Assembly: GCA_046484625.1 (NCBI GenBank)
Contig: JAWOIO010000109.1
Span: 1,842 to 65,841 of the forward strand
Origin: Acidimicrobiia bacterium
GTDB lineage: Bacteria; Actinomycetota; Acidimicrobiia; IMCC26256; PALSA-555
Reading direction: 5' to 3'
Length of the DNA stretch: 64,000 nucleotides
Shown: one piece after another, positions 1-64,000 of the stretch
How positions within the stretch are numbered: position 1 is the first letter of the stretch
Layout of the letters: every line of letters begins with the position of its first letter
Notes under the pieces: model-generated
Told to the model about the DNA's origin: nothing
Database searches by the model: none
Seen by the model: only the letters and a program-made list of their open reading frames with translations
Position numbers and translations under genes: made by a program

Positions 1-1
1 G

Positions 2-607
2 CGGGTCGTCGTCGGGATCGACGAGGTGGGTCGCGGCTCGTGGGCCGGCCCGGTGACGGTCGCGGCTGTCGTGCCCGCCCCCGAGCACCTGAAGGGTGTG
101 CGCGACTCGAAGCAGCTCACGCGTGCGGAGCGCACGGTCGTCGCTGCGGACGTCCGCGACTGGGCCGTCGCGGTCGGGGTCGGCCACGCGTCCCACGACG
201 AGTGCGATGCGCTCGGGATGACTGCGGCGCAGCGCGTCGCCGCTCATCGGGCGCTGGCCCAGCTGGCCGACCAGGGGTACGAGCCCGATCGTGTGATCCT
301 CGACGGCAACCACGACTACCTCGCGATCGGTGACCGTGTCACCACCGTGGTGAAGGGGGACGCATCGGTCCTCGCCGTTGCCGCGGCCTCGTGCGTCGCG
401 AAGGTCGCGCGGGACACGCTCATGATCGAAGAGGCCGCGAGCTTCCCGCCCTACGACTTCGAGTCGAATGTCGGGTACCCGGCTCCGGTGCACAAGGCGG
501 CCCTCGCCGGGTACGGCCCCAGCTCGATCCATCGCCGTTCGTGGATCTTCATGGACTCGTTGTGCTGGCGTGGACTCCCACCGGCTGCGGGTCGGCTCTT
601 CAGCTGA
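2..607 (+). CDS. rnhB: Ribonuclease HII (5' end lies outside the window)
   Basis: Frame of ORF 26..607 stays open to the window edge. It reads ..VVVGIDEVGRGSWAGPV (RNase HII metal-binding motif), then DSKQL and later KGD/AAS..AK motifs. Confidence 0.85.
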   Translation, partial: RVVVGIDEVGRGSWAGPVTVAAVVPAPEHLKGVRDSKQLTRAERTVVAADVRDWAVAVGVGHASHDECDALGMTAAQRVAAHRALAQLADQGYEPDRVILDGNHDYLAIGDRVTTVVKGDASVLAVAAASCVAKVARDTLMIEEAASFPPYDFESNVGYPAPVHKAALAGYGPSSIHRRSWIFMDSLCWRGLPPAAGRLFS

Positions 608-664
608 TCGCGCCGTACCATGCGAGGCCCCGGTGCCCCGGGGCCCCGACCGAAGAGGAGCAAC

Positions 665-1231
665 ATGGCCGTCGACCTTCCCGAGGTGCACGCAGCTGCA
701 CTCGACCACACCCGCCGAGCCGTCGCCGGCATCGGCGACGAGCAGTGGCACCTCGACACGCCGTGTGCGGAATGGGATGTCCTGGCGCTGCTCCAGCACG
801 TGGTGAGTGGCAACCTCTGGGTCCCCGAGCTCACGGCCGGGCGCACGATCGAGGAGGTCGGCGACGCGCTCGACGGCGACGTCCTCGGCAACGACCCGCT
901 CGCCGCGTACGACGCGTCCGCCGCCGGCGCGGCCGCCGCCTTCCGGGCCGATGGCGCGATGGACGCACCGGTCGCGGTGTCGTACGGGCCGGTCCCCGGG
1001 TCGGTCTACTGCGGGCATCGCTTCATCGACGTCCTCATCCACGGGTGGGACCTCGCCTACGCGACCCGCCAGGACACGAACCTCCCCGAGGAGCTGGTCG
1101 AGGCCTGCTGGGAGGTCGTCGAGCCCCAGCGCGAGCTGCTGCAGGGCAGCGGCATGTTCGGCGAGGTCCCGATCCCCGAGGGCGGCGATCGCCAGGCGAC
1201 CCTGCTCGCGGTCCTCGGCCGCAGCGAATGA
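665..1231 (+). CDS. DinB / mycothiol-dependent maleylpyruvate-isomerase-like family protein
   Basis: ORF 620..1231, with the likely start at the internal ATG at 665 (MAVDLPEV). The helical DinB-like N-terminal pattern and size were recognised by eye only. Confidence 0.55.
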   Translation: MAVDLPEVHAAALDHTRRAVAGIGDEQWHLDTPCAEWDVLALLQHVVSGNLWVPELTAGRTIEEVGDALDGDVLGNDPLAAYDASAAGAAAAFRADGAMDAPVAVSYGPVPGSVYCGHRFIDVLIHGWDLAYATRQDTNLPEELVEACWEVVEPQRELLQGSGMFGEVPIPEGGDRQATLLAVLGRSE

Positions 1232-1250
1232 CGCAATAGGCTCGCTCGCC

Positions 1251-1616
1251 ATGGGTCAGGAGATCACCGTCACCTCGCGTCCGGGAGCGTCCCCGGCGAT
1301 CCGGATGTTCGCGTGCAACCGCTCTCTCACCGGGATGGCGATCGAGTCCTACGCCTCGATCGCCGACGCCGGCGGCAGCCGGGCGCCCGACGTGCTCGCG
1401 AAGCGGCTCTTCGACCTCGGTGCGACGCGGGTCACCGTGTACTCGAGCGACGTGACGGTCGAGGCACCCGAGTCGGCGTGGGCCGCGCTCGAGCCGAAGG
1501 TGGAGGAGACCATCCACCGCCTCTTCGGCTTCTACGGCGACGACGCCGGCTGGTCCGACGACAACCTGCGGGCGATGGGCGTGGAGCCCCTCCCGCGCCC
1601 GGAGCCGTCGGCCTAG
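1251..1616 (+). CDS. Hypothetical protein, NifU-N-terminal-like small alpha/beta protein
   Basis: ATG at 1251 inside long ORF 807..1616. High GC3. Similarity to Nfu/NifU N-terminal domain proteins is weak and judged by eye. Confidence 0.45.
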   Translation: MGQEITVTSRPGASPAIRMFACNRSLTGMAIESYASIADAGGSRAPDVLAKRLFDLGATRVTVYSSDVTVEAPESAWAALEPKVEETIHRLFGFYGDDAGWSDDNLRAMGVEPLPRPEPSA

Positions 1617-1640
1617 CGAGGACCCGCGATCCCGTCTTGC

Positions 1641-1662
1641 GTACCGAACATATGTTCGGTAC
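1641..1662 (+). promoter_or_regulatory. LexA-type SOS box (CGAAC-N4-GTTCG) upstream of imuA'
   Basis: Perfect 22-bp palindrome gtaccgaacat|atgttcggtac; core CGAACATATGTTCG at 1645..1658. It sits just upstream of the RBS ggagagg and the GTG at 1672, and matches the actinobacterial/Gram-positive LexA operator consensus. Confidence 0.75.
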
Positions 1663-1671
1663 AACGGAGAG

Positions 1672-2373
1672 GTGACCGCAGCACTTCCCCAGTCCGGTCA
1701 GCCCCAGCCCGGTCAGGCGCGGCGTGACCCCGAGGCCCGGGCCCGGTTGCGGGCGGTGGCCGAGCAGGCCCGCCCACTGACCCTCGCCCGGAGCCGCACG
1801 TTCCCCGTCCCCGGTCCGCTGGGCGAGCTCCTCCCCGGAGGGGGGCTGCGGCGGGGCGCCGTGGTCGGGGTCGGCGGCACACCGGGCGCCGGGGCCACCT
1901 CGGTGGCGTTCGCGCTCGCCGCCGCGGCGACGACCGCAGGGGAGTGGGCGGCGGCGATCGACCTCACCGGCACGTTGGGGGCCGAGGCCGCGGCGGCCGC
2001 GGGGGTCGCGCTCGAACGGTTCCCGGTGGTGCGCCTGGCCCACGGTCCCGCGTCGCGCTGGGCCACGGTGGTGGCCGCACTCCTCGACGGCGTGGGTCTC
2101 GTGCTCGCCGAGGTCCCGCCGCACGCGCGCGCGGGCGACGCCCGCCGGCTCGTGGCGCGGGCGCGGGAACGGGGGAGCGTCCTCGTCGTGCTCGGGGACC
2201 GGTGGCCGGGGAGCACCGCGGTGACGCTCGTCGCCGAGGGTGGACCCTGGTCGGAGGCCGAGGGAGAGGAGGACCGGGTCGCGGTGCTCCCCGTCCGCAC
2301 GGTGCAGGTGCAGGTCGCGGGGCGGGGGGACGCGGCCCGGGTGCGCCACGGTGCGCTCGCGGCCGGTGCCTGA
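1672..2373 (+). CDS. imuA': ImuA' (RecA-fold mutasome accessory protein)
   Basis: 233-aa ORF. Shows the LPGGGLRRGAVV..G, ..VVAALLDGV.. and ARERGSVLVVLG pattern typical of ImuA'. Supported by the upstream SOS box and an 8-nt overlap with imuB. Confidence 0.8.
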   Translation: MTAALPQSGQPQPGQARRDPEARARLRAVAEQARPLTLARSRTFPVPGPLGELLPGGGLRRGAVVGVGGTPGAGATSVAFALAAAATTAGEWAAAIDLTGTLGAEAAAAAGVALERFPVVRLAHGPASRWATVVAALLDGVGLVLAEVPPHARAGDARRLVARARERGSVLVVLGDRWPGSTAVTLVAEGGPWSEAEGEEDRVAVLPVRTVQVQVAGRGDAARVRHGALAAGA

Positions 2374-4018
2374 GCGCACACTCGCGCTGTGGTGCCCGGC
2401 GTGGTCGGTCACCACCGCCCGTCGGGAGGACCCCGCGCTGGTGGGGGCGCCGGTCGCGGTGGTCGAGCGCGGCGCACGGGGGCAGCTCGTGCGCGCGGTG
2501 TCGGCCGAGGCGCGCGACGAGAGCGTGACCGTCGGGCTGCGCCGGCGCGAGGCCGAGGCGCGCTGTGCCGGCTTGGTGGTCGTCGACCGCGACCCGGCCG
2601 CGGAGGCGCGGGCGTTCGAGGTCGTCGCGCGCGCGACCGAGCCGATCACTCCCGCGGTGGTCCTCGAACGACCGGGCGTGCTCACGTTCCCCACCCGAGG
2701 CCCGTCGCGCTACTTCGGTGGCGACGACGCGCTGGCGACGCGCGTGCTCGCCATTGTCACGGAGGCGGGGGTGGACGACGCGCGCGTCGGCATCGCCGAC
2801 GGCGGCTTCGCGTCCCGGCTCGCGACCCGGCGTGCGGCGCGCGACCAGAGTGCGGGGACGCTCGTCGTTCCCGCCGGCGGCTCGGCCGAGTTCCTCGCGC
2901 CGTGGCCGGTCGCGGTGCTGCGCGGTGTGCTCGGGACCGAGACCGAGGGGGACGCGTTCGTGAGCCTGCTCGTGCGGCTCGGGCTGCGCACGCTCGGCGA
3001 CTTCGCCGCGCTCCCCGCACCGTCGGTCCTCGCGCGCTTCGGGGCCGGCGGTGCACGCGCGCATCGCCTCGCGTGCGGGCTCGAGGAGCACGCCGCGCCC
3101 CCGATGCCACCCCCGCCCGAGCTGGCCGAGACCTGCGAGCTCGACCCGCCCGCGACGCGCGTCGACGAGGTCGCCTTCGCGGCCAAGGGGCTCGCCGACC
3201 GGCTCTTCGACCGGCTCGAGCTGCTGGGCCTCTCCTGCTCGCAGGTGGTGGTGGAGGCCGAGACCGAGCACGGCGAGCGCCACGCCCGCTGCTGGCGGCA
3301 CGAGGGCGGGCTCACCGCGGCATCGCTCGTCACCCGGGTCCGCTGGCAGCTCGACGCGTGGCTCACCGGCAGGTCCCCGGAGGGGCCCCAGGGAGAAGCG
3401 GAGGTAGAGGAGGCGACCGCGGGGCTCACCTTCCTGCGGATCGCCCCCGACCGGGTGGTGCCGGCGACCGGTCGACAGCTCGGACTGTGGGGTGGCGACG
3501 CGGCGAGCGCCGACCGGGCCGAGCGGGTGCTCGCCCGGATCCAGGGGATGCTCGGTCACGAGGCGGTGGCGACCGCGGTGGTGGTCGGTGGCCGGGCGCC
3601 GGTCGAGCGCATCCGATGGGTCCCGTGGGGCGAGCCTCGTGACGCGCCGGGCGCGTCGGGCGCCGACGCCGCGCCCTGGCCCGGTGCCGTCCCCGGGCCG
3701 CCCCCGGCGCGGGTGCACCCCGAGCCGGTGCCCGCCGAGCTGCTCGACGCCGACGGTGCCGACGTGCGGGTCTCGGGCCGAGGGGAGGCGACCGCGGAGC
3801 CCGCGTGGCTGCGCTGCGCGCTCCTGCCCGGAGGTGGCGGTCGGGTGCTCATGAGCACCGGGCCCTGGGCCCACGACCTGCGCTGGTGGGACCGGCTCAC
3901 CTGCCGGCGCCGGGTGCTCTGGCACGTGGTGGTGGCAACGCCCGACGAGTCCGGCCCGGTCGCATGCCTGGCCTCGTTGGAGGGCGGTCGGGCCGCCGTC
4001 GAGGCCGTCTACGACTGA
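2366..4018 (+). CDS. imuB: ImuB (Y-family polymerase-like mutasome subunit)
   Basis: GTG at 2366 in the frame of ORF 2240..4018. N-terminus reads TLALWCPAWSV...AVV....V.AVSAEAR..GV..GLRRREAEARC, typical of ImuB. Follows imuA'. Confidence 0.85.
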   Translation: MPERTLALWCPAWSVTTARREDPALVGAPVAVVERGARGQLVRAVSAEARDESVTVGLRRREAEARCAGLVVVDRDPAAEARAFEVVARATEPITPAVVLERPGVLTFPTRGPSRYFGGDDALATRVLAIVTEAGVDDARVGIADGGFASRLATRRAARDQSAGTLVVPAGGSAEFLAPWPVAVLRGVLGTETEGDAFVSLLVRLGLRTLGDFAALPAPSVLARFGAGGARAHRLACGLEEHAAPPMPPPPELAETCELDPPATRVDEVAFAAKGLADRLFDRLELLGLSCSQVVVEAETEHGERHARCWRHEGGLTAASLVTRVRWQLDAWLTGRSPEGPQGEAEVEEATAGLTFLRIAPDRVVPATGRQLGLWGGDAASADRAERVLARIQGMLGHEAVATAVVVGGRAPVERIRWVPWGEPRDAPGASGADAAPWPGAVPGPPPARVHPEPVPAELLDADGADVRVSGRGEATAEPAWLRCALLPGGGGRVLMSTGPWAHDLRWWDRLTCRRRVLWHVVVATPDESGPVACLASLEGGRAAVEAVYD

Positions 4019-4075
4019 ACGCGCCGTGACGCGCGGCACGACGCACCGGGCTCCGAACGCGTCGATACTGGTGAG

Positions 4076-4771
4076 ATGTCGAAGCCTGCACCGGTCGTAG
4101 TCGATGCCGACGCTCCGCTGCGCGTCTCCTCGCGGTCGGGGTCGGTCACGATCACGGCCGAGGACCGGCCCGACGTGCTCGTCGAGCGCGGTCCCGATGC
4201 CGTCGCATCACGCGACGGGGGGATCGAGATCAAGGGGAAGTCCGGTTCGGTGTCCGTGCGCTGCCCGAGCGGGTGCGACGTCGTCGTCGGGACCGGGTCC
4301 GGGTCGGTCACGCTCCATGGCGTCCTCGGCGACACCCGCGTGACCACCGGCAGTGGGAGTGTCACCGTCGAGCGCGCCGAGCGCATCGACGCCCGGACCG
4401 GCTCGGGCAGCGTGTCGATCGACGAGTGCGACGGCGACTGCCGCGCCCAGACCGGGAACGGCACGGTCCGGGTGGGCCGGGCCGCGTCGGTCGAGCTGTC
4501 GACAGGTTCGGGATCGATCGATGCCGACGAGGTCGGCGCGGCGCGCGTCCGCGTGGGGAGCGGCTCGGTCTCCGTCGGTCTGCGCGACGGTGGCGAGGCC
4601 GCGGTGGACACCGGGTCTGGCAATGTCACCGTGGTGGTGGCCGCAGGATGTTGCCCGACCACCGAGCTGCACACGAAGCGCGGCACCGTGCAGTGCGACT
4701 GCGCCCCGGGGACCGACGGTGCCATCCGCGTGCGCACGGGGAGCGGCAACATCACGGTCGAGGAGCGGTGA
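4076..4771 (+). CDS. DUF4097-like beta-helix repeat protein (putative adhesin fold), apparently cytoplasmic
   Basis: 231-aa ORF with about 10 iterations of (T/S)GSGSV(T/S)(V/I) spaced about 17-20 aa apart. No signal peptide or TM segment. Cys-rich C-terminal region (CCPTT..QCDC). Confidence 0.7.
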   Translation: MSKPAPVVVDADAPLRVSSRSGSVTITAEDRPDVLVERGPDAVASRDGGIEIKGKSGSVSVRCPSGCDVVVGTGSGSVTLHGVLGDTRVTTGSGSVTVERAERIDARTGSGSVSIDECDGDCRAQTGNGTVRVGRAASVELSTGSGSIDADEVGAARVRVGSGSVSVGLRDGGEAAVDTGSGNVTVVVAAGCCPTTELHTKRGTVQCDCAPGTDGAIRVRTGSGNITVEER

Positions 4772-5295
4772 GCGGCGCTGTCGCTCCGGGCGCCATCGTC
4801 TTCACCGACATCGTCGGCTTCACCGAGTTCACTGCGCAGCAGGGCGACACGGAGGCCCTGGCGATGCTCGACCGCCAGGATCGGCTCGTCCGTTCGGCGC
4901 TCCCCGATCGCGCCCGCATCGTCAAGGAGCTCGGCGACGGCCTCCTGCTCTGGTTCCCGGAGGCGGGCCCGGCGCTCGCGGTGTGTCTGGGCCTCCTCGA
5001 CTGCTTCGTCGACGTTCCCGCCGACACCCCGCCGCTCTGGGTGCGGATGGGGATGCACTGGGGCTGTCCGACGCCGCGCGGTGACGACCTCGTCGGGCAC
5101 GCGGTGAACCTCACCGCTCGCATCGTCGACGTCGCCGGGCCGGGCGAGCTCCTGGTCTCGGAGGAGGCCCGCGTCGCGGCCGACTCCGGCGGCGACGCAG
5201 TCGCGTTCGACGAGCTGGGGCCGGTCGTGATGCGCGGGATCCCCGATCCCGTGCCGCTCTACCGCGCGTCGCGGATGGTGCCGTCCAACACCTGA
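4768..5295 (+). CDS. Stand-alone class III adenylate cyclase catalytic domain
   Basis: GTG at 4768 overlaps the upstream stop (GTGA). Motifs present: FTDIVGFTEF, KELGDGLLLWF, MGMHWG, D-LVGHAVNLTARI. These cover the metal-binding Asp residues, the Lys/Asp specificity pair and the Asn/Arg pair. Confidence 0.75.
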   Translation: MSGAVAPGAIVFTDIVGFTEFTAQQGDTEALAMLDRQDRLVRSALPDRARIVKELGDGLLLWFPEAGPALAVCLGLLDCFVDVPADTPPLWVRMGMHWGCPTPRGDDLVGHAVNLTARIVDVAGPGELLVSEEARVAADSGGDAVAFDELGPVVMRGIPDPVPLYRASRMVPSNT

Positions 5296-5302
5296 CGCCC
5301 GG

Positions 5303-6367
5303 CTATCCGACCAAGCGGTAGAAGCGCCAGAAGTCGTGCTCGATCGGGAGCACCTCGACCTCGGCGTACCCGGCTTCGTGCGCGTAGCGCCGGAACGTGG
5401 GGGCGCGCATGATCGTGCCGGTGCCGGCGGCCGGGGGATCGGTCATTGCGCACGGCAGGCAATGGACGGCGCTGAAGCCCCATTGGAACCGCTCCATGTC
5501 GTCGACATCGAGGGTGAACTCGTCGGCGACCCGCTCGTCGGCGACCACGACCGCACCGCCGTCGGCACGCAGCGTGCGCATCGCGCGGAGCGCACCCACG
5601 GGGTCGCACATGTCGTGGATGGTCTCGAACGCGCACACGAGGTCGAAGGAGTCGGCAAGTCCCGGATCGGCCGCATCCCGTGCCTCGAAGGTCACGCGAT
5701 CCGCGACACCACGCGCCGCGGCGTTCTCCCGGGCAGTCTCGATCGATGCGTCGTCGAGGTCGAGGCCGACGACCCGGGCGTTGGGGTAGGCCTCGGCGAT
5801 CGCGATCGTCGACCATCCCGATCCGCATCCGACGTCGGCGACACGTGCGGGCGGATCGGCGCGGAGCCGGTCGTCGACATCGGTGATCGAGGGGAACCAG
5901 TCGGTCCCCAGCTGGTTCAGGAACATCGGCCGGTTCAGGAGCGCGATCGCCTCGCGGATGTCGGCACCGTAGGACTCGTACGGGACCCCGCCACCGGTGC
6001 GAAACGCGTCCAAGACCTCCGGCATCGCCTTCGCGATCCCCATGAGGGCGCGGCCTGCAGGCGCGAAGTAGGCGAGGCTCGTGTCGTCGAGCAGGACCTC
6101 GGCGTGCCCGTCGGGGAGGACGAACCGGCCGTCGTCGCCGAGCTCCAGAAAGCCGGCGACGGCCTGCTGTTGCAGCCACTCCCGCGCGTAGCGCTCGTGG
6201 ATCCCGGCCGCGCTCGCCAGGCCTGCCGGATCGAGCGGGCCGTCGTCGGCGAGCGCCCGATACAGGCCGAGCCGGTCACCGAGGTAGACGTTGGCGAACC
6301 TCCGTGCTCGTGCTGCCCGGACGGGATCATACGAGGCCGAGGCCCGAGCACGCACGAGCCGAGGCAT
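5303..6367 (-). CDS. Class I SAM-dependent methyltransferase with N-terminal winged-helix-like domain
   Basis: Distal 355 codons of ORF 5303..7504, starting MPRLVRA. SAM motif VADVGCGSGWSTIAIAE and GLDLD. Confidence 0.8.
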   Translation of the reverse strand: MPRLVRARASASYDPVRAARARRFANVYLGDRLGLYRALADDGPLDPAGLASAAGIHERYAREWLQQQAVAGFLELGDDGRFVLPDGHAEVLLDDTSLAYFAPAGRALMGIAKAMPEVLDAFRTGGGVPYESYGADIREAIALLNRPMFLNQLGTDWFPSITDVDDRLRADPPARVADVGCGSGWSTIAIAEAYPNARVVGLDLDDASIETARENAAARGVADRVTFEARDAADPGLADSFDLVCAFETIHDMCDPVGALRAMRTLRADGGAVVVADERVADEFTLDVDDMERFQWGFSAVHCLPCAMTDPPAAGTGTIMRAPTFRRYAHEAGYAEVEVLPIEHDFWRFYRLVG

Positions 6368-6403
6368 ACTGTCGGCCGCAGCGTCGTTGAGAAAGGTCCT
6401 GGT

Positions 6404-7873
6404 GTGCGTGCAGTTCGAACCATCGGCGCAATGCTCGTCGTCGGCGTCCTCGGGGTGAGCGGTCCGGTGGCCGGGGCCACCGCCGAGCCGGCCGTCGCGC
6501 CGATCACGGGTGGCACCGGCGAGCCGAGCCTGGTCACCACGAGCTTCGACCTGGCCGCGCTGGGCTACGAGAAGGCCGAGTACTTCCTCGAAGGGGACGC
6601 CGCCGCGTACGCGTCCGACACCCCGCTCACCGCAGACGGCCAATGGGAGGTCCAGCCCCTCGACGAGACCGCTCCGTACAACACCCGGATCCTCGTCTAC
6701 CGGCCGATCGACGCCGCCGACTTCAGCGGCACCGTCTTCGTCGAGTGGCTCAACGTCTCGGCCGGCTTCGACACCAGCCCCGACTGGAACCTCGCGCACA
6801 ACCAGATCCTCCGCAGCGGCGCGGTGTGGGTGGGGGTCTCGGCGCAGGCGGTCGGCGTGGTCGGTGGCGGCCAGGCCGTCGCAGGTCTGCAGTCGGGCGG
6901 ACTCAAGGGCGGCGACCCGGCGCGGTACGGAACCCTGGAGCACCCCGGCGACAGCTACTCCTACGACATCTTCTCCCAGGCCGGGACCGCCGTGCGGGGG
7001 ACCGCACCCGACGACCCCCTCGGCGGCCTGAAGGCGAAGCACGTCATCGCGATCGGTGAGTCGCAGTCGGCGTTCCGCATGGTCACCTACGTGAACGCGG
7101 TCCACCCGGTGGCGGAGGTCTACGACGGCTTCCTCGTGCACAGCCGTGGCTCCAACAGTGCCGCGCTGCTCGAGCGGCCGTTCCCGGGCATCTCCGCGCC
7201 CGACCGGACCCGGATCCGCCCCGACCTCGACGTGCCCGTGCTGACCTTCCAGACCGAGACCGACCTCGGCTTCGGGCACTTCCCGCCCCGCCAGGCCGAC
7301 AGCTCGACGTTCCGGCTCTGGGAGGTCGCGGGGACCTCCCACGCCGACGCGTACACGGCCCAGATCGGCTTCGGCGACGCCGGGGACGGCGCGGCCGAGG
7401 TCACCCTCCTCGACGTCGCCAACGCCGGTGGCGGTCCGTTGAACTGTGCGGTGCCCATGAACTACGGACCGCAGTACGCGGTGCTCCAGGCCGCGCTGGC
7501 GCACCTCGAGGCGTGGGTCGTCGACGGTGTGGCTCCGCCGAGGGCACCACGACTGCGCCTCGAGCCCGGCCTCCCTGCGGTCATCGAGCGCGATCGCAAT
7601 GGCAACGCACGGGGTGGGATCCGCACGCCGCTCGTCGACGCCCCGAACGCGACGTTGCGCGGTGACGGGAACGACGGCGGGAGGTTCTGCCAGCTCTTCG
7701 GCACGACGGTGCCGCTCGCGCCGACGACGATCGCGGCGCTCTACTCGTCACACGATGACTACGTGGCGAAGTTCACCGAAGCGACCGCGGCCGCCGTGAA
7801 GGCGGGCTTCCTGCTGGAGCCGGAGGCCGACAACCTGAACGCCGCGGCCGAGGCGTCGACCGTCGGGGGCTGA
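6404..7873 (+). CDS. Secreted alpha/beta-hydrolase-fold protein (function unknown)
   Basis: GTG at 6404 follows the RBS gaaagg, inside ORF 5336..7873. Signal peptide-like N-terminus (..LVVGVLGVSGPVAGATA|EP). GESQSA nucleophile-elbow-like motif. Confidence 0.6.
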   Translation: MRAVRTIGAMLVVGVLGVSGPVAGATAEPAVAPITGGTGEPSLVTTSFDLAALGYEKAEYFLEGDAAAYASDTPLTADGQWEVQPLDETAPYNTRILVYRPIDAADFSGTVFVEWLNVSAGFDTSPDWNLAHNQILRSGAVWVGVSAQAVGVVGGGQAVAGLQSGGLKGGDPARYGTLEHPGDSYSYDIFSQAGTAVRGTAPDDPLGGLKAKHVIAIGESQSAFRMVTYVNAVHPVAEVYDGFLVHSRGSNSAALLERPFPGISAPDRTRIRPDLDVPVLTFQTETDLGFGHFPPRQADSSTFRLWEVAGTSHADAYTAQIGFGDAGDGAAEVTLLDVANAGGGPLNCAVPMNYGPQYAVLQAALAHLEAWVVDGVAPPRAPRLRLEPGLPAVIERDRNGNARGGIRTPLVDAPNATLRGDGNDGGRFCQLFGTTVPLAPTTIAALYSSHDDYVAKFTEATAAAVKAGFLLEPEADNLNAAAEASTVGG

Positions 7874-7891
7874 GGCCCGCCCGAACCCGGG

Positions 7892-9496
7892 TCAGGCGAG
7901 GGCGACGAGGTCGAGCAGGTCGTCGGACCAGTAGTCGAGGTCACCCTCGGGCATCAGCAGCACCCGGTCGGGCGCGAGCCGCTCGACGAACCCCGCGTCG
8001 TGGCTCACCAGCACGATGGTCCCGGGCCAGGTCGCGAGCGCGGCACCGATCGCGTCGCGCGACGGCGGGTCGAGGTTGTTCGTCGGCTCGTCGAGCAGGA
8101 GCAGGTTGTGCTTGCCCGCGACGAGCTGCGCGAGCGCGAGCTTGGTCTTCTCGCCACCCGACAGCGTGCCTGCGTCCTGGTGCGCGATCTCGCCGCGAAG
8201 TCCGAACATGCCGAGCAGGTTCCGCTGCTCCTGGTTCGTCATCGACCCGTGGTCGGCGAAGTGCGACAGCACGGTCTTGCCGGCCGCGATGCCCTCGTGC
8301 TCCTGGGCGTAGTAGCCCGCCGAGACGTTGTGCCCGAGCTTCACGGATCCCGAGTCGGCCTCGGTGCGCTCGGCGAGGATGCGCATCAACGACGTCTTCC
8401 CTGCGCCGTTGAGCCCCATGATGAGCAGTCGCTCGTCGCGGCCGACATCGAAGGTGACGTCGGCGAACACTGGCGGCCCCCCGTAGCCCTTCTTCAGCCC
8501 CTCGACCGTCAGCACTGTGGAGCCTGGCCGCGGAGGCGCGGGGAAGCGCACGTTGATCGCCGCCTCCTTCTTCGGGCCGGTCTTGGCGTCGCGCCGCATG
8601 CGTGCGATGCGCGTGTCGAGTGCCTTGGCCTGCTTCGCGCGCTTCTCGGTCTGGCCGCGCATCGTGTCGGCCAGCGTCTTGATGCGCTTGATCTCGGACT
8701 GCTCGTGGGCGACGGTGCGGGCCAGCCGCACCTCGTCGGCCGCGCGCTGCTCGAGGTACTGCGAGTACGTGCCGCGGTACTCGGTCATCTGCGCGGCGTC
8801 GAGGTGCAAGATGCGGGTGATGGCCTCGTCGAGGAGCTGGAGGTCGTGGCTCACGACGAGGAGCGCGCCACGGTACGAGCGCAGGAAGCCGAGCAACCAC
8901 TCCTTGGCATCGGTGTCGAGGTGGTTGGTCGGCTCGTCGAGCAGGAGCAGCTCGCTCCCCGCGAACAGGATGCGCGACAGCTCGACGCGGCGACGCTCCC
9001 CGCCCGAGAGCGCGGAGAGGGGGAGGTCGAGCCGGTCGTCGGGGAGGCCGAGGCCGTGGGCGATCGTACGGGCCTCGGCGTCGGCGCCGTAGCCCCCTGC
9101 GCTTCGGTAGTTCTCCTCGGCCCGGGCGAAGCGGGCGACGTTGCGGTCGGTGGGGTCCTCGTCGACGCGGGCCCGCAGGATCTCGATCCGCTCGGCGGCG
9201 GTGTCGAGTCCCCGGCCCGAGAGGACGTGGGCCAGCGCGGTGATCTCGGTGGAGCGGGAACGGGGCTTGGGGTCCTGGGGGAGATAGCCCAGCTCGTCGG
9301 AGCGCAGGACCGTGCCCCCGGCGGACGGCGCCTCACCGGCGAGCACCTTGAGCAGGCTCGTCTTCCCCGTGCCGTTGCGGCCGACGAGGCCGACGGTGTC
9401 ACCGGCGCGCAGCGAGAACGAGGCGTCCGCCAACGTCTGGCGGCCACCGACCTCGACCGAGAGGGAACGGACCTGGAGCACCCTCCATGATCCCAC
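7892..9496 (-). CDS. ABC-F family ATPase (two ABC domains, no TM domain)
   Basis: 534-aa ORF. Two Walker A motifs (GRNGTGKT, GLNGAGKT), two LSGGE signatures, and an Arg/Lys-rich inter-domain linker. Exact start is uncertain (GTG at 9496 or GTG at 9481). Confidence 0.85.
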   Translation of the reverse strand: MGSWRVLQVRSLSVEVGGRQTLADASFSLRAGDTVGLVGRNGTGKTSLLKVLAGEAPSAGGTVLRSDELGYLPQDPKPRSRSTEITALAHVLSGRGLDTAAERIEILRARVDEDPTDRNVARFARAEENYRSAGGYGADAEARTIAHGLGLPDDRLDLPLSALSGGERRRVELSRILFAGSELLLLDEPTNHLDTDAKEWLLGFLRSYRGALLVVSHDLQLLDEAITRILHLDAAQMTEYRGTYSQYLEQRAADEVRLARTVAHEQSEIKRIKTLADTMRGQTEKRAKQAKALDTRIARMRRDAKTGPKKEAAINVRFPAPPRPGSTVLTVEGLKKGYGGPPVFADVTFDVGRDERLLIMGLNGAGKTSLMRILAERTEADSGSVKLGHNVSAGYYAQEHEGIAAGKTVLSHFADHGSMTNQEQRNLLGMFGLRGEIAHQDAGTLSGGEKTKLALAQLVAGKHNLLLLDEPTNNLDPPSRDAIGAALATWPGTIVLVSHDAGFVERLAPDRVLLMPEGDLDYWSDDLLDLVALA

Positions 9497-9510
9497 GCGG
9501 GCCTGCGGGT

Positions 9511-9668
9511 TCCCGCACCGCTTTCCGTGACGGATCGCGCCCGCGCACCGGTTCTGGTGACGGATCGCGCCCGCGCACCGGTTCTGGTGACGGATCGCGC
9601 CGTCACGGGGGCCGGATCCGACACGAGAAGGGTGGGGAGGGCCGGATCCGTCACGAGAAGGGAGCGGC
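9511..9668. repeat. Composite tandem-repeat block: about 3.5 copies of one 30-bp unit followed by 2 copies of a second 30-bp unit with inverted complementarity
   Basis: gtgacggatcgcgcccgcgcaccggttctg is identical at 9527..9556 and 9557..9586; a partial third copy starts at 9587 and a degenerate copy lies at 9497..9526. gggccggatccg(a/t)cacgagaaggg occurs at 9609 and 9639. gtgacggatc and gatccgtcac are reverse complements. Confidence 0.85.
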
Positions 9669-9683
9669 GAAGCAGTGCTCAGA

Positions 9684-10112
9684 TCAGCGGAGCTCGCAGA
9701 TCTCGTACGTGAGGATGGTGTTGTCCTCCGAGAGCGTCCCCTTGGCCACCGCCTGGATCGCGTTCAGCCAGGTGTAGCGCTCGTCGCCGGTCTCGTAGAG
9801 CGGCGCGGCGTAGATCGGCTTGACGCCCGGGCCCTCGGAGAAGTCGGTCCGGCCGTGGTACCAGGAGTAGACGAGGGCGCCGTCGTGGGTCTCGAAGAGG
9901 GCGCGCACATCGAGCGTGCCGACCCCCTCGGCGCTCAGGGTCATCCAGTCGGCGGCGGCGACGCCCTTCAAGCTGCCCCGCAACCGATCGCCCTCGTACG
10001 CACCCTCGCGGACCTCGGCGATGATCCGGGTCCCCGACGGGGTGGACGGGAGGACGAATGGCTCGGCCAGCGTGATGCGGGCGGTGGCGAGGGGGACGAG
10101 CTCGATGGTCAT
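9684..10112 (-). CDS. DUF3237-like beta-barrel protein
   Basis: Internal ATG (MTIELVPL) of ORF 9684..10256. The G.R...EV.EG..EG..L.G.....AADWM....EGVG.LDVR pattern resembles DUF3237. Confidence 0.6.
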   Translation of the reverse strand: MTIELVPLATARITLAEPFVLPSTPSGTRIIAEVREGAYEGDRLRGSLKGVAAADWMTLSAEGVGTLDVRALFETHDGALVYSWYHGRTDFSEGPGVKPIYAAPLYETGDERYTWLNAIQAVAKGTLSEDNTILTYEICELR

Positions 10113-10182
10113 GGTGGCATCCTGCCAGAGCGTGCCCGGCCGGGCGACCAGATCGCGCGCAGCCGGACGATAGGTTCGCGCC

Positions 10183-10641
10183 ATGCTGCAGACAGGTGAC
10201 CTGGTCGACGACTTCGAGCTCCCCGACCAGACGGGCGCGGTGCGGCGGCTCAGCACGATGCTTGCCGACGGGCCGGTGGTGCTGTTCTTCTACCCCGCGG
10301 CGATGACCAAGGGCTGCACGATGGAGAGCTGCCACTTCCGGGACCTCGCGGCGGAGTTCGCCGCGGCGGGCGCGCAGCGCGTCGGCATCAGCGGCGACAC
10401 CGTCGACACGCAGAAGGAGTTCTCCGACGCCCACGAGTTCGACTACCCGCTGCTCGCGGACACCGAGGGCACCGTCGCCGAGCTCTTCGGCGTGAAGCGC
10501 TCGTTCGGGATCTCGCCGTTGAAGCGGGCCACGTTCGTGATCGACCGGGACCGGACGGTCCTCGCCGCGATCAAGAGCGAGATCCGCATGAACGTCCACG
10601 CCGACAAGGCGCTCGAGGTGCTGCGAGCCGCGGCCGCCTGA
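10183..10641 (+). CDS. bcp: Thiol peroxidase / peroxiredoxin Bcp
   Basis: 152-aa ORF with the FFYPAAMTKGCTMESCHFRD motif (peroxidatic Cys in T-x-x-C). Size and layout are typical of Bcp. Confidence 0.85.
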   Translation: MLQTGDLVDDFELPDQTGAVRRLSTMLADGPVVLFFYPAAMTKGCTMESCHFRDLAAEFAAAGAQRVGISGDTVDTQKEFSDAHEFDYPLLADTEGTVAELFGVKRSFGISPLKRATFVIDRDRTVLAAIKSEIRMNVHADKALEVLRAAAA

Positions 10642-10669
10642 GCCTCGGTTCGGACCGGGCTTGCCGTAG

Positions 10670-10683
10670 CGAACATACGTTCG
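10670..10683 (+). promoter_or_regulatory. LexA-type SOS box upstream of dnaE2
   Basis: CGAACATACGTTCG lies 37 nt upstream of the dnaE2 ATG. It has the same core as the box at 1645..1658. Confidence 0.75.
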
Positions 10684-10720
10684 ATACGGTGCTCTCCCCG
10701 AGCGGAGTGGGCCAGGCGCC

Positions 10721-13700
10721 ATGTACGCGGAGCTGCACTGCCACACGAACTTCTCGTTCCTCGACGGGGCGAGCCACCCCGAGGAGCTGGTCGACGAGGC
10801 CGTGCGGCTCGGGCTCGCCGGCCTGGCCGTCACCGACCACGACGGCTGCTACGGGGTGGTGCGCTTCGCCGAGGCCGCCCGCACCGCAGCTCTGCCCACG
10901 GTGTTCGGCGCCGAGCTCACACTCGAGCGGCGTGCCGGAGCAGCGAGCACCGGAGCAGCGAGCGTCCCGGAGGCCGATCCACCTGGCGAGCATCTCGTGG
11001 TGCTCGCCGACGGAGTGGAGGGGTACGCCCGACTCGCACGCGCGGTGAGTGCCGCGCAGATGGCAGGGGAGAAGGGGGCGCCGCGCTTCACGCTCGCGGG
11101 GCTCGCCGAGGGTGCCCGCGCCGGAGTGCACGTCAACGGGAACCGGGCCAGCGTCACGAACGACTCGTGGTTCGTGCTCACGGGGTGTCGCAAGGGCGCG
11201 GTACCGAGCGCGCTCATGGCCGACGGGCCCGCCGCGGCCCGCCACGCCCTCGACCGCCTGGTCGCGGCGTTCGGGCGCGAACGGGTGCTGGTGGAGCTGT
11301 GGGACCACGGCGACCCGCTCGACCGGCATCGCAACGACGCGCTCGCCCGGGTCGCCGTGCACGCGGGCGTGGAGGTCGTCGCCACCAACAACGTGCACTA
11401 CGCGACCTCGAAGCAGCGCCCGCTCGCCACCGCGCTCGCCGCGGTGCGGGCCCGGCGCTCGCTCGACGAGCTCGACGGGTGGCTCCCCGCCGCGGGGTTC
11501 GCGCACCTGCGCTCGCCGGGGGAGCAGGCCCGACGCTTCGCGCGCTGGCCCGGCGCGGTGCAGCGTTCGGTGGAGGTCGCGCAGGAGTGCGCGTTCGACC
11601 TCCGGCTCGCCGCTCCCGAGCTCCCCGACCTCGAGGTGCCGGAGGGGCACACCGACATGTCGTGGCTGCGTGAGCTCACCAGACGCGGCGCCGAGGTGCG
11701 CTACCCGCGCTCGCACCCGCAGCACGAGCAGGCGCAACGGCAGATGGCCTATGAGCTCGACGTGATCGAGCAGCTGAACTTCCCCGGCTACTTCCTCGTC
11801 CTCGTCGACATCGTCGACTTCTGCCGTCGCTCCGACATCTACTGCCAGGGACGGGGGAGCGCCGCCAACAGCGCGGTCTGCTACGCGCTCGGCGTCACCA
11901 AGGCCGACGCGGTCGCGCTCGGGCTGCTGTTCGAGCGCTTCCTCTCGCCCGAGCGCGACGGCCCACCCGACATCGACCTCGACATCGAGCACGAACGCCG
12001 CGAGGAGGTCATCCAACACGTCTACGAGAAGTACGGGCGCGACCGCGCCGCGCAGGTCGCGAACGTCATCACCTACCGGCCCCGCTCCGCGATGCGCGAG
12101 ATGGCCAAGGTCGCCGGGCTCTCGCCCGGGCAGGCCGACGCGCTCAGCAAGCGCATTGACGGCTGGGCCGGTCGGGGTGGGGACGGGGGCGCGTCGGCTC
12201 TCCAGGGGGTACGTGACTCCGGCACCGCCCTCCCCGACCTCGTGCTCGACCTCGCCACCCAGGTGCTCGACTACCCCCGCCACCTCGGGATCCACTCCGG
12301 CGGCATGGTGATGGCCGACCGGCCACTGGTGGAGTTCTGCCCGGTGGAGTGGGCCCGCATGGAGGACCGGTCGGTGCTCCAGTGGGACAAGGACGACTGC
12401 GCGGCTGCGGGGCTCGTGAAGTTCGACCTGCTCGGCCTCGGGATGCTCACGATGCTGCACCTCGCCGTCGACCTGGTGCGCGAGCACGAGGGCATCGACC
12501 TCGACCTTGCCACCATCCCCCAGGAGGACGAGGTCTACGACCTGCTCTGCGCGGCCGACACGATCGGCGTGTTCCAGGTGGAGAGCCGGGCCCAGATGGC
12601 CACGTTGCCCCGCCTGCGGCCCCGCACCTTCTACGACCTGGTGATCGAGGTCGCGCTCATCCGACCCGGCCCGATCCAGGGCGGCTCCGTGCACCCGTAC
12701 CTGCGCCGGCGCGCCGGCGAGGAGCCCGTCACCTACCCGCACCCGGTGCTGGAGCCCTGCCTGCGCAAGACCCTCGGCGTGCCGCTGTTCCAGGAGCAGC
12801 TCATGCAGATCGCGATCGACGCGGCCGGGTTCACGCCCGGCGAGGCCGACCGGCTGCGTCAGGCGATGGGCTCGAAGCGGTCGAAGGCGCGCATGGCCGC
12901 GATGCGGGAGCGGCTCATGGTCGGGATGGCCGAGCGGGGAATTGTCGGCGACACCGCCGAGGAGATCGCCACCAAGCTCGAGGCGTTCGCGCACTTCGGC
13001 TTCCCCGAGAGCCACTCGGTGAGCTTCGCCTACCTCGTGTACTCGAGCGCGTGGGTGAAGTACCACCACCCCGACGCGTTCGCGTGCGCGCTGCTCAACG
13101 CGCAGCCGATGGGCTTCTACTCGCCGCACACGATCACCCGAGACGCGATCCGCCACGGGGTCGAGGTGCTCGGCCCGTGCGTGCAGGCATCGCGCCGCGA
13201 GTGCACGCTCGAGCCGCGCTCACGCGACGCCGGTCCCATCGGCGTGCCTCAGCCCGGCTGGCACGCCGCACCGTCCACCCGTGCCATGCGCGTCGGCCTG
13301 CGCTACGTGCGCGGGCTGTCGAGCGCGCTGCTCGACCGCATCGACGCGACCCGTGAGGCGGACGGCAGGTTCGTGGACCTGGAGGACTTCACCCGGCGCA
13401 CGCACGCACCGGTCGACGCGCTGGAGGCGCTCGCCACCGCGGGCGCGTTCGCGTGCTTCGGCGTCGGTCGACGGGACGCGCTCTGGGCCGCGGGCGCGCT
13501 GGGCGAGGTACGGCCCGGTCGCCTCCCCGGCGTGGTCACCGGCGTCGAGGCACCCCGCCTCCCCGGCATGGATCCCATCGAGGAGACCGCCGCCGACCTC
13601 TGGTCCACCGGGCTGTCGGCCGGCGCGCACCCCACCGAGTTCGCCCGGGAGCGGCTCGCTGCCCGCGGTGCGGTCACCGCGGCGGGGCTGCGGGACCTCC

Positions 13701-13987
13701 CGCACCGCACGGTCGTGGAGGTGGGTGGGGTGGTCACGCACCGCCAGCAGCCCGAGACCGCGCACGGCGTGGTGTTCCTCAACCTCGAGGACGAGACGGG
13801 GTTGGTGAACGTGATCTGCACGCCCGACGTGTGGAGGCGGTTCCGGAGGGTCGCCCGCGAGTCGCCGGCCCTGTGCGTGCGCGGGCTCCTCGAACGCCAC
13901 CAGGGCGTCATCAACCTCATCGCCCGCCGCATCGAGCCGCTCGACCTGCGCCCGGCCTCGCTGCTGCGTTCCCGCGACTTCCGCTAG
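10721..13987 (+). CDS. dnaE2: Error-prone DNA polymerase III alpha-like subunit DnaE2
   Basis: 1088-aa ORF. PHP domain start MYAELHCHTNFSFLDGAS, polymerase core motifs, length typical of DnaE2, SOS box upstream, and imuA'B nearby. Confidence 0.9.
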   Translation: MYAELHCHTNFSFLDGASHPEELVDEAVRLGLAGLAVTDHDGCYGVVRFAEAARTAALPTVFGAELTLERRAGAASTGAASVPEADPPGEHLVVLADGVEGYARLARAVSAAQMAGEKGAPRFTLAGLAEGARAGVHVNGNRASVTNDSWFVLTGCRKGAVPSALMADGPAAARHALDRLVAAFGRERVLVELWDHGDPLDRHRNDALARVAVHAGVEVVATNNVHYATSKQRPLATALAAVRARRSLDELDGWLPAAGFAHLRSPGEQARRFARWPGAVQRSVEVAQECAFDLRLAAPELPDLEVPEGHTDMSWLRELTRRGAEVRYPRSHPQHEQAQRQMAYELDVIEQLNFPGYFLVLVDIVDFCRRSDIYCQGRGSAANSAVCYALGVTKADAVALGLLFERFLSPERDGPPDIDLDIEHERREEVIQHVYEKYGRDRAAQVANVITYRPRSAMREMAKVAGLSPGQADALSKRIDGWAGRGGDGGASALQGVRDSGTALPDLVLDLATQVLDYPRHLGIHSGGMVMADRPLVEFCPVEWARMEDRSVLQWDKDDCAAAGLVKFDLLGLGMLTMLHLAVDLVREHEGIDLDLATIPQEDEVYDLLCAADTIGVFQVESRAQMATLPRLRPRTFYDLVIEVALIRPGPIQGGSVHPYLRRRAGEEPVTYPHPVLEPCLRKTLGVPLFQEQLMQIAIDAAGFTPGEADRLRQAMGSKRSKARMAAMRERLMVGMAERGIVGDTAEEIATKLEAFAHFGFPESHSVSFAYLVYSSAWVKYHHPDAFACALLNAQPMGFYSPHTITRDAIRHGVEVLGPCVQASRRECTLEPRSRDAGPIGVPQPGWHAAPSTRAMRVGLRYVRGLSSALLDRIDATREADGRFVDLEDFTRRTHAPVDALEALATAGAFACFGVGRRDALWAAGALGEVRPGRLPGVVTGVEAPRLPGMDPIEETAADLWSTGLSAGAHPTEFARERLAARGAVTAAGLRDLPHRTVVEVGGVVTHRQQPETAHGVVFLNLEDETGLVNVICTPDVWRRFRRVARESPALCVRGLLERHQGVINLIARRIEPLDLRPASLLRSRDFR
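10935..10964. repeat. 15-bp tandem duplication inside dnaE2
   Basis: ccggagcagcgagca / ccggagcagcgagcg; encodes AGAAS-TGAAS within the PHP-domain region. Confidence 0.8.
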
Positions 13988-13998
13988 AACTCCTGGCC

Positions 13999-14490
13999 AT
14001 GAGCGAACCGATCACCCTGATCCCCATCGGCCGGCTCGTGGGCGGGCGCACCGAGCCGATCGACGACGACTGGGACGCGGTCGAGGCGACGATCATGCTC
14101 GACCCCACCCAGCTCGACGCCGACGCCACCGCCGGCCTCGACGCGTTCTCGCACCTCGACGTGGTGTTCGCGTTCCACCGCGTGCCGGACGAAGAGATCC
14201 ATCGTGGCGCCCGGCACCCGCGCGGTCGGGAGGACTGGCCGTTGGTGGGGATCCTCGCCCAACGGGGGAAGGGGCGTCCGAACCGGATCGGGGTGAGCAC
14301 GTGCGCGCTCGTCCGCGTCGACGGGTTCACCCTGCACGTGCGAGGGCTCGACGCGATCGACGGCTCGCCCGTGCTCGACGTGAAGGCGCACTTCGAGGAG
14401 ATGGGACCCCGCGGTGAGGTCCGCCAGCCCGCGTGGAGCCGTGAGGTCATGACGGGGTACTGGTCCGATCGGGAGTCCCCGCACGGGTGA
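13999..14490 (+). CDS. TrmO/TsaA (YaeB)-like SAM-dependent methyltransferase
   Basis: ATG at 13999 in ORF 13453..14490. Motifs F.R.P.RPNRIG.S...L..V.G..L.V.GLDA.DG.P.LD.K. Confidence 0.75.
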   Translation: MSEPITLIPIGRLVGGRTEPIDDDWDAVEATIMLDPTQLDADATAGLDAFSHLDVVFAFHRVPDEEIHRGARHPRGREDWPLVGILAQRGKGRPNRIGVSTCALVRVDGFTLHVRGLDAIDGSPVLDVKAHFEEMGPRGEVRQPAWSREVMTGYWSDRESPHG

Positions 14491-14555
14491 GGCGGGTACC
14501 CTGGTCGCCGAGCCATGGAGCCAGAAGCGATGAACGAGCCCCCGAGTAGCGAGCA

Positions 14556-15806
14556 ATGCCGCGCCGCGACCGCGTCCTGCGGCGGTTCCGCGTGCTTCTC
14601 CGCGCGGAACCGACCGACGTCCGGGCTGGCTTCGTCGCGCATCTTCTCGCCACCGCGACGGGACTCCTCGCCGGGCTGATCCTCGGGTCGATCACCGGGA
14701 CGCTCGGTGAGCTCCCCGGGCTGCTCGTCCTCGTCCCCGCGGCTGTCGGCCTGCGGGGCAACGTCTTCGGCGCCCTCGGGAGCCGCCTCGGCACGCTCGT
14801 CGCGACGGGGAGCTTCCAGCTCTCCCGCCGTCGCGACACCGAGGTCGGACAGAACCTCGCCGCATCCGTGGCGCTGTCGCTCGGGCTCTCGCTCCTGCTC
14901 GCGGTGGTGGCCAAGGGTATGGCCGAGGCGTTCGGCGTCCGCTCGTCGATCGGGGTCGGCGACCTCGTCGTGGTCTCGGTGATCGGGGCGATCATCCCTA
15001 CGATCGTGGTGATGGCGATCACGGTCGGTGTCGCCGCCCTGGGTGTGCGCCACGAGTGGGACGTCGACAACGTGAGCGTGCCGCTCGTCACCGCGGCCGG
15101 CGACCTCGTGACCCTGCCGAGCCTGTTCCTGGCGACGTTCCTCGTGCGCGACATCGCCCGGTGGGTCCCGGTGATCGTCGCGGTGGTGTGCGTCGTGGGT
15201 GCGACCCTGGGCCTCGTCGCGGCGCTGCGTACCCACCTGCCCGTCCTCCGCCGCATCGTCGCGGAGTCGGTCCCGTTCCTCCTGGTCGCCGGGATCGTGA
15301 GCACGTTCGCCGGGATCACGATCCAGTCCCGGCTCGACACGTTCGACCGGCATCCGGCGCTGCTCATGGTGATCCCGCCGCTGCTCTCGCTGTCGGGGTC
15401 ACTCGCAGGGATGCTGTCGGCGCGGGTGGCGACCAAGCTGCATCTCGGGATCATCACCCCGTCGCGCGCATCGTCGCGCGCCTCGTTGCGGCGCGTGGCC
15501 GACGACCTGACCCTCGTCTTCGCCGTCGCCATCCCGATCTTCCTCGTCCTCGGGCTCGCAGCTGACGTGCTCTCGGCGGTCACCGGCCTGGCGAGCCCCG
15601 GGGCGCTCGAGATGGTCGGGCTCGTGCTGATGGCGGGGATCGTCGCGACCGCGCTCGCGTGTGTGGTCGCGTACGCCGCGGCGCTCGCGACGTATCGCCT
15701 CGGATGGGATCCCGACAACAACGGGGTCCCACTCGTCTCGTCGGCGTCCGACTTCCTCGGGGCGGCGTCGTTGATGGTGTGTCTGGGTATCCTGGGCCTC
15801 TCCTGA
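14556..15806 (+). CDS. Tandem (fused) MgtE-type divalent-cation transporter, membrane domains only
   Basis: 416-aa ORF with two repeats of the MgtE TM-domain pattern (P..VGLRGNVFGALGSRLGT.. and PPLLSLSGSLAGMLSARVATKLHLG). No N-terminal or CBS cytosolic domains. Confidence 0.75.
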   Translation: MPRRDRVLRRFRVLLRAEPTDVRAGFVAHLLATATGLLAGLILGSITGTLGELPGLLVLVPAAVGLRGNVFGALGSRLGTLVATGSFQLSRRRDTEVGQNLAASVALSLGLSLLLAVVAKGMAEAFGVRSSIGVGDLVVVSVIGAIIPTIVVMAITVGVAALGVRHEWDVDNVSVPLVTAAGDLVTLPSLFLATFLVRDIARWVPVIVAVVCVVGATLGLVAALRTHLPVLRRIVAESVPFLLVAGIVSTFAGITIQSRLDTFDRHPALLMVIPPLLSLSGSLAGMLSARVATKLHLGIITPSRASSRASLRRVADDLTLVFAVAIPIFLVLGLAADVLSAVTGLASPGALEMVGLVLMAGIVATALACVVAYAAALATYRLGWDPDNNGVPLVSSASDFLGAASLMVCLGILGLS

Positions 15807-15833
15807 TGGAGCTCACAGTCTGATGAAGCGCTG

Positions 15834-17060
15834 ATGGACGACAAACCCCCTCGCAACCTCAAGGCGATGTTGTCGGAGGCGAAGGACACCTCGGAGCTCA
15901 TGGTCGACCTCGCCTACGCCGCGCTGTTCTTCGGCGACGAGCACATGGCGACGGAGGTCCAGGAGCTCGAAGAGCGCCAGCGCGACCTCGTGCACGAGAT
16001 GCGCGAGGTGTGCGTGCTCGCCGCGCGCGCCCCTCGTGAGGCCGAGCAGATGTCGAGCGTGCTCCACGTCGTCTCGGCGATCGAGCGCATGGCCAACGCT
16101 GCGGTCGCGATCTCGCGCATCGTCACGCACCGTCTCGGGATCCCGGCGTCGCTCGTCGCCGATCTCGCCGCGGCCGAAGAGGTGTCGCACCGCGTCCGTA
16201 TCCGGGACGAGTCGGCGTTGGCCCACCGCTCCCTCGCCGACGTCGAGCTGCCGGTCGAGGTCGGCATGCGCATCGTCGCGATCCGCCGGACCAAGGAGTG
16301 GATCATCGATCCTGACGGCGACGAGACACTGCTCCCCGACGACGTGCTGATCCTCCGAGGGCCGTCAGAAGGGATCGGTGAGCTGCGACAGCTCGCGAGC
16401 GCCCCCGAGTGGCGACCTCCGACCGTCGTCGAGGATCCGGCGATCACCGACCTCGACCGTGCCGTCGACGTCCTGGTGGAGATGAAGAACATCTCCGAGG
16501 TCGCGATCGGGCTTGCCTACTCGGCGCTGCTGTTCAACGACCAGAGCCTCGCCGCCGAGGTCAGCCACCTCGAGGACCGCCTCGACGAGATGCGAGAGCG
16601 GCTCGAGGTCTGGGTGCTCCGCTCGGCCGCCGACGAGGTCGACCCGTCCCCGTTGCGCGGTCTCCTGCACCTCGGCGCAGCCGCCGAGGAGCTGGGCGAT
16701 GCCGCCCAGCAGATGGTGTGGCTCGTCGAGGAGCAAGAGGAGATGCACCCCATCTTGCGGATGGCGTTGGGTGAGTCCGACGAGGTCATCGCCCGGGTGC
16801 CCGTGGCGGCGGGCTCGGCGCTCGACGGCGTGGCGCTGGCGCACGCGCGGATCGAGGTCGAGACCGGCTTCTACCTCCTCGCGATCCGGCGTGCGGGCCG
16901 GTACGTGTACCGGCCGCGCGGGCACACCCGTGTGCTCGCCGGCGACGAGCTGATCGCCAGCGGGCCCGACGAGGGCCAGGCGCTGCTTGCCGAGCGGTGC
17001 GGGTACCGCGTCCTCGAGGACGAGGACACAGGCGAGATCGAGCTCGTCCCCGCGCCCTGA
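15834..17060 (+). CDS. Soluble regulatory protein, 2 x (PhoU-like helical domain + TrkA-C/RCK_C domain)
   Basis: 408-aa ORF with an internal duplication: (..ELMVDLAYAALFFGD.. + ..VRIRDESALAHRSLADVELP..) and (..EVAIGLAYSALLFND.. + ..RVPVAAGSALDGVALA..). Confidence 0.7.
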   Translation: MDDKPPRNLKAMLSEAKDTSELMVDLAYAALFFGDEHMATEVQELEERQRDLVHEMREVCVLAARAPREAEQMSSVLHVVSAIERMANAAVAISRIVTHRLGIPASLVADLAAAEEVSHRVRIRDESALAHRSLADVELPVEVGMRIVAIRRTKEWIIDPDGDETLLPDDVLILRGPSEGIGELRQLASAPEWRPPTVVEDPAITDLDRAVDVLVEMKNISEVAIGLAYSALLFNDQSLAAEVSHLEDRLDEMRERLEVWVLRSAADEVDPSPLRGLLHLGAAAEELGDAAQQMVWLVEEQEEMHPILRMALGESDEVIARVPVAAGSALDGVALAHARIEVETGFYLLAIRRAGRYVYRPRGHTRVLAGDELIASGPDEGQALLAERCGYRVLEDEDTGEIELVPAP

Positions 17061-17079
17061 GCGGCGTGCGCGTGCGTCC

Positions 17080-19446
17080 ATGCGTCCCTCGGCTACCTTG
17101 CCCGACGTGGCCGACCCAGTGCTGACCGCGGCCACCGGCCTCACCGCCGCCGAGGTCGCTGAGCGCATCGCCCGTGGCGCCACGAACGACGCGGGGGTTC
17201 GCACCAGCCGTACCTACATCGAGATCGTCCGCGCGAACGTCTTCACCCGGTTCAACGCCATCCTCGGCGTGATGCTCGGCGTGATCCTTGCGGTCGGGGA
17301 GATCCAGGACGCGACGTTCGGGATCATCCTCGTGGCCAACGCGCTCATCGGCATCGTGCAGGAGGTCCGCGCCAAGCGCACCCTCGACCACCTCGCGGTG
17401 CTCAACGCGCCGCGCGCGCGGGTGCTCCGCGACGGGTCCGTCCTCGACATCGCCGTCGAGCAGGTGGTGCTCGACGACCTGCTCGATCTCCGGACCGGCG
17501 ACCAAGTCCCGGCCGACGCCGTGGTGCGCACCGCGGTCGGACTGGAGATCGACGAGTCGCTGCTCACCGGTGAGGCAGATCCGGTGCACAAGGACGTCGA
17601 CGAGGAGGCGCTCTCGGGGAGCTTCGTCGTGGCCGGGTCGGGCATCGTGCAGGCGACTGCGGTCGGTGCCGACGCGTACGCCACCAAGCTCGCCGCCGAG
17701 GCCCGCCGCTTCAAGCTCGTCGAGTCCGAGCTCGTGGCGGGCACGAACACCCTGCTGCGGTGGATCCAGTACGCGCTGTTCCCGGTGTCCGGGCTGCTGC
17801 TCTGGCGCCAGCTCGACAACCACAGCGTCGACGAGGCGCTGGTCGGGACGGTCGCCGGCGTCGTCGGCATGGTCCCGGAGGGCCTCGTCCTGCTCACCAG
17901 CCTCGCCTTCGGGATCGCAACCGTCACGCTCGCCCGCCGAAACGTGCTCGTGCAGGAGCTCCCGGCGGTGGAGGGCCTCGCACGCGTCGACGTGGTCTGC
18001 CTCGACAAGACCGGGACGCTCACCGAGGGCGACGTCGCGTTCGACGACCTCGAGCTGCTCACCGGAAGCGTCGACGACGCGCGCGATGCGCTCGGGGCGC
18101 TCGCGGACGACGAGAACCGGAACGCGACCCTGGCGGCGATCGGTGCTGCCTGCCCCGCTCCGGGATGGGACCGCCAGGATGCCGTGCCGTTCTCCTCGGC
18201 CCGGAAGTGGAGCGCCGCACAGTTCGACGGGCACGGCTCGTGGGTGGTGGGAGCTCCCGAGATGGTGCTCGCCGACCGTCCCGACGACCCGAGCCGGCGG
18301 CGCGCCGACGAGCTGGCGAGCGAGGGTCGGCGCGTCCTCCTGCTGGGACGCTCCGACGCGACGCTGGCCGGCGAGGAGCTCCCGGCCGGACTGGAGGCGG
18401 TCGCCCTCGTGCTGCTGGAGGAGAAGGTCCGCCCCGACGCGGCCGACACACTGCGGTACTTCGAGGAGCAGGGGGTCGCGCTCAAGGTCATCTCGGGCGA
18501 CAACCCGCGCACCGTGGGCGCGGTGGCGCGTCGGGTGGGTCTCGACGGCGCCGATCGTGCCGTCGACGCTCGCGAGCTCCCCGACGACGTCGAGGCGCTG
18601 GCCGACATCCTCGAGACCGAGAGCGTGTTCGGACGGGTGACCCCGCAGCAGAAGCGCGCGATGGTGGGTGCGTTGCAGTCACGCGGCCATGTCGTCGCCA
18701 TGACCGGTGACGGCGTCAACGACGCCCTTGCGCTCAAGGACGCCGACATCGGGGTCGCGATGGGCTCGGGTGCCGCGGCGACCCGAGCCGTGGCCCAGTT
18801 GGTGCTCCTCGACGGGAAGTTCGCCACGATGCCTGGGGTCGTCGCCGAGGGTCGTCGGGTCATCGCCAACATCGAGCGGTCGGCGAACCTGTTCGTCACC
18901 AAGACCGTCTACGCGATCCTCATCGCGATCGTGGTGGTCATCCTCGGGTGGCGCTACCCCTTCCTCCCGAGGCACCTCACGATCGTCAGCACGTTCACCA
19001 TCGGGATCCCCGGGTTCGTGCTCGCGCTCGCCCCGAACACGCGGCGCTACATCCCCGGCTTCCTCGAGCGGGTGATGCGCTTCTGCGTCCCCGCCGGTCT
19101 CATCGCGGGGACCGCTGCGCTTGCCGCCTACGGCGTCGCCTTCTACGAGGAGAGCCTGCCGCTCAAGGAAGCCCGCACGACGGCGACCCTGGTGCTCGCC
19201 GCGGTCGGCCTCTGGGTGCTCGTGCTCCTCGCGCGGCCGTTCAACTGGTGGAAGGCAATCCTCGTCGCCGCGATGGCCGGCAGCATCGCGCTCATCCTCG
19301 TCATCGAGCCGCTGCGGGAGTTCTACGCCCTGCACCTGCCCGACACGCGGGTGCTCGGATGGGCCGCGCTCATCGCGGCGGCGGCGATCCTCGCGCTCGA
19401 GGTGGTCTGGCGCAGCTCGCGCGGGGTCCGACGCTCGACGACGTGA
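17080..19446 (+). CDS. Cation-translocating P-type ATPase (P2-like, HAD-IC)
   Basis: ATG at 17080 in ORF 16987..19446. Motifs LTGEA, CLDKTGTLTEG, MTGDGVNDALALKDADIGVAMG; multiple TM helices. Confidence 0.85.
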   Translation: MRPSATLPDVADPVLTAATGLTAAEVAERIARGATNDAGVRTSRTYIEIVRANVFTRFNAILGVMLGVILAVGEIQDATFGIILVANALIGIVQEVRAKRTLDHLAVLNAPRARVLRDGSVLDIAVEQVVLDDLLDLRTGDQVPADAVVRTAVGLEIDESLLTGEADPVHKDVDEEALSGSFVVAGSGIVQATAVGADAYATKLAAEARRFKLVESELVAGTNTLLRWIQYALFPVSGLLLWRQLDNHSVDEALVGTVAGVVGMVPEGLVLLTSLAFGIATVTLARRNVLVQELPAVEGLARVDVVCLDKTGTLTEGDVAFDDLELLTGSVDDARDALGALADDENRNATLAAIGAACPAPGWDRQDAVPFSSARKWSAAQFDGHGSWVVGAPEMVLADRPDDPSRRRADELASEGRRVLLLGRSDATLAGEELPAGLEAVALVLLEEKVRPDAADTLRYFEEQGVALKVISGDNPRTVGAVARRVGLDGADRAVDARELPDDVEALADILETESVFGRVTPQQKRAMVGALQSRGHVVAMTGDGVNDALALKDADIGVAMGSGAAATRAVAQLVLLDGKFATMPGVVAEGRRVIANIERSANLFVTKTVYAILIAIVVVILGWRYPFLPRHLTIVSTFTIGIPGFVLALAPNTRRYIPGFLERVMRFCVPAGLIAGTAALAAYGVAFYEESLPLKEARTTATLVLAAVGLWVLVLLARPFNWWKAILVAAMAGSIALILVIEPLREFYALHLPDTRVLGWAALIAAAAILALEVVWRSSRGVRRSTT

Positions 19447-19481
19447 GCCCGCGCCTCGTTTCGGGCGTCGGGGTCCGGGTG

Positions 19482-20174
19482 TCAGACCGCAGTGCCGATG
19501 AGCTCGCCGACGAGCGCGGTCGCGGCCATCGCGATGCCTCCGCCGAGCAGCACCCGACCCGCAGCGCGTCCGACCTTCGCCCCGCCGAGCTTCCCTCCGA
19601 CACCTCCGGTGAGTGCGAGGACGACGAGGGAGGCGACCGCGATGAGGGCGATCCGGGTGTCGTCGTTCGCGACGAGGAGCGTGAGCAACGGCACCGCGGC
19701 GCCGAGGATGAAGCTGATGGCCGAGACGATGGCCGCCTGCCAGGGCCGGGCGGTGGTCTCCTCGGTCATCCCGAGCTCGTCGCGGAGGTGCGCCCCGAGT
19801 GGGTCGACCTCGTGGAGCTGGACCGCGACCTGACGGGCGAGGTCGGGATCCAGGCCCCGTTGCACGTAGATCTGGGCGAGCTCGTTGAGCTCGAGCTCGG
19901 GAGAGCGGGCGAGCTCGCGCTTCTCCTTGCTGATGTCGGCGAGCTCGGTGTCGCGCTGGGAGCTCACGGAGACGTACTCACCCGCCGCCATCGACATCGC
20001 TCCAGCCGCCAGACCTGCGAGCCCCGCGACCGCGATCGCCGTGCCGGTGCCGTTCGACGCCGCGACGCCGATCATCAGGCTGGCGGTCGAAACGATCCCG
20101 TCGTTGGCTCCCAACACCGCCGCGCGCAGCCAGCCGACGCGCGTGTATCGATGGCGTTCACGGTGGAGCAGCAT
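19482..20174 (-). CDS. VIT1/CCC1 family iron/manganese transporter
   Basis: Internal ATG (MLLHRERH) of ORF 19482..20342. Motifs GANDGIVSTASLM and AGEYVSVSSQ..E. Its start overlaps the corA stop (TGATG). Confidence 0.8.
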   Translation of the reverse strand: MLLHRERHRYTRVGWLRAAVLGANDGIVSTASLMIGVAASNGTGTAIAVAGLAGLAAGAMSMAAGEYVSVSSQRDTELADISKEKRELARSPELELNELAQIYVQRGLDPDLARQVAVQLHEVDPLGAHLRDELGMTEETTARPWQAAIVSAISFILGAAVPLLTLLVANDDTRIALIAVASLVVLALTGGVGGKLGGAKVGRAAGRVLLGGGIAMAATALVGELIGTAV

Positions 20175-21172
20175 CAGACCCAGTTCTTCCGTTTGAAGTA
20201 GAGGTACATAGGAACACAGAGGACCAGCGTGACCCCGCCGACGGCGAGGAAGCCCGAGCCCCACGAGAGGCCGGGGGCGTCGCGGAAGTTCATCCCGAGG
20301 ACTCCGGTGACGAGCGTGGCGACGAGGAAGATCGCACCCCACGCCGCGATCTTCTGCTGCACGAGGCTCATCCGGTTGGAAGCGAGCGAGAGCTCGGCGT
20401 CACGCAGGCTGGTGAGGACGTCGCGTTGGCTCTCGACGAAGTCGCCGACCCGGAGCACGTGGTCGGCGAGGTCCTGGAAGTGGACGAGTGCGCCGTCGTC
20501 GATGTACGGGACCTCACGACGCACGATCTCGGCAACGACATCGCGCAACGGGATCGCGGCGCGGCGGAACCGCACGAGTGACTTGCCGAGCGCGAACAGC
20601 TGCATGGGGCGCGGCGTGGTCGTTCCCTCGCCCCGCTCGTCGGCGAGGACCGCTTCCTCGGCATCGTCGAGCTGATCGTCGACCTGATCGGTGACGACGA
20701 AGTACCGGTCGACGATGGTGTCCAGGAAAGCCCAGAGGAGGAGGCCGACCGGCGCGTCGTCGTACCCGTCGAGCTGGAGCTCGAACACGCGGCGGACGTG
20801 ACCGGTCGGAAAGGCGCCGGGGTCGGCATCATCGGGTGCCTGGCGCACGGACAAGAACCACGTGGTGCCGAGCACGATGTCGACCTCGCGCGTCCGGAGC
20901 CCGTCGTCGTGCAGCGCGCAGTCGTACACGGCGATGTGGGAGTGCGTGTCGTAGTGCGCGAGCTTCGTGCGCTGGCCGGCCTTGGTGAGGTCCTCGCGCA
21001 CGAACTCGTTGATGTGGAGCACGTCGAAGACGGTGGCGAGCTCGTCGGAGGTGGGGGCTTCGCAGTCGATCCACACCACGCCGGACCTTGCGGTCGAGTC
21101 GGCGGCGAGGTCATCGAGCGTCCGGGGCTCTGGCTCGATCGAGCCGGGTGCGTACCGGAGGATCTCGATCAC
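20174..21172 (-). CDS. corA: CorA family magnesium/cobalt transporter
   Basis: 332-aa ORF. C-terminal two TM helices with a GMN motif (VLGMNF) and a basic tail. Confidence 0.85.
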   Translation of the reverse strand: MIEILRYAPGSIEPEPRTLDDLAADSTARSGVVWIDCEAPTSDELATVFDVLHINEFVREDLTKAGQRTKLAHYDTHSHIAVYDCALHDDGLRTREVDIVLGTTWFLSVRQAPDDADPGAFPTGHVRRVFELQLDGYDDAPVGLLLWAFLDTIVDRYFVVTDQVDDQLDDAEEAVLADERGEGTTTPRPMQLFALGKSLVRFRRAAIPLRDVVAEIVRREVPYIDDGALVHFQDLADHVLRVGDFVESQRDVLTSLRDAELSLASNRMSLVQQKIAAWGAIFLVATLVTGVLGMNFRDAPGLSWGSGFLAVGGVTLVLCVPMYLYFKRKNWV

Positions 21173-21252
21173 GGTTCCAGCCTAGGACTTGGCACCTCGA
21201 CCATCGGTCCTGCGGTCGAGCGAGCGACGGCCGCGCCCGTCGGTGGAGATCG

Positions 21253-21696
21253 TCAGTCGACGACCTCGACGCGCAGCGCGACCCGCAGGCCGGTGAGCCA
21301 CGTCGGCACGTCTCGGTGGGCCAGGAGCGCGGCGCACGCGTCGAGCAGCGAGACGAAGCCCACCGAGTCCCGGCCGTCGTGGACGAGTAGCACCCGGTGG
21401 CCGTGGCGCATCATCGAGTCGATGGCCTCGAGCGCGGTGGCGCAGGGGTCGATGGTGACCGGGTCGGGTGTGGCGAACGCGGCGACCGCAGCCCGGGGGG
21501 TGTCGGCGCGGGCGACGGCCCGGACGATGTCGTGCTCGGTCAGGATCGCGCCCCGTGCGCCGACCAGGACGGCAGGGGCGCGGGAGCGGAGCATCGCCTG
21601 GGCGGCGTCCTCCAGCGTCGCTCGCTCGTGGAGCACGACGACCGGGAAGAGCCGGACGTCGCAGACCCGGACGGTGGGCGCACCCTCGGGGGTCAT
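21253..21696 (-). CDS. CBS-domain pair protein (Hrp1-like size)
   Basis: 147-aa ORF with two CBS-like repeats (..AVLVG..GAILTEHDIVRAV.. and ..RVLLVHDGRDSVGFVSLLD..). Confidence 0.7.
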   Translation of the reverse strand: MTPEGAPTVRVCDVRLFPVVVLHERATLEDAAQAMLRSRAPAVLVGARGAILTEHDIVRAVARADTPRAAVAAFATPDPVTIDPCATALEAIDSMMRHGHRVLLVHDGRDSVGFVSLLDACAALLAHRDVPTWLTGLRVALRVEVVD

Positions 21697-22235
21697 CGCT
21701 CGGGACCGCCCGTGAGCCCGGCTTCCAGCGCGACCGCGAGGTTCTGCAGGAAGGCCCGGACGCCGGTCTCGACGACCCGATGGACCAGGGCCGGATCGGC
21801 GGTGGCCGACTCGGGCACAGGGTCATCGAACGGTGCGTCGGCGGGGCGGTTGAGCGCCTCAGGGCTGCGGTAGCTGGCGCTGAGGACGAGGTCGGAGGCG
21901 CTCAGCCCGATCGGCGCGATCTCCAGGTCACCGCTGATCGCCGGGAACCAGGTGCACTCGACGTCGTTCTCCCAGAAGATCGGCACGACGAGCCCCCGAA
22001 CGCGGGAGCGGACCGCGCCGCGATCGAGGCGCACACCCGGGGCGGCCTCGATCGAGGCACCCGCGTCGTTCGTGGGGTCAGGGGCTCCGACGAGCGCTCG
22101 CGACACCCTCGCGGCCTCGCACACGGCCTCGTCGACGATCGGGCCGAGCCACCGGGGATCGCGCAGGAACCACGGCGCGACGCTCTGGAACGGCCGTGCG
22201 ACGTGGATGAAGTCCCGAACGAACATGCAGTCCAC
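21693..22235 (-). CDS. Hypothetical protein (possibly SRPBCC-like)
   Basis: 180-aa ORF with high GC3. Its stop overlaps the CBS gene start (ATGA). No motif recognised. Confidence 0.45.
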   Translation of the reverse strand: MDCMFVRDFIHVARPFQSVAPWFLRDPRWLGPIVDEAVCEAARVSRALVGAPDPTNDAGASIEAAPGVRLDRGAVRSRVRGLVVPIFWENDVECTWFPAISGDLEIAPIGLSASDLVLSASYRSPEALNRPADAPFDDPVPESATADPALVHRVVETGVRAFLQNLAVALEAGLTGGPER

Positions 22236-22302
22236 GATCCCGCTCGGGCCCGAGGATCGGCAGGGCCGAAGGTCACAGTGCGGGCGTGGCCTTGGCCCAC
22301 GC

Positions 22303-23568
<1,266 letters not shown>

Positions 23569-24375
23569 CTAGCGCTGGTCGGCCTGGTCGGCCTGGTCGC
23601 GGATCCGGGCCGCGTAGACCGCGGCCTGGGTCCGCCGCTCCATCCCGAGCTTCGTGAGCAGGTTCGAGACGTAGTTCTTCACGGTCTTCTCGGCCAGGTG
23701 CACCTTCTCGGCGATCTGACGGTTCGTGAGCCCGTCGGCGATCAGGTCGAGGATCTTGCGCTCCTGGCTCGTGAGCCGGGCGAGGCGCTCGTCGGTCTCC
23801 GGCCCCGAGCGGAGCCGCTCGAGCACACGGGCGGTGACCGCCGGGTCGAGCAGCGACTGGCCCAGCGCGACCTGGCGGATGCCGGCCACGAGGTCCTGAC
23901 CCTTCACCTGCTTGAGCAGGTAGCCGGCGGCACCGGCCATGATCGCCTGGAACAGTGCCTCGTCGTCGGCGAACGACGTGAGGATCAGGCACTGGATCTC
24001 GGGGTGGTGGGATCGGATGTCGCGGCACACCTCGACGCCGCTGCCGTCGGGGAGTCGCACGTCGAGCACCGCCACGTCGGGCCGGGTCGGCGGGATCCGC
24101 GAGAGCGCCTCCTCGGCCGTCCCGGCCTCGCCGACCACGGTGAGGTCGCCCTCGGCCTCGAGCAGGTCGCGCAGTCCGCGCCGCACGACCTCGTGGTCGT
24201 CGACCAGGAACACCCGCACCGGCTCGCCGGTGCTCGCGGGCTCGTCGGGCGCGGATCCGGTGGTCGTGGGCTTGGGCGTCTTGGGCTTGGGCGTCTTGGG
24301 CTTGGGCGTCTTGGGCTTGGTGGTCGTGGGCTTGGGCGTCTTGGCCTTGGCTGGCACCGAAGGAGTCTTACCCAC
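23569..24375 (-). CDS. NarL/LuxR-family response regulator, DevR/DosR-like, with Lys/Pro/Thr-rich N-terminal extension
   Basis: Distal part of ORF 23569..25230. Motifs VFLVDDHEVVRRGL, RPDVAVLDVRLPDGSG, LILTS, LAEKTVKNYVSNLLTKLGMERRTQAAV. The start is uncertain: GTG at 24375 or 24357, or at the receiver-domain GTG near 24216. Confidence 0.85.
   Translation of the reverse strand: MGKTPSVPAKAKTPKPTTTKPKTPKPKTPKPKTPKPTTTGSAPDEPASTGEPVRVFLVDDHEVVRRGLRDLLEAEGDLTVVGEAGTAEEALSRIPPTRPDVAVLDVRLPDGSGVEVCRDIRSHHPEIQCLILTSFADDEALFQAIMAGAAGYLLKQVKGQDLVAGIRQVALGQSLLDPAVTARVLERLRSGPETDERLARLTSQERKILDLIADGLTNRQIAEKVHLAEKTVKNYVSNLLTKLGMERRTQAAVYAARIRDQADQADQR
24259..24351. repeat. 15-bp tandem repeat, about 6 copies, encoding (KTPKP)n on the minus strand
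   Basis: gggcttgggcgtctt is repeated from 24268 with two variant units (gggcttggtggtcgt). The minus-strand frame AAG-ACG-CCC-AAG-CCC has G or C at every third position. Confidence 0.85.
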
Positions 24376-24486
24376 GGTCGTCCTGCGATCCAGGGACCAA
24401 TGACCTTCGGCCCGTGACCCTGGACCCTTGGCGCCCGCGACGGATGCGGCGACGATCGGCACACGACAACGTCGAGGGGAGCCGCG

Positions 24487-25116
24487 ATGCGGGTGTTGGT
24501 GGTGGGCACGATGCCCGGGGTGATGGCCGAGACCGCGGAAGCGCTGGGTGCGGCCGGGCATGCGGTCGTGCGATGCCACGAGGATGCCCACGCGTTCCCG
24601 TGTGCCGGGCTGGAGCCCGGTGGGAGCTGCCCGATCGAGGACGGGCCTGTCGACGTCGTGGTGGCAGCCCGTGACCACGCGTGGCCACGGCCGTCCCCGT
24701 TCGAGGACGGGGCCGTGTGCGCGCTGCGCCGTCACATCCCGATGGTGGTGACGGGTCCGACGACCGCGCTGCACCCCTACGGACCCTTCGGGGCAGTCGA
24801 GGTGCCGCCCGATGGTGACCTCGTCGCCACCTGCGAGGAGGTCGTGGCCGCGCCGCTCGAGGAGCACAGCCAGATCGCCTTCGACAACGCCCGGACCGCC
24901 CTCGAGCTCGCGGGTGTGGACACCACGGACCTGCGCGCGACCGTACGCCATCGCCTGGCCGAGCACGGTGGTGGGTTGGTGGTCGAGTTGCACCTGCCCG
25001 CGGTGCTTCCCGAGTCGCCGAGCGGCCTGCGTTCGAACCTGGTCGCGAAGGTGGTCGGCGCGTTGCGCCTCCACGACCCGTACGCGGCGACGATCGACGC
25101 GTCCATCGTCACCTGA
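24487..25116 (+). CDS. Hypothetical protein (Cys/His-rich N-terminal half)
   Basis: 209-aa ORF with an RBS-like gaggggag upstream and high GC3. Sequence RCHEDAHAFPCAGLEPGGSCP...AVCALRRH. No family recognised. Confidence 0.5.
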   Translation: MRVLVVGTMPGVMAETAEALGAAGHAVVRCHEDAHAFPCAGLEPGGSCPIEDGPVDVVVAARDHAWPRPSPFEDGAVCALRRHIPMVVTGPTTALHPYGPFGAVEVPPDGDLVATCEEVVAAPLEEHSQIAFDNARTALELAGVDTTDLRATVRHRLAEHGGGLVVELHLPAVLPESPSGLRSNLVAKVVGALRLHDPYAATIDASIVT

Positions 25117-25180
25117 CCCGAGTACCATCGACCCGATTCCGGGCCCCACCCTCGGGTCCCGCCACCAGGAGGCGCGCACC

Positions 25181-26461
25181 ATGGCGGTCGATGTCGCAGA
25201 TCTCAACGCGGAGCAGCTCGTCGAGCGCACGCTCTCGTGGCTGGCCGATGTGCTCCCCGACGGTTGGATGCAGGCGATCGACGCCGGGGATCTCGACGCG
25301 TGGGGGAAGCTGCGCGCCGACCTCGACTACGACACCTGGTGCAAGCAGCTCGGTGAGGCCGGGTACGCCACGCCGACGTGGCCCGCGGAGTACGGCGCCG
25401 GACTGTCGTTGAACCCGGGTCAGGCGAAGCACGTCAACGAGACGCTGAACCGGTACCGCGTGCCGCGCCCGTTCAACATCATCGGCATCGGGATGGGGGG
25501 TCCGACCCTCATCGCGTGGGGCACCGAGGAGCAGAAGCAGCGCCATCTCCTTCCCCTCGCCACGAACGAGGAGATCTGGTGCCAGCTGTTCTCGGAGCCG
25601 GGCGCCGGATCCGACGTGGCGGGGCTCGCCACCCGTGCCGTCCGCGACGGCGACGAGTGGGTCATCACCGGGCAGAAGGTCTGGACCACGCTCGCGCACC
25701 TGTCGCGGTGGGGGATGCTGCTCGCGCGCACCAACCCCGACGTCCCGAAGCACAAGGGCCTCAGCTACTTCGTCCTCGATATGCAGGCACCCGGGGTCGA
25801 GGTCCGCCCGCTCGTGCAGATCACGGGCGACGCGGAGTTCAACGAGGTCTTCATGGAGGAGGTCCGCATCCCGGACACGATGCGGGTCGGTCCTGAGGGA
25901 GAGGGGTGGCGCGTCGCGATCACCACCCTGATGAACGAGCGCATCGCCCTGTCCGGTGCCGGCTCGCTGTCGGGGGATGCCTCGGGCGGGAGCCCGAGCG
26001 AGCGCCTGATCGCGCGGCATGCGCCCACGACCGATCCGCTTGATCGCCAGCGGCTGGCCCAGCTCTACATCGAGGATCGGTTGATCAAGATCACCAACCA
26101 GCGCGCCGCCGCGAAGCGCAAGACGAGCGGCGAGGCGGGCCCGGAGGGCTCGATCACCAAGCTGATGCAGGCCGAGTTCAACCAGCGCCTCCAGGACGTG
26201 GCCCTCGGCCTCGAGGGCCCGCTGGGCGTCGCGTGGGACGGGAAGCCGCTCGTCGGTGACCGGGCGATGGGCTTCCTGAGCAGCATCGGCGAGAACGCCC
26301 GCGACACGGCACGGTCCTTCTTGCGCGCGCAGGCGAACACGATCGAAGGCGGGACCTCGAACGTGATGCGCAACATCCTCGGCGAGCGCGTGCTCGGCCT
26401 CCCCAAGGAGCCGGACAGCTCTCGCGAGACGCCCTGGAAGGACGTCCCGAGGTCGGGCTGA
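25181..26461 (+). CDS. Acyl-CoA dehydrogenase family protein
   Basis: ATG at 25181 after the RBS aggagg, inside ORF 24812..26461. Motifs QLFSEPGAGSD.A.L.TRA, W.ITGQK.WTT, and a C-terminal EGGTSNVMRNI. Confidence 0.85.
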   Translation: MAVDVADLNAEQLVERTLSWLADVLPDGWMQAIDAGDLDAWGKLRADLDYDTWCKQLGEAGYATPTWPAEYGAGLSLNPGQAKHVNETLNRYRVPRPFNIIGIGMGGPTLIAWGTEEQKQRHLLPLATNEEIWCQLFSEPGAGSDVAGLATRAVRDGDEWVITGQKVWTTLAHLSRWGMLLARTNPDVPKHKGLSYFVLDMQAPGVEVRPLVQITGDAEFNEVFMEEVRIPDTMRVGPEGEGWRVAITTLMNERIALSGAGSLSGDASGGSPSERLIARHAPTTDPLDRQRLAQLYIEDRLIKITNQRAAAKRKTSGEAGPEGSITKLMQAEFNQRLQDVALGLEGPLGVAWDGKPLVGDRAMGFLSSIGENARDTARSFLRAQANTIEGGTSNVMRNILGERVLGLPKEPDSSRETPWKDVPRSG

Positions 26462-26495
26462 CCGGGCGCGTGCTGTCGGATCGTAGGTCGTCGCG

Positions 26496-27608
26496 ATGCC
26501 AACGGATGCGATCGGCCGGCTGAGCCGGCAGCTGCGTCGCTTCCTCCGGAAGCGGGGGGCGACCGACGCGGAGGTCGACCGGGCCGTCGACGCCGAGAAC
26601 CTCGCGCTGCTCGTGCTCGATCGCGAGATCATGCCGGGGGCGCGTCGCTACACCATGCACGAGCTGGCCCGGCGCGGCGGTACCGACATCGAGACCGCGC
26701 GCGCAGTGTGGCGAGCGATCGGGTTCCCGGACATGCCCGATGACCGCCCGGCGTTCCGCGACACGGACGTCGCGGCGCTTCGAGCGTTCTTGCGGACGTT
26801 CGCGAACCCGTGGATCGAGGACTGGTCGCTCGACCGGGCCCTCCGGCAGGCGCGGGTGCTCGGAGCGTCCCTCGCTCGGTCGGCCGATGCGGTGACCGAC
26901 GAGATCGCGGCCTCGTTCGAGACGGCGTTCGCGCGTGGCGTGTCCGACCCGCAGCTGGCCGAGGGGCTCGCAGAGGTCGTGGACTTCGACGGCGTTGCTC
27001 GCCTGGTGGCCCACGTGTTCCGGCTCCAGATGCGCGCGTCCCTGTGGCGCCGGCTGGCCGGTGCGAGCCCGGAGCTCCCGGGGACGGTGACCGGCTCGGT
27101 CGGCTTTGTCGACCTGGTCGGCTACACGGCGCTGGTCAACGAGCTCGACGCCGACGAGGTGGCGGCGCTGGTGAGCCGGTTCGGGGAGCTCACGCACGAC
27201 CGGGTGGTCGCCGGTGGTGGCCGGGTGGTGAAGACGATTGGCGACGAGGTGATGTTCATCGCCGACTCGGTCGAGGCTGCGGCGCACATCGCGGTGGATC
27301 TCACGGTGCACTCGCTCCGTGACGACCTCCTCCCCGCGACGCGTGCCGGGATCGCGACCGGGACGATGGTGTCGCGCGACGGGGACTACTACGGGCCGGT
27401 CGTGAACCTCGCGGCCCGCCTCACCGAGATGGCGCGTCCCGGCACCGTGCTGGCATCGGCCGAGATCGGTGAGGCGCTCGCCGACGACGAGCACTTCACG
27501 ATGCGACGTATCGCGGGCCGCAAGGTGCGTGACATCGGGCGGGTCGACGTCTTCCGCCTGGACCCGGCGCGTCCGCCGCCCGACCGTTCGGTAACGTCGA
27601 AGCCATGA
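26496..27608 (+). CDS. Class III adenylate cyclase with N-terminal helical domain of unknown function
   Basis: 370-aa ORF. C-terminal domain motifs GFVDLVGYTAL, VKTIGDEVMFIA, GIATGTMVSRDGDYYGPVVNLAARL. Confidence 0.75.
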   Translation: MPTDAIGRLSRQLRRFLRKRGATDAEVDRAVDAENLALLVLDREIMPGARRYTMHELARRGGTDIETARAVWRAIGFPDMPDDRPAFRDTDVAALRAFLRTFANPWIEDWSLDRALRQARVLGASLARSADAVTDEIAASFETAFARGVSDPQLAEGLAEVVDFDGVARLVAHVFRLQMRASLWRRLAGASPELPGTVTGSVGFVDLVGYTALVNELDADEVAALVSRFGELTHDRVVAGGGRVVKTIGDEVMFIADSVEAAAHIAVDLTVHSLRDDLLPATRAGIATGTMVSRDGDYYGPVVNLAARLTEMARPGTVLASAEIGEALADDEHFTMRRIAGRKVRDIGRVDVFRLDPARPPPDRSVTSKP

Positions 27609-28525
27609 AGTCTGCGATGCCGCTCGATCGAGCGGGGAACCGCCTGTGTGTGCTCGCGGTGCATGCCCATCCGGACGACGAGGCGTCGAAGGGCAGCGCG
27701 ACGATCGCGCGCTACCACCAGGAAGGGATCCGCACCGTGCTCGTGTGCTGCACGGGCGGGGAGGCGGGCGACATCCTGAACCCGGCCGTCGACACCCCCG
27801 AGGTGCGAGCCAACCTGCGCGAGGTCCGGTTGGCCGAGCTCGAAGCCGCAGCCGAGGTGATCGGCTACGACGAGGTGCACATGCTCGGGTACCACGACTC
27901 CGGTATGCCCGACACCGAGCCGAACGCCCGGGCCGACAACTTCGCGAACGCACCGCTCGACGAGGCCGTCGGTCGTCTCGTGGCGCTGATCCGGCGCGAA
28001 CGCCCCCAGGTGATCGTCAGCTACGCCGACGACCACTCCTTCTACCCGCATCCCGACCACATCCGGGTCCACGAGATCTCGGTCCCGGCGTTCGACGCCG
28101 CGGGCGATCCCGAGCGCTATCCGGAGTCGGGTGAGGCATGGCAGCCGGCGAAGATGTACTACACCGGCTTCTCCCGGCGTCGCGTGCAGGCGCTCCACGA
28201 CGAGTTCGTGCGACGCGGCGACGAGAGTCCCTACGCGCGGTGGTTCGAGGCTGGGTTCCCCGACAAGGACGAGCGGTTCACGACGTTCGTCGACGTGGGG
28301 GAGTGGCTGCACGCCCGACGTGCCGGGCTGCTCGCCCATCGAACGCAGGTCGACCCCGAAGGTCACTGGATGCGGTTGCCCGACGACGCGGTTCGGCGCG
28401 TGTTCCCCTGGGACGAGTACGTCCTGGCGCGCTCGACCGTCGACTCCATTCCCGAGGGCGACGTCGAGGACGATCTCTTCGCCGGGCTACGAGCCAACGC
28501 GTCGGTCGATACACTCCCGCGCTGA
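27605..28525 (+). CDS. mca: Mycothiol S-conjugate amidase (Mca/MshB PIG-L family)
   Basis: 306-aa ORF. Motifs AVHAHPDDE..KG..T.ARY, TGGE.GDILNP and HPDH, recalling Mca. The start overlaps the cyclase stop (ATGA). Confidence 0.7.
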   Translation: MKSAMPLDRAGNRLCVLAVHAHPDDEASKGSATIARYHQEGIRTVLVCCTGGEAGDILNPAVDTPEVRANLREVRLAELEAAAEVIGYDEVHMLGYHDSGMPDTEPNARADNFANAPLDEAVGRLVALIRRERPQVIVSYADDHSFYPHPDHIRVHEISVPAFDAAGDPERYPESGEAWQPAKMYYTGFSRRRVQALHDEFVRRGDESPYARWFEAGFPDKDERFTTFVDVGEWLHARRAGLLAHRTQVDPEGHWMRLPDDAVRRVFPWDEYVLARSTVDSIPEGDVEDDLFAGLRANASVDTLPR

Positions 28526-28590
28526 TCTGGACGGGACGCCGATCGGCCGCGCCCCGCGCACGCTCACCCGCTGACGACAGGGAGATCTCG

Positions 28591-28977
28591 ATGGCGAAGT
28601 ACCTCACCCAGGAATGGCTCGACGAGGGCCGCGAGCTCGCCAAGGACCAACCGGAACGACCGGGAGCGTCGGCGAAGATGCAGTACGCCCTCTCGGGTGG
28701 CCCCGATGGCGAGCTGAAGTACTACTGGGTGCTCGAGGACGGTCGGCTGCTCGAGAGCCAGCTCGGGGAGATCGCGGAGCCCGACTTCACGATGTCGATG
28801 AGCTACGACGACTCGGTACTCATCCAGAAGGGCGAGCTCGACGTCAACGCGGCGTTCATGCAAGGCCGGGTGAAGGTCGCCGGCAACATGGGCAAGCTCA
28901 TGCAGCTGATGCCGCTCACGAACTCACCCGAGTACAGGGCCCTCCAGGACAAGGTCAAGGAGGTCACCGAGTTCTGA
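28591..28977 (+). CDS. SCP2 sterol-carrier-like domain protein
   Basis: ATG at 28591 in ORF 28138..28977. C-terminal AFMQGRVKVAGNMGKLMQL motif. Confidence 0.7.
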   Translation: MAKYLTQEWLDEGRELAKDQPERPGASAKMQYALSGGPDGELKYYWVLEDGRLLESQLGEIAEPDFTMSMSYDDSVLIQKGELDVNAAFMQGRVKVAGNMGKLMQLMPLTNSPEYRALQDKVKEVTEF

Positions 28978-29012
28978 TCGACCAGCTCGACGCCGTGTTC
29001 AGAGGCGCCGGT

Positions 29013-29825
29013 TCAGAGCTGGAGGCGATGCATCCGGAACGCGCGGCTCGCCACGGCGCCGGCCTTCGCGTAGAAGGGGATCGGCGCGACCCACGCGATC
29101 TCGGCCTGCGCGTCGCCCCACGTCGTTGCGATGTCCTCGGCGAGCGCGCCGAGGATCGCGTGGCCGACCCCGTGCTGACGCCGACCCGGGTCGGTCGCCA
29201 TCGGCCCGATCCAGGCCCGCCGGTTGACCGAGTGCGCACCGAACGCGACCGTCACGCCCGACGCATCACGTGCGGCAAATGTCGTCCCGCGGCGGATTCC
29301 CCGCTCGATCTCGTCCACCCAGTGCGGGAACTCACGATCGGCGAGCTCGACCGCGCCGTCGCCGGTCTCGCGCTCGACGGTGATGCCCGGCGGAGGCCCG
29401 ACCCGGAACGAGGTGGGGAGCGACATGTTGAGGCCGTGGTCGTACGCCTCGAACCCGAGCTGCTGGAAGAACGCGAGTGCGGCGGTGCTCGTGAGGTCCA
29501 CGCCGGGCCACACGTAGCGGGGTGCGCAGTTCCCGGTGTGGATCTCGCCGACGCCGACTGCTCGGGCGCGGGCTGTGACCTCCTCCACCAGCGTTCGCCC
29601 GATGCCATCGCGCCGGCGGGTCGGTGCGACTGCGAGCAGCAGGATCCAGGCCGTGCTAACCGTCGCGAACTGCCGATGCGTCCAGACGACTGCACCATCG
29701 GGGCCACCGAGTGACTCGGCGCCGGGGCCGAAGCACGACTCGCGGAGATCGTCGACGCTGAGCGCGTCCAGGGGGAGCGCGACTTCGCAGAGTGCGTGGA
29801 GCTGTTCGGGGGTGACCTCGCTCAC
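29013..29825 (-). CDS. GNAT family N-acetyltransferase (two acetyltransferase-like halves)
   Basis: GTG at 29825 overlaps the upstream stop (GTGA). RRDGIGRTL and RQHGVGHAIL acetyl-CoA-binding-like motifs. Confidence 0.7.
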   Translation of the reverse strand: MSEVTPEQLHALCEVALPLDALSVDDLRESCFGPGAESLGGPDGAVVWTHRQFATVSTAWILLLAVAPTRRRDGIGRTLVEEVTARARAVGVGEIHTGNCAPRYVWPGVDLTSTAALAFFQQLGFEAYDHGLNMSLPTSFRVGPPPGITVERETGDGAVELADREFPHWVDEIERGIRRGTTFAARDASGVTVAFGAHSVNRRAWIGPMATDPGRRQHGVGHAILGALAEDIATTWGDAQAEIAWVAPIPFYAKAGAVASRAFRMHRLQL

Positions 29826-30658
29826 CGCGCGGATCGCTGGAGGTCGCGCAGCTCGCGGTAGCCGATCACCTGGGCACCGGCCCGGTCGAGGAGGTCGCGC
29901 AGGGACGGGTCGTGGCAGAGGAACGCATGATCCTCGACGCGGCCGGCCCAGTCGGGATGCGACGCGCGGAGCTCGTCGGTGTCGATCGCTGGGTGGAAGT
30001 AGATCTCGGTCACGCCCGGTCGGAGGTCGAAGAGCGCGCGCTCGGCGTGACGCCGTCCGCCCACCCCTGAATAGAGGACGAAGTGGTCGGGAAAGACGAT
30101 GCCCTCGGCACGTGCGAGCTCCCGGTAGGGGAAGCCGACCACGCGTTCCCCGCCGGCCGGCCCCATCCGCAGTGGGAGGTCGAACTCGACCGCCAGCTCG
30201 AGGTAGGCGTCGAAGAAGTCGGCCCGTAGCTGGAGCGTTCCCATGTGGCTGTCGAGATGGGTCACGTCGAAGCCCCAGAGGATCGCCCGCTCGACCTGGG
30301 CGCGCAGCTCGCGTCGGACCTCGTCGAGGTCGGCGTGGTCCCAGGAGTCCTCGAGGGTACGCGGGAAGCCGCCGTCGCCGTCGAGCAGGCTCGGTGCCTG
30401 CGTGATCGGTGCCCACCGGTACGTCTCCCACTCCGAGTTCAGCGTGAGATGCACGCCGACGTCGTCGCCGCGGTAGCCCGCAGCGGCGTCGCGTGCCCAC
30501 GGGCAGGGCACCATCAACGACGCGCTCGACGCGGCTCCGTTGCGCAGCGAGTCGTAGATGGCGACGTTGGCCGACCGGCTCGAGCCGAGATCGTCGCAGT
30601 TGATGATGACCAGCTTCGCGTCGGCCGAGTGGCCCAGTCGCTCGACGACGGCGGTCAT
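29822..30658 (-). CDS. ChbG/HpnK (YdjC) family carbohydrate deacetylase
   Basis: ATG at 30658 (MTAVVERL). Motifs LVIINCDDLG, GVHLTL, THLDSH. Confidence 0.75.
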   Translation of the reverse strand: MTAVVERLGHSADAKLVIINCDDLGSSRSANVAIYDSLRNGAASSASLMVPCPWARDAAAGYRGDDVGVHLTLNSEWETYRWAPITQAPSLLDGDGGFPRTLEDSWDHADLDEVRRELRAQVERAILWGFDVTHLDSHMGTLQLRADFFDAYLELAVEFDLPLRMGPAGGERVVGFPYRELARAEGIVFPDHFVLYSGVGGRRHAERALFDLRPGVTEIYFHPAIDTDELRASHPDWAGRVEDHAFLCHDPSLRDLLDRAGAQVIGYRELRDLQRSAR

Positions 30659-30712
30659 CCGTACAGCTTGTTGTCGACGCTGGTCACGGTGGCTCCTCGG
30701 AGGTCGCAGATC

Positions 30713-30763
30713 AGTGGGCGGCAGGTGGGTGGGTGGCAGGTCCGTGGGTGGCAGGTCCGCGGA
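30713..30763. repeat. 15-bp tandem repeat, about 3 copies, in a divergent intergenic region
   Basis: ggcaggtgggtgggt / ggcaggtccgtgggt / ggcaggtccgcgga. Confidence 0.75.
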
Positions 30764-30816
30764 TAGTGGTGCTGCGCGACCTCGGCGCGGATGGTACCGC
30801 CCTCTACGCTGACCCG

Positions 30817-31602
30817 ATGCGCCGCCGTCTTGCAGTTGCCGGGCTCGCGGTGCTGATCGTGACGGTCGCGACGGCGTGCAGCAGCGGGGGGTCCGGTTCG
30901 TCCACCGGTCCGACCACGACGCGGGCGACATCCGCCCCGGATTCGAGCAGCGGGTGCGAGTTCATCGTCGCCTCGACCGGGCGCCGGTTCCGCAAGGCGC
31001 CGGCCGACCTGCAGTACCTCCAGACGGCAACGGCCGAGCCGACCGAGTGCTACGACAAGATCACCTTCACGTTCGACCGCGGCGACGGTCCTGACCTGCC
31101 TCCGGGCTACATCGTCGAGTACCGGGACCCGCCGTTCATCGAGGGCATCCGATCGTCGAGCGAGGGCTTCCCCGCGGCGAAGGCGATCCTCTACGTCGAG
31201 TTCCGGCCCGCGTCCACCTCGGATCGCCGGTTCGCCGGTAGCCCGAGGCAGACGTACAAGGGGAACCTGCGCCTCCCGTTCCCGGCACTCGGCTCGTTCA
31301 GCGAGGGCGGCATGGGGCACACGGTGATCGTCGAATGGCTCGACAAGGCGCCGCCCTCGCTGCCGGAGGGGCTGGCGCCGGTCGAGGTGACGACCACCAC
31401 GGCTCCTGCGGATGCGGACCCGGCCGACCCGTCCCCGACCGTACCGGCCGACCCGTCCACAACGGTCCCGCCGGTCGAGTTCGTCCCCAACGATCCCGCC
31501 GTCACCCGTGTCGTCTGGCTCATCGGGTTGGACCGGAAGCGACCCTTCACCGTGGACTCGGCGAACCAGCCGTCGCGCGTGAGCGTCCTGATCATGCGCT
31601 GA
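30817..31602 (+). CDS. Lipoprotein of unknown function
   Basis: Internal ATG (MRRRLAVAGLAVLIVTVATAC|SSGG), which is a lipobox with Cys. Ser/Thr/Pro-rich linker regions. Confidence 0.65.
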   Translation: MRRRLAVAGLAVLIVTVATACSSGGSGSSTGPTTTRATSAPDSSSGCEFIVASTGRRFRKAPADLQYLQTATAEPTECYDKITFTFDRGDGPDLPPGYIVEYRDPPFIEGIRSSSEGFPAAKAILYVEFRPASTSDRRFAGSPRQTYKGNLRLPFPALGSFSEGGMGHTVIVEWLDKAPPSLPEGLAPVEVTTTTAPADADPADPSPTVPADPSTTVPPVEFVPNDPAVTRVVWLIGLDRKRPFTVDSANQPSRVSVLIMR

Positions 31603-31606
31603 GGTC

Positions 31607-32560
31607 TCAGGCGACGAGCACGATCTTGCCGAGCTTGGCGCCGGCGGAGAAGCGGGCGTAGGCGGCTGCGGCCTTCGCCATGGGCACGGTCGCCTCGATC
31701 GGGACGCGGACGGCGCCGCGCTCGAGGAGCGGGAGCACCGAACGCTCGAAGCCGCGCGCGACGGCAGCCTTGTCCTCGAGCGACCGGGCGCGCAGGGTCG
31801 ACCCGTGGATCCGTCCCCGGCGGCTCATCAAGGCGAGGAGGTCGAGCTCGGCGCGGGCGCCACCGCCCACTCCGATGATCGAGATGCGCCCCCCGGTGGC
31901 GAGGTGCTCCACGTCGCCGGCGAGGTTCGGACCCCCCACGAGCTCGAGTACGACGTCGAAGGGTCCACGCGGCCCGTGCTCGTCGGGCGCGCAGACCTCG
32001 ACCACGCCGCAGGCTTCGCCGATCTCGGCGACGTGGTCCCGGAGCTCGGGGGCGCGCACCGTGGCGACCACGTGCGCGCCGGCGCGGGCGGCGAGCTGGA
32101 CGCCCGCGATCCCGACGCCGCCTGCGGCGCCGTGCACCAGCACGCGCTCTCCGAGGGTCAGTCCGCACTGCGTGAAGAGCGCGTCGTGCGCAGTCGAGAA
32201 GACCTCCGGCGCCCCGCCCGCCTCGGCCCAGCCCAGGTCGGGTGGGACCGCGATCGCGTGTCGCTCCGGCACCACCGCGAGCTCGGCCTGTCCACCGCCG
32301 CCGGTGACTGCCATGACCCGGTCGCCGACGGCGAACCGGTCCACCCCGTCGCCCGTCGCCACCACCGAACCGGCGAGCTCGAGTCCGGGGATCGCGGCCG
32401 GCGCTCCGGGGGGTGCGGGGTACAGCCCGATGCGCTGGAGCATGTCGGCGCCGTTCAGCCCGGCCGCGCGCACCTCCACGAGCAGCTCGCCGGTGCCGGG
32501 AACCGGGTCCGGGTGCTCGCGCCACTCGAGCGCGCCATCGACGATCGTGACTGCATGCAT
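31607..32560 (-). CDS. NADPH:quinone oxidoreductase (zeta-crystallin-like MDR)
   Basis: ATG at 32560 (MHAVTIV). Motifs GLNGADM, VLVHGAAGGVGIAGVQLA, and GKIVL at the C-terminus. Confidence 0.85.
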   Translation of the reverse strand: MHAVTIVDGALEWREHPDPVPGTGELLVEVRAAGLNGADMLQRIGLYPAPPGAPAAIPGLELAGSVVATGDGVDRFAVGDRVMAVTGGGGQAELAVVPERHAIAVPPDLGWAEAGGAPEVFSTAHDALFTQCGLTLGERVLVHGAAGGVGIAGVQLAARAGAHVVATVRAPELRDHVAEIGEACGVVEVCAPDEHGPRGPFDVVLELVGGPNLAGDVEHLATGGRISIIGVGGGARAELDLLALMSRRGRIHGSTLRARSLEDKAAVARGFERSVLPLLERGAVRVPIEATVPMAKAAAAYARFSAGAKLGKIVLVA

Positions 32561-32623
32561 GGGCCCATTCGACCACGTGCAGCCGGCGGCCGGAGACCGG
32601 GGCGGGAGCGGTACCGTCGCCGG

Positions 32624-32983
32624 GTGCCCGTCGACTCGATCGGCTTCCTGGACGACGACGGCAACGAGGTCGTCCTCGACGTCGAGGAGGCGGAGTCGCT
32701 GTGGGCGCTCGTGGGAGGCCTCGACGGCGCGACGGTGTCGGCCTGCCCTGGGTGTCGGAGCCGTGTCCTCGCGTGCGTCGCAGTGGTGGACCTGCTCGAG
32801 TCGGCGCCACCACATCCCCGGGCGCGTGACCTCGCTGATCTGGCCGACGACGCGCCGACTCTCCACCTCTACGTCGAGGACCTCACCGCGGAGTGCCGAC
32901 ACCGCGCCTGGCGGGACCCAGGGGCCCAGGAGTGGCGCGACGCGCTCGACGAGCTCCTCGGCGAGCCCCGCGGACTCCGCTGA
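32624..32983 (+). CDS. Hypothetical protein
   Basis: GTG at 32624 in the frame of ORF 31805..32983. High GC3; contains CPGC. No family recognised. Confidence 0.4.
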   Translation: MPVDSIGFLDDDGNEVVLDVEEAESLWALVGGLDGATVSACPGCRSRVLACVAVVDLLESAPPHPRARDLADLADDAPTLHLYVEDLTAECRHRAWRDPGAQEWRDALDELLGEPRGLR

Positions 32984-33009
32984 CCCGACACGGCGGGCGT
33001 GGGGCCGCG

Positions 33010-33594
33010 TCAGCGATCGATACGAGGTCGCTTGAACTCGTTGATGTGGGTCACCGGGAGCAGCGCGAGCACCCGCGCGAGGTCGTCGACGTCCTCACGC
33101 TGCATCAGCCGGACGAAGGCGGCGTCGTCGCCCTCGATGAACGTCGGGACGCCCCACACCCCCCAGCGCTCGACGCCTTCGATGTGCTCCGCCTCGAGGG
33201 TCTTCAGCGGCCGCCCGCTCGCGACCTCGTCGGCAAGGGCGGCGGGGTCACCGCCGGCGCCGGCGATCGCGTCGTGCAGCACCCCCGCGTCGTCGATCTT
33301 GCGCCCGTGGTCGTGGCGGGCGGCGAACAGCGCGAGGTGCACGGCGGGGAAGACCTCGGGGAACGCGTCGCGCGCCGCGATCCCGTACAGGAGCGCGAGG
33401 ACCCCGCTGCCCCACTCCGCGGGATCGCGCTCCCACATCGGCGGCTCGTCCTCCCCGACGTGAGCCTGGTCGAGGGAGAACGCGAGGTAGCGCGGTTGGA
33501 GGTCGAGCCGCTCGGCGCCCGCCATCAGGGTCGCGTTGCCGTTGTAGGCGAACGGGCATCGGTAGTCGAAGGTGACGGTGATGGTCCGGGTCAT
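33010..33594 (-). CDS. DsbA-like thioredoxin-fold protein
   Basis: ATG at 33594 (MTRTITVTFDYRCPFAY). Motif GVWGVPTF near the C-terminal half. Confidence 0.7.
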   Translation of the reverse strand: MTRTITVTFDYRCPFAYNGNATLMAGAERLDLQPRYLAFSLDQAHVGEDEPPMWERDPAEWGSGVLALLYGIAARDAFPEVFPAVHLALFAARHDHGRKIDDAGVLHDAIAGAGGDPAALADEVASGRPLKTLEAEHIEGVERWGVWGVPTFIEGDDAAFVRLMQREDVDDLARVLALLPVTHINEFKRPRIDR

Positions 33595-33602
33595 CGGGCT
33601 CC

Positions 33603-34130
33603 TCAGGTGGCGATCCGGCGCGCGGCAGGTGCGAGCGCCAAGCCGAGCGCGGCGCCTGCGACCACGTCGGACGGATGGTGGAGGCGGACGTAGACGCGGC
33701 TGCACGCGACGAGGCCGGCAAGGGTGAACCAGGCGGGCGCGCTGCGACGGCCGTGCGAGAGCACTGCCGCGCACATGAACGCGGTGGCGGCGTGGCCCGA
33801 CGGGAACGACGACGTGACGGGCCGACGCATCTTGAAGGGGAGCGGTTCGTCGTGGGAGTAGTGGTCCTGGGGGCGGACTCGCCGGAACAGTGACTTCACC
33901 AGCCCGTTCGTGATCGCGGACTCGATGCCCAGCGCGGTGCTGAAGCGCAACGCGACGCGAGGGTCACGACGCGCGACCGCTCGCCCGATCCCCACGACGT
34001 GCCACAGCATGCCGTGGTCGGCCGCGCTCGAGAGCCCGTAGAACAGCCGGTCGAGCGCCGGCGAGCGTCGCGGCTCGAGCCACTTCTCGATCGCCTCGTC
34101 GAATTCGCGCGCCCGATCGGTCAACGCCAT
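33603..34130 (-). CDS. PAP2 family phosphatase
   Basis: 175-aa ORF. Motifs K...RR.RP, PSGH, SRVY...HHPSDV. Confidence 0.8.
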   Translation of the reverse strand: MALTDRAREFDEAIEKWLEPRRSPALDRLFYGLSSAADHGMLWHVVGIGRAVARRDPRVALRFSTALGIESAITNGLVKSLFRRVRPQDHYSHDEPLPFKMRRPVTSSFPSGHAATAFMCAAVLSHGRRSAPAWFTLAGLVACSRVYVRLHHPSDVVAGAALGLALAPAARRIAT

Positions 34131-34139
34131 GACCCGATG

Positions 34140-35090
34140 CTACCGGTGAGTCTCCGGTGCTCCCAGGTCCACGATCGGCCCGTAGGTGTCGGGTCGGCGC
34201 GTCGTGAGGAACGGGAAGAGCGTGAGCCAGTCGCGACGGGCATCGAGATCGAGGTCGACGACGAGCACGCACGGCTCGTCACGGGGCGCCTGTGCGAGCA
34301 CCCGCCCGTACGGGTCGCACACGAACGACGACCCGTAGAACTCCAGCGGGCCTTCGGTGCCCACGCGGTTCACCACGATCATGTGCAGACCGTTCGCGAT
34401 CGCGTTGCCGGTGATCACGCGCTCCCACAGCGGTTCGGTGTCGAAGTCCGGGTGACCGGGCTCGGACCCGATCGCGGTGGGGTAGACGAGCACATCGGCA
34501 CCGGCGAGGGAGTACGCCCGGGCGACCTCCGGGAACCACTGGTCCCAGCATGTGGGGAACCCGAAGGTCGCGTGCTCGACCGGGACCGGCGGGTAGCCGT
34601 CGTCGCCGGGCAGGAACCAACGGTCTTCGTAGTAGCCCTCGGTGACCGGGAGGTGCGTCTTGCGCGTGTGTGCGAGCAGCGCACCGTGGGGGTCGACGCA
34701 GATCGCGGTGTTGTACCCGAGGGTGGAGCCGTCGGCGTGCTCGTAGAGGGACGCGTGGACCGCGACGCCATGCCCGGCGGCGAGGCGGGTCACGAAGGCA
34801 TGCGTCGGACCCCCGACGAGCGGCTCGGGCGCGATCGCGACGCCCAGCACGTCGTGGCCGGGGCCACCCGGGTCGACCGCGAAGTAGGGCGAGAGCGTCA
34901 GCTCCATGAGGCAGACGATGCGGGCGCCGGCGTCGGCCGCGGCGCGTACGCCCTCGGCCAGCGCGGCGGCGTGCTGCTCGGGATCGGGATGCCAGCGATG
35001 CTGCACGAGCCCGATCCGGAGCGGAGCCCGGGCGGGTGGGTCGACCCGGGCGGGGGACGGTGCCAGCCCCTCGGCGACGATGACGTGCAT
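34140..35090 (-). CDS. Carbon-nitrogen hydrolase (nitrilase superfamily)
   Basis: ATG at 35090. Glu (CLMEL), Lys (RKTHLP) and Cys (FPTCWDQWFPE) catalytic-triad contexts. Confidence 0.85.
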   Translation of the reverse strand: MHVIVAEGLAPSPARVDPPARAPLRIGLVQHRWHPDPEQHAAALAEGVRAAADAGARIVCLMELTLSPYFAVDPGGPGHDVLGVAIAPEPLVGGPTHAFVTRLAAGHGVAVHASLYEHADGSTLGYNTAICVDPHGALLAHTRKTHLPVTEGYYEDRWFLPGDDGYPPVPVEHATFGFPTCWDQWFPEVARAYSLAGADVLVYPTAIGSEPGHPDFDTEPLWERVITGNAIANGLHMIVVNRVGTEGPLEFYGSSFVCDPYGRVLAQAPRDEPCVLVVDLDLDARRDWLTLFPFLTTRRPDTYGPIVDLGAPETHR

Positions 35091-35154
35091 CGGCCCATTG
35101 TGACGCTCGACGCGCCGCGCTGCGTCGAGCGCCAGGTTGCGTCGAGCGGGGTGG

Positions 35155-35997
35155 TCAGGCGGTGCGGAGCGCGGGCTCGGGCGCGACCGCGTCGGCGAGG
35201 GCGCCGCGCAGCTCGACCGCGCGGTCGGGGTTGCCCCCGTGTGCCGGACAGTAGGCCTTGAAGGAGCAGAAGTCGCAGAGCCGGCTGGGCTTGGCGCGGA
35301 AGTTCTCGCGCTCGCAGGCGCCCTCGATCGCGGTCCACAGTGCGCTCGTGCGGCGCTCGACGCCCCGGCAGGTCTGCTCGGTGGGGGTCGCGATGATCGC
35401 TTCGGGCTTGGACAGGTAGAGGAGCTGGACCCTGGCGGGGCGACGCCCCAGCATCTGCTCGCAGAGCAGCGCGTAGATGTGGACGCCACCAAGGCTCTTG
35501 GCCTCGAAGAACTCGGACGGCACGCGCCCGGTCTTGTAGTCGGTGACGACCAGCTCGCCGTCGCCGTCGAGCTCGAGGCGGTCGATGATGCCGCGGACGC
35601 GCACGGCCCCGAGGTCGGCCTGCAGCTTGAGCTCGAGCCCGATCGGGTGGATGGCCGTGGGGTCCTCGAGCTCGAAGTAGCGCCGGACGAGGGTCTCGGC
35701 GTCGGCGTGGAAGGCGGCCCAGCCGTCGTCGTCGAGGTCGAGGAGCGCGAACTCCGGGTCGCTCGCGAGCTCGGCCCGGGCCCGGTCGAGGTCGGCGAGC
35801 GCGGCGTCGACCGAGCGGTCGTGGGGTGGTCGGCACATCAGCAGCTCGAGGGCCCGGTGCACGAGCGTGCCCTTCGAGGCGGCGGCGGACGGCGGCTCGG
35901 GGAGCCGGTCGAGATAGGAGAAGCGGAACGCGAGCGGGCACTCCTTGAAGCTGGAGATGGAGCTGGGGGAGAGCGACTTCGGAATCTCGAGGGCCAT
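35155..35997 (-). CDS. PD-(D/E)XK nuclease, RecB/Cas4-like with C-terminal Cys cluster
   Basis: ATG at 35997 (MALEIPKSLSPSSISSFKECPLAF). Motifs GIIDRLE...VVTDYKTG and C-terminal CDFCSFKAYC. Confidence 0.8.
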   Translation of the reverse strand: MALEIPKSLSPSSISSFKECPLAFRFSYLDRLPEPPSAAASKGTLVHRALELLMCRPPHDRSVDAALADLDRARAELASDPEFALLDLDDDGWAAFHADAETLVRRYFELEDPTAIHPIGLELKLQADLGAVRVRGIIDRLELDGDGELVVTDYKTGRVPSEFFEAKSLGGVHIYALLCEQMLGRRPARVQLLYLSKPEAIIATPTEQTCRGVERRTSALWTAIEGACERENFRAKPSRLCDFCSFKAYCPAHGGNPDRAVELRGALADAVAPEPALRTA

Positions 35998-36108
35998 GTG
36001 GGGCACGGTACCGGAGGCGTGTGACATCGACGAGGACCTGCGTCCGCAAGGGGTCGGGTACCGTGCCCGGGCACGGAGCCGCGACGGGGAACGGAAGGTG
36101 GACGCTCG

Positions 36109-37119
36109 ATGAAGGTCGAAGGTGGCATCCCGACGACGGGGATCGAGGAGATCGCGGCCGCGGCCCGGAACCTCGAGGAGGTGGGCTACGACGGCGGGAT
36201 CACCGCCGAGATGAGCCACGACCCCTTCCTCCCGCTGGTGATCGCCGCGGAGCACACCGAGACGCTCGAGCTCGGCACCGGGATCGCGGTCGCGTTCGCC
36301 CGCAACCCGATGACGCTGGCGAACATCGGCTACGACCTCCAGGTCTTCAGCAAGGGTCGGTTCACCCTGGGCCTCGGGAGCCAGATCAAGCCGCACATCG
36401 AGAAGCGCTTCTCGATGCCGTGGTCGCACCCCGCGGCGCGCATGCGCGAGCTGATCCTCGCGATGCGGGCGATCTGGGCGTGCTGGAACGACGGCACACC
36501 GCTCGACTTCCGGGGCGAGTTCTACCGCCACACCCTGATGACGCCGTTCTTCGTGCCCGGCCCGAACCCCTACGGCGACCCCCGCATCTCGCTCGCGGCC
36601 GTCGGTGAGCGCATGACGGAGGTCGCGGGCGAGGTCGCCGACGGCGTGATCCTCCACGCGTTCACCACCCGCCGCTATGTGGAGGAGGTCACCCTCCCGG
36701 CGCTGCAACGCGGCTTCGAGCGCTCGGGTCGCAGCCGCGACGACTTTGAGATCTCGGGCCCGCTGTTCATCGTGGCGGGCAACAACGAGGAGGAGTTCGT
36801 GAAGGCCAGAGCCGGGACGAAGCAGCAGATCGCGTTCTACGGCTCGACTCCGGCGTACCGGGGCGTGCTCGAGCTGCACGGGTGGGGCGACCTGCAGACC
36901 GAGCTCAACCGTCTGTCGAAGCAGGGGGAGTGGGTCGCGATGGGCGAGCTCATCACCGACGACATCCTCGAGGAGTTCGCCGTCGTCGCCGAGCCCGAGG
37001 CGGTGCCCGTCGCCATGCTCGCCCGCTACGGGGGCATCGTCGACCGGCTCGCCTTCTACGCCCCATACGAGAGCGACCCCGAGCGATGGAAGCAGGTGCT
37101 CGCCGGGTTCAAGGCGTGA
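36109..37119 (+). CDS. LLM-class F420-dependent oxidoreductase
   Basis: 336-aa ORF. Luciferase-like TIM-barrel pattern resembling F420-dependent LLM proteins; recognised by eye. Confidence 0.75.
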   Translation: MKVEGGIPTTGIEEIAAAARNLEEVGYDGGITAEMSHDPFLPLVIAAEHTETLELGTGIAVAFARNPMTLANIGYDLQVFSKGRFTLGLGSQIKPHIEKRFSMPWSHPAARMRELILAMRAIWACWNDGTPLDFRGEFYRHTLMTPFFVPGPNPYGDPRISLAAVGERMTEVAGEVADGVILHAFTTRRYVEEVTLPALQRGFERSGRSRDDFEISGPLFIVAGNNEEEFVKARAGTKQQIAFYGSTPAYRGVLELHGWGDLQTELNRLSKQGEWVAMGELITDDILEEFAVVAEPEAVPVAMLARYGGIVDRLAFYAPYESDPERWKQVLAGFKA

Positions 37120-37121
37120 CG

Positions 37122-37613
37122 ATGGAGCTGGAGGTGATCGTCGAGATCCCGCGTGGCTCGCGCAACAAGTACGAGATGGACCACGACACCGCGGCGATCT
37201 GGCTCGATCGGACGCTCTTCACCGCGACCCAGTATCCGGCCGACTACGGCTTCGTCCCCGACTCGCTGGCCGAGGACGGCGACCCGCTCGACGTGCTCGT
37301 CCTGCTCGACGCCCCGACGTTCCCGGGCTGCCACGTGATGGTGCGCCCGATCGGCGTGTTCCGGATGCACGACGAGGCCGGCGGGGACGACAAGGTGCTC
37401 TGCGTGCCCGCCAAGGACCCGCGTTACACGCGCTACGTCGACCTCGACGACGTGCGCAGCGCCACACCGTTCCTCCTCGACGAGATCGAGCACTTCTTCC
37501 ACGTGTACAAGGACGTCGAACCCGGCAAGATGACCGAGCCCGGTCGATGGGAGAGCGCCGAGACCGCGGCGCGGGTCATCGAGGAAGCCCGGACGCGGTT
37601 CGTGGGGTCCTGA
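37122..37613 (+). CDS. ppa: Inorganic pyrophosphatase
   Basis: Motifs VIVEIPRGSRNKYE, YP.DYGF.P.....DGDPLDVLVL, DDK..CVP..DPRY. Confidence 0.9.
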   Translation: MELEVIVEIPRGSRNKYEMDHDTAAIWLDRTLFTATQYPADYGFVPDSLAEDGDPLDVLVLLDAPTFPGCHVMVRPIGVFRMHDEAGGDDKVLCVPAKDPRYTRYVDLDDVRSATPFLLDEIEHFFHVYKDVEPGKMTEPGRWESAETAARVIEEARTRFVGS

Positions 37614-37657
37614 GCAGGGATCCCCAGCCCGGCGGGGCCAGAGCGAGGAGGAGTGGG

Positions 37658-37978
37658 ATGACGGAACGGCGCCTCGGTGACGTCGCGACGAAGGTCCTGT
37701 TCGAGAACGACCGGGTCAAGGTCTGGGAGCTCGTCCTCGCGCCGGGCGAGTCGTCCGACACCCACGAGCACCACCACGACTACCTGCTCGTCCAGCTCGA
37801 GGGCGACAAGATCACCGGCGACTTCGAGCCCGACACCAACGGTGAGTTCCCGCCGGGGCTGGTGGAGGGCGACGTCGCGCCGGGCAACGTGTTCTACACG
37901 ACGAAGGGTGGTATCGAGACCGCCCGCAACACGGGGACCACGCCGTACCGCGAGATCCTCATCGAGCTGAAGGACTGA
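37658..37978 (+). CDS. Cupin domain protein
   Basis: ATG at 37658 after the RBS gaggagga. Motif LAPGESSDTHEHHHDYL. Confidence 0.6.
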   Translation: MTERRLGDVATKVLFENDRVKVWELVLAPGESSDTHEHHHDYLLVQLEGDKITGDFEPDTNGEFPPGLVEGDVAPGNVFYTTKGGIETARNTGTTPYREILIELKD

Positions 37979-38052
37979 CCCTGTCGCCGCCGGAGGTCCC
38001 TTCGGGTGAGGCCACGCCCCCTTCGCTTCGGGACACGCGGGCACTCCGGGGC

Positions 38053-39192
38053 ATGCGGGTCCTCGAGGTCGCAACGCTCTACTCGGCGCCGCAGATCGGA
38101 GCGCTGCTCGGGGACCTCGGCGCCGACGTCGTCAAGGTCGAGCCGCCCGGTGGCGACCCCATGCGACACATGGGCCAGCAGCGCGACGGACGCGCCGTCG
38201 CGTGGGAGCTGGTCGCCAGGAACAAGCGGTCGGTCGTGCTCGACCTCGACCAGACGCACGGCGGATCCGAGGCCGATCGCGCGACGTTCGACGCCCTCGT
38301 GCGCGCGGCCGACGTGCTGGTCGAGAACCTCACCCCGGCCGTCCGGACGAGGTGGGAGTGCACGTACGAGCAGCTCGCCGCGCGCAACCCGCGTCTCGTC
38401 GTGGTGAGCGTCAGCTGCTACGGGCTGACCGGGCCGTATGCCGATCGACCGGGGGCCGGGACGCTCGCGGAGGCCTTCGCGGGGCTCACCCACATGACCG
38501 GTGAGCCCGACGGCCCTCCGATGCTCTCGTCGGTCGCGATCGGCGACACGGTCACGGCGTTCTGGGGCGTGATCGGCGCCCTCGCCGCGTGCTGGGGGCG
38601 CGACGCGGGGCGAAGCAGTGACGCGGAGCCACGCGGGCGACTCGTCGACGTCAGCATGGTGGAGCCCATGCTGCACGTGATGGCAGGCACGATCGCGGGA
38701 TGGGATCGTGAGGGGGCACCGCCCATCCGGAGCGGGAGTCGAGTCCCGGGTGGGGTCCCGCGCAACGTCTACCGAACTGCCGACGAACAGTACGTCGCCG
38801 TGTCGGGGACGACCGATGCCCAGGTGGCGCGTGTGCTCGGGATCCTCGGGCGAGCCGACGCGGCGTCCCGCGACCGCTTCGGCACCGCGGCGGCCCGCCG
38901 GACTTCCGGTGACGAGCTCGACGCGCTGGTCGCGGCGTGGGTCGGGGCGCGCCCGCGCGACGCCGTCGTCGCGGCGTTCGTCGAGGCGCGGGTAGCGATC
39001 TCGCCCGTCAACGACGCGCGCGATGTCCTCGGCGATCCCCAGGTTCGTGCCCGCGGCGCGGTGGTCGAGCCGGGGCCGGCCCCCGACCTCGACGCGCACC
39101 ACGACGAGGTGCTCGCGGACTGGAGCGCCGGATCAGGGAGCGCCGGATCAGGGAGCGCCGGATCAGGGACGGAGACCGACCCCCGGGAGTGA
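38053..39192 (+). CDS. Family III CoA-transferase (CaiB/BaiF)
   Basis: 379-aa ORF. Motifs MRVLEV......P..G.LL.DLGADV.KVE.P.GD and a GD..... active-site region. C-terminal (SAGSG)x3 tail. Confidence 0.85.
   Translation: MRVLEVATLYSAPQIGALLGDLGADVVKVEPPGGDPMRHMGQQRDGRAVAWELVARNKRSVVLDLDQTHGGSEADRATFDALVRAADVLVENLTPAVRTRWECTYEQLAARNPRLVVVSVSCYGLTGPYADRPGAGTLAEAFAGLTHMTGEPDGPPMLSSVAIGDTVTAFWGVIGALAACWGRDAGRSSDAEPRGRLVDVSMVEPMLHVMAGTIAGWDREGAPPIRSGSRVPGGVPRNVYRTADEQYVAVSGTTDAQVARVLGILGRADAASRDRFGTAAARRTSGDELDALVAAWVGARPRDAVVAAFVEARVAISPVNDARDVLGDPQVRARGAVVEPGPAPDLDAHHDEVLADWSAGSGSAGSGSAGSGTETDPRE
39124..39168. repeat. Perfect 15-bp tandem repeat x3
   Basis: agcgccggatcaggg occurs three times. 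It encodes (SAGSG)3 at the CoA-transferase C-terminus and contains the stop codon of the convergent SDR gene. Confidence 0.9.
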
Positions 39193-40029
39193 TCCGTCCA
39201 CGTCGGTGAAGCCGTACGTCGTGGCGAGCGTCCCGGTGGGGATCGCCCGGCCGGTCTGAGTCAGCACCGATGGATCGGTCGCGAGGGCGACCACACCCCG
39301 GCCGACGAAGCGTGGCGTCTCCGCGTCGGCGAGGTCGAACGTCCCCTCGCCGGGAAGGTCGAGGACGGACCGGCCGTCTTCGGTCGAGCGGGCTCCGAGC
39401 TCCACGATCTCCGTGCGCACGAGTCCGGGCCACAGCGACACCACGGTGACCCCGTGGGGTTCGAGCTCGTGCGCCATGTCGGCCGTCATCTTGTCGAGCG
39501 CCGCCTTCCCGACGCCGTACACGACGTTGTGCGCGTACTGCACGGCGCCGGAGGAGGAGACGTTGACGATGAGCCCCCTCGCGGCGAGCAGCATCGGCGC
39601 CGCCAGCACGGAGGCCACGTAGTGGGATCGGACCCCGATGTCGAGGACCTGGTCCCAGGCCTCGACGGGCAGCTCCCAGAAGGGCTGCCCGAGCCAGGGT
39701 GCGAGGTCGATCGCGGAGTAGACGTTGTTGACGAGCACGTCGAGGCGCCCGTGATCCCGAGCGACACGGGTGAAGAGCTCCCGCACGGCGTCGTCGTCGT
39801 GGTGGTCGCACGGCACCCCGATCGCGTGTCCTCCGCCGGCCTCGATCTCGGCGACCGTGTCCCCGATCGTGCCGGGGACGGGGCCGGTATCGACGCTGCG
39901 CGCGGTGAGCACCACCGTCGCGCCCGCGAGGCCGAGCTCGATCGCGATCCCCTTGCCGATCCCGCGACTCGCACCGGTGACGACGGCGACTGCTCCATCC
40001 AGCGGTCGATCGGCTCCAGCACGGTCCAT
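39163..40029 (-). CDS. SDR family oxidoreductase
   Basis: ATG at 40029. Motifs VTGASRGIGKGIA, NNV, Y..GK. Its 3' end overlaps the convergent CoA-transferase gene by 30 nt. Confidence 0.85.
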   Translation of the reverse strand: MDRAGADRPLDGAVAVVTGASRGIGKGIAIELGLAGATVVLTARSVDTGPVPGTIGDTVAEIEAGGGHAIGVPCDHHDDDAVRELFTRVARDHGRLDVLVNNVYSAIDLAPWLGQPFWELPVEAWDQVLDIGVRSHYVASVLAAPMLLAARGLIVNVSSSGAVQYAHNVVYGVGKAALDKMTADMAHELEPHGVTVVSLWPGLVRTEIVELGARSTEDGRSVLDLPGEGTFDLADAETPRFVGRGVVALATDPSVLTQTGRAIPTGTLATTYGFTDVDGSLPGVGLRP

Positions 40030-40059
40030 CGGGAAGATCCTGTCAGGTCCGGCCCGCCG

Positions 40060-40524
40060 ATGGCGCGGCGGGCCGCGGATCGCCACACTGTCCGGGTGGG
40101 GAGCGAAGAAGCTGCGGTCGGTGCGAGCAACGCCGCGTTCTACGCGGCGTTCGAAGCGGGTGACCTCGACGCGATGGCGGCCGTGTGGGAGCACTCGGAC
40201 CGGTCGACGGTGACCCATCCGGGGTGGCCCACGTTGCGCGGCTGGGCCCGGGTGCTCGGCTCGTTCGAGGCGATCTTCGCAGGGACACCGTTCATCCAGT
40301 TCGTGCTCACCGACGAGCACGTCCAGGTCGTCGGCGACGCCGCGTGGGTCACCGTCGACGAGAACATCCTCCAGGCGACCGGGTCACCCGACGGTGGAGG
40401 GGCCGATACCGAGGAGCTCTCGGGATCGTCGGTCGCGGCGCTGAACGTGTTCGCACGCGACGGTGGGGCGTGGCGCATGGTCGCCCACCACGGTTCGCCG
40501 GTGAGCATGACGGAGCCGGGCTGA
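40060..40524 (+). CDS. NTF2/SnoaL-like (DUF4440-like) protein
   Basis: ATG at 40060 in ORF 39454..40524. Sequence NAAFYAAFEAGDLDAMAAVW....TV.HPGW. Confidence 0.65.
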   Translation: MARRAADRHTVRVGSEEAAVGASNAAFYAAFEAGDLDAMAAVWEHSDRSTVTHPGWPTLRGWARVLGSFEAIFAGTPFIQFVLTDEHVQVVGDAAWVTVDENILQATGSPDGGGADTEELSGSSVAALNVFARDGGAWRMVAHHGSPVSMTEPG

Positions 40525-41225
40525 TGTGCTTCTCGGCCGAGGCCGACTTCGTCGCCGGTGCCGCCATCAGCGTGGTGGGAGTTGCGACGTTGACGGAGGC
40601 GCGCGCGCCGAAGGAGCTGCCGCTCGCGATCCTGCCGCTCGCGTTCGGACTGCACCAGGTCACCGAGGGCTTCGTCTGGCTCGGGCTGGAGGGCGAGACC
40701 TCGGCATCGGTGGGTCGCGCCGCGATGTACCTCTACCTCGCGTTCGCGTGGGCGGTCCTCCCACTGTTGGCGCCCCTCGCGATCCTGCTCGTCGAGCCGT
40801 TGCGTCGTCGCCGTCGAGTGCTCACGCCGCTGGTGGTGCTGGGCGGGGTGGTGGGTGTGCTGCTCGCGTACCGCCTCGTGGTCGAGGACGTCAGCGCTCG
40901 CATCAACGGGCATGTCGTGGAGTACTTCGGGGGTGGTGGTGCCGGGGGCGCGCTGACGGCCGGCTACGTCGTCGCGACGTGCGGCGCGTTCCTGCTCTCG
41001 AGCCGCCCCTACGTCCGCTGGTTCGGGGTGGCGAACGCGGTGGCAGTGGCGATCGTGGTGATCGTTCACTCCCAGGCGCTCACCTCGGTGTGGTGCGTGT
41101 GGGCCGCGATCGTGAGCTTCCTCGTGTACCTGCAGCTCCGGAGCTGGCGACGCGCCGAGCGCACCCGTGTGGAGCAGCGCGAGCCGAGCGGAGCGCCGCG
41201 CGACGCGTCCCGCGTCAGGCCGTGA
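40524..41225 (+). CDS. Integral membrane protein of unknown function
   Basis: ATG overlaps the upstream stop (TGATG). About 6 hydrophobic helices. Confidence 0.55.
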   Translation: MCFSAEADFVAGAAISVVGVATLTEARAPKELPLAILPLAFGLHQVTEGFVWLGLEGETSASVGRAAMYLYLAFAWAVLPLLAPLAILLVEPLRRRRRVLTPLVVLGGVVGVLLAYRLVVEDVSARINGHVVEYFGGGGAGGALTAGYVVATCGAFLLSSRPYVRWFGVANAVAVAIVVIVHSQALTSVWCVWAAIVSFLVYLQLRSWRRAERTRVEQREPSGAPRDASRVRP

Positions 41226-42381
41226 CCTCGCCGACCCGCCCGGCGCGCTCGGCCGCGTGGTCCTGGATCGCCTTGTCGATCGCCCCGGAGGCGGCATCCA
41301 CGAACCGGCCCTCGGAGCCCACGATCCAGTCGTAGGACGACTGCACCGGCGCGAGCTGGCCCTGGAAGTGCGGCATCACGTACCGGGCGAACAGCTCGTA
41401 GCTCGCGCGCGTCGCCGCGGGATCGGCCCATTCGTGGCCGAAGATCAAGAACGTCCCGAAGCCCCCCGACTGCTCGACGAGCCGCTCGATCTGGCGGATC
41501 GCGTCATCGGGTGTCCCGATGATCGCGAAGCCGCTCTGGTCGCAGTAGTCGAGAATGGTCTCGACGTCCTCACCGTCGCCGACCGGGCTCGCCGGGAGGA
41601 TGTGCCGGAAGTAGCGGGAGAACTCCACGATGCCGAACTCCACGTCGCGACGCGCCTGCTCCTTGGTGGTGGCGAGGTGCATCGGTCCGACGAGTCGCCA
41701 CGTCGCGCGGTCGGCGCGCTGGTCGAACTCGGTGGCACGTTCCTCCATGACGTCCCAGTGAGCCGCCAGGATGTCGAACCCCATCTCGGTGGTCGCACCG
41801 ATCGAGAGCAGGCCGAGGCCGTACTTCCCGGCCGCGCGCGGACCGGCCGGTGAGATCGACGCGGCGACGGCCATCTCGATCCCGTCGGGCGAGTACGGCG
41901 CGAGCTGGAGCCGGGCGTCGTTGATCTCGAACCAGTCGGTCTTCGCGGTGACCGTCTCGCCGCGGAGCAGACGCACGACGACGTCGAGTGCCTCCTCCAT
42001 CCGAGGGCGTTGCGTGTCGGCGGGGATGCCGAGCATGTGCGCGTCGGAGGTGAGCTGGCCCGGGCCACAGCCCAACATGGCGCGCCCGCGCGTGAGGTGA
42101 TCGAGGAGGACGAAGCGGTCGGCGAGCAGCAGCGGGTGGTGATAGGGGAGGGAGTTCACGCCGCTGCCGAGTCGCAGGTGGCGCGTGCGCTCGGCTGCCG
42201 TCGCGATGAACACCTCGGGTGACGCGATCAGCTCGACGCCACCCGAGTGGTGTTCGCCGATCCACGCCTCGTCGAACCCGAGCCGGTCGAGGTGGACGAG
42301 GAGGTCGAGGTCGCGCTCGAGTGCGAGCGTGGGGTTCTGGCCGACCGCGTGGAACGGCGCGAGGAAGATGCCGAAGCGCAT
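41215..42381 (-). CDS. LLM-class flavin-dependent monooxygenase
   Basis: 388-aa ORF. Sequence MRFGIF..P......P...L..DL.L...LD.LG.DEAW.GEHH. Confidence 0.8.
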   Translation of the reverse strand: MRFGIFLAPFHAVGQNPTLALERDLDLLVHLDRLGFDEAWIGEHHSGGVELIASPEVFIATAAERTRHLRLGSGVNSLPYHHPLLLADRFVLLDHLTRGRAMLGCGPGQLTSDAHMLGIPADTQRPRMEEALDVVVRLLRGETVTAKTDWFEINDARLQLAPYSPDGIEMAVAASISPAGPRAAGKYGLGLLSIGATTEMGFDILAAHWDVMEERATEFDQRADRATWRLVGPMHLATTKEQARRDVEFGIVEFSRYFRHILPASPVGDGEDVETILDYCDQSGFAIIGTPDDAIRQIERLVEQSGGFGTFLIFGHEWADPAATRASYELFARYVMPHFQGQLAPVQSSYDWIVGSEGRFVDAASGAIDKAIQDHAAERAGRVGEVTA

Positions 42382-42394
42382 CAGCCGGTCCGGG

Positions 42395-43102
42395 TCAGCT
42401 CGGGAGCTGGGAGTGGATCCACGCGTCGAGGGCCGGGCCGCTCTCGAAGCTCGAGATGAGCGCGTAGCGGGTCGTCGTGCCGGGGTTGCACACCACGTGC
42501 CAGAGGCGCTGGGTGTCGACGACGAACCGTGCGCCCCGGTGCATCGGGACGTGCACCTCGGTGCTCTGGTCGGGGAGTCCGTCGGGACCCTGTTCCATGA
42601 GGACCATGTAGCTGTCGGGGTTGTGGGTGAGCTCGATCCACGAGCGCACCACCCAACCGTCGCCGTCGGGGTTGAACCGGTTGTTGTCGTCGCGGTGGAA
42701 GCTGCGCAACGACTCCTCGTAGGACTGCGGCTCGAGCCTGATCACCCGCACACGCCCGAAGTTGGCGCCGACGGCCTCGACCTCACGCACGAGCGTGGGA
42801 CACCGCTCGGCGTTCTTGGTCCACTGGCCGCTCTTGTCGGGGCGCTCCTCACCCGGCTTCCAGAAGCCCTGGCAGTCGAGCTCGCCGTCGGCGGTGGCGA
42901 TCGGCGCGAAGTTGGTGTCGCCGCCGCTCTTCCAGTCCATGTACTCGAGGTCGAGGAACTCGTGCTCGGGGACCGGGGGGTCGAGGTCCCGGAGCACCGC
43001 GTACCCGCGTTCGGCGAGCACGTCGAGCCGCTGGTGCGGGGTGTCGAGGGGGATCTCGGACGACCAGTGGGGGAGCTTCAGGTAGTTGGTGACCTGGACC
43101 AT
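42395..43102 (-). CDS. Aspartyl/asparaginyl beta-hydroxylase-like cupin oxygenase (tentative)
   Basis: ATG at 43102. FHRDDN (HxD) and ..FVVDTQRLWHVVCNPG...RYALI pattern. Confidence 0.5.
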   Translation of the reverse strand: MVQVTNYLKLPHWSSEIPLDTPHQRLDVLAERGYAVLRDLDPPVPEHEFLDLEYMDWKSGGDTNFAPIATADGELDCQGFWKPGEERPDKSGQWTKNAERCPTLVREVEAVGANFGRVRVIRLEPQSYEESLRSFHRDDNNRFNPDGDGWVVRSWIELTHNPDSYMVLMEQGPDGLPDQSTEVHVPMHRGARFVVDTQRLWHVVCNPGTTTRYALISSFESGPALDAWIHSQLPS

Positions 43103-43274
43103 GGCGTTCAGTGTACGGACCGGTGCCGGGATGTCATCAGGCGAGGATCGAGATGTGACGAAGGTCCCGATCCCGGTGCCGCGACCGTGCCCCATGGCTC
43201 GAGCACCCTCGTTGCCCCGCGGCGATCGCGCCGACCCGCACGGGCGGCAGACGACGGGCCTAGGCTCCCGCACC

Positions 43275-44330
43275 GTGCGAGCGGTCGTGGCGCGGAACCG
43301 GCATCTCGTCGTCGAGGACGTCCCCGAACCCGAACCGCAGGCGGGTGAGGTGCTCGTCGCCGTCCGGGCCTGCGGGATCTGCGGCTCCGACCTGCACACC
43401 CTCGAGCACTCGGAGCACCTGGTCGAGGTGGGGGCTGCGCTCGGTGTGGACACCGGCTTCGACCCGCGCCACGACTACGTCCTCGGCCACGAGTGGTGTG
43501 CCGAGGTGCTCGAAGCGGGACCGGCAGCGGGTGGCTCGGTTGCCCCGGGCGACCTCGTGGTCTCGGTCCCCTACCTCCTGCGGGGCGAGGCGATGTTGCC
43601 CCTCGGGTTCACCAACGAGGTGCCCGGCGGGTTCGCGGAGCGGATGCTGCTCACCGAGGCGCTGTGCGTCCCGGTCCCGAACGGTCTCGACCACCGGCGG
43701 GCGGCGCTCACGGAGCCGATGGCAGTCGGGCTCCACACGCTGGAACGGGCGGGTCTGGCCGACGGCGACGCCGCGGTCGTGATCGGCTGCGGACCGATCG
43801 GGCTCGCGATCATCGCCTGGCTCGTCGCACGCGGCGTCGAGCCGATCGTCGCCGGGGACCTCTCGCCGGTGCGGCGTGTCCTCGCCGCGCAGATCGGCGC
43901 GCACGAGGTCGTCGATCCGCGCGAGGAGCCGGTGGTCGATGCATGGCGGCGCGTCGACGGGCTCCGCCCGCTCGTCGTGTTCGAGGCCGTCGGGGTGCCG
44001 GGGATGCTCGACCAGGCCGTGTTCGACGCGCCCGCGCGCAGCCGCATCGTCGTGGCCGGTGTCTGTATGCAGCCCGACACGTTCCGGCCGCTGCTCGCCG
44101 TCGTGAAGGAGCTGGACCTCCACTTCGTGTACGCGTACAGCCCCGAGGAGTTCACCGCGGCCCTGCGCGCGATCGCGGAGGGCGAGGTGGACGTCAGCCC
44201 GTTGATCACCGGTCATGTCGGCTTCGAGGGTGTGGCCGACGCCTTCACCCAGCTGCGGCGGGTGGAGGAGCACGTGAAGATCCTCGTGGAGCCCGACGGC
44301 CCGGCCCGAGCTACGGAGATCAGGCCATGA
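43275..44330 (+). CDS. Zinc-dependent alcohol dehydrogenase (MDR family)
   Basis: GTG at 43275. Motifs CGICGSDLH, GHE, VIGCGPIGL. Confidence 0.85.
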   Translation: MRAVVARNRHLVVEDVPEPEPQAGEVLVAVRACGICGSDLHTLEHSEHLVEVGAALGVDTGFDPRHDYVLGHEWCAEVLEAGPAAGGSVAPGDLVVSVPYLLRGEAMLPLGFTNEVPGGFAERMLLTEALCVPVPNGLDHRRAALTEPMAVGLHTLERAGLADGDAAVVIGCGPIGLAIIAWLVARGVEPIVAGDLSPVRRVLAAQIGAHEVVDPREEPVVDAWRRVDGLRPLVVFEAVGVPGMLDQAVFDAPARSRIVVAGVCMQPDTFRPLLAVVKELDLHFVYAYSPEEFTAALRAIAEGEVDVSPLITGHVGFEGVADAFTQLRRVEEHVKILVEPDGPARATEIRP

Positions 44331-44590
44331 GCGCGCGGTCGTCGCAGTCCCGTCCCGGTCGGCTCGACGACAAGGTGGCGATCGTCACCGGGTCGACCCG
44401 GGGCATCGGTCGCGCGACCGCGGTGCGTTTCGCCGAGGAGGGCGCGAAGGTGAGGATGCCGGCCTCACCGTTCTCGGCACGCTGGTTGTTGCAGAGCAAC
44501 GCTGGACGTGCCGAGAAGCCGGGTCGGCCGGGGGACGCCCGGCTTCGACTTCCGGAGCCCCGGCAAGCCAGACTCGTCGCCGCACACTGA
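44327..44590 (+). pseudogene. Truncated SDR gene remnant (only the N-terminal Rossmann motif is retained)
   Basis: ATG overlaps the ADH stop (ATGA). The first ~42 codons read LDDKVAIVTGSTRGIGRATAVRFAEEGAKV. SDR similarity then stops at about 44452, and too little sequence remains before etfB for the rest of an SDR in any frame. Confidence 0.55.
44471..44546 (+). other. Two adjacent strong stem-loops (possible terminator/attenuator or small RNA)
   Basis: ttctcggcacg (44471..44481) pairs perfectly with cgtgccgagaa (44507..44517), with an inner stem gttgc-aga-gcaac. gaagccggg (44515..44523) pairs with cccggcttc (44538..44546). Confidence 0.5.
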
Positions 44591-44615
44591 CCCAGGTCGA
44601 AACGGCTGGAGCGCC

Positions 44616-45398
44616 ATGAACATCGTCGTCTGCGTCAAGCAGATCCCTGACCCCGCCAACCCGGGCGAGCTCGACCCCGACACGCACACGCTGAAGCGTG
44701 AGGGCAAGCTCATCCTCGACGAGTCCGACAGCTACGGGGTGGAGATGGCCCTTCAGCTGGCCGACACCGCCGGTGGCGGCGAGGTCACGCTCGTCTCGAT
44801 GGCGCCGGGCAGCGAGGTGTCCGGCCTCCGGACCGCGCTCGCGATGGGCGCCGCCCAGGCGATCCTCGTGTCCGACGACGCGCTGCAGGGCAGCGACGCG
44901 CTGTCGACGGCCAAGGTGCTCGCGAAGGCGATCGAGCGTGCCGGCGAGGTCGACCTCGTGCTCACCGCGACAGAGTCCACCGACGGCTACAGCGGGACCA
45001 TCCCGGCCCAGGTCGCCGAGCTGCTCGGCTGGCCGTCGCTGACCTTCGCGAAGCACGTGGAGATCGCGGACGGCAAGGCCAAGATCCAGCGCCAGACCGA
45101 GGCCGGCTTCGACGAGGTCGAGGCCTCGCTCCCCGCAGTGGTGAGCGTGACCGCCGGTGTGGTCGAGCCGCGCTACCCCTCGTTCAAGGGGATCATGGCC
45201 GCGAAGAACAAGCCGGTCGACGAGGTCAAGGTCGCCGACCTCGGCCTCGCCGACGACCAGGTCGGCTGGGCCGGCGCCCGCCAGAAGATCACCGAGGTGC
45301 GCGACGCGCCGGCGCGTGAGGCCGGAGAGAAGATCGAGGACGACGGCACCGCGCACGAGCGGGTCGTCGCGTTCCTCGAGCAGCTCAAGGTCATCTAG
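44616..45398 (+). CDS. etfB: Electron transfer flavoprotein beta subunit
   Basis: Sequence MNIVVCVKQIPD..., the characteristic EtfB N-terminus. Paired with etfA. Confidence 0.9.
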   Translation: MNIVVCVKQIPDPANPGELDPDTHTLKREGKLILDESDSYGVEMALQLADTAGGGEVTLVSMAPGSEVSGLRTALAMGAAQAILVSDDALQGSDALSTAKVLAKAIERAGEVDLVLTATESTDGYSGTIPAQVAELLGWPSLTFAKHVEIADGKAKIQRQTEAGFDEVEASLPAVVSVTAGVVEPRYPSFKGIMAAKNKPVDEVKVADLGLADDQVGWAGARQKITEVRDAPAREAGEKIEDDGTAHERVVAFLEQLKVI

Positions 45399-45454
45399 TC
45401 CGCATTGACCATTCCGGCACATCGAACCACCGGAACCTGAGAGACAGGATCGAG

Positions 45455-46420
45455 ATGGGCATCCCCAAGATCGTGGTGTACGCCGAGGCCGAGGGCGACA
45501 AGCCGGCTACCAGCACCCTCGAGCTGCTCACCAAGGCGCGTGAGCTCGCCGACGCAGTGGAGTGCGTGTACGTGGGCACCAACGCCGACGCGCTCGCGGG
45601 TGCACTCGGTGAGCACGGCGCGACGAAGGTTCACGCGGTGGACCCGGGCGACGTGCTCCACGGGATCGTCGGCGCGGCTGCCCTCGCGGGCCTCGTGGCG
45701 TCCGACGCCCCCGACGCGGTGCTGTTCGCGCAGTCCTACGACGGGCGTGACGCGATCTCCCGCCTCTCGGTCAAGCTCGACCGTCCGGTCCTCACGAACG
45801 GGACCGACCTGAAGGTCGAGGGCGACTCGATGGTCGTCGGGACAGCGATCTTCGGCGGCAACACGCTCGTCGACACGACGTTCGAGTCCGAGAAGCCCTT
45901 CCTCGCCGCGATCCGCCCGAAGTCGTTCGCGGCCGAGCCGAGCGGGGGCGCCGCGGCCGAGGTCGTGGCCCTCGACGCCGGCGATGCCGGTCGTGCCGGT
46001 GAGGCCAAGGTGCTCGAGCGACACGTCGAGGAGCGCGAAGGCCCGAAGCTCGAGGAGGCGCCCATCGTCGTCTCGGGGGGTCGCGGCATCGGGAGCGCCG
46101 AGGCCTTCGGCCCGATCGTCGACGAGCTCGCGAAGCTGCTCAACGGCGCGTCGGGTGCGTCGCGGGCGATCGTCGACGCCGGATGGGTGCCGTACTCCAA
46201 GCAGGTCGGGCAGACCGGCAAGACCGTGAAGCCCAAGCTCTACATCGCGCTCGGGATCTCCGGTGCCACCCAGCACCTCGTGGGCATGAAGGGGTCCGAC
46301 ACGATCCTTGCGATCAACAAGGATGGCGAGGCGCCGATCTTCTCGGTCGCCGACCTCGGCATCGTCGGCGACGTGCACAAGGTCGTCCCGAAGCTGATCG
46401 AGGCCCTGCAAGCCCGCTGA
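45455..46420 (+). CDS. etfA: Electron transfer flavoprotein alpha subunit
   Basis: 321-aa ORF. C-terminal FAD-binding motifs VVSGGRG, YIA.GISGA.QH..G, I.AIN.D..APIF..AD. Confidence 0.9.
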
Positions 46421-46433
46421 CCGGCAACCGACC

Positions 46434-47090
46434 ATGGGCCTCGAGATCCGCGACCTGGCCGCCGAGGACCTCCCTGCGGCCGGAGGCGTCGCGGGGCGAG
46501 CGCTCGCGGACAGCCCGACGCTGCGGTGGGCGCTCGGCCCGGACCCGCTCGCGCGGGTCGGCGGCAGCCTCGACGTCTTCGTCGGGTTCGTGGCCGCGAT
46601 GCCACCACCGCAGCTGGGCGCCTTCCTCGGGAACCACGTCGTCGGGGTCGCAGCGGCGGCGGCGCCCGGAACCTGCATCGGCGCGATCGCGACCGACGAG
46701 ATGCGGACGCCGCCGCAGGTGATCGGACCGAACGGCGACGAGTCGCGGAACCTCCTCGTGTGGTCGCTGTTCTGCGGGCACGACCTCGAGGAGCGGCACT
46801 GGCACGTCGGCCCCGTCTCGGTCGAGCCGGGCCTCCAGGGCGCGGGAATCGGCGGACAGCTCCTCACGGCGCTGTGCGACCGGATGGACGCCGACGGCGA
46901 GGTGGCGTGGCTCGAGACGGACAAGCCCGAGAACGTCGTGTTCTATCGGCGGCACGGCTTCGAGGTCGTCCAGGAGGTGCTCGCGCCCGATCCGGCGGTG
47001 TATCAGGCGTCCGGCGATCAGGCTTCCGGCGATCAGGCGTCCGGCGACGGGCCGTTCACGACCTGGTTCATGCGGCGGGATCCCCGGTAG
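46434..47090 (+). CDS. GNAT family N-acetyltransferase
   Basis: 218-aa ORF. Motifs [12 protein letters not shown] and FYRRHGFE. Has a (QASGD)x3 insert near the C-terminus. Confidence 0.7.
47004..47048. repeat. 15-bp tandem repeat x3 inside the GNAT gene
   Basis: caggcgtccggcgat / caggcttccggcgat / caggcgtccggcgac. Confidence 0.9.
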
Positions 47091-47502
47091 CGCTGGCGCG
47101 CGCGGCGTCCCACATCGATCGCCAGCTCCCGCCGGCGACGAGCACGTGGTCGAAGAGCAGGACGTGCTGCTCGAGACACGCTCGCGCCAGCGCGAGGAAG
47201 CCCTCGACGTCGGCCTCGATCGCGAGCTCGCGCTCGTCGAACAGGAACGAGACCAACACCACGGAGACCGCGTCGAGCTCCCGGGCCAGATCGACGAGCT
47301 GCCCGGCGTCGACCGGTCGGTCGCCCGCGTCGGGTCGGAGCGCGAGCCCGGTGAGCCGACGGTCGTGGTCGAGGCAGATCACCACTTCTCCGGGCGGTGG
47401 GAGCTGGTCGTCGAGCACGGCCTGGACGAGCGTGACGACGTCGCTCGGGCGCCGGAGCTGCTTCGGGACGGTCGTGCGGGTGCAGTCGCGAGAGGTCGTC
47501 AT
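47068..47502 (-). CDS. RadC/JAB-like protein lacking the metalloprotease motif (tentative)
   Basis: ATG at 47502 after the RBS gaggag. The C-terminal ..LLFDHVLVAGGSWRSM resembles the RadC C-terminus, but no HxHPxG-type motif is visible. Confidence 0.45.
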   Translation of the reverse strand: MTTSRDCTRTTVPKQLRRPSDVVTLVQAVLDDQLPPPGEVVICLDHDRRLTGLALRPDAGDRPVDAGQLVDLARELDAVSVVLVSFLFDERELAIEADVEGFLALARACLEQHVLLFDHVLVAGGSWRSMWDAARASATGDPAA

Positions 47503-47600
47503 CGTGGGCTCCTCGGGAGTCGCAAGGAACGAACAGGTGTTCGATCCGGTGCGCACCAGACCCGGTGACGCGTCCGCGTGACGGAGCCGGCCCCGTCTCG

Positions 47601-48962
47601 TCAGCCGAGCGAGGCGCCGTCCACCCACGAGCCGTGGAAGCCGAAGGGCACCCGGCGGGGTAGGTGCACGGTCGCGACAGGAGCGGCGGTGAAGTCCGTG
47701 GCGTCGATGATCCGTACGTCGCTCGCGTCGCGCGCCGCGTCGTAGACGACCGACAGGACCCAGCCCTCGTCCTCACCGGAGTCGGGTGCGGCGGGGACGA
47801 ACACCGGCTCGCCGGCTGCCCCGGCGCCGACGTCGTGCCGCTCCACGGTGCCGCGGACCAGGTCGTGCTTCCGGAGCGACCCGAGGCCGACCCAGTGCTC
47901 ACCGATCCCGGCTTCGGTCGCGTACCCGTACCGGTGCACGCGTCCGACCTGGCGGTCGTCGACCCGGGGGAACTCCTGGGATGCGTCGTCGAGCAGCTCG
48001 GTCGCGACGTGTCCCGCACGCGCGTCGATCGTCCATCGCTCCAGGCGCGTACCGGTGCTCGCACCCGGTCCATAGAGCTCGGACGCGAACATGTCGGGGT
48101 ACCTGACGAGGTCGAGCACGACGTTGCCATCGGCGTCGTCGTACGCGTTGAGCGGGTGGTAGACGTAGCACCGTTCGATCTCGGTCCACACGACATCGGC
48201 GTTCCCGCCGAGCCGGGGCATCACCCCGACGCGGGCGCCGTGCTCCGGGCGCCAGACGAACGGGAACGGGCGGATCCCGAACGTCGAGACGTCGAAGACG
48301 ACTGGGAGGTCGAGCCACACGACGCTCGACGCCGTGATCGCGAAGTCGTGCATCATCACCGGCCCTGGGAGGTCGATCTCCTCGGAGCGGGTGAGCGCGC
48401 CCTTCGCGTCGATCACGTGGTAGCGCAGGTAGGGGGGAGCCAGGAAGTCGTAGCCGAAGAAGTGCATCTCGCCGGTGGAGGGGTCGATCTTCGGGTGCGC
48501 GGTGAACGCCGACGTCAGCCGGCCGTCGAAGTCGCAGGCGCCCACCGTGGAGAGGTCGGGGCGCACCTCGGTGGGCAGGCTCGACTCCACGAGGGCGTAG
48601 ATCCTCCCGGCGTGCGCGACGACGTGGGTGTTGGCCTTGGCGCCGATGCCGTTGACCGCCGGGGGCGCGTCGGGAGGGGGAGGCTCACCGAGTGCCGCAC
48701 ATGCCTCCGTGGTCCGTACCCAGCGGTTCCGGTAGCGGGCCGCGCTGCCGGCGAGCTCGATCCCGTGCAGCATCCCGTCGCCGAGGAACCAGTGGTACGC
48801 GGCGGGGTCGGGGTCGAGTACCGGGTTGGGCCCGTTGCGCAGCAGCAGGCCGGCCAGCCCGGGTGGGATCGCCCCGGTGACGTCGAGGTCGGCATCGTCG
48901 CGCTCGTCGCGGACCGGTGCGAAGTTGCCGACCAGGTACGGGTTGGTCTCGAGGGTGTCCAT
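47601..48962 (-). CDS. Carotenoid oxygenase family (carotenoid/apocarotenoid or stilbene cleavage dioxygenase)
   Basis: ATG at 48962 (MDTLETNPYLVGNFAPV). Motifs L.G.IP..L.G...RNGPNP, ANTHV, and HDFA.T, with the four conserved His contexts. Confidence 0.85.
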   Translation of the reverse strand: MDTLETNPYLVGNFAPVRDERDDADLDVTGAIPPGLAGLLLRNGPNPVLDPDPAAYHWFLGDGMLHGIELAGSAARYRNRWVRTTEACAALGEPPPPDAPPAVNGIGAKANTHVVAHAGRIYALVESSLPTEVRPDLSTVGACDFDGRLTSAFTAHPKIDPSTGEMHFFGYDFLAPPYLRYHVIDAKGALTRSEEIDLPGPVMMHDFAITASSVVWLDLPVVFDVSTFGIRPFPFVWRPEHGARVGVMPRLGGNADVVWTEIERCYVYHPLNAYDDADGNVVLDLVRYPDMFASELYGPGASTGTRLERWTIDARAGHVATELLDDASQEFPRVDDRQVGRVHRYGYATEAGIGEHWVGLGSLRKHDLVRGTVERHDVGAGAAGEPVFVPAAPDSGEDEGWVLSVVYDAARDASDVRIIDATDFTAAPVATVHLPRRVPFGFHGSWVDGASLG

Positions 48963-48968
48963 TCCAAC

Positions 48969-49010
48969 CTCTCTGTGTCGATCACGTGGCTCTCTGTGTC
49001 GATCACGGGG
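48969..49010. repeat. 21-bp direct repeat x2 in the divergent promoter region
   Basis: ctctctgtgtcgatcacgtgg / ctctctgtgtcgatcacgggg (20 of 21 identical). Each unit contains GTG-N5-CAC. Confidence 0.85.
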
Positions 49011-49035
49011 TTCCGTGGCGTGGGAGGATCGGGTG

Positions 49036-49500
49036 ATGACAACGCTACCGGCTCCGGTCGAGCCACTGGCCTGGCTGCTCGGCACCTGGCGTGGCGAGGG
49101 GCGGGGCGAGTACCCGACGATCGACGACTTCGACTACGTCGAGGAGACGACGTTCGCGTGTCCGGGGAAGCCGTTCGTCGCCTACACGCAGCGCACTCGC
49201 ACACCCGACGGCGAGCCGCTCCACGCGGAGACGGGCTACTTCCGCCCCGTCGGCGACGGGATCGTGGAGGCCGTCGTCGCGGAGCCGATCGGCGTCGTCG
49301 AGGTGTACGAGGGGCGCGTCGTGGGGCAGCGCCTCGAGCTCGTGAGCACGCTCGTCGCGTGCACCCCCACCGCCAAGGACGTCTCCGGCGTGCGACGGCT
49401 GCTCCGACTCGACGACGACATCCTCCATGTCCGCCTCGAGATGCAGGCCGTCGGCATCCCGATGCAGCTGCACCTCGAGGCGGGTCTGCGACGCGACTGA
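49036..49500 (+). CDS. Nitrobindin / FABP-like heme-binding beta-barrel (DUF1794)
   Basis: ATG at 49036 after the RBS gggagg. Sequence L.WLLGTWRGEG.GEYPTI..F.Y.EE..F. Confidence 0.75.
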   Translation: MTTLPAPVEPLAWLLGTWRGEGRGEYPTIDDFDYVEETTFACPGKPFVAYTQRTRTPDGEPLHAETGYFRPVGDGIVEAVVAEPIGVVEVYEGRVVGQRLELVSTLVACTPTAKDVSGVRRLLRLDDDILHVRLEMQAVGIPMQLHLEAGLRRD

Positions 49501-49510
49501 AGCGATCGGC

Positions 49511-50728
49511 TCACTCCCGACTGTGCGCGGCGGGGCGGGCGATCCATCCGCCGCCGATGACGTCGACGAGCTCCCACGAGCCGTCGTGGACGAGGTGGTG
49601 GTGCAGCGAGCAGAGCAGCGTGAGCGCCGACACCTCGGTGCACCCGCCGTCGATCCAGTGGACGACGTGGTGGGCATCGCACCAGTCGGCCGAGCGGTCG
49701 CAACCCTCGGCCGTGCAGCCTCCGTCGCGCACGACGAGCGCACGGCGCTGCGCCGGGGTGACCAGGCGGGTGCGACGGCCGAGATCGAGGATCTCCGAGC
49801 GGCCCCGCATGATCACGCGCCCCACCGACGCGTCGCAGGTGAGCCGGCGCAAGGTCGACCGGGCCACCGGGCCGAGCCCCTCGACGTCGTTGCGCAACGT
49901 CGTGAGGTCGCGCACGGGCTCCGCGGCGAGGGTGTCGAGGTCGACGACGACGTCGACGTGCACCCGGCGTCTCCCGCCCTGCTCGCAGAGCGCGACGAGC
50001 GCGTCCGCGCGCCGCTGTGCGAGCGACCGCGCCGGCGTCGGCCCGTCGGCCGAGTCGGGGGGATCGAGATGGGCGTCGAGCGCGGCCAAGAAGGTCGCGC
50101 CCGCGTCGGGGTCGAGCTCGCCGTCGATGATCACGGTGCCCCGGAAGGTGGACGAGCAGTGGAGCCGACGGGCCTCGTGGCATGCGGCAGCGTCGGCGGT
50201 GGCCAGGCGGTCGTCGGCGAGGACGCGCCAGTGGCGAGCGGCGTGCCGGAACGACTCGGGTGGCAGCGCCCGGGCGGCGTCGAGGAGGGAGTCCTCGTGC
50301 TCGGCGAACACCCCCTCGCGATGACGTGCGGCACGCGCGAGCACCTCGATGTGCTCCACGGTGACGTCTCCCGCATCGAGCGCCTTGGCCGTGCGCTCGT
50401 GGGCGTGGAGCAACCGTGCGGAGCGGAGGAGCGAAGCCGCACGGTGCTTCGTGAGTGACGCGCGGTGGGTCAGCCAGGCGACCGCGCTCGGCGCACCCTC
50501 CTCGGCCCACGCGCCCGACGCGTCCCAGCCGGCGAGCCGGTCCAGGACCTCGGCCTGGAGCCGCTCCGAGGCCTCGAGCAGCTCGAGCAGGTCCGCCGAC
50601 CGGGCCGCCCCCGACCAGCCGGCGCGGTCGGCACCCGCGACCCCGTCGACAACGGCACGCATGTCGCGCGCGGTGGACGGAGGGGTAGCGGTCGGAGGTG
50701 CCGCTCGGTCGAGGACGGTCGTGCGCAT
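49511..50728 (-). CDS. DUF222 + HNH endonuclease domain protein (REP13E12-like family)
   Basis: ATG at 50728 in ORF 49511..51928. C-terminal motifs RDGGC...GC.....CDAHHV.HW..GG.T...N..LLC..HH..VH. Confidence 0.8.
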   Translation of the reverse strand: MRTTVLDRAAPPTATPPSTARDMRAVVDGVAGADRAGWSGAARSADLLELLEASERLQAEVLDRLAGWDASGAWAEEGAPSAVAWLTHRASLTKHRAASLLRSARLLHAHERTAKALDAGDVTVEHIEVLARAARHREGVFAEHEDSLLDAARALPPESFRHAARHWRVLADDRLATADAAACHEARRLHCSSTFRGTVIIDGELDPDAGATFLAALDAHLDPPDSADGPTPARSLAQRRADALVALCEQGGRRRVHVDVVVDLDTLAAEPVRDLTTLRNDVEGLGPVARSTLRRLTCDASVGRVIMRGRSEILDLGRRTRLVTPAQRRALVVRDGGCTAEGCDRSADWCDAHHVVHWIDGGCTEVSALTLLCSLHHHLVHDGSWELVDVIGGGWIARPAAHSRE

Positions 50729-50839
50729 GCCCGCATCCAACCAGGGGGGTGTGACAGTCCCCCGGGCGCGGGCCTGCAGTGAGACTCGTCGTCGGCCGTC
50801 TCGTGCGGACGATACGGTGCGACGGGGAGGACGGATCTG

Positions 50840-51778
50840 GTGCAGATCACCGACGTGCTCGCCCTCGTCGGTGGACTTTCCTGCGCGGCGATCGGCGGCG
50901 AGCTGTTCGTACGTGGTGCGGTCGGTCTCGCGGCATGGGCGCGGGTGCCCGCGCGAGTCGTGGCGACGACGGTCGCCGCCTTCGCGACGTCGAGCCCGGA
51001 GTTCGCGGTGTCCACGAGCGCGGCCATCGCCGGGAAGCCGGCGATCGGCTTCGGGGACGCGCTCGGGAGCAACGTCACGAACATCGGGCTCGTCCTCGGC
51101 GTCGCGCTCCTCCTGCTCGACCTGGGAGTCGAACGCAACGAGTCCCGACTCGATGTCACCGTGGCAACGATCTCCCCCGTGCTGACGCTCGCGCTGGCGC
51201 TCGACGGCACGGTCTCCCGCATCGACGGCGGCATCCTGCTGGTCGTGTTCTCCGCCTGGATCCTCCAGACCGTGCGAACCGCGCGCCGTGAGCGCCAGGG
51301 CAGCGCACGAGCGGAAGCGGATGTGGCACGGCGGAGCCCCCGGCCCTGGGTGCTCGCTGCCGCCGGGCTCGGTGCACTCGTCGTCGCCGGCCGTCTCGTC
51401 GCGGACGGCGCTCGCGCCGCAGGGGTAGGTCTCGGCCTCGACGAATTCGTCGTGGGGGCCACCCTGGTCGCGATCGGCACCAGTCTCCCGGAGCTCGCCA
51501 CGACGCTCTCCGCGACGCGCCATGGGCACCACGAGGTGGGGCTCGGGACGATCCTCGGGAGCAACATCTTCAACGGCCTCTGGATCGTCGGCATCGCGGC
51601 GTGCATCGCTCCGATCACGGTCGCCGCGTCCGAGGTGGCAGTGGGCCTGGGCTTCGGCATCGTGACGATCGCAGCGCTCTTCCCGGGCCGCCGCCAGCGC
51701 CTCCGCAGGCGGCGTGGGTTCGTGCTGCTCGGGCTGTACGGGGCCTATCTCGCGACGCTCCTCGCCCTCGGCCCGTGA
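50840..51778 (+). CDS. Calcium/sodium antiporter (CaCA family)
   Basis: 312-aa ORF. Alpha-repeat motifs GDALGSNVTNI and GSNIFNGL, plus GTSLPELATT. Confidence 0.85.
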   Translation: MQITDVLALVGGLSCAAIGGELFVRGAVGLAAWARVPARVVATTVAAFATSSPEFAVSTSAAIAGKPAIGFGDALGSNVTNIGLVLGVALLLLDLGVERNESRLDVTVATISPVLTLALALDGTVSRIDGGILLVVFSAWILQTVRTARRERQGSARAEADVARRSPRPWVLAAAGLGALVVAGRLVADGARAAGVGLGLDEFVVGATLVAIGTSLPELATTLSATRHGHHEVGLGTILGSNIFNGLWIVGIAACIAPITVAASEVAVGLGFGIVTIAALFPGRRQRLRRRRGFVLLGLYGAYLATLLALGP

Positions 51779-51824
51779 TCGTCCCCGGCATCGACGAGGG
51801 CGTCGGCGACGGGTCGGGGCGGCC

Positions 51825-53159
51825 TCATCCGGGGGCGGGCGTCCGCAACCGGGCGATGGCCCACAGCGCGACACCGCCGGCGAGCATGAGACCCAGCCGG
51901 ACGAAGAGACCCGACCCGCCATCGGCAAGGGTGTAGACGAGCAGCGCCGCAGACGCGGTCGCGCCGACGACGGGGATCATGCTGGGGACCCGGAACGGCT
52001 GGTCGGCCGGCCGGTCGATCGTGTGCGGGCTGCGCGTGCGTGCCACCAGCACGGTCACGTTGACCGTCGCGAACACGGCGAGCAGCAGCGTCACCGTGGT
52101 GTCGGCGAGCTCGCGCAGGTCTCCGGTGGCCGCCAACGTCGCAGCCGCCGCAGCCACGAGGACGATGGCCACTGTCGGGGTTCTCCGCCCGCCCACGCGA
52201 CCGAGGAGCGCAGGGACCGAGCCCTTCTCCGCGAGCCCGTAGACCTGACGTGACGCGGTGGTGAGCGCGAGCAGCGCGGTGTTGGTGACGGCGACGATCG
52301 CGATCACGGCGAAGACCCTGGCGGGCACGGGGATGGGGCCGGCGTCGAGCGCATCGAGCAAGGGCGCCGACGAGCGGCTGAGCCCGGTCGACGGGACCAA
52401 CATCGAGACCGACGCGGTCACCCCGAGATAGAGGAGGCCCACGATCACCAGTCCGACGGTCAGCGCGCGCGGGAACGCGCGTCGGGGGTCGCGGACCTCT
52501 TCGGAGAGGTGCACCACGTCTTCGAAGCCGAGGTAGGCGAAGAACGCGAGCGCGGTGGCGGCGAGCAGTGCCGACGGCCCCAACCCGTCCGCTCCCGCCT
52601 CGACGAGCCGAGCCGGCTCCGACTGACCGTCGAGGAGCCCGATCGCGCCCGCCACCAGGACCAGCAGGAGCCCTCCGACCTCGATGATCGTGAGCAGCAC
52701 GTTGGCCCGAGCCGACTCGGAGATCCCGACCCACACCAGTAGCGAGAGCAGCATGATCGTCCCGATGGCGACGGGAGCGACGGGAAGGTCGACGAAGGCT
52801 TCGAGGTACTGGCCCCCGACCGCCCGCGAGACGACTGCCGCCGTGGAGATCGCCGAGGCGGCGACGACATAGCCCACCAGGAACGTGAGGAGCGGCCGTC
52901 GGAACGCGATGTCGACGTAGTGCGCGGAGCCGGCAGCGTGGGGATGGCGGCTCACGAGCTCGGCATACGAGAGCGCGGTCATCGACGCGAGGGCGAACGC
53001 GGCGAGGAAGGGCAGCCAGACGAGCCCACCGACGTCGCCGGCCACCTCGCCGACCAGGATGTAGATCCCGGCACCGAGGATGTCGCCCACGACGAGGATC
53101 GTGAGCAGTCCGGTGCCGAGTGCCCGATGGAGGGGTCGGCCGCGTTCGGGCGAGATCAT
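51825..53159 (-). CDS. APC-family amino acid permease
   Basis: 444-aa ORF. N-terminal G.ILGAGIY.L.G motif and about 12 hydrophobic helices. Confidence 0.85.
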   Translation of the reverse strand: MISPERGRPLHRALGTGLLTILVVGDILGAGIYILVGEVAGDVGGLVWLPFLAAFALASMTALSYAELVSRHPHAAGSAHYVDIAFRRPLLTFLVGYVVAASAISTAAVVSRAVGGQYLEAFVDLPVAPVAIGTIMLLSLLVWVGISESARANVLLTIIEVGGLLLVLVAGAIGLLDGQSEPARLVEAGADGLGPSALLAATALAFFAYLGFEDVVHLSEEVRDPRRAFPRALTVGLVIVGLLYLGVTASVSMLVPSTGLSRSSAPLLDALDAGPIPVPARVFAVIAIVAVTNTALLALTTASRQVYGLAEKGSVPALLGRVGGRRTPTVAIVLVAAAAATLAATGDLRELADTTVTLLLAVFATVNVTVLVARTRSPHTIDRPADQPFRVPSMIPVVGATASAALLVYTLADGGSGLFVRLGLMLAGGVALWAIARLRTPAPG

Positions 53160-53172
53160 CGCTGTCGCGGCG

Positions 53173-53949
53173 TCAGTCGGCGAGATCGATCACGACCGGG
53201 GTGTGGTCCGAGGGCTGTTGGCCCTTGCGTGCATTGCGGTCGACGATCGCCCAGGTGACTCGGTCGACCACCGGCTTCGTCGCGAGCACGAGGTCGATGC
53301 GCATGCCGCGGTGCTGGTGGAAGTCGCCCCGGCGGTAGTCCCAGTAGCTGAAGAGCCGGTCCTGGTCGTAGACCGCGCGGAACGCGTCGGCGAGGCCCCA
53401 GTCCTCCAGGGCCGCGATCGCGGCGCGCTCGCGCGGCGTGACATGGGTGGAGCCCTCGAAGGCCTGGACGGACCAGACGTCGCGGTCCTCGGGTGCGACG
53501 TTGAAGTCACCGAGCACGGCCAGAGGGTCGGTGGGCTTCGCCGTCGCGTCGAGCCACTCCCGGAGCCGCTCGAGCCAGAGCAGCTTGCGTTCGTAGAACT
53601 CGGTGTCGACCTCCCGCCCGTTCGGCACATAGACGCTCACGCACTTGATGCCACCGCAGGTGGCCGACAGGAGCCTCGCCTCGCCCTCGTAGGGATCGTC
53701 GAGGTCGCCGAAGCCCGAGGTGACGTCCGTCAGCCCCGCCTTCGACAGGATGGCGACGCCGTTCCACCGGCCCTGGCCGTGGTGCGCGGCCTCGTAGCCC
53801 ATCGCCTCGAACGTGAGCTGGGGGAAGGCGGCGTCGGCGAGCTTGGTCTCCTGGAGGCACAGCACGTCGGGCTCGGCGTACGCGAGCCACTCCTCCACCC
53901 GGGGGAGGCGCGCCTTGAGCGAGTTGACGTTCCAGGTGGCGATGCGCAC
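53173..53949 (-). CDS. xthA: Exodeoxyribonuclease III
   Basis: Sequence MRIATWNVNSLKAR......W.....PDVLCLQETK; C-terminal SDHTPV. Confidence 0.9.
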   Translation of the reverse strand: MRIATWNVNSLKARLPRVEEWLAYAEPDVLCLQETKLADAAFPQLTFEAMGYEAAHHGQGRWNGVAILSKAGLTDVTSGFGDLDDPYEGEARLLSATCGGIKCVSVYVPNGREVDTEFYERKLLWLERLREWLDATAKPTDPLAVLGDFNVAPEDRDVWSVQAFEGSTHVTPRERAAIAALEDWGLADAFRAVYDQDRLFSYWDYRRGDFHQHRGMRIDLVLATKPVVDRVTWAIVDRNARKGQQPSDHTPVVIDLAD

Positions 53950-53958
53950 CCGGCGAAC

Positions 53959-55377
53959 CTATCCGGCGGCGCCTGCGCCTCCCGGCTCGACGTGCTCGAG
54001 GTACCGGGGGTTGGCGACCAGGAGCTTCGCCCGGACGAGGTCGACGACCACGGCGACCACCTCGTCGCGGTGATCGTCGAGCGATCCGTCGCGGACCCTC
54101 GCCGCGAGCTCGGCGACGAGGGTGCGGGGTGGCGCGTCGTCGCTCCCGACGAGCGCGGCGATGCGTCGGAGCACCGGCGCATCGACCGCGGGACCGAGCA
54201 GGAGCTCGCGCTCGACGATGCCGAGTGCGTTCACGGCCACTCGAGCGTGGAAGGCCGTGCGGCCCTCGGTCGCGGTCATCACATCGGCCTCGAGGAACTC
54301 CCGGACGGCCTCGAGCAGCTCGGCCGCGGTCGGGCGGTCCTGGAGGCCGGTCCCCGGCTCGACCGGCTGCGGGAGGGAGGATGCCGGGCCGGTCACCGAC
54401 GCTTCGGCGATGAGGCCCAGGACGTCCCACTCGGTCTCGGCGATGCGCCGGCCGAGCGTTGCGAGCTCGACCGAGCGCACGATGCCGCTCAGGTGCGTGA
54501 ACGCCTGCCCGCCGCAGATCACGCCCCACTTGAGCGTCCCGAAGGTCTCCCAGTACCGCAGGTGGTCGGGATCGACCGGCTCGCCGCCGGCAGCCACGTA
54601 CGCGTCGAGGAGCCCCTCGACAGTGCCGAACCCGCCGACCGGACGGTCCACGTTCCCGAAGCGCCAGGAGCGCACGCAGCACCATCCGAGGTCCTCGACC
54701 GGGTCGCCGAGGTGCGCCAGCTCCCAGTCGAGCACCGCGCGCAGGCCGTCGGGGCCGACGACGAGGTTGCCGTTGCGGAAGTCGCCGTGGACGAGCCGCG
54801 GCTCGACCTCCGGCGGGGCGTGGTCGGCGAGCCAGCGCAGCGCGAGCTCGAAGGCCGGATGGGGCTCACCGATCGAGTCGAGGACGCCCCGGTACTGCTC
54901 GATCTGCTCCCGCGCGCCGAGCACGGGGAGCGCGGGGAGCGTCCCGACGTCGAGTGCGTGGACGCGTGCCGCGGCCTCACCGCACTGCCTGGTGAGCACC
55001 GCGCGGGCATCGGCGTACGCGTCGTCGCGGAGGATCCGACGTGGGATGGTCTCGCCCTTGATGCGTTCCATCACCAAGCCGGAGCCGAGCCCGTCGGCGG
55101 GCTCGACGACGAAGCGGACCGTCGGGACGGCAACCCCGCCGGCGCCGGCGGCACGGAGCAGCTCGAACTCGGTCTCCCGCGCCGATTGGCCCACCGAGGC
55201 GCCCGGGTCGCGGCGCAGGACGAGCGCGAGCGTGGTGTCGTCACTCGACGCCGCGTCGAACGCCCAGGTCTCGCGGGACGCGCCCCCGGACAGGCGCACG
55301 AGATCGCGGATCTCGACCGTCGTACCGAGGTGACGGCCGACGGCCGCGGCGAGCGCGGCGGTGTCGGGCGGGTTCAC
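53959..55377 (-). CDS. Phosphotransferase (APH/kinase-like fold) fused to a C-terminal helical domain
   Basis: 472-aa ORF. Motifs LVHGDFRNGNL....... and DWE.A..GDP..DL. The extra ~130-aa C-terminal domain has unknown function. Confidence 0.75.
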   Translation of the reverse strand: MNPPDTAALAAAVGRHLGTTVEIRDLVRLSGGASRETWAFDAASSDDTTLALVLRRDPGASVGQSARETEFELLRAAGAGGVAVPTVRFVVEPADGLGSGLVMERIKGETIPRRILRDDAYADARAVLTRQCGEAAARVHALDVGTLPALPVLGAREQIEQYRGVLDSIGEPHPAFELALRWLADHAPPEVEPRLVHGDFRNGNLVVGPDGLRAVLDWELAHLGDPVEDLGWCCVRSWRFGNVDRPVGGFGTVEGLLDAYVAAGGEPVDPDHLRYWETFGTLKWGVICGGQAFTHLSGIVRSVELATLGRRIAETEWDVLGLIAEASVTGPASSLPQPVEPGTGLQDRPTAAELLEAVREFLEADVMTATEGRTAFHARVAVNALGIVERELLLGPAVDAPVLRRIAALVGSDDAPPRTLVAELAARVRDGSLDDHRDEVVAVVVDLVRAKLLVANPRYLEHVEPGGAGAAG

Positions 55378-55490
55378 CGGTTCTCCGCTGGGACACGCTC
55401 CGACGGCATCGCGCGGACGCTAGCGCCGGTCCGACGGAGCCCACGGACCCAGACGCGGTCGACGGAATTGTCCGGAGTATCGTCACGCAC

Positions 55491-57359
55491 ATGAAGCGAT
55501 CCAAGCGTCTTTCTCGAGCGTTGGTCGGTGCCGGACTGCTGGCGCTCGCGGTGCTCGTGCCCGCAACGGCCATCGCGGCGCCGAACGGCACCGCTGGCTT
55601 CCTGGGGGGATCCGAGCAGATCACCCAGTTCGATGTGCAGCTCACCATCGAGCCGAGCGGCGACCTCCTCGTGCAGGAGACGATCGACTACGACTTCGGC
55701 GTCCTCTCGAGGCGCGGCATCTTCCGCGACATCCCGGTGCGCTTCGACTACCCGAAGAAGGCCGACACCGACCGGGTGTACCCGCTCGACGTGGTGTCGG
55801 TACGCACGTCGGAGGGCACGCCGGGCCAGTACACGTTGGAGGAGTTCACGCAGAACGGGATCGGCTACGACCGGATCAAGATCGGTGACCCGGACCAGAC
55901 GATCACGGGCGAGCACCGCTACGAGATCACCTACCGGGTGCAGGGCGCACTGAACGGCTTCGACGAGCACGACGAGCTGGTGTGGAACGCGGTCGGGACG
56001 CAGTGGCCCGTGATCATCAACGACGTCACCGTCGAGCTGGTCGCGCCGGCCGGCATCACCGCGATCAACTGCGCCCAGGGCTCGTTCGGGTCGAACCTGC
56101 CGTGCGAGACCGCGTCGTTCGACCTCGACCTCGCGAGCTTTGCCCAGACCCAGCTGTTCCCGTTCCAGGGGCTGACCATCACGATCGGGTTGCCGAAGGG
56201 CGCCGTCCCGGAGCCCGAGCCGATCCTCGAGGAGCGCTGGACACCCGGCCGGGCGTTCGCCCTCAACGGCGGGACCGTCGGGGGTGCGGCCGTGATCGGG
56301 CTCGTCGGGTTCGGGGCGTTCTTCGCGGCGTTCGGCCGCAAGGCCCGCGACCGTCGGTTCAAGGGCGGCGCGGTCGACCAGACCTTCGGCGCCGAAGGCG
56401 GTGCCGACGAGCTGACGCCGGTCTTCGCCGAGAAGACCGAGACTCCGGTGGAGTTCGAGCCGCCCGACGACCTGCGGCCCGGGCAGGTCGGCACGCTCGT
56501 CGACTTCAAGGCCCACCCGCTCGACGTGACCGCCACGATCGTGGATCTCGCGGTGCGCAAGTACCTCGTCATCGAAGAGGTCGAGACGACCTCGCGATGG
56601 CTCAAGAACGACTGGAAGCTCACGAAGCTCGACAAGTCCGACGCCAAGCTCCTCGACTACGAGAAGGAGCTGCTCGCCGGACTGTTCAAGAGCGGCGACA
56701 CCGTCGAGCTGGGCGACCTGAAGCAGAAGTTCGCGGCCCGCATGGCCAAGGTGCAGAAGGCGCTCTCCGACGACGCGAAGGCCCAGGGCTGGTTCACGCG
56801 CGACCCGAACACGGCCCAGCTCTCCACCGGGTGCCTGGGCATCCTCGTGCTGCTCCTCGGGATCGGCGTCACGGTCGCGCTGGCCATGTGGACGAGCCTC
56901 GGCCTCCTCGGGATCCCGCTGGTCCTGCTCGGTCTGTTCTGGACGTTCAGCGCTCGCTGGGCCCCGGCCCGCACCGCGAAGGGGAGCGCGCTGCTCCGGC
57001 GCACGAACGGCTTCCGGCGCTTCATCGAGGAGTCGGAGAAGGAGCGGGCGCGCTTCGCGGAGCGCAAGAACCTCTTCTCGGAGTACCTGCCCTACGCGGT
57101 GGTGTTCGGCGCCACCGAGAAGTGGGCGAAGGCGTTCGCCGGCCTCGACGGTGAGCCGCCCGACACCAGCTACTGGTACCGGTCGAACGTGCCCTTCCAG
57201 TACGTCGCGTTCTCGCACGCGATGGACGGGTTCGCGACGACCACCGCGGGGACGCTGACCTCGACGCCACCGTCGACCTCGGGCTCGAGTGGCTTCTCCG
57301 GTGGTGGCGGTGGCTCCTCCGGCGGTGGTGGCGGAGGCGGAGGCGGGGGCTCCTGGTGA
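55491..57359 (+). CDS. DUF2207-like membrane protein with Gly-rich C-terminus
   Basis: 622-aa ORF. Signal peptide, extracellular N-terminal domain, TM helices, and a C-terminal GFSGGGGGSSGGGGGGGGGSW tail. Confidence 0.75.
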   Translation: MKRSKRLSRALVGAGLLALAVLVPATAIAAPNGTAGFLGGSEQITQFDVQLTIEPSGDLLVQETIDYDFGVLSRRGIFRDIPVRFDYPKKADTDRVYPLDVVSVRTSEGTPGQYTLEEFTQNGIGYDRIKIGDPDQTITGEHRYEITYRVQGALNGFDEHDELVWNAVGTQWPVIINDVTVELVAPAGITAINCAQGSFGSNLPCETASFDLDLASFAQTQLFPFQGLTITIGLPKGAVPEPEPILEERWTPGRAFALNGGTVGGAAVIGLVGFGAFFAAFGRKARDRRFKGGAVDQTFGAEGGADELTPVFAEKTETPVEFEPPDDLRPGQVGTLVDFKAHPLDVTATIVDLAVRKYLVIEEVETTSRWLKNDWKLTKLDKSDAKLLDYEKELLAGLFKSGDTVELGDLKQKFAARMAKVQKALSDDAKAQGWFTRDPNTAQLSTGCLGILVLLLGIGVTVALAMWTSLGLLGIPLVLLGLFWTFSARWAPARTAKGSALLRRTNGFRRFIEESEKERARFAERKNLFSEYLPYAVVFGATEKWAKAFAGLDGEPPDTSYWYRSNVPFQYVAFSHAMDGFATTTAGTLTSTPPSTSGSSGFSGGGGGSSGGGGGGGGGGSW

Positions 57360-57428
57360 GCCGCCACCCGGTCGCGGCCGCGTCCGGGGGTGCTCGGGGG
57401 GAGGAAGGCCGGCCCGACCTCGACTATG

Positions 57429-57448
57429 TGGTATCCGTTCAGATACCA
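57429..57448 (+). promoter_or_regulatory. Inverted repeat (candidate operator) upstream of the XRE gene
   Basis: tggtatc-cgttca-gatacca, a perfect 7-bp inverted repeat ending 8 nt before the ATG at 57456, in a local GC dip. Confidence 0.55.
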
Positions 57449-57455
57449 TCGGACC

Positions 57456-57773
57456 ATGGACGCTGGCACGCTGCTCCGTGAGGCCCGCGCCCGGGCCCGA
57501 CTGTCCCAGCGCGAGCTGGCCCGCCGCGCGGGTACCTCCCACGCCACCCTCTCGTTCTACGAGTCGGGCCGGAAGATGCCGTCGTACGCGACGGTCGCCC
57601 GGATCGTGCGGGCCGCCGGGTTCGTTCTCGAGTCCGACCTCGCCCCCGTCGCCGGCGGTGCCGACCGCGCCGCGCGCGGCCGCGAGCTCCTCGAGGTGCT
57701 CGAGCTCGCCGAGCTGTTCCCGGCCCGCCACGAGCACACGCTGCCCTATCCCGCCTTCGGCCGCCTCGGATGA
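57456..57773 (+). CDS. XRE-family helix-turn-helix protein (candidate antitoxin)
   Basis: Internal ATG (MDAGTLLREARARARLSQRELARRAGTSHATLSFYESGRK). Classic XRE HTH. Confidence 0.75.
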   Translation: MDAGTLLREARARARLSQRELARRAGTSHATLSFYESGRKMPSYATVARIVRAAGFVLESDLAPVAGGADRAARGRELLEVLELAELFPARHEHTLPYPAFGRLG

Positions 57774-58321
57774 GCCTCGCCGCGAAGATCGTCGCCGTGC
57801 ACGAGGCGCTCGACCGCTCCGGGATCCCCCACGCGTTCGGTGGCGCCCTCGCGCTCGCCTGGTGCACCCAGCGGGCCCGGGGCACGATCGACATCGACCT
57901 CAACGTCTTCGTCGAGCCGGCCGGCGCGGCTGACGTCCTCCGCTCACTGCCGCGCGAGGTGCGCCGCTCCGGGACCGACGCTGCAACGCTGGAACGGGAC
58001 GGGCAGATCCGCCTGTGGTGGGACGAGACCCCACTCGACGTGTTCCTGAACACCACCCCGTACCACGACGACCTGGCCCGCCGGACCCATCGCGAGCCGT
58101 TCGCCGGTGCCGAGGTGCCGTTCCTCGGCTGCACCGACCTCGCGGTGTTCAAGGCCTTCTTCGACCGGACCAAGGACTGGGCCGACCTCGAGGAGATGGT
58201 CGGCGCGGGCACCCTCGACCGCGAGGCCGCGCTCGGGATCCTCGTCGAGTACCTCGGCCCCGACGACCCACGGATCGTCCGCCTTCGCGAGCTCCCGGCC
58301 GCGGCTCTGGGGACTCCCTAG
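57770..58321 (+). CDS. Minimal Pol-beta-fold nucleotidyltransferase (candidate toxin)
   Basis: 183-aa ORF. Its start overlaps the XRE stop (ATGA). Motif FGGALAL......RGTIDIDLNVF, a G[GS]...DxD nucleotidyltransferase signature. Confidence 0.65.
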   Translation: MSLAAKIVAVHEALDRSGIPHAFGGALALAWCTQRARGTIDIDLNVFVEPAGAADVLRSLPREVRRSGTDAATLERDGQIRLWWDETPLDVFLNTTPYHDDLARRTHREPFAGAEVPFLGCTDLAVFKAFFDRTKDWADLEEMVGAGTLDREAALGILVEYLGPDDPRIVRLRELPAAALGTP

Positions 58322-59331
58322 GCGGCCGCGCCGACCGGCTTCCCGTCGACCATCTGGTCGAGGTACTCGGACAGGCCGTACCCGACCTTGCCGTCGCAGC
58401 GCCACTCGGTCATCCCCTCGGAGATCCGGGTGACGAGCTGGTCCCCCTCGGGTGTCGTGCGTCGGTTGCGCAGGGGGATGAGCGACTGCACCGTTCCCTC
58501 GATGACGTGCTCGACGTCGCCGACCTGCGCGACCGCGCGGATGCGCTCGTGGTACAGGTCGTCGGTCGCCCACTCGGTCTCGATGGTCGCCCCGGTGAGG
58601 TACGAGTACGCGCCGTCCTCGAGCCAGACGCCACCGATGCGCTGCGATCCGTCGCGCGCGGTCACGATCGAGACGACGAAGCCGCCGTCGTCGCCGAAGT
58701 TGCCCGTCAACCAGCGGTACCACCACGGCGACTGCCAGAACCGGGGCCCCCAGGAGTGGTCGCGCAGCCCGTAGCCGTCGACGACCCACTCCTCGTCGCC
58801 CACCCGGACGGTGCCGCGCCCACCGACATGCTGCTCGTAGTGACCGCGCGCGAAGCCCTCGCCCGGCTTCTCGGCGATCGGACTGCCGTCGTCGTTGACG
58901 GGCTCGCCCCCGAGCATGGGGGAGATGCCGCGGTAGTCGAGGTCGACCGCGCACTCCTCCCACGGGTTCTGGGTGAACGCGGTGCGCGGGTCGGCCATCT
59001 CGAGCGGTCGCTCGAGCACGCAGATCTTCCCGTGGTAGGAGGCCCGAAGGGACTCGAACGGCTCGACGACCTCGAAGCGCATGCCGCCGGCGTCGAAGGC
59101 GTCGTTGTGCGTGATCTCGGGCCGGTGGTACGTGAACGCGACGCGCCCGTCGGGGAGATAGAGGCAGGTGGTCATCTCCGCGTAGCCCTCGTTGGCGCGG
59201 TTGCCCAGGCGGAGGAAGCCACCGAGGCGCTCCGCCGGGTCGTACACGTTGAAGTACATGCTCTCGTTGAAGTTCGAGGCTTCTTCGAGTGGGTGCATGT
59301 ACTCGTCGGCCGGGTCGAGGCGAAGGCGCAT
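58318..59331 (-). CDS. Hypothetical protein (conserved-looking, function unknown)
   Basis: 337-aa ORF with high GC3. Trp-rich segment RDHSWGPRFWQSPWWYRW. No family confidently recognised. Confidence 0.55.
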   Translation of the reverse strand: MRLRLDPADEYMHPLEEASNFNESMYFNVYDPAERLGGFLRLGNRANEGYAEMTTCLYLPDGRVAFTYHRPEITHNDAFDAGGMRFEVVEPFESLRASYHGKICVLERPLEMADPRTAFTQNPWEECAVDLDYRGISPMLGGEPVNDDGSPIAEKPGEGFARGHYEQHVGGRGTVRVGDEEWVVDGYGLRDHSWGPRFWQSPWWYRWLTGNFGDDGGFVVSIVTARDGSQRIGGVWLEDGAYSYLTGATIETEWATDDLYHERIRAVAQVGDVEHVIEGTVQSLIPLRNRRTTPEGDQLVTRISEGMTEWRCDGKVGYGLSEYLDQMVDGKPVGAAA

Positions 59332-59421
59332 GCCGAGACCCTAGCGACCCCGACCGTCCGGCTGAACGGCACTAGGTTCTGACGCCGACGTCAGGTGTCG
59401 CCGAACGATGAGGGGTGTTGC

Positions 59422-60564
59422 GTGGCCGGTCCGTTGGCAGGGGTGAAGGTCGTCGAGCTCGTCGGGATCGGGCCGGGGCCGTTCGCCGCGATGCTGCTCG
59501 CCGACATGGGTGCCGACGTGGTGCGCGTGCACCGGGCCCAGTCGGTCGAGCGGGGCTTCGACCCCGGCGGCGTGCCGATCATGGATCGCAACCGCCGCTC
59601 GATCGGCGTCGACCTGAAGCACCCCGAGGGGGTCGAGACCGTGCTCGGGCTCGTCGAGCGCGCCGACGCGCTGCTGGAGGGGTTCCGGCCCGGCGTGACC
59701 GAGCGCCTCGGCGTGGGCCCCGACGACTGCCTCGCGCGCAACCCGAAGCTGGTCTACGGCCGGATGACCGGGTGGGGCCAGGGCGGACCGCTCGCCGATG
59801 CGGCCGGCCACGACATCAACTACATCGCGCTCGCCGGCGCGCTCGCGCACTTCGGTCGCGAGGGCCAGAAGCCCACGCCGCCGCTCAACCTCATCGGCGA
59901 CTTCGGCGGCGGCGGGATGTTCCTGGCGTTCGGTCTCGTGTGCGGGATCCTCGAGGCACGCACGTCGGGGAAGGGACAGGTCGTCGACGCGGCCATGGTC
60001 GACGGCGCCGCCATCCTCATGGCGTTCGTGTGGGGGATGCAGGCGTTCGGCGCGTTCAACGAGGAGCGGGGCACGAACCTGCTCGACACCGGAGCTCCGC
60101 ACTACGACACGTACGAGACGGCCGACGGCCAGTACATCGCGCTCGGCGCGCTCGAGGCGCAGTTCTACGCGGAGTTCCTCGAGAAGACCGGTCTCGCGTC
60201 CGAGGACCTGCCCACCGTCGCCGACCAGGCGAACTGGCCCGTCCTGCGGGAGCGGTTCACCGCGCTGTTCAAGTCGAAGACCCGCGCCGAGTGGTGCGAC
60301 CTCCTGGAGGGGAGCGATGCGTGCTTCGCGCCGGTGCTCCCGATGAGCGAGGCGGCCCGACACCCCCACATCACCGCGCGGGGGACGCTCGTCGAGTTCG
60401 AGGGTCTCACCCAGCCCGCGCCCGCGCCCCGCTTCTCGCGCACGAAGCCCGAGCTTTGGCGTGCGGCCCCGACGCCCGGCGAGCACACCGACGAGGTGCT
60501 GACCGAATGGGGCTTCGGTGCCGACGATGTCGCGCAGCTCCGCGAAGCGGGAGCGATCCGCTGA
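59422..60564 (+). CDS. mcr: Alpha-methylacyl-CoA racemase-like family III CoA-transferase
   Basis: GTG at 59422 gives (M)AGPLAGVKVVELVGIGPGPFAAMLLADMGADVVRV. Sequence GHDINYIALAG...PPLNLIGDFGGGGMFL recalls mycobacterial Mcr. Confidence 0.75.
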   Translation: MAGPLAGVKVVELVGIGPGPFAAMLLADMGADVVRVHRAQSVERGFDPGGVPIMDRNRRSIGVDLKHPEGVETVLGLVERADALLEGFRPGVTERLGVGPDDCLARNPKLVYGRMTGWGQGGPLADAAGHDINYIALAGALAHFGREGQKPTPPLNLIGDFGGGGMFLAFGLVCGILEARTSGKGQVVDAAMVDGAAILMAFVWGMQAFGAFNEERGTNLLDTGAPHYDTYETADGQYIALGALEAQFYAEFLEKTGLASEDLPTVADQANWPVLRERFTALFKSKTRAEWCDLLEGSDACFAPVLPMSEAARHPHITARGTLVEFEGLTQPAPAPRFSRTKPELWRAAPTPGEHTDEVLTEWGFGADDVAQLREAGAIR

Positions 60565-61565
60565 TGCGCGAGCTCGGGAAGAGCACGACGACCGACGAGG
60601 TCCTCGATGGTGTCGACCTGAGCGGTCGGCGCGTGGTGATCACCGGAGCGGCGAGCGGGTTGGGGCGCGAGACCGCCCGAGCCATGGCAGCCCACGGCGC
60701 TTCGGTCACGGTGCTGGCCCGCAGCGCGGAGCGCGCGGCGGGCGCGGTGGCCGAGATCGAGGCGCTGGTCCCCGGCGCCGAGGTGGAGCCGGGGGTGGTC
60801 GACCTGGCGGATCTCTCCACGGTCCGCTCGTTTGCCGACGACTACCTGGCATCCCGCGACGCGGTGGACGTGCTCATCAACAACGCCGGGGTGATGGCCT
60901 GTCCGTTCGGCCGGACCGTCGACGGATTCGAGACCCAGTTCGGGACGAACCACCTCGGTCACTTTCTGCTGACCGCGCGCCTGGCGCCGGCGTTGCTCCG
61001 AGGTACCTCACCGCGAGTCGTGACGCTGACGTCGGCCGGCCACTCGCGCAGCGACGTCGATCTCGAGGACCCGAACTTCGACACGACCGAGTACTCGCCC
61101 TGGGTCGCGTACGGCCGATCCAAGACGGCGAACGCCCTGTTCGCCCGCGAGCTCGCTCGACGCGCCGGGCCGCGTGGGCTGCTGTCGTTCTCGGTGCACC
61201 CGGGCGGCATCCTCACCGACCTCGGTCGGCACCTCACCGAGGAGCTCATGAACGAGATGGCCACGTTCGCCAAGGCACGCGCGGCTGCGGCAGGCGACGC
61301 AGGTGAGGACGCTTCGGGTGACGATGCGGCGGCATTCGGATTCGAGTGGAAGACGATCGAAGCAGGCGCGGCCACCCAGGTGTGGGCGGCGACTGCTCCG
61401 GAGCTCGCCGAACACAACGGCGCGTATCTGGCCGACTGCGGGCTGGGAGTGCTCGGCGGGGACCCCGGGGTGAATGGGTTCCTCCCGTATCTCCTCGACG
61501 ACGACCACGCCGAGACGCTCTGGGACCTGAGCGAGGAGCTGGTCGGCACACCCTTCGTGCTCTAG
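60564..61565 (+). CDS. SDR family oxidoreductase
   Basis: ATG overlaps the upstream stop (TGATG). Motifs ITGAASGLGRE, NNAG, Y..SK. Confidence 0.85.
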   Translation: MRELGKSTTTDEVLDGVDLSGRRVVITGAASGLGRETARAMAAHGASVTVLARSAERAAGAVAEIEALVPGAEVEPGVVDLADLSTVRSFADDYLASRDAVDVLINNAGVMACPFGRTVDGFETQFGTNHLGHFLLTARLAPALLRGTSPRVVTLTSAGHSRSDVDLEDPNFDTTEYSPWVAYGRSKTANALFARELARRAGPRGLLSFSVHPGGILTDLGRHLTEELMNEMATFAKARAAAAGDAGEDASGDDAAAFGFEWKTIEAGAATQVWAATAPELAEHNGAYLADCGLGVLGGDPGVNGFLPYLLDDDHAETLWDLSEELVGTPFVL

Positions 61566-61631
61566 CCAGCCCTCCTCGGTGCAGGAGTTCGTCAACGCGT
61601 TGCGCGCCCGAGTTGAGCGCGTCGACGGAAC

Positions 61632-62804
61632 TCAGGCTCCTCGCGCGACCCCGGTGAACAGTTCCGGTGCCGCATCACGGAGCCGGTCGAGCCGCTCGTC
61701 CAGCGTCGCGGTGTCGGGCGCAGTCACGGTGACGTGGCCGACCTTGCGTCCGGGACGAGCGGCCTTGTCGTAGTCGTGCAGGTGTGTCCCGGTGACGCCC
61801 AGCACGGCATCGCGGTCGGGCATCGCGCCGATGCAGTTCACCATCGCCGACGGCCCGCGCGTGTCGGCGGAGCCCAGGGGCCAGCTCAGCACCGCACGCA
61901 GGTGCTGCTCGAACTGACTCGTCTCCGCGCCCTCGATCGTCCAGTGCCCGGAGTTGTGGACGCGGGGCGCGAGCTCGTTCGCCAGGAGTCGCCCTTCGTG
62001 CTCGAACAGCTCGACGGCGAGGACCCCGACGTAGTCCAGGTCGTCGAGCAGCCGGTGCGCGATCCGCTCACCCTCGGCCTGGAGGTCCGCGGTGGTCGAA
62101 GGTGCGGGCGCGCGACTCACGCGAAGGATGCCGTCGACATGGGTGTTCTGCACGAGCGGGTAGCAGGCGGTCGCGCCGTCGGTTCCACGCGCCGCGAGCA
62201 CCGACAGCTCGCGGTCGAACGGGACGAGCGCCTCGAAGATCAGCGGCGCGCCTCCGAGCGCCTCCCATGCCGCGTCGACGTCACTCGGTGCACGCAGCAC
62301 GTGCTGGCCCTTGCCGTCGTACCCGCCGCGCCGCGTCTTGAGCACGCCCGGCAGGCCGACGGCCTTGATCGCGGCGTCGAGTCCGGCGCGGTCGTCGACG
62401 GCAGCGAAGTCGGCAGCGTCGATGCCGAGCGCGCGACACGTCTCCTTCTCGGTGACGCGGTCCTGGGAGACCTCGAGCGCGCGGGGTGACGGGTGCACGG
62501 GAGCCGTCTCGGCCGCATGGCGAGCAGCGTCGGCAGGAACGCCCTCCCACTCGTACGTGACCACCGTCGCACCCTCGACGACCCGGTCGATGGCCGATCG
62601 GTCATCGAGTCCGCCCGTCACCACCGGTCCGACCGCGGCGGCGGGCGGCGCAGACCCGGGATCGAGGAACCGGAAGCGCAGCGCGAGCGGGATCCCGGCG
62701 ACACCGAGCATGCGCCCGAGCTGACCGCCACCGAGCACCGCCACGTGCCCCCGGACCTGAATCCGGTCCGGCGGCAGGTCGGGACGGGCATCCGGCGCGC
62801 TCAC
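61632..62804 (-). CDS. purK: N5-carboxyaminoimidazole ribonucleotide synthase
   Basis: Distal part of ORF 61632..63425. Motifs VLGGGQLGRML, an ATP-grasp motif, APRVHNSGHWT and GRK.GH. The start is uncertain (GTG at 62804 or a downstream GTG). Confidence 0.85.
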   Translation of the reverse strand: MSAPDARPDLPPDRIQVRGHVAVLGGGQLGRMLGVAGIPLALRFRFLDPGSAPPAAAVGPVVTGGLDDRSAIDRVVEGATVVTYEWEGVPADAARHAAETAPVHPSPRALEVSQDRVTEKETCRALGIDAADFAAVDDRAGLDAAIKAVGLPGVLKTRRGGYDGKGQHVLRAPSDVDAAWEALGGAPLIFEALVPFDRELSVLAARGTDGATACYPLVQNTHVDGILRVSRAPAPSTTADLQAEGERIAHRLLDDLDYVGVLAVELFEHEGRLLANELAPRVHNSGHWTIEGAETSQFEQHLRAVLSWPLGSADTRGPSAMVNCIGAMPDRDAVLGVTGTHLHDYDKAARPGRKVGHVTVTAPDTATLDERLDRLRDAAPELFTGVARGA

Positions 62805-63039
62805 GTCGTGTGGTCTACCGCACCTGGAGCACGGGGAACGATCCTCGGATCCACCACGGGGACCGGTAGTCTGCGAGGTGCGACAGCGTCGTCGCCCCAT
62901 CCCCCAGCCTCCGCACCCGTCGGTGCCCCGTTCCGGGCATCGAGACGCGGTCGGAGGTTCGAAATCGGGTCGCTGACGACGCATCCTCGTCGTCCTCGAC
63001 TCGTCCGACCCCGGTCGGACCCAGCGCCGAGGAGATCGA

Positions 63040-64000
63040 GTGTCGCAGGCCCACTTCGCCCGCCGTGAGCGGCTCGAGCTCGACGCGTGCGGGATCGGCT
63101 TCGTCGCGCACGAGGCGGGAGACAGCTCCCGGACGATCGTGGACCTCGCGCTCACCGGGCTCGCCTGCGTGCGGCACCGAGGGGCGATCGCGGCCGACGG
63201 AGTGTCCGGCGACGGTGCCGGGCTGCTCGTCCCGCTCCCACGCGCGTTCTTCGCCCGGGTGGGCGGGGAAGCACTGGGTCGCGACCTCGACGCCGACCGC
63301 CTCGGGGTGCTGTTCGCCTTCCTCGACCTCGACGATGCCGTTGCGCGCCAGGCCGCCCAGGACGCGGTCGCCCACGCGTGTGACGAGGAAGGCCTCGAGC
63401 TGGTCGGCTGGCGCGACGTCCCCATCGACGAATCCCAGATCGGCGCCGCGGCCCGGGCCGATCTCCCCGCGATGGTGCAGGCGCTGGTGCACCGCCCTGA
63501 CGGGATCTCGCTCGACGAGGCCGAGCGGGCGGCGTTCCGGGTCAGGCGGCGAGCCGACGCGCTGTGCCGACTCGCGGGCGTACGCCACTACTTCGCGAGC
63601 TGCTCGTTCAGCCTCGTGACGTACAAGGCGCTGGTGATCAGCGACCGGCTCGCACCGTTCTTCCCCGACCTCGTCGCCGACGACTTCGTGGCTCCCCACG
63701 CGGTGTTCCACAGCCGGTTCTCCACGAACACCGCACCGGCGTGGGAGCGGGCGCAGCCGTTCCGCCATCTCTGCCACAACGGTGAGATCAACACGATCCA
63801 GGGCAACGAGCACCGCATGGTCGCCCGTGGCGTCCTCGGGACCGAGGACGTCGGGCTCGGTCCCGACGCCCTGTTTCGTCCCGTCCTCGACCCATACGAC
63901 TCCGACTCGGGCAAGCTCGACTCCGCGTTCGAGCTGCTGATGCGGGGTGGTCGCGACGTCCGCCACGTCGCCACGATGATGATCCCGGAGGCCTGGGAGG
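63040..64000 (+). CDS. gltB: Glutamate synthase large subunit (3' end lies outside the window)
   Basis: This frame stays open to the window edge and so is not in the ORF track. GTG at 63040 follows the RBS ggag. Translation by hand gives ..LELDACGIGFVA...HRGA..AD..SGDGAGLL.. and ..FSTNTAPAWERAQPFRHLCHNGEINTIQGN. Confidence 0.85.
   Translation, partial: MSQAHFARRERLELDACGIGFVAHEAGDSSRTIVDLALTGLACVRHRGAIAADGVSGDGAGLLVPLPRAFFARVGGEALGRDLDADRLGVLFAFLDLDDAVARQAAQDAVAHACDEEGLELVGWRDVPIDESQIGAAARADLPAMVQALVHRPDGISLDEAERAAFRVRRRADALCRLAGVRHYFASCSFSLVTYKALVISDRLAPFFPDLVADDFVAPHAVFHSRFSTNTAPAWERAQPFRHLCHNGEINTIQGNEHRMVARGVLGTEDVGLGPDALFRPVLDPYDSDSGKLDSAFELLMRGGRDVRHVATMMIPEAWE

Follow-up and report, generated by a model that had tools for sequence, protein, structure and literature searches.

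The mycobacterial mutasome (Rv3395c-Rv3394c and Rv3370c) is encoded by two co-directional, overlapping genes, imuA' and imuB, with a CGAAC-N4-GTTCG LexA-type box over the imuA' promoter, and by dnaE2, a separate gene with a LexA box. Minimal class III cyclases of the Ma1120/Rv1120c type (PDB 4wp9, 4wp8, 5d0e) have about 175 residues and consist of the catalytic domain alone; according to published work on Ma1120 they are reportedly active on their own. Cyclase genes autoregulated by cAMP-Crp, and the actinobacterial Crp regulons (S. coelicolor Crp, M. tuberculosis Crp and C. glutamicum GlxR), offer the parallel of a GTG(N)6GNCAC or TGTGA-N6-TCACA palindrome before a cAMP-making gene. The first of these consensus sequences was obtained by DNase footprinting in S. 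coelicolor (PMC3520106). Toastrack (DUF4097) proteins, among them LiaG and YvlB, belong to the Psp/Lia envelope-stress systems, and the domain has been proposed to provide signalling complexes with a platform for protein docking inside the cell; cyclases are absent from the text of that survey (PMC11237479).

The locus described here lies in a 64-kb stretch of DNA, which we call the window. It likely consists of two independent units standing head to tail, an SOS mutasome and a self-contained bicistron of a toastrack and a cyclase gene with its own promoter. The features are the following.

1641-1662: LexA (SOS) operator, a perfect 22-bp palindrome, GTACCGAACATATGTTCGGTAC, with the core CGAAC-N4-GTTCG
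1672-2373, plus strand: imuA', RecA-fold mutasome accessory factor (NF058630 ImuA', E 1.6e-28, 99.4 bits, cut-off 65)
2366-4018, plus strand: imuB, Y-family-polymerase-like mutasome subunit (PF00817 IMS, 39.8 bits, cut-off 23.2)
4026-4039: putative Crp-type palindrome, GTGACGCGCGGCAC
4064-4069, plus strand: -10-like hexamer GATACT, 24 nt 3' of the palindrome and 6 nt 5' of the ATG, the spacing of a leaderless mRNA
4076-4771, plus strand: soluble toastrack (DUF4097) beta-helix protein, 231 aa (PF13349, 30.6 bits, cut-off 22.9)
4768-5295, plus strand: minimal class III adenylate cyclase, 175 aa, catalytic domain only (PF00211 Guanylate_cyc, 31 bits, cut-off 21.9)
5303-6400 (start approximate), minus strand: Rv2258c-like SAM methyltransferase, convergent and outside the unit (PF13847 and PF21320)
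10670-10683: second perfect LexA box, CGAACATACGTTCG, 38 nt 5' of dnaE2
10721-13987, plus strand: dnaE2, error-prone DNA polymerase and third mutasome gene (NF004225, 1447.5 bits, cut-off 939)

The imuA'-imuB pair behind its perfect LexA-type palindrome is a standard actinobacterial mutasome, with no essential difference from the mycobacterial one. Just two perfect 22-bp palindromes exist in the window, this one included, and it is flanked by a -35-like TTGCGT (1637-1642) and a -10-like TACAAC (1660-1665). In two related genomes, L001 and L008, the same box stands 26 nt 5' of the imuA' start and at the equivalent position, respectively. The imuA' stop codon (2371-2373) lies beyond the imuB GTG (2366), an overlap of 8 nt. 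The sequence features listed in an earlier sequence-only reading of the locus were all confirmed at the positions given there, the palindrome and the overlap among them, and its description of an SOS-box-fronted mutasome unit is supported. That reading had also placed a ribosome-binding site before the imuA' GTG; the GTG stands where it was placed, but the proposed site, GGAGAGG, touches it with essentially no spacing, and a normal Shine-Dalgarno role is therefore unlikely. The TACAAC lies 6 nt ahead of the GTG, which suggests that imuA' itself may be leaderless. The window dnaE2 lies on the same strand behind its own LexA box, 6.7 kb 3' of imuB, whereas the three genes form one contiguous cassette, imuA'-imuB-dnaE2, in many Acidimicrobiia relatives; the imuB-dnaE2 interval is a variable insertion zone.

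Both proteins of the second unit score above the cut-offs of the domains assigned to them by the sequence-only reading. The cyclase carries the six canonical class III residues (D14, K53, D57, D107, N114 and R118), which are invariant among 25 homologues, so that the catalytic contexts are kept, as had been claimed. Its closest solved relative is Ma1120 (4wp9), the best PDB sequence match (E 3e-14, residues 9-163), and the metal-binding, substrate-specifying and transition-state residues of the two all align. While Ma1120 is compared here as a protein, the cyclase gene of the present family lies directly 3' of a toastrack gene in all testable loci, mostly overlapping it, and in many loci behind a Crp-type box. 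For the toastrack protein, an AlphaFold2 model (pLDDT 93) matches the toastrack-type structural neighbours 3LYC, 4QRK, 3PET and 4OPW in Foldseek. Unlike LiaG, YvlB and other Toastrack proteins, it lacks a membrane anchor (hydropathy identifies no transmembrane segment), the pair has no PspC, LiaF or two-component neighbour, and the partner is a cyclase. It also differs in having five conserved cysteines, C63, C118 and C122 in 72 of 77 sequences, and C207 and C209 less widely (52 and 55 of 77). The LiaG equivalog model falls far under its cut-off (34 against 285 bits).

To survey the pair, contigs were scanned with the cyclase as query, which gave 80 species loci in Acidimicrobiia and Chloroflexota. 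DUF4097 is directly upstream of the cyclase in every one of the 79 testable species-level loci, and 72 of 82 analysed loci show an overlap of stop and start codon, with offsets of -4 (44 loci), -1 (18) and -10 (9). In the window this is the GTGA at 4768-4771, where the toastrack stop overlaps the cyclase GTG, as previously noted. P0154, the only fusion of the two present in the database, was rejected, being an internally deleted chimera without the first metal-binding motif and probably an artefact. The surroundings of the pair change: the upstream neighbour is from the beta-lactamase family in 19 loci, a UvrD-like helicase in 13, an IMS protein in 2 and a DEAD/CSD helicase in 1, upstream genes are divergent in 29 of 81, and the downstream neighbours also vary. 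Such constant adjacency and frequent overlap across two phyla, while the other neighbours change, is a pattern typical of the subunits of one complex. The toastrack protein is thus very probably the partner of the cyclase, as the sequence-only reading had supposed, and the two genes look like a self-contained unit. They could also be co-transcribed neighbours of unrelated function, the cyclase being solitary like Ma1120; enzymes of that type are said to need no partner, and the database yielded no genuine fusion protein of the two. Given the pattern of adjacency, we consider this very unlikely.

The pair appears to have its own promoter in the 57-nt spacer between the imuB stop (4018) and the toastrack ATG (4076). 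The window palindrome departs from the family consensus GTGA-N6-TCAC at one position (GCAC in the window) and fits the Streptomyces Crp footprint consensus in full; its centre would be at about -43.5 if transcription begins at the ATG. A layout of GTGA-N6-TCAC, 23-25 nt (mostly 24), xAxxxT, 6 nt and ATG is shared, whatever the upstream gene, by 31 of about 35 loci of the nearest Acidimicrobiia clade (cyclase identity of 63% or more). At least 23 related loci have the same spacing as the window with the hexamer CATGAT, and L001 and L008 have GATACT. A related layout, the same box with TATACT, TACAAT or TATAAT, is found in eight Chloroflexota loci. When the spacers are aligned, the half-sites, the hexamer and the ATG alone are invariant. 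Perfect boxes number 25 at the pair promoter, against background densities of 0.03 per kb (coding) and 0.056 per kb (other intergenic DNA) over 956 kb. One-mismatch matches in the window number 10 where 4.7 are expected, and the window box is unremarkable without the comparison of relatives. No recognisable -35 element was found at the toastrack promoter, where the palindrome overlaps the -35 region, and the ATG has no Shine-Dalgarno sequence at a proper distance ahead of it. The sequence-only reading had allowed that GATACT could be an independent -10 element of a near-leaderless transcript, and the shared layout supports this; comparative spacing predicts a start near 4076, a functional GATACT and a leaderless mRNA. 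The clade linked to UvrD-like helicases has a -10-like TAGGCT without a recognisable box, so that Crp-type control does not extend to the whole family.

The palindrome might belong to something other than Crp, the pair still being autonomous: another dimeric regulator, such as a Rex-type redox repressor or a cAMP-blind Crp/Fnr member, or an RNA hairpin at the end of the upstream gene or in a 5' leader. Rex operators, TTGTGAA-N4-TTCACAA, share the GTGA-N6-TCAC core, the conserved toastrack cysteines would suit a redox theme, the site begins just 8 nt past the imuB stop, and searches of the window and of 1.5 Mb of loci revealed no crp gene. However, nearly all sites read GTGAC-N4-GTCAC, with C at position 5 and G at position 10, where Rex boxes have A and T. 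The half-site sequence and not pairing alone is conserved, and single substitutions in the window and L001 are uncompensated, which speaks for a protein site over an RNA stem; there is also no match to an Rfam family. Co-directional and divergent upstream genes alike leave the 24-nt distance to the hexamer unchanged, the site agrees with an actinobacterial Crp consensus known from footprinting, and the ligand of Crp is the product of the operon. On balance we regard a non-Crp palindrome as unlikely.

The sequence-only reading had instead proposed a damage-inducible cAMP module joined to the mutasome operon, i.e. the pair was captured by imuA'-imuB in the lineage of the window, and LexA derepression crosses the spacer so that damage raises cAMP. 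Read-through is physically possible, as the genes share a strand across a short gap, no terminator-like site was found within 1200-6000, and the predicted fold of the spacer RNA is no more stable than that of shuffled sequences (z = +0.86), in line with the hairpin terminator that could not be seen before. The co-directional run does end at the cyclase stop (5295), with the convergent methyltransferase gene 7 nt beyond, and the window shares this order with two genomes that have diverged from it, L001 and L008 (86-87% cyclase identity). Nucleic-acid enzymes upstream of the pair in other clades, namely the UvrD-like helicases and the DEAD/CSD helicase of L002, form a weak theme that also fits. 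Against this, imuB is upstream of the pair in these three genomes only, and neither imuA, imuB nor dnaE2 was found near the pair in any other species locus, even at E <= 1e-3. In essence the adjacency is not conserved among relatives, an outcome that the sequence-only reading had itself named as speaking against its proposal. A reciprocal scan with ImuB gave 80 metagenome relatives (49-73% identity), in which imuA' precedes imuB wherever upstream DNA is present; of the 55 loci testable for the pair, none has it at imuB, while dnaE2 is downstream in 35, often contiguous. In the nearest imuB relatives, L088 and L089 (72-73% identity), imuB is followed directly by a convergent ABC-F gene, which points to a probably recent insertion of the pair between these genes in a narrow Acidimicrobiia lineage. 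The box, the -10 hexamer and the leaderless layout are under apparent selection even 3' of imuB, the ATG would be an inefficient internal start, and in the other loci neither the pair nor any co-directional gene upstream of it, helicases included, has a GAAC-N4-GTTC box at its promoter. We find capture by the mutasome operon quite improbable. Since the pair occurs in some 80 other species and hardly ever near imuB, the proposed link from damage to cAMP probably reflects no more than a chance order of genes.

We therefore favour two independent units. In the first, the imuA' promoter is overlapped by a LexA operator, imuA' and imuB form a translationally coupled pair, and dnaE2 stands behind a LexA operator of its own. 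The second would be the bicistron that entered between imuB and ABC-F, and any SOS input in the window genome would come solely from unterminated read-through from imuB, from which the toastrack would be poorly translated because it lacks a properly spaced Shine-Dalgarno sequence. A cyclase homodimer would make cAMP, and the toastrack, held in fixed ratio by translational coupling, would be its docking or regulatory subunit and supply the sensor that the catalytic-only enzyme is without; the conserved cysteines may confer a redox or metal response. cAMP-Crp would bind the palindrome and feed back on the operon. The position over the -35 region, with no recognisable -35 element, tentatively favours class-II-type activation. 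Compared with known Crp regulons, the candidate site differs in overlapping the -35 region of a predicted leaderless promoter. No published description of a toastrack-minimal cyclase pairing was found. What is new is a toastrack protein, soluble and with conserved cysteines, whose gene is coupled in translation to that of a minimal cyclase, with probable cAMP-Crp feedback on the pair.

The locus consists of two units side by side, the imuA'-imuB genes of a mutasome and a toastrack (DUF4097) gene joined to a minimal class III cyclase gene. The second unit is conserved as a pair, with no conserved tie to imuB or to LexA boxes. The features of the window discussed here are the following.

1641-1662, candidate LexA operator before imuA', a perfect 22-bp palindrome GTACCGAACATATGTTCGGTAC with the core CGAAC-N4-GTTCG at 1645-1658
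1672 (GTG) to 2371-2373 (TGA), imuA', matching NF058630 with 99.4 bits against a cut-off of 65 (E 1.6e-28)
2366 (GTG) to 4018 (stop), imuB, directly after imuA', with a PF00817 IMS domain (39.8 against 23.2 bits)
4026-4039, candidate Crp-type box GTGACGCGCGGCAC, followed by 24 nt, GATACT, 6 nt and ATG
4076 (ATG) to 4771 (+), toastrack gene, PF13349 DUF4097 (30.6 against 22.9 bits)
4768 (GTG) to 5295 (stop) (+), cyclase, PF00211 Guanylate_cyc (31 against 21.9 bits)
10670-10683, candidate LexA operator, a perfect CGAAC-N4-GTTCG 38 nt ahead of dnaE2
dnaE2, 1088-aa product, matching NF004225 with 1447.5 bits against a cut-off of 939

The genes imuA' and imuB carry the identities assigned to them by the sequence-only reading, as the profile scores exceed their cut-offs. 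LexA-type boxes precede both imuA' and dnaE2. The perfect 22-bp palindrome with CGAAC-N4-GTTCG is found at 1641-1662, and the 8-nt overlap of imuA' (TGA 2371-2373) and imuB (GTG 2366) is present. The ribosome binding site proposed for imuA' stands in part: a GGAGAGG exists, but it abuts the GTG with zero spacing. The window contains three perfect copies of CGAAC-N4-GTTCG (imuA', dnaE2 and 47530), and the imuA' and dnaE2 boxes recur in two close relative loci, L001 and L008. Given the two boxes and the dnaE2 model match, the mutasome is complete and conventional, and this portion of the locus is already known.

Some further observations concern these boxes and their surroundings. A -10-like TACAAC (1660-1665) ends 6 nt ahead of the imuA' GTG at 1672; from this spacing and the abutting GGAGAGG we predict that the imuA' start may be leaderless. 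The promoter order at dnaE2 is the same as at imuA', a -35-like TTGCCG, the LexA box and a -10-like TACGGT, with a leader of about 24 nt. The third perfect LexA-type box, CGAACAGGTGTTCG at 47530-47543, stands some 29 nt before a 144-aa ORF (47071-47502, minus strand) whose only match, to DUF4192, is weak and under its threshold (19.8 against 27.8 bits); the ORF may be an uncharacterised SOS gene. The sole other perfect 22-bp palindrome of the window is CATCGAGAAGCGCTTCTCGATG at 36396-36417. An MDMPI_N-family gene and a 121-aa ORF with a weak Nfu_N-like match (23.8 against 27 bits) occupy 620-1616 of the window and are found upstream of imuA'-imuB in many Acidimicrobiia loci, among them L088, L094-L096, L099, L105, L107, L115 and L120.

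To survey the pair from the cyclase side, the cyclase alignment was scanned against GTDB representatives, one genome per species. It yielded 80 loci, which belong to Acidimicrobiia and Chloroflexota/Dehalococcoidia; in 64 of the 78 analysed genome loci the sequence extends 2.5 kb or more beyond the toastrack gene on its upstream side. Genes were called with a codon log-odds caller, except for the methyltransferase region of the window, which was annotated from Pfam matches. A toastrack gene lies directly upstream of the cyclase in 79 of 79 testable loci (L038, at a contig edge, was left out), so the gene-neighbourhood survey bears out the adjacency of the two genes. The toastrack stop and the cyclase start are offset by -4 in 44 loci, by -1 in 18 and by -10 in 9. 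In the window the two genes join at the GTGA of 4768-4771, the cyclase stops at 5295 and the next gene is convergent, all as originally described; this next gene is a methyltransferase ending at 5303. One database protein, P0154 (305 aa), carries both domains and could have been a natural fusion. However, its toastrack residues 1 to ~181 are joined straight to the cyclase at '...ARVVKDLGDG', and both the toastrack C-terminus and the cyclase N-terminal FTDIVGFT motif, the first metal-binding motif, are missing, so that a deletion or an assembly chimera is most likely.

The cyclase belongs to a large family (1771 matches) of single-domain proteins of about 170-180 aa. The closest solved structure is Ma1120 (4wp9, E 3e-14), followed by the cyclase domains of Rv1900c and Rv1264. 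When aligned to Ma1120 the catalytic contexts are intact, as had been read from the sequence: the residues for metal binding (D14 and D57), adenine specificity (K53 and D107) and the transition state (N114 and R118) are the same in all 25 homologues compared. Ma1120 is itself a mycobacterial, catalytic-domain-only enzyme to which the window cyclase aligns including these six canonical residues, and with this precedent a stand-alone minimal cyclase is of a known kind. The bifunctional lipase/cyclase LipJ (NF058673) was considered and rejected, as the match reaches 71.4 against 800 bits and covers only model positions 297-447, the cyclase domain. Two loci contain a second cyclase-domain gene, 27-36% identical, a few kb from the pair (L009, 5239-5712, minus strand; L066, 13149-13625, minus strand); in L009 this second gene adjoins the pair on its upstream side and is divergent.

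The beta-helix assignment of the DUF4097 protein holds, with PF13349 above its gathering score and toastrack structural neighbours. Structure predictions were run on database homologues; the toastrack model has a pLDDT of 93 and matches 3LYC, 4QRK, 3PET and 4OPW with a Foldseek probability of 1.00. These are structural-genomics 'putative adhesin' toastrack structures, and the Toastrack survey cites 4QRK and 4OPW among its examples (PMC11237479). Three cysteines, C63, C118 and C122, are present in 72 of 77 sequences, C209 in 55 and C207 in 52. No transmembrane segment is found in the protein (maximum 19-residue hydropathy 1.2). An identity as LiaG was rejected (NF049997 equivalog, 34.4 against 285 bits), and unlike the toastrack proteins of the Psp-Lia envelope-stress systems ours has no membrane anchor and no PspC, LiaF or two-component (LiaRS) neighbours.

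The genes around the pair vary. In the first neighbourhoods the toastrack gene is preceded by imuA'-imuB (L001, 87% identity), a DEAD/CSD helicase (L002, 74%) or a divergent CoA-transferase (L004, 69%). In the species survey, imuA, imuB or dnaE2 is near the pair in L008 (86% identity) only, even at E <= 1e-3. The upstream genes are beta-lactamase-family genes (19), UvrD-like helicases (13), radical SAM, thioesterase and others; 29 of the 81 upstream genes are divergent, and the downstream genes vary as much. In the reciprocal survey ImuB was compared with metagenome contigs, giving 80 loci of 49-73% identity. None of the 55 loci with at least 900 nt past imuB has a toastrack gene or a cyclase there, while dnaE2 is downstream of imuB in 35 of them, often contiguous. 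According to both surveys the adjacency of imuB and the pair is limited to the window, L001 and L008. The central proposal of the sequence-only reading, a DNA-damage-inducible cAMP module on the mutasome operon, thus lacks a conserved adjacency: it is absent from the other pair loci and from all 55 imuB loci that could be tested.

How the two units came together was read in two ways. From an MDMPI_N gene shared upstream in L002, the context could have been fixed, with imuA'-imuB replacing the DEAD/CSD helicase. In a tblastn search the proteins of L002 and the window proved not to be orthologous, and the synteny was rejected. The imuB-side survey gives a clearer picture. In the nearest imuB relatives, L088 and L089, imuB is directly followed by a convergent ABC-F gene, and the same gene lies 3.9 kb further on in the window. 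These gene orders are most simply read as an insertion, in the lineage comprising the window, L001 and L008, that placed the pair together with the methyltransferase and a hydrolase between imuB and ABC-F.

Many relatives (L097, L119, L142, L144, L147, L149, L151, L156-L160) carry imuA', imuB and dnaE2 as one contiguous cassette. In others, as in the window (4019-10720), unrelated genes fill 0.7-6.7 kb from imuB to dnaE2, and this interval looks like a recurrent insertion zone. The dnaE2 match is in two pieces about 220-260 nt apart in L142, L144 and L166, which could come from an insertion or a frameshift. On the side of the pair, in one clade (L052, L067, L068, L070, L072, L075-L079, L081, L083, L085) it follows a co-directional gene for a UvrD-like SF1 helicase, about 670 aa or longer, at a distance of 9-29 nt. 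Here a -10-like TAGGCT includes the TAG stop of the helicase, 7-8 nt ahead of the toastrack start, and neither a Crp-type nor a LexA box is visible upstream of the pair in this clade. The nucleic-acid enzymes that adjoin the pair (UvrD-like, imuB, DEAD/CSD) form a theme that is faint and unproven.

Sequence signals for transcription of the pair were sought in the spacer between the imuB stop (4018) and the next ATG (4076), whose positions are correct, as is that of GATACT at 4064-4069. The junction contains no visible terminator, yet a conserved layout of box, -10-like hexamer and putative leaderless start fills the spacer. As first reported, no hairpin terminator follows imuB: none is found in 1200-6000, and the RNA fold of the spacer has z = +0.86 against shuffles. 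A consensus sigma-70 promoter was not found in 1200-6000 either. We lined up the DNA ahead of the toastrack start codon for all loci. The clade whose cyclases are at least 63% identical has about 35 loci, and 31 of them share a fixed layout: the palindrome GTGA-N6-TCAC, 23-25 nt (mostly 24), a hexamer, 6 nt and the start codon; the palindrome is perfect in 23 and has one mismatch in the remainder. The hexamer has A at position 2 and T at position 6, mostly as CATGAT, and as GATACT in the window, L001 and L008. The spacings of the window equal the family layout exactly. Eight Chloroflexota loci have the same box, then 22-24 nt and TATACT, TACAAT or TATAAT, with a longer leader and a Shine-Dalgarno sequence after the hexamer. 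The layout is thus kept in the clade nearest the window and in these eight loci. When spacers that follow imuB, spacers that follow beta-lactamase-family genes and spacers of divergently arranged loci are aligned, nothing but the half-sites, the hexamer and the ATG stays invariant.

The 6 nt that separate hexamer and start codon have no Shine-Dalgarno sequence in most loci. A -10 hexamer ending 6 nt ahead of the start codon is the geometry of leaderless actinobacterial mRNAs. The pair appears to have its own promoter. An independent -10 giving a near-leaderless DUF4097-cyclase transcript had been raised as a caveat only; with the shared spacing of box, hexamer and ATG it becomes the better-supported reading.

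For the palindrome, several identities were weighed. The perfect form occurs 25 times at the pair promoter, a 50- to 100-fold enrichment over the other DNA of the loci (coding DNA has 0.03 per kb and the remaining intergenic DNA 0.056 per kb, over 956 kb). A hidden LexA site in the spacer was considered and rejected: a lone CGAAC half-site lies at 4052-4056, but no full box is found there even with one mismatch, and no other locus has a GAAC-N4-GTTC box before the pair or before its co-directional upstream gene. A palindrome may also be an RNA stem, but the spacer matches no Rfam family and its fold is no more stable than that of shuffled sequence. In addition, single half-site substitutions in the window and L001 are uncompensated and the half-sites are kept as sequence, which favours a protein site. 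In sequence the palindrome agrees with GTG(N)6GNCAC, the consensus from DNase footprints of Streptomyces coelicolor Crp (PMC3520106), and with the broader TGTGA-N6-TCACA class. With a transcription start at the ATG, the centre of the palindrome would be at about -43.5, overlapping the -35 region of a promoter with no recognisable -35. This position suggests activation by cAMP-Crp, and repression would also be possible. A phmmer search with E. coli CRP, covering the 64-kb window and 1.5 Mb of loci, found no crp gene in cis.

Taken as a mechanism, a dimer of the cyclase would make cAMP, and the toastrack protein, made in fixed proportion through the stop/start coupling, would bind the cyclase and supply the regulation that the sensorless enzyme lacks. 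Its cysteines may give a response to redox state or metal. cAMP-Crp would then bind the palindrome and feed back on the pair operon. The Toastrack fold has been proposed as an intracellular docking platform for signalling complexes, in a survey that nowhere mentions cyclases (PMC11237479), and our full-text literature searches found no paper tying DUF4097/Toastrack to a cyclase. The pair, with a Crp-type box on a putative leaderless promoter and a soluble, Cys-bearing toastrack protein, appears to be a new combination, of which we found no description.

In the window genome, transcription begun at the SOS promoter may continue across the spacer, as no terminator is visible in it. The contribution of such transcripts is probably small, because the toastrack start codon has no properly spaced Shine-Dalgarno sequence. 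As a damage-cAMP module the locus would survive solely through such possible read-through in three related genomes, and the SOS link to the pair is probably incidental. A coupling of the SOS mutasome to cAMP would have newly linked DNA damage to second-messenger control; the comparative evidence makes an evolved coupling unlikely. We give little credence to two further readings. In the small Acidimicrobiia lineage that comprises the window, L001 and L008, insertion of the pair behind the unterminated imuA'-imuB may have given a cAMP-Crp loop a LexA-controlled second input; DNA damage would then raise cAMP and reset the Crp regulon as the mutasome is induced. Separately, the toastrack protein may be an obligate Cys-based (redox or metal) sensor subunit of the cyclase in about 80 species, in which case toastrack and cyclase would be a split, two-polypeptide version of the sensor-cyclase fusions known elsewhere.

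The pair is a compact and widespread module in Acidimicrobiia and Chloroflexota, both poorly studied and mostly known from metagenome-assembled genomes, in which a catalytic-domain-only cyclase is always encoded with a soluble toastrack protein and, in many species, with a Crp-type operator. Through it the orphan toastrack fold acquires a specific biochemical partner that can be tested, beyond the envelope-stress systems, and it suggests a route by which sensorless cyclases may be regulated in trans. The candidate operator is an entry point for mapping the cAMP-Crp regulon in Acidimicrobiia and Chloroflexota.

Follow-up and report, generated by a model that had tools for sequence, protein, structure and literature searches.

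An array of opposed 30-bp units between a DUF3237 gene and an ABC-F gene in uncultured Acidimicrobiia: a probable copy of a dispersed intergenic repeat family

The DNA analysed here, the window, is a stretch of 64,000 nucleotides from an Acidimicrobiia contig, in which a DUF3237 gene and an ABC-F ATPase gene are read from the same strand with a repeat array lying between them (Table 1). The start of the ABC-F gene was placed at GTG 9481, giving a spacer of 202 bp, because nearly all of its homologues are 528–531 aa long and because an in-frame TAG separates the two candidate starts, GTG 9496 and GTG 9481, in the close relative L076; the original prediction had described a 187-bp spacer, almost all of it repeats, and the repeats are real, but that length assumed GTG 9496. 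The ABC-F protein is the same as NCBI MFO7590562.1 (from an Acidimicrobiia MAG; cluster member P0121) except for the start residue (V, against M in the database), and its named homologues are all from Acidimicrobiia or Acidimicrobiales. It just reached the cut-off of the generic NCBIfam model for "ribosomal protection-like ABC-F" proteins, NF000355 (390.6 bits; cut-off 380), and scored far under the cut-offs of all the ARE-specific NCBIfam models. The best PDB match was to PoxtA, with EttA, YheS, Uup and YbiT nearly equal. None of these comparisons assigns the protein to an ARE subfamily.

Table 1. Coordinates of the repeat array, its units and the flanking genes in the window.
Feature	Position	Strand	Remarks
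ABC-F ATPase gene	7892..9481	-	529 aa; GTG start at 9481
Non-repeat block adjoining the upstream side of ABC-F	9482..9518	-	conserved across the six close relatives, whether or not they have an array
Whole repeat array	9519..9662		on the + strand, three direct then two inverted units; core start-to-start 30, 30, 38, 30 bp
Unit 1, outermost, nearest ABC-F	9521..9542	+	degenerate core, CTTTCCGTGACGGATCGCGCCC
Unit 2	9551..9572	+	GTTCTGGTGACGGATCGCGCCC
Unit 3, innermost direct	9581..9602	+	ends GCCG, not GCCC
Local 7-bp hairpin, palindrome centre	9587..9606		GTGACGG-ATCGCG-CCGTCAC; this copy only, other arrays having YCATGR at the centre
Unit 4, innermost inverted	9609..9630	-	CTTCTCGTGTCGGATCCGGCCC; one core change, GTGTC
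Unit 5, outer inverted	9639..9660	-	CTTCTCGTGACGGATCCGGCCC
DUF3237 gene	9684..10115	-	143 aa from ATG at 10115; stop codon 31 nt before the first unit core

On the minus strand, from which the genes are read, the array is composed of two forward and three reverse units, each an asymmetric 22-bp motif, GTTCTCGTGAC-N7-GCCC, and the second pair of repeats matches the first units in reverse complement. TRF reported 2.5 copies of period 30 at 9527-9601 (100% identity, score 150) and 1.9 copies of the same period at 9609-9662 (82% identity). The latter agree with the two copies of a second repeat that had been predicted; the "about 3.5 copies" given for the first repeat were too many, there being 2.5 exact copies and one degenerate core (CTTTCCGTGAC, 9521-9531), i.e., three cores. 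Similarly, a 10-mer or its complement had been placed in every unit and was found intact in four of the five, the unit at 9609-9630 having GATCCGACAC. The 30-bp stretches 9527-9556 and 9557-9586 are 100% identical, which points to a recent tandem duplication. The block as a whole forms a long imperfect palindrome with arms of 55 and 50 nt that are 73-74% complementary, and the predicted local hairpin is present at its centre. Searching the window for TTCYSGTGAC-N7-GCCC with at most one mismatch gave five matches (0.23 expected), and GTGACGGATC gave four (0.48 expected); all of these were in the array, and no second array was found in the 64 kb.

The unit is not confined to this locus. A scan for GCGATCCGTCACSAGAAC over one genome per species returned about 55 matches that were single and lay in unrelated phyla, and a few that were arrays, the latter in Acidimicrobiia-type MAGs at loci unrelated to ABC-F. 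Five other intergenic regions carry the unit with the same layout and register, and their neighbours are co-oriented, convergent or divergent: four direct and two inverted units lie between an AMP-binding gene and an acyl-CoA dehydrogenase gene (L035); two arrays, of 2+2 and 2+3 units, flank a DUF559 ORF, the one being between convergent and the other between divergent genes (L010); 1+2 units follow a VWA_CoxE gene (L024); and 2+2 units lie between convergent genes (L008, VAR_35_metabat_335). The exact 22-mer GTTCTCGTGACGGATCGCGCCC recurs outside the ABC-F locus in other genomes, and units that are 100% identical to each other were seen within the L035 array and within the L010 arrays as well. 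The MAG JBKJJI01 has at least four arrays on three contigs, at low copy numbers only. Both it and the MAG DASUAO01 carry ABC-F orthologues that are 95-98% identical to that of the window, which places them in the same narrow lineage. The L035 and L010 arrays were considered as possibly orthologous, since both lie upstream of an acyl-CoA dehydrogenase gene, and this was rejected: the two enzymes are only 39% identical and are therefore paralogues, so that the arrays are independent.

Comparison of the arrays revealed one architecture (nine arrays from about six genomes, four of them found through an exact 18-mer, which biases the sample toward consensus units). All nine are intergenic, most of them beginning 11-61 nt past the stop codon of the gene that reads into them, and in every one a direct block is followed by an inverted block. 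Successive core starts were always 30 bp apart on the same arm and 38 bp apart where the centre lay between them, and none of 38 units had an indel (one further unit was found later); the 108-nt central parts of seven arrays were aligned without any gap. TTC-Y-S-GTGAC, and the GCCC that stands seven bases on, are invariant or nearly so; the heptamer between core and GCCC and the 6-8-nt spacers are variable. The conserved bases form a bipartite asymmetric motif that spans about one helical turn. To our knowledge the core fits none of the parS, DnaA box, matS, CRP, PHO/GlnR box, attC, LexA or PafBC motifs. CRISPR was also considered and was rejected on the ground that the units are only 6-8 nt apart.

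Searches of the viral contig, phage and plasmid collections gave no match to the repeat. Scanning metagenomes with TTCTSGTGACGGATCGCGCC gave six single matches and no arrays, and did not return the L001 contig itself (an array-bearing relative, below); the six are probably chance matches in coding DNA. Rfam returned chance miRNA/sRNA matches only, both for the window region (E<=10) and for five other loci that carry arrays (E<=1). In the literature the core 10-mer was met only in unrelated primers, and no paper was found that connects REP elements with Acidimicrobiia. The array flanks that were examined contained no transposase or RAYT-like gene. The DUF559 endonuclease-like ORF between the two L010 arrays, the N-terminal half of which looks degenerate, was weighed as a mobiliser and set aside, since neither the window nor the surroundings of the other arrays contain a homologue.

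We compared the ABC-F locus over six contigs, the ABC-F orthologues of the relatives differing from that of the window by 7-11% in nucleotide sequence. In gene orientation the arrays had 2+3 units in the window, 2+2 in L001, 2+1 in L077, and 2+3 in L075, where DUF3237 is absent and the upstream gene is a divergent AhpC; L074 and L076 had no array. Copy number that varies freely among strains, with no effect on ABC-F expression, had been named beforehand as an outcome against the predicted leader, and free variation is what was seen (5, 4, 3, 5 and 0 units). L074 groups with the window at 99-100% bootstrap both for ABC-F and for the adjacent hydrolase gene, and is ~95% identical to it across the syntenic region, with alignable flanks and 23 nt at the array site compared to 166 nt in the window. 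The ~45 bp directly upstream of the ABC-F start are conserved in all six contigs, array or not, and ABC-F orthologues at 74-81% amino-acid identity lack the array. The number of units changes freely, and the locus can do without the array altogether. No unit was detectable in the 59-bp spacer of L074 (nhmmer E>0.1), and the idea that it contains leftover units was rejected because the resemblance is too weak. Divergence between L074 and the window was 7.1% in ABC-F and 2.8% in the neighbouring hydrolase gene, and the lack of an array in L074 could have come about by allelic replacement rather than by deletion. Filled and empty sites were aligned too poorly at their flanks for a target-site duplication to be defined.

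We examined the folding of the array together with the evolution of its arms. The window array folded better than shuffled sequences on both strands, at -118.4 kcal/mol (z -3.3) for the minus strand and -128.1 kcal/mol (z -4.1) for the plus strand. The original prediction had located the pairing on the minus-strand transcript; the array does outfold its shuffles there, and because the plus strand folds about equally well there is no preference for that transcript. The complementary units are able to pair in several registers, and the minimum-free-energy structure makes up 0.4% of the ensemble. One direct and one inverted consensus unit together form a perfect 54-nt palindrome (-55.5 kcal/mol, z -11), whereas the single 30-mer is not palindromic and folds no better than shuffles (z +0.39 for the consensus, +0.79 for the window). 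The pairing between arms, on the other hand, has left no trace in the way in which the arrays have diverged. Within the variable heptamer, mirror partners paired in 41% of cases, compared to 44% for arms taken from unrelated arrays, and the heptamers of neighbours on the same arm were 66% identical. In the gap-free alignment 71.1% of cells were paired, against 74.7% with shuffled partners, and the covariation score was 0.064, against 0.122 for shuffles; no compensating change in the partner was seen between arms for the core variants TTCCG, TTCCC and TTCTG. The hairpin potential is a by-product of inverting a conserved motif and not itself the selected feature. This lack of covariation argues against models of a helix-dependent riboregulator or terminator, and makes it more likely that a protein recognises the motif.

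The substitution rates within the unit point in the same direction. Mean pairwise p-distances, taken over the orthologous arrays of the window, L001, L077 and L075 (four related taxa, three units), were 0.094 for the 10-nt core and 0.042 for GCCC, compared to 0.40 for the variable heptamer, 0.36 for the spacer, 0.47 for the 5' flank of the unit and 0.28 for the 4-fold degenerate sites of ABC-F, which served as a neutral proxy; i.e., core and GCCC evolve 3-7 times slower than 4-fold sites, and the rest of the unit at or above that rate. Because core and GCCC are slow and the units have no indel, it seems to be sequence recognition, and not the hairpin, that is conserved. Homogenisation within arrays was rejected as the cause of this constraint, since it would have homogenised whole 30-bp units.

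The region between the array and the ABC-F start bears on whether the repeats are transcribed with that gene. Ten of 11 orthologues, at amino-acid identities as low as 74%, have the sequence TGnGAnnAT ending 5 nt (6 nt in one case) ahead of the start codon, and the eleventh keeps GAnnAT without the TG. In the window this is TG-G-GATCAT (9495-9487), which resembles an extended -10 element and ends 5 nt before the start codon; a GGAGG abuts the GTG there with zero spacing, and several of the relatives are without any Shine-Dalgarno-like sequence. Actinobacterial promoters have a -10 element of the form TAnnnT with an optional extended TGn, and leaderless mRNAs are frequent in these bacteria. Conservation of the -10-like element beside the start codon, read against this background, suggests that the ABC-F mRNA is leaderless and would start downstream of the repeats. 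A start at such a place had been named beforehand as the other outcome against the prediction. The array, lying between the DUF3237 stop codon and the putative ABC-F core promoter, is therefore probably outside the ABC-F mRNA. No ORF both starts and ends in the spacer, in agreement with the statement that a short leader ORF was lacking, and none is preceded by a Shine-Dalgarno-like sequence. There is no terminator-like site on the gene strand within 9300-10900, and no T-run after the array, where the sequence is GGAAAGCGGTGCGGG.

These results have to be set against several readings of the block. The original prediction took the repeats for the 5' leader of the ABC-F mRNA, in which alternative pairings between units would give mutually exclusive stem-loops and a non-classical attenuation. 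The multiple pairing registers and the very small share of the ensemble held by the best structure would suit this, as would the presence of an array upstream of ABC-F in four of the six close relatives, the score just reaching the ribosomal protection-like model, and the match to PoxtA; and, as with the leaders of the ARE genes (vmlR, msr, vga, lsa), the repeats lie upstream of an ABC-F gene and could form alternative hairpins. Nevertheless, the ARE attenuators have a leader peptide and a U-tract terminator, both of which are lacking here, and the protein is far below the ARE-specific cut-offs and about equidistant from EttA, YheS, Uup and YbiT. The same array stands at unrelated genes, near relatives have anything from 0 to 5 units while the gene is conserved, the arms show no compensatory change, and the -10-like element at the start codon implies a start beyond the repeats; this outcome leaves the attenuator very improbable. 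A dedicated leader for ABC-F control is very unlikely because a ~95%-identical sister lacks the array entirely. An alternative was offered with the prediction, i.e., a minisatellite of VNTR or MIRU type, and this came closer to the evidence than the attenuator. Two of the 30-bp units are 100% identical and unit number differs among relatives; the idea misses the inverted arm, which is always present, and the dispersal of the family. In its strict form, in which slippage at this one spacer made an array with no relatives elsewhere, it is hardly credible, considering that five other loci, in other genomes, have the unit, down to an exact 22-mer, with an unchanged register. A more general role in RNA would be that of bidirectional terminators without a U-tract, or of stabilisers of mRNA 3' ends, kept for the long GC-rich hairpin. 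The usual position of the arrays shortly after a stop codon, the perfect palindrome at the consensus centre and the better-than-shuffled folding of the window array on both strands are in its favour. We regard it as improbable even so, given that each core variant is unmatched on the partner arm, that the variable heptamers are mostly unpaired so that the helices would be short, that the gene strand has no T-run after the array, that the L075 array and the second L010 array lie between divergent genes, and that the sister genome does without.

The arrays could also be host cis-elements, i.e., phased binding platforms (an operator array, a roadblock or a nucleoid site) or outward promoter modules that act on the flanking genes, ABC-F included. 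This accounts well for the slow evolution of core and GCCC relative to 4-fold sites, for the fixed 30/38/30 register of 38 units without an indel, for a bipartite asymmetric motif of about one helical turn, and for pairing not being the conserved property; moreover, the L075 array stays beside ABC-F although DUF3237 is absent there, and two arrays lie upstream of acyl-CoA dehydrogenase paralogues. Two of the six independent loci, however, lie between convergent gene ends, where a promoter or operator is not expected; the array is missing in the ~95%-identical sister and in L076, with ABC-F and its proximal region intact; and no known motif was recognised, the core being met in the literature only in unrelated primers. 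On balance we think this general form unlikely, though it is an alternative to be taken seriously. In a narrower form the arrays would be platforms of the 22-bp site TTCYSGTGAC-N7-GCCC, kept by selection in rigid 30/38/30 opposed blocks for a putative DNA-binding protein, and would constitute a new chromosomal cis-element of uncultured Acidimicrobiia, a reading that we likewise consider unlikely. As a variant of it, neighbouring units may create outward-facing, ECF-like promoters between them: GAGAAC stands 18 nt before the CGTC of the next tandem inverted unit, a distance like the -35/-10 spacing of ECF sigma promoters. This is a correspondence of pattern, and it leaves GCCC unexplained.

The reading that we favour, and consider probable, is that the block represents one member of a dispersed family of intergenic repeats, of REP, REPIN or MITE type, that is restricted to one lineage. 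The family is previously undescribed and belongs to a small group of uncultured Acidimicrobiia. Whole 30-bp units would be gained and lost, through slippage or through unequal exchange, and a close relative can lack an array altogether. A sequence-specific protein, be it the enzyme by which the family may have spread or a host factor, would recognise the units, which would not act as a selected RNA helix. Locally, the array would most likely give the DUF3237 transcript a long GC-rich 3' hairpin that serves as terminator, stabiliser or insulator, as REP elements do. Copy number appears low, far under that of the classical REP families (one array in 64 kb, at least four in one MAG). Purifying selection on the core in situ and the rigid register are unexpected for a purely selfish element and hint at a host function.

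The family resembles the REP, BIME and REPIN sequences of E. coli and Pseudomonas in being short, GC-rich and extragenic, in being dispersed over several loci and clustered in arrays, in forming a long hairpin where inverted copies come together, in lying often just after stop codons, and in varying in copy number among strains. It departs from them in several respects: a REP is an imperfect palindrome of 20-40 nt, whereas here the unit taken singly is not palindromic; orientation alternates in a BIME, whereas here a direct block is followed by an inverted one; and the register is rigid and the copy number apparently low. In a REPIN it is a hairpin of two inverted copies that is replicated; the consensus centre here is a 54-nt palindrome, and its pairing is without compensatory change. 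The repeats of a REP family also flank a cognate RAYT gene, which encodes a Y1 transposase; the array flanks examined here had no transposase-like gene. Like the mycobacterial MIRU/VNTR loci, the arrays are dispersed intergenic tandem repeats of an actinobacterial host, lie between co-oriented genes and vary in unit number; MIRUs, in contrast, have units of 40-100 bp that are strictly head-to-tail and often contain small ORFs overlapping, and translationally coupled to, the flanking genes, while the present arrays are made of 30-bp units with an inverted arm and no ORF. Like MITEs that have long terminal inverted repeats (Correia/NEMIS, ERIC, RUP), they are small palindromic elements without coding sequence that some close relatives have at a given site and others lack. 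A likeness was also seen to the multi-site ends of transposons (Tn7, Mu, Tn402-type) joined without cargo, as asymmetric sites of ~22 bp are direct within an arm and the arms are inverted. Unlike MITEs and transposon ends, the arrays have no TG...CA tip, neither a target-site duplication nor an autonomous partner was found, and the perfect tandem 30-bp duplications point to slippage in situ.

For this locus, a tempting but wrong account, that of a new ABC-F attenuator, has been removed. In its place stands an undescribed repeat family with an unusual mix of properties (a non-palindromic unit, direct-then-inverted blocks, a register free of indels, and a core that is slow without pairing being kept). 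This mix points to a specific protein partner, whether a mobilising enzyme or a host factor, that can be searched for. As unit number and presence vary at ~95% identity, the arrays could serve as strain markers in metagenomes, and they are a likely cause of assembly breaks in these MAGs.

The region immediately upstream of the ABC-F ATPase gene was compared between window 9482–9496 and the matching positions in L001, L002 and L070–L077. In 10 of the 11 orthologues a TG-n-GAnnAT sequence was present with its 3′ end 5 nt (6 nt in one) from the ABC-F start codon, and it was kept in orthologues as far as 74% amino-acid identity; GAnnAT was present and TG missing in the remaining one. The element resembles an extended −10 box that would belong to a leaderless mRNA. 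The 534-aa form of ABC-F from an upstream start, used in some annotations, was ruled out because L076, a contig without the array (the intergenic block of direct and inverted 22-bp units), has an in-frame TAG.

Between the window and its ~95%-identical sister contig L074, which has no array at this locus, divergence across window 6292–10641 was mosaic (Abhydrolase_10, 2.8%; ABC-F, 7.1%; DUF3237, about 12%), and this pattern suggests recombination around the array locus. The DUF4097/guanylate-cyclase segment (see table) is an indel cassette, placed between a methyltransferase gene and imuB, that was missing in L074 and found in L001, L076 and L077. The wider neighbourhood was compared using window 1–14000 and L001, L002, L070 and L074–L077. 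In most of the close relatives compared, ABC-F lies among genes for error-prone repair, with imuA′-like (MT3502_N) and imuB (IMS) genes on one flank, dnaE2 on the opposite flank (seen in the window and L001), and genes of variable content between the two sides.

Coordinates of additional features in the window and in L010
Feature	Contig	Position	Strand	Description
DUF4097 (toastrack) gene + guanylate-cyclase-domain gene	window	4027–5297		~1.27-kb segment
15-bp tandem repeat GTCTTGGGCTTGGGC	window	24263–24350		5.9 copies, 89% identity
15-bp tandem repeat GGAGCGCCGGATCAG	window	39122–39169		3.2 copies, 100% matches
15-bp tandem repeat ATCAGGCGTCCGGCG	window	47002–47047		3.1 copies, 93% matches
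DUF559/REase-like ORF	L010	about 1089–2100, within 990–2186	minus	

Arrays at other loci were seen in L010 and L035, contigs of related Acidimicrobiia MAGs. Independent arrays at L035 4563–4730 and L010 2048–2186 each lie immediately upstream of an acyl-CoA dehydrogenase gene; these genes are, by sequence, paralogues, since they are only 39% identical, and the shared neighbour may be coincidence or may hint at a site or gene-class preference. The DUF559/REase-like ORF of L010, whose N-terminal half appears degenerate, has an array on either side (2+2 and 2+3 units). A nuclease-like gene between arrays occurred in L010 only, and no homologue of this ORF was found near the other arrays.

Two of the 15-bp tandem repeats in the window, GGAGCGCCGGATCAG in a CoA-transferase III ORF and ATCAGGCGTCCGGCG in a GNAT acetyltransferase ORF, code for 5-residue repeats in C-terminal tails, past the Pfam domains, and have GATCAGG in common.

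Follow-up and report, generated by a model that had tools for sequence, protein, structure and literature searches.

A DosR-type response regulator encoded in the 64,000-nucleotide stretch of DNA from an uncultured Acidimicrobiia bacterium analysed here (the window) is preceded by a run of short repeats that would encode mainly lysine, threonine and proline. The question raised by this locus is whether the run is translated as a basic N-terminal tail, from which codon translation would start, and what such a tail could mean for a regulator of this type. An earlier note on this DNA had proposed a translated extension from GTG 24375, with the repeat as an untranslated leader as the alternative. 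The features of the locus are collected in Table 1.

Table 1. Features of the regulator locus, in window coordinates.
Feature	Position	Strand	Remarks
DevR/DosR-type response regulator, proposed full CDS	23569..24357	-	262 codons plus stop
N-terminal tail, 46 codons, (M)PAKAKTPKPTTTKPKTPKPKTPKPKTPKPTTTGSAPDEPASTGEP	24220..24357	-	10 Lys, 13 Pro, 11 Thr, net +7
15-bp tandem repeat, 5.9 copies	24263..24350	-	codon units KTPKP / TTTKP / KTPKP x3 / TTT(GS)
Receiver domain	23878..24213	-	phospho-acceptor Asp99; Asp53/54, Thr127, Lys149 conserved
GerE/LuxR-type HTH DNA-binding domain	23611..23778	-	Pfam
Start GTG of proposed CDS	24357..24355	-	same alignment column as ATG of seven relatives
Internal GTG, start in the public annotation	24217..24219	-	216-aa product MFO7590574.1, begins VRVF
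GTG proposed in the earlier note	24373..24375	-	probably no start codon
-10-like hexamer AAGACT	24364..24369	-	-12 to -7 relative to GTG 24357; putative, from sequence
Proximal DosR-box-like 14-mer AGGTCATTGGTCCC	24393..24406	-	35 nt upstream of GTG 24357, centre about -42.5
Distal DosR-box-like 14-mer GGGTCCAGGGTCAC	24414..24427	-	21 bp upstream of proximal box; 2 mismatches to GGGACNNNNGTCCC
Cognate histidine kinase, GAF (GAF_2) + HisKA_3 + HATPase_c	22303..23481	-	downstream, same operon
Conserved 209-aa gene, family not assigned, divergent	24487..25116	+	shares 129-bp intergenic region

The regulator and its operon

Pfam models recognised a receiver domain (Response_reg PF00072, 1.2e-26) and a GerE domain (PF00196, 1.7e-18) in the product. 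The strongest structural match was to DevR of Mycobacterium tuberculosis (3C3W, E=1.8e-77), in which residues 47-254 of the query aligned with DevR 2-209, and the next best was VraR at 1.5e-43. Receiver and GerE-type HTH align end to end with DevR/DosR (Rv3133c; 3C3W, 1ZLK), and the recognition segment LAEKTVKNYVS is identical. Residues D53, D54, D99, T127 and K149 were invariant in 30 sequences with an offset of 45 from the DevR numbering; Asp99 corresponds to DevR Asp54, and the equivalents of Thr82 and Lys104 are conserved. No NCBIfam equivalog cut-off was reached (the best score was 191 bits for MadR, against 300), and no DevR-specific model was among the matches listed. By sequence the gene is a DosR/DevR-type member of the NarL family, in agreement with the earlier note.

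The order regulator-kinase and the divergent neighbour are conserved in relatives. As for DevR, the partner is a GAF-containing HisKA_3 kinase, with the difference that one GAF domain was detected in the kinase of the window. The main difference lies at the N-terminus: DevR begins M-VKVFLVDD and is tail-less, whereas the window protein would carry 46 further basic residues that are predicted to be disordered.

The repeat array and its reading frame

Tandem Repeats Finder reported a 15-bp unit with 89% matches at 24263-24350 on the minus strand. Its 5.9 copies agree with the about six copies counted in the earlier note, and the translation given there was reproduced exactly. Perfect AAGACGCCCAAGCCC units were found four times on the minus strand (24342-24328, 24312-24298, 24297-24283 and 24282-24268), compared with a chance expectation of 0.12; in 100 shuffles, four were never attained. 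Because these four units are perfect copies, the expansion appears to be very recent, and the copies are too young for any selection signal. In the alignment of upstream regions the repeat is an 81-nt insertion compared with L001, the closest tail-bearing relative.

The array is in frame with the regulator. Since the unit is 15 bp long, every copy number keeps the frame, and a frame kept by the repeat itself is therefore weak evidence of translation. Nor does a change in copy number switch the frame or the promoter spacing, as it would at a contingency locus; the array sits downstream of the promoter elements. The open frame alone is no evidence either, because in this DNA of 72% G+C it extends upstream over 369 codons.

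The GC3 of the 46-codon tail in the regulator frame was 0.96, equal to that of the regulator core (0.96); the two remaining sense frames had 0.49 and 0.71. This bears out the earlier remark that the repeat codons of the regulator frame end in G or C. The tail uses the preferred codons AAG, ACG/ACC and CCC, also in its non-repeat parts. We concluded that the coding signal begins at 24357 and not at 24375, because the 18 nt between these two GTG codons had a GC3 of just 0.5 and the 129-nt intergenic DNA (GC3 0.63-0.74) showed no periodicity. A caveat is that one antisense frame, encoding GLGVL repeats, also had a high GC3, of 0.92; we rejected it as a gene, because its opposite strand encodes the conserved receiver domain.

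Several other tandem repeats of the window, with period lengths divisible by three, lie near the ends of high-GC3 frames, at 9527-9601, 30702-30759, 39122-39169, 47002-47047 and 57289-57328. A 9-bp repeat at 23575-23599 encodes DQADQADQ at the C-terminus of the same regulator.

Start codon and promoter geometry

Comparison with homologues, which the earlier note had proposed, located the probable start. We aligned the upstream DNA of the window with that of seven relatives whose cores are 83-96% identical. A conserved TCGGYMAGACTC block is followed by 5 nt and then by ATG, and in the window GTG 24357 stands at this place; GTG is found in the start column only in the window lineage, and ATG in all relatives. 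The arrangement nAGACT, 6 nt, ATG is conserved in L001, L085, L086/87, L088 and L089, and the spacing is 8 nt in L004. The tails of the relatives are 11, 18, 21, 26 and 27 codons long, yet all of them have the upstream ATG in frame. At the position of the internal start codon 24219 many relatives have ATC (Ile), as the first receiver residue, which leaves the upstream ATG as their sole possible start.

Most of the seven close relatives have a DosR-box-like site 35 nt ahead of the start. Distant homologues in which the ATG abuts the receiver domain show the box, 35-37 nt and then ATG, a spacing like that of the window. Two candidate Dev boxes (GGGACnnnnGTCCC-like), with two mismatches each, are kept in the relatives and are located at -42.5 and -63.5 from GTG 24357. 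In DevR promoters the proximal box typically overlaps the -35 element (PMC3029386). The candidate boxes of the window, which resemble GGGAC-N4-GTCCC, would likewise overlap the -35 region of the regulator's own promoter, and their position suggests autoregulation. A generic sigma-70 scan, which is not tuned to high-G+C actinobacterial promoters, found no promoter here.

At GTG 24357 the geometry is that of a leaderless gene, in which a -10 element lies 6-8 nt before ATG or GTG and a Shine-Dalgarno site is lacking; between AAGACT and the GTG there is no room for such a site. As in leaderless actinobacterial genes, the hexamer has A as its second and T as its sixth base and ends 6 nt upstream of the RTG. 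It differs in its first base, which is A or C here and not T. Leaderless architecture is common to orthologues across Actinobacteria, and in mycobacteria a 5'-terminal ATG or GTG is necessary and sufficient for leaderless translation (PMC4633059). The precedent for GTG is thus mycobacterial, and its use for a host from the Acidimicrobiia is by analogy. Since the conserved geometry of box, -10-like hexamer and start is that of a leaderless mRNA, the tail is most likely translated, from GTG 24357. In this respect the gene would differ from DevR, being leaderless and autoregulated from its own promoter.

The claim that the extension is translated is thereby favoured by the comparative evidence, and its start and length have to be revised. 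As the homologous start is GTG 24357, the tail would comprise 46 and not 52 residues, and the segment read as VGKTPS would be promoter DNA. Initiation at GTG 24375, which could draw on an AGGA motif (24384-24381) 5 nt upstream as ribosome-binding site and on the distal DosR-like box 38 nt upstream, appears hardly credible. The codon is GTC in seven of the seven relatives and also in L092, a strain variant of the same species that keeps GTG 24357. It is not preceded by a TANNNT-like hexamer, its six extra codons are those with the GC3 of 0.5, and, situated upstream of the conserved -10-like hexamer, it should be off the transcript.

The repeat could also be an untranslated 5' leader, with translation starting at GTG 24219 (or 24213); the change from ATG to GTG would have killed the ancestral leaderless start and freed the region for repeats. 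The NCBI pipeline picked this short form and annotates the 216-aa product from VRVF, and the window is alone in its clade in having GTG for ATG at the upstream start. The internal GTGs are preceded, at a distance of 3 to 9 nt, by a weak Shine-Dalgarno-like GGCGAG, and the leader would be almost structure-free. Against this, the GC3 of 0.96 and the preferred codons continue through the non-repeat parts, relatives share the segment TGSAPDEPASTGEP at the protein level, the frame is intact, and a 5'-terminal GTG suffices in mycobacteria. The GGCGAG itself simply encodes Gly-Glu, and other relatives lack it. We therefore consider an untranslated leader improbable.

Composition of the tail and tails of relatives

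The tail follows the pattern PAKAK(TPKPx)n...GSAPDEPASTGEP, in the order PAKAK-TPKP-TTTKP-(KTPKP)3-TTT. The spacers between lysines are 1-2 residues long (one of 4) and consist mainly of proline. AlphaFold2 assigned no secondary structure to residues 1-46, with pLDDT values of 44-57, and the tail is accordingly predicted to be intrinsically disordered. The final 14 residues of the tail are also conserved in P0001 and P0003 (TGSxPD[DE]..STGEP).

Judged from the sequences, the regulators of this Acidimicrobiia clade always have an N-terminal tail, and it is hypervariable in sequence and length. The closest DevR-like proteins (P0001, P0003-P0005, P0010-P0020 and others) share with the window the start position, the promoter and a disordered low-complexity tail, and P0001 and P0003 also share the 14 residues just mentioned. 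Their tails comprise 11-38 residues with 0-2 lysines and a net charge of -5 to +1, compared with 46 residues, 10 lysines and net +7 in the window. In P0006 the core is 96% identical and the tail is unrelated. Because the tails of relatives are acidic or neutral, and unrelated in sequence to the K/T/P repeat, the basic tail is without precedent in the family.

Neither the roughly 240 homologue representatives nor the 84 loci showed a K/T/P tail, in line with the earlier statement that such a tail is unusual for a NarL-type regulator. With the tail and the receiver N-terminus as a joint protein query, no K/T/P-tailed homologue was found, and the high-coverage matches were over-extended gene calls. 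With the tail alone, phmmer against 1.84 billion representatives gave one irrelevant PETPK-repeat protein. In the exact look-up, the 262-aa and 268-aa forms were absent from the collection.

Occurrence in other samples

The exact two-unit 30-mer of the repeat gave 0 matches in a metagenome contig collection, and the conserved promoter 20-mer gave just two chance matches in the same contigs, on unrelated low-G+C contigs. This absence is uninformative, because the known relative L085 was not returned from the collection either. With the 209-aa neighbour as query we obtained two same-species contigs (Logan), which stop at or inside the repeat. The contigs found with a CBS-domain protein were too short to reach the repeat, and the kinase as query gave no record from other samples. 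This species occurs in the sequencing runs DRR824897, SRR34723213, SRR34723208, SRR34723211, SRR21460062, SRR21460065 and SRR19019139. At least two further samples contain the tail variant, and L092, an independent sample, reproduces the start of the array (PAKPKTPKPTT...).

These contigs bear on whether the copy number, or the repeat itself, was distorted by metagenome assembly. The window comes from a metagenome-assembled genome, and the same-species Logan contigs end inside the repeat or at its edge, which implies that assemblers struggle there. The 88-bp array is shorter than typical reads, however, and its start is reproduced independently in L092, so that we regard such a distortion as very unlikely.

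Comparison with known basic tails

Lysine-repeat tails of actinobacterial proteins, among them the TopA C-terminal domain, HupB/HupS, Ku, HrdB and FtsK, add DNA affinity and processivity, and they confer DNA binding in TopA and HupB (PMC5714199; PMC5676037). Like these, the window tail is a low-complexity, Lys/Ala/Thr/Pro-rich, disordered stretch on a DNA-binding protein of a high-G+C bacterium: net +7, 10 Lys in 46 residues, pLDDT <60, on an HTH host protein. The G+C content of the window is about 70%. The published motifs are K1-2(A/T/N)3-5 (PMC5714199) and PAKK/KAAK (PMC5676037), and under these strict definitions the tail falls outside, with only the initial PAKAK resembling PAKK/KAAK. Known lysine-repeat tails are mostly C-terminal and conserved across genera. 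In contrast, the window tail is N-terminal, proline-rich, with lysines 1-2 residues apart (K-TP-K-P), sits on a response regulator, and is confined to one lineage, where it was apparently made by very recent repeat expansion. The likeness to the DNA-binding tails of HU/HupB, which the earlier note had drawn, is one of composition.

In eukaryotic histones H1 and H5, S/TPKK motifs likewise repeat a Thr-Pro-Lys core along a disordered basic tail. The window tail has TPKP(K) and not (S/T)PKK, and the phmmer search with the tail showed no homology. A resemblance of HupB to H1 has been stated before (PMC5676037).

Proposed explanation and meaning of the tail

The explanation we think probable is a regulator expressed without a leader and carrying a 46-residue disordered tail, recently made basic by in-frame repeat expansion. 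Transcription would start at the G of GTG 24357, driven by the AAGACT hexamer 6 nt upstream and by the DosR-box-like sites near -42.5 and -63.5, and the 5'-terminal GTG would serve as start codon. In the window lineage, replication slippage would recently have enlarged the 15-bp unit in frame by +81 nt, and this expansion would have turned the charge of the tail strongly basic. The most likely effect is physico-chemical: by analogy with lysine-repeat tails, a polycationic, proline-stiffened tail on a DNA-binding dimer should add sequence-independent electrostatic affinity for DNA.

A translated tail could also be a neutral passenger, one of the numerous recent in-frame expansions by slippage that this genome tolerates in disordered protein termini, without a selected role in DNA binding or regulation. 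The multiple-of-three repeats near other high-GC3 frame ends of the window would fit, as would the DQADQADQ repeat of the regulator itself, the hypervariable tails of the relatives with the unrelated tail on the nearly identical core of P0006, the youth indicated by the four perfect units, and the restriction of the K/T/P tail to this protein among the homologues. On the other hand, ten lysines tethered to a DNA-binding protein can be expected to bind DNA electrostatically, selected or not, and the occurrence of the variant in the further samples argues that it is no single-read oddity. We rate the neutral passenger as possible but on the whole unlikely.

A bolder proposal, which we regard as doubtful, is that a histone-H1-like or lysine-repeat-like DNA-binding tail was born de novo in one Acidimicrobiia lineage, when a minisatellite expanded at the N-terminal end of a DosR-type regulator and the ancestral acidic charge was reversed. 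Such a tail would provide phosphorylation-independent, non-specific DNA affinity and alter search kinetics, occupancy or nucleoid association. If true, the locus would capture the way in which the lysine-repeat tails of actinobacteria come into being.

On the preferred explanation, slippage could turn a disordered regulator tail from acidic to strongly basic in one step, and repeat slippage would be a plausible route of origin for the lysine-repeat tails common on actinobacterial DNA-binding proteins. If the tail adds non-specific affinity, DNA association would be partly decoupled from phosphorylation in a two-component regulator. For annotation, the public 216-aa record and several homologue gene calls are probably without their true N-terminus. 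In this clade leaderless starts seem to escape gene callers; the conserved geometry of box, -10 and RTG offers a simple correction rule. The view of DosR-type systems is unchanged, and the significance is modest, that of a curiosity and an annotation correction.

Regarding RNA structure, an Rfam search of the leader gave nothing credible, and the 138-nt tail stretch folded no better than shuffles (z=+0.6). That the tail keeps a leaderless 5' end unstructured we retain as a side idea only, because the trend is modest and follows automatically from composition. The first 90 nt of the tail coding region reached -9.0 kcal/mol, compared with -37.3 +/- 6.0 for coding windows, and the first 45 nt were weakly folded in five of the seven relatives too.

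The repeat array and the predicted tail

The regulator of this uncultured Acidimicrobiia bacterium comprises a receiver domain and a GerE-type HTH domain. It aligned end to end with DevR/DosR of M. tuberculosis (3C3W, E=1.8e-77), residue 47 of the query corresponding to DevR residue 2, and the active-site residues Asp53/54, Asp99, Thr127 and Lys149 were invariant in 30 relatives. A single protein record is public, MFO7590574.1 (216 aa); as it begins with VRVF, it excludes the repeat.

Tandem Repeats Finder reported a 15-bp unit in 5.9 copies with 89% matches, and four perfect AAGACGCCCAAGCCC units were present where 0.12 matches were expected by chance. In the regulator frame the codons read GTG CCA GCC AAG GCC, AAG ACG CCC AAG CCC, ACG ACC ACC AAG CCC, (AAG ACG CCC AAG CCC)x3 and ACG ACC ACC GGA TCC onwards, encoding PAKAK-TPKP-TTTKP-(KTPKP)3-TTTGSAPDEPASTGEP followed by VRVFLVDD. 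The tail holds 10 Lys, 13 Pro and 11 Thr and has a net charge of +7. An AlphaFold2 model (30-sequence alignment) gave a confident receiver-HTH fold, with residues 1-46 lacking secondary structure (pLDDT 44-57). The regulator frame is open for 369 codons upstream, which is meaningless alone because the DNA is ~70% G+C. GC3 of the tail stretch was 0.96, as in the regulator core, and the remaining sense frames gave 0.49 and 0.71, with the caveat that one antisense frame reached 0.92. The earlier note had thus described the repeat and its reading frame accurately.

Against the related locus L001, the array amounts to 81 inserted nt, flanked by AK.. and ..TGS. That it expanded very recently is shown by the perfect copies and by a duplicated 24-mer. 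Two same-species Logan contigs from other samples, L092 (1-60, run DRR824897) and L093 (1-25, run SRR34723213), end inside the array and at its edge, respectively; short-read assemblers therefore break here. Further same-species contigs from other runs were too short to reach the array, and the exact two-unit 30-mer was absent from a metagenome contig collection that also misses a known relative. Because the unit is 15 bp, a change in copy number could alter the length and charge of the tail and could not switch the gene off.

Features of the regulator locus and other tandem repeats in the window
Feature	Position	Strand	Remark
Predicted tail of the regulator	24357..24220	-	46 codons
15-bp array	24263-24350	-	
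Proximal DosR-box-like 14-mer AGGTCATTGGTCCC	24406..24393	-	exactly 35 nt upstream of GTG 24357; conserved in relatives
Distal DosR-box-like 14-mer	24414-24427	-	21 bp further upstream; conserved in relatives
Gene of conserved 209-aa protein	24487-25116	+	transcribed divergently to the regulator in all close relatives; without a match in Pfam or NCBIfam
9-bp repeat, x2.8	23575-23599	-	encodes C-terminal ...RDQADQADQR of the regulator
16-bp repeat GAGGACCAGCGGGTGT, 2.3-3.1 copies	23522-23568		between regulator stop 23569 and kinase start 23481
Kinase gene (GAF, HisKA_3, HATPase)	23481..22303	-	follows the regulator gene
Other recent tandem repeats (periods 15, 21 or 30 bp)	39122-39169, 47002-47047, 57289-57328, 30702-30759, 9527-9601		

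Start codon and promoter geometry

The loci of relatives were fetched and the DNA upstream of the regulator was aligned for the window and seven relatives. The nearest homologues (cores 83-96% identical) mostly carry ATG-initiated N-terminal tails, e.g. MHAKRRSTGSSPDDPTSTGEP-VRVF in P0001. All seven relatives share the block TCGGYMAGACTC, with 5 nt between it and an ATG, and in the window a GTG (24357..24355) fills the ATG column. In each relative this upstream ATG keeps the regulator's frame, although the tails measure 11, 18, 21, 26 and 27 codons. In many relatives the receiver opens with Ile (ATC), so that internal initiation is impossible there. As protein, the final 14 residues of the tail were conserved among the window, P0001 and P0003. 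The GC3 signal sets in at 24357; in intergenic DNA GC3 was 0.63-0.74 in all frames.

The earlier note had proposed a translated extension starting at GTG 24375. We consider translation of the tail probable, with the start six codons further downstream. GTG 24375 was rejected and the start is best placed at GTG 24357, giving a predicted tail of 46 residues, because the codon at 24375 is GTC in all relatives and in L092 and lies upstream of the -10-like hexamer. The 18 nt between the two GTG codons had a GC3 of 0.5. L092 keeps GTG 24357 and the beginning of the K/T/P array; its fifth tail codon is CCC where the window has GCC (Ala>Pro). The chief competing reading has translation initiate solely at GTG 24219, the start annotated by NCBI; the ATG-to-GTG change, unique to this lineage, keeps it alive.

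Several homologues (P0006, P0013, P0046, P0062 and P0097) are annotated from VRVF, like the window's public record. In the related locus L004 (3919-4000) the conserved hexamer, there CAGACT, precedes an in-frame ATG located 27 codons upstream. To judge from these sequences, gene callers may systematically truncate N-termini in this clade.

In the hexamer nAGACT the second base is A and the sixth is T. It is separated from the start codon by 6 nt (8 in L004), which leaves no room for a Shine-Dalgarno site. Such spacing is the geometry of actinobacterial leaderless mRNA, as which the transcript is predicted. The two DosR-box-like 14-mers lie in the 129-bp divergent intergenic region, and a proximal DevR box overlapping the -35 element is a known trait of DevR promoters (PMC3029386). 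The pair would imply autoregulation of the regulator, and the divergent 209-aa gene may be co-regulated.

Distant orthologues from Herbidospora, Planotetraspora, Microbispora, Nonomuraea and Acrocarpospora have the box, a gap of 35-37 nt and an ATG, with TANNNT 6-7 nt upstream; there the ATG directly adjoins the receiver domain. This shared spacing suggests that the promoter-to-start architecture is ancient and that an insertion behind the start codon gave rise to the tail.

DevR-type orthologues across Actinobacteria (Streptomyces, Herbidospora, Nonomuraea, Microbispora and others) have TANNNT or GAGACT 6-7 nt before ATG/GTG (loci L012, L017, L019, L025, L038, L042, L044, L049, L057, L059, L062 and L069; hexamer region ~50 nt upstream of position ~3000, in L057 ~2665 and in L069 ~602), and in many of them a Dev box lies 35-37 nt upstream as well. 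For this orthologue group, leaderless and autoregulated expression therefore seems to be of ancient origin.

The 138-nt tail mRNA consists of C64, A37, G35 and U2. Its first 90 nt folded at -9.0 kcal/mol, versus -37.3 +/- 6.0 for coding windows of the same genes, and the first 45 nt were weakly folded in five of the seven relatives too. Leaderless initiation could benefit from a 5' end free of structure, and in E. coli the translation of leaderless mRNAs is reportedly enhanced by CA-rich sequences downstream (Martin-Farmer and Janssen 1999). We treated the low structure as a by-product because folding was as the composition predicts (z=+0.6) and an Rfam search of the tail region matched no family.

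Comparison with homologues and possible role of the tail

Called tails in 109 of the 120 best homologue representatives, obvious over-calls set aside, had 0-40 residues, 0-2 lysines and a net charge of -5 to +1. No regulator with a comparable tail emerged from a protein search that used the tail together with the receiver N-terminus, and a phmmer run of the tail by itself over 1.84 billion representatives yielded a single, irrelevant match. The extension is therefore unusual for the family, as had been supposed. Within the clade the core changes far more slowly than the tails: P0006 shares 96% identity in the core and has an unrelated tail.

In the proposed working, DosR-box-dependent, autoregulated transcription would begin at 24357 and the leaderless mRNA would be translated from its 5' GTG, setting a flexible polycationic arm at the beginning of the first receiver strand. 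On a dimeric HTH protein the ten-lysine tail should add salt-sensitive, sequence-independent DNA affinity. The nearest precedent is the actinobacterial lysine repeats of TopA, HupS/HupB, Ku, HrdB and FtsK; such repeats are enriched among DNA-binding proteins, and stable attachment to DNA requires them (PMC5714199; PMC5676037). The window's tail, at most a candidate member of that class, does not strictly follow the published motifs K1-2(A/T/N)3-5 and PAKK/KAAK and is N-terminal and limited to one lineage. The case combines known kinds, a lysine-rich disordered tail of DNA-binding type and a probably leaderless DevR-type regulator, and its interest is modest, chiefly as an annotation correction and as an instance of a basic tail arising de novo.

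Equally serious is the explanation that the tail is a nearly neutral product of slippage. The 9-bp repeat (DQADQADQ) at the regulator C-terminus means that recent in-frame repeats stand at both ends of the gene, a 16-bp repeat precedes the kinase gene, and several other in-frame tandem repeats lie near protein termini in the window. These last suggest that protein termini in this genome are prone to in-frame expansion by slippage. The 16-bp repeat occupies most of its spacer and its period is not a multiple of 3, as fits non-coding DNA. The other repeats are mostly found near the ends of long high-GC3 reading frames (e.g. SAGSG x3, DQASG x3).
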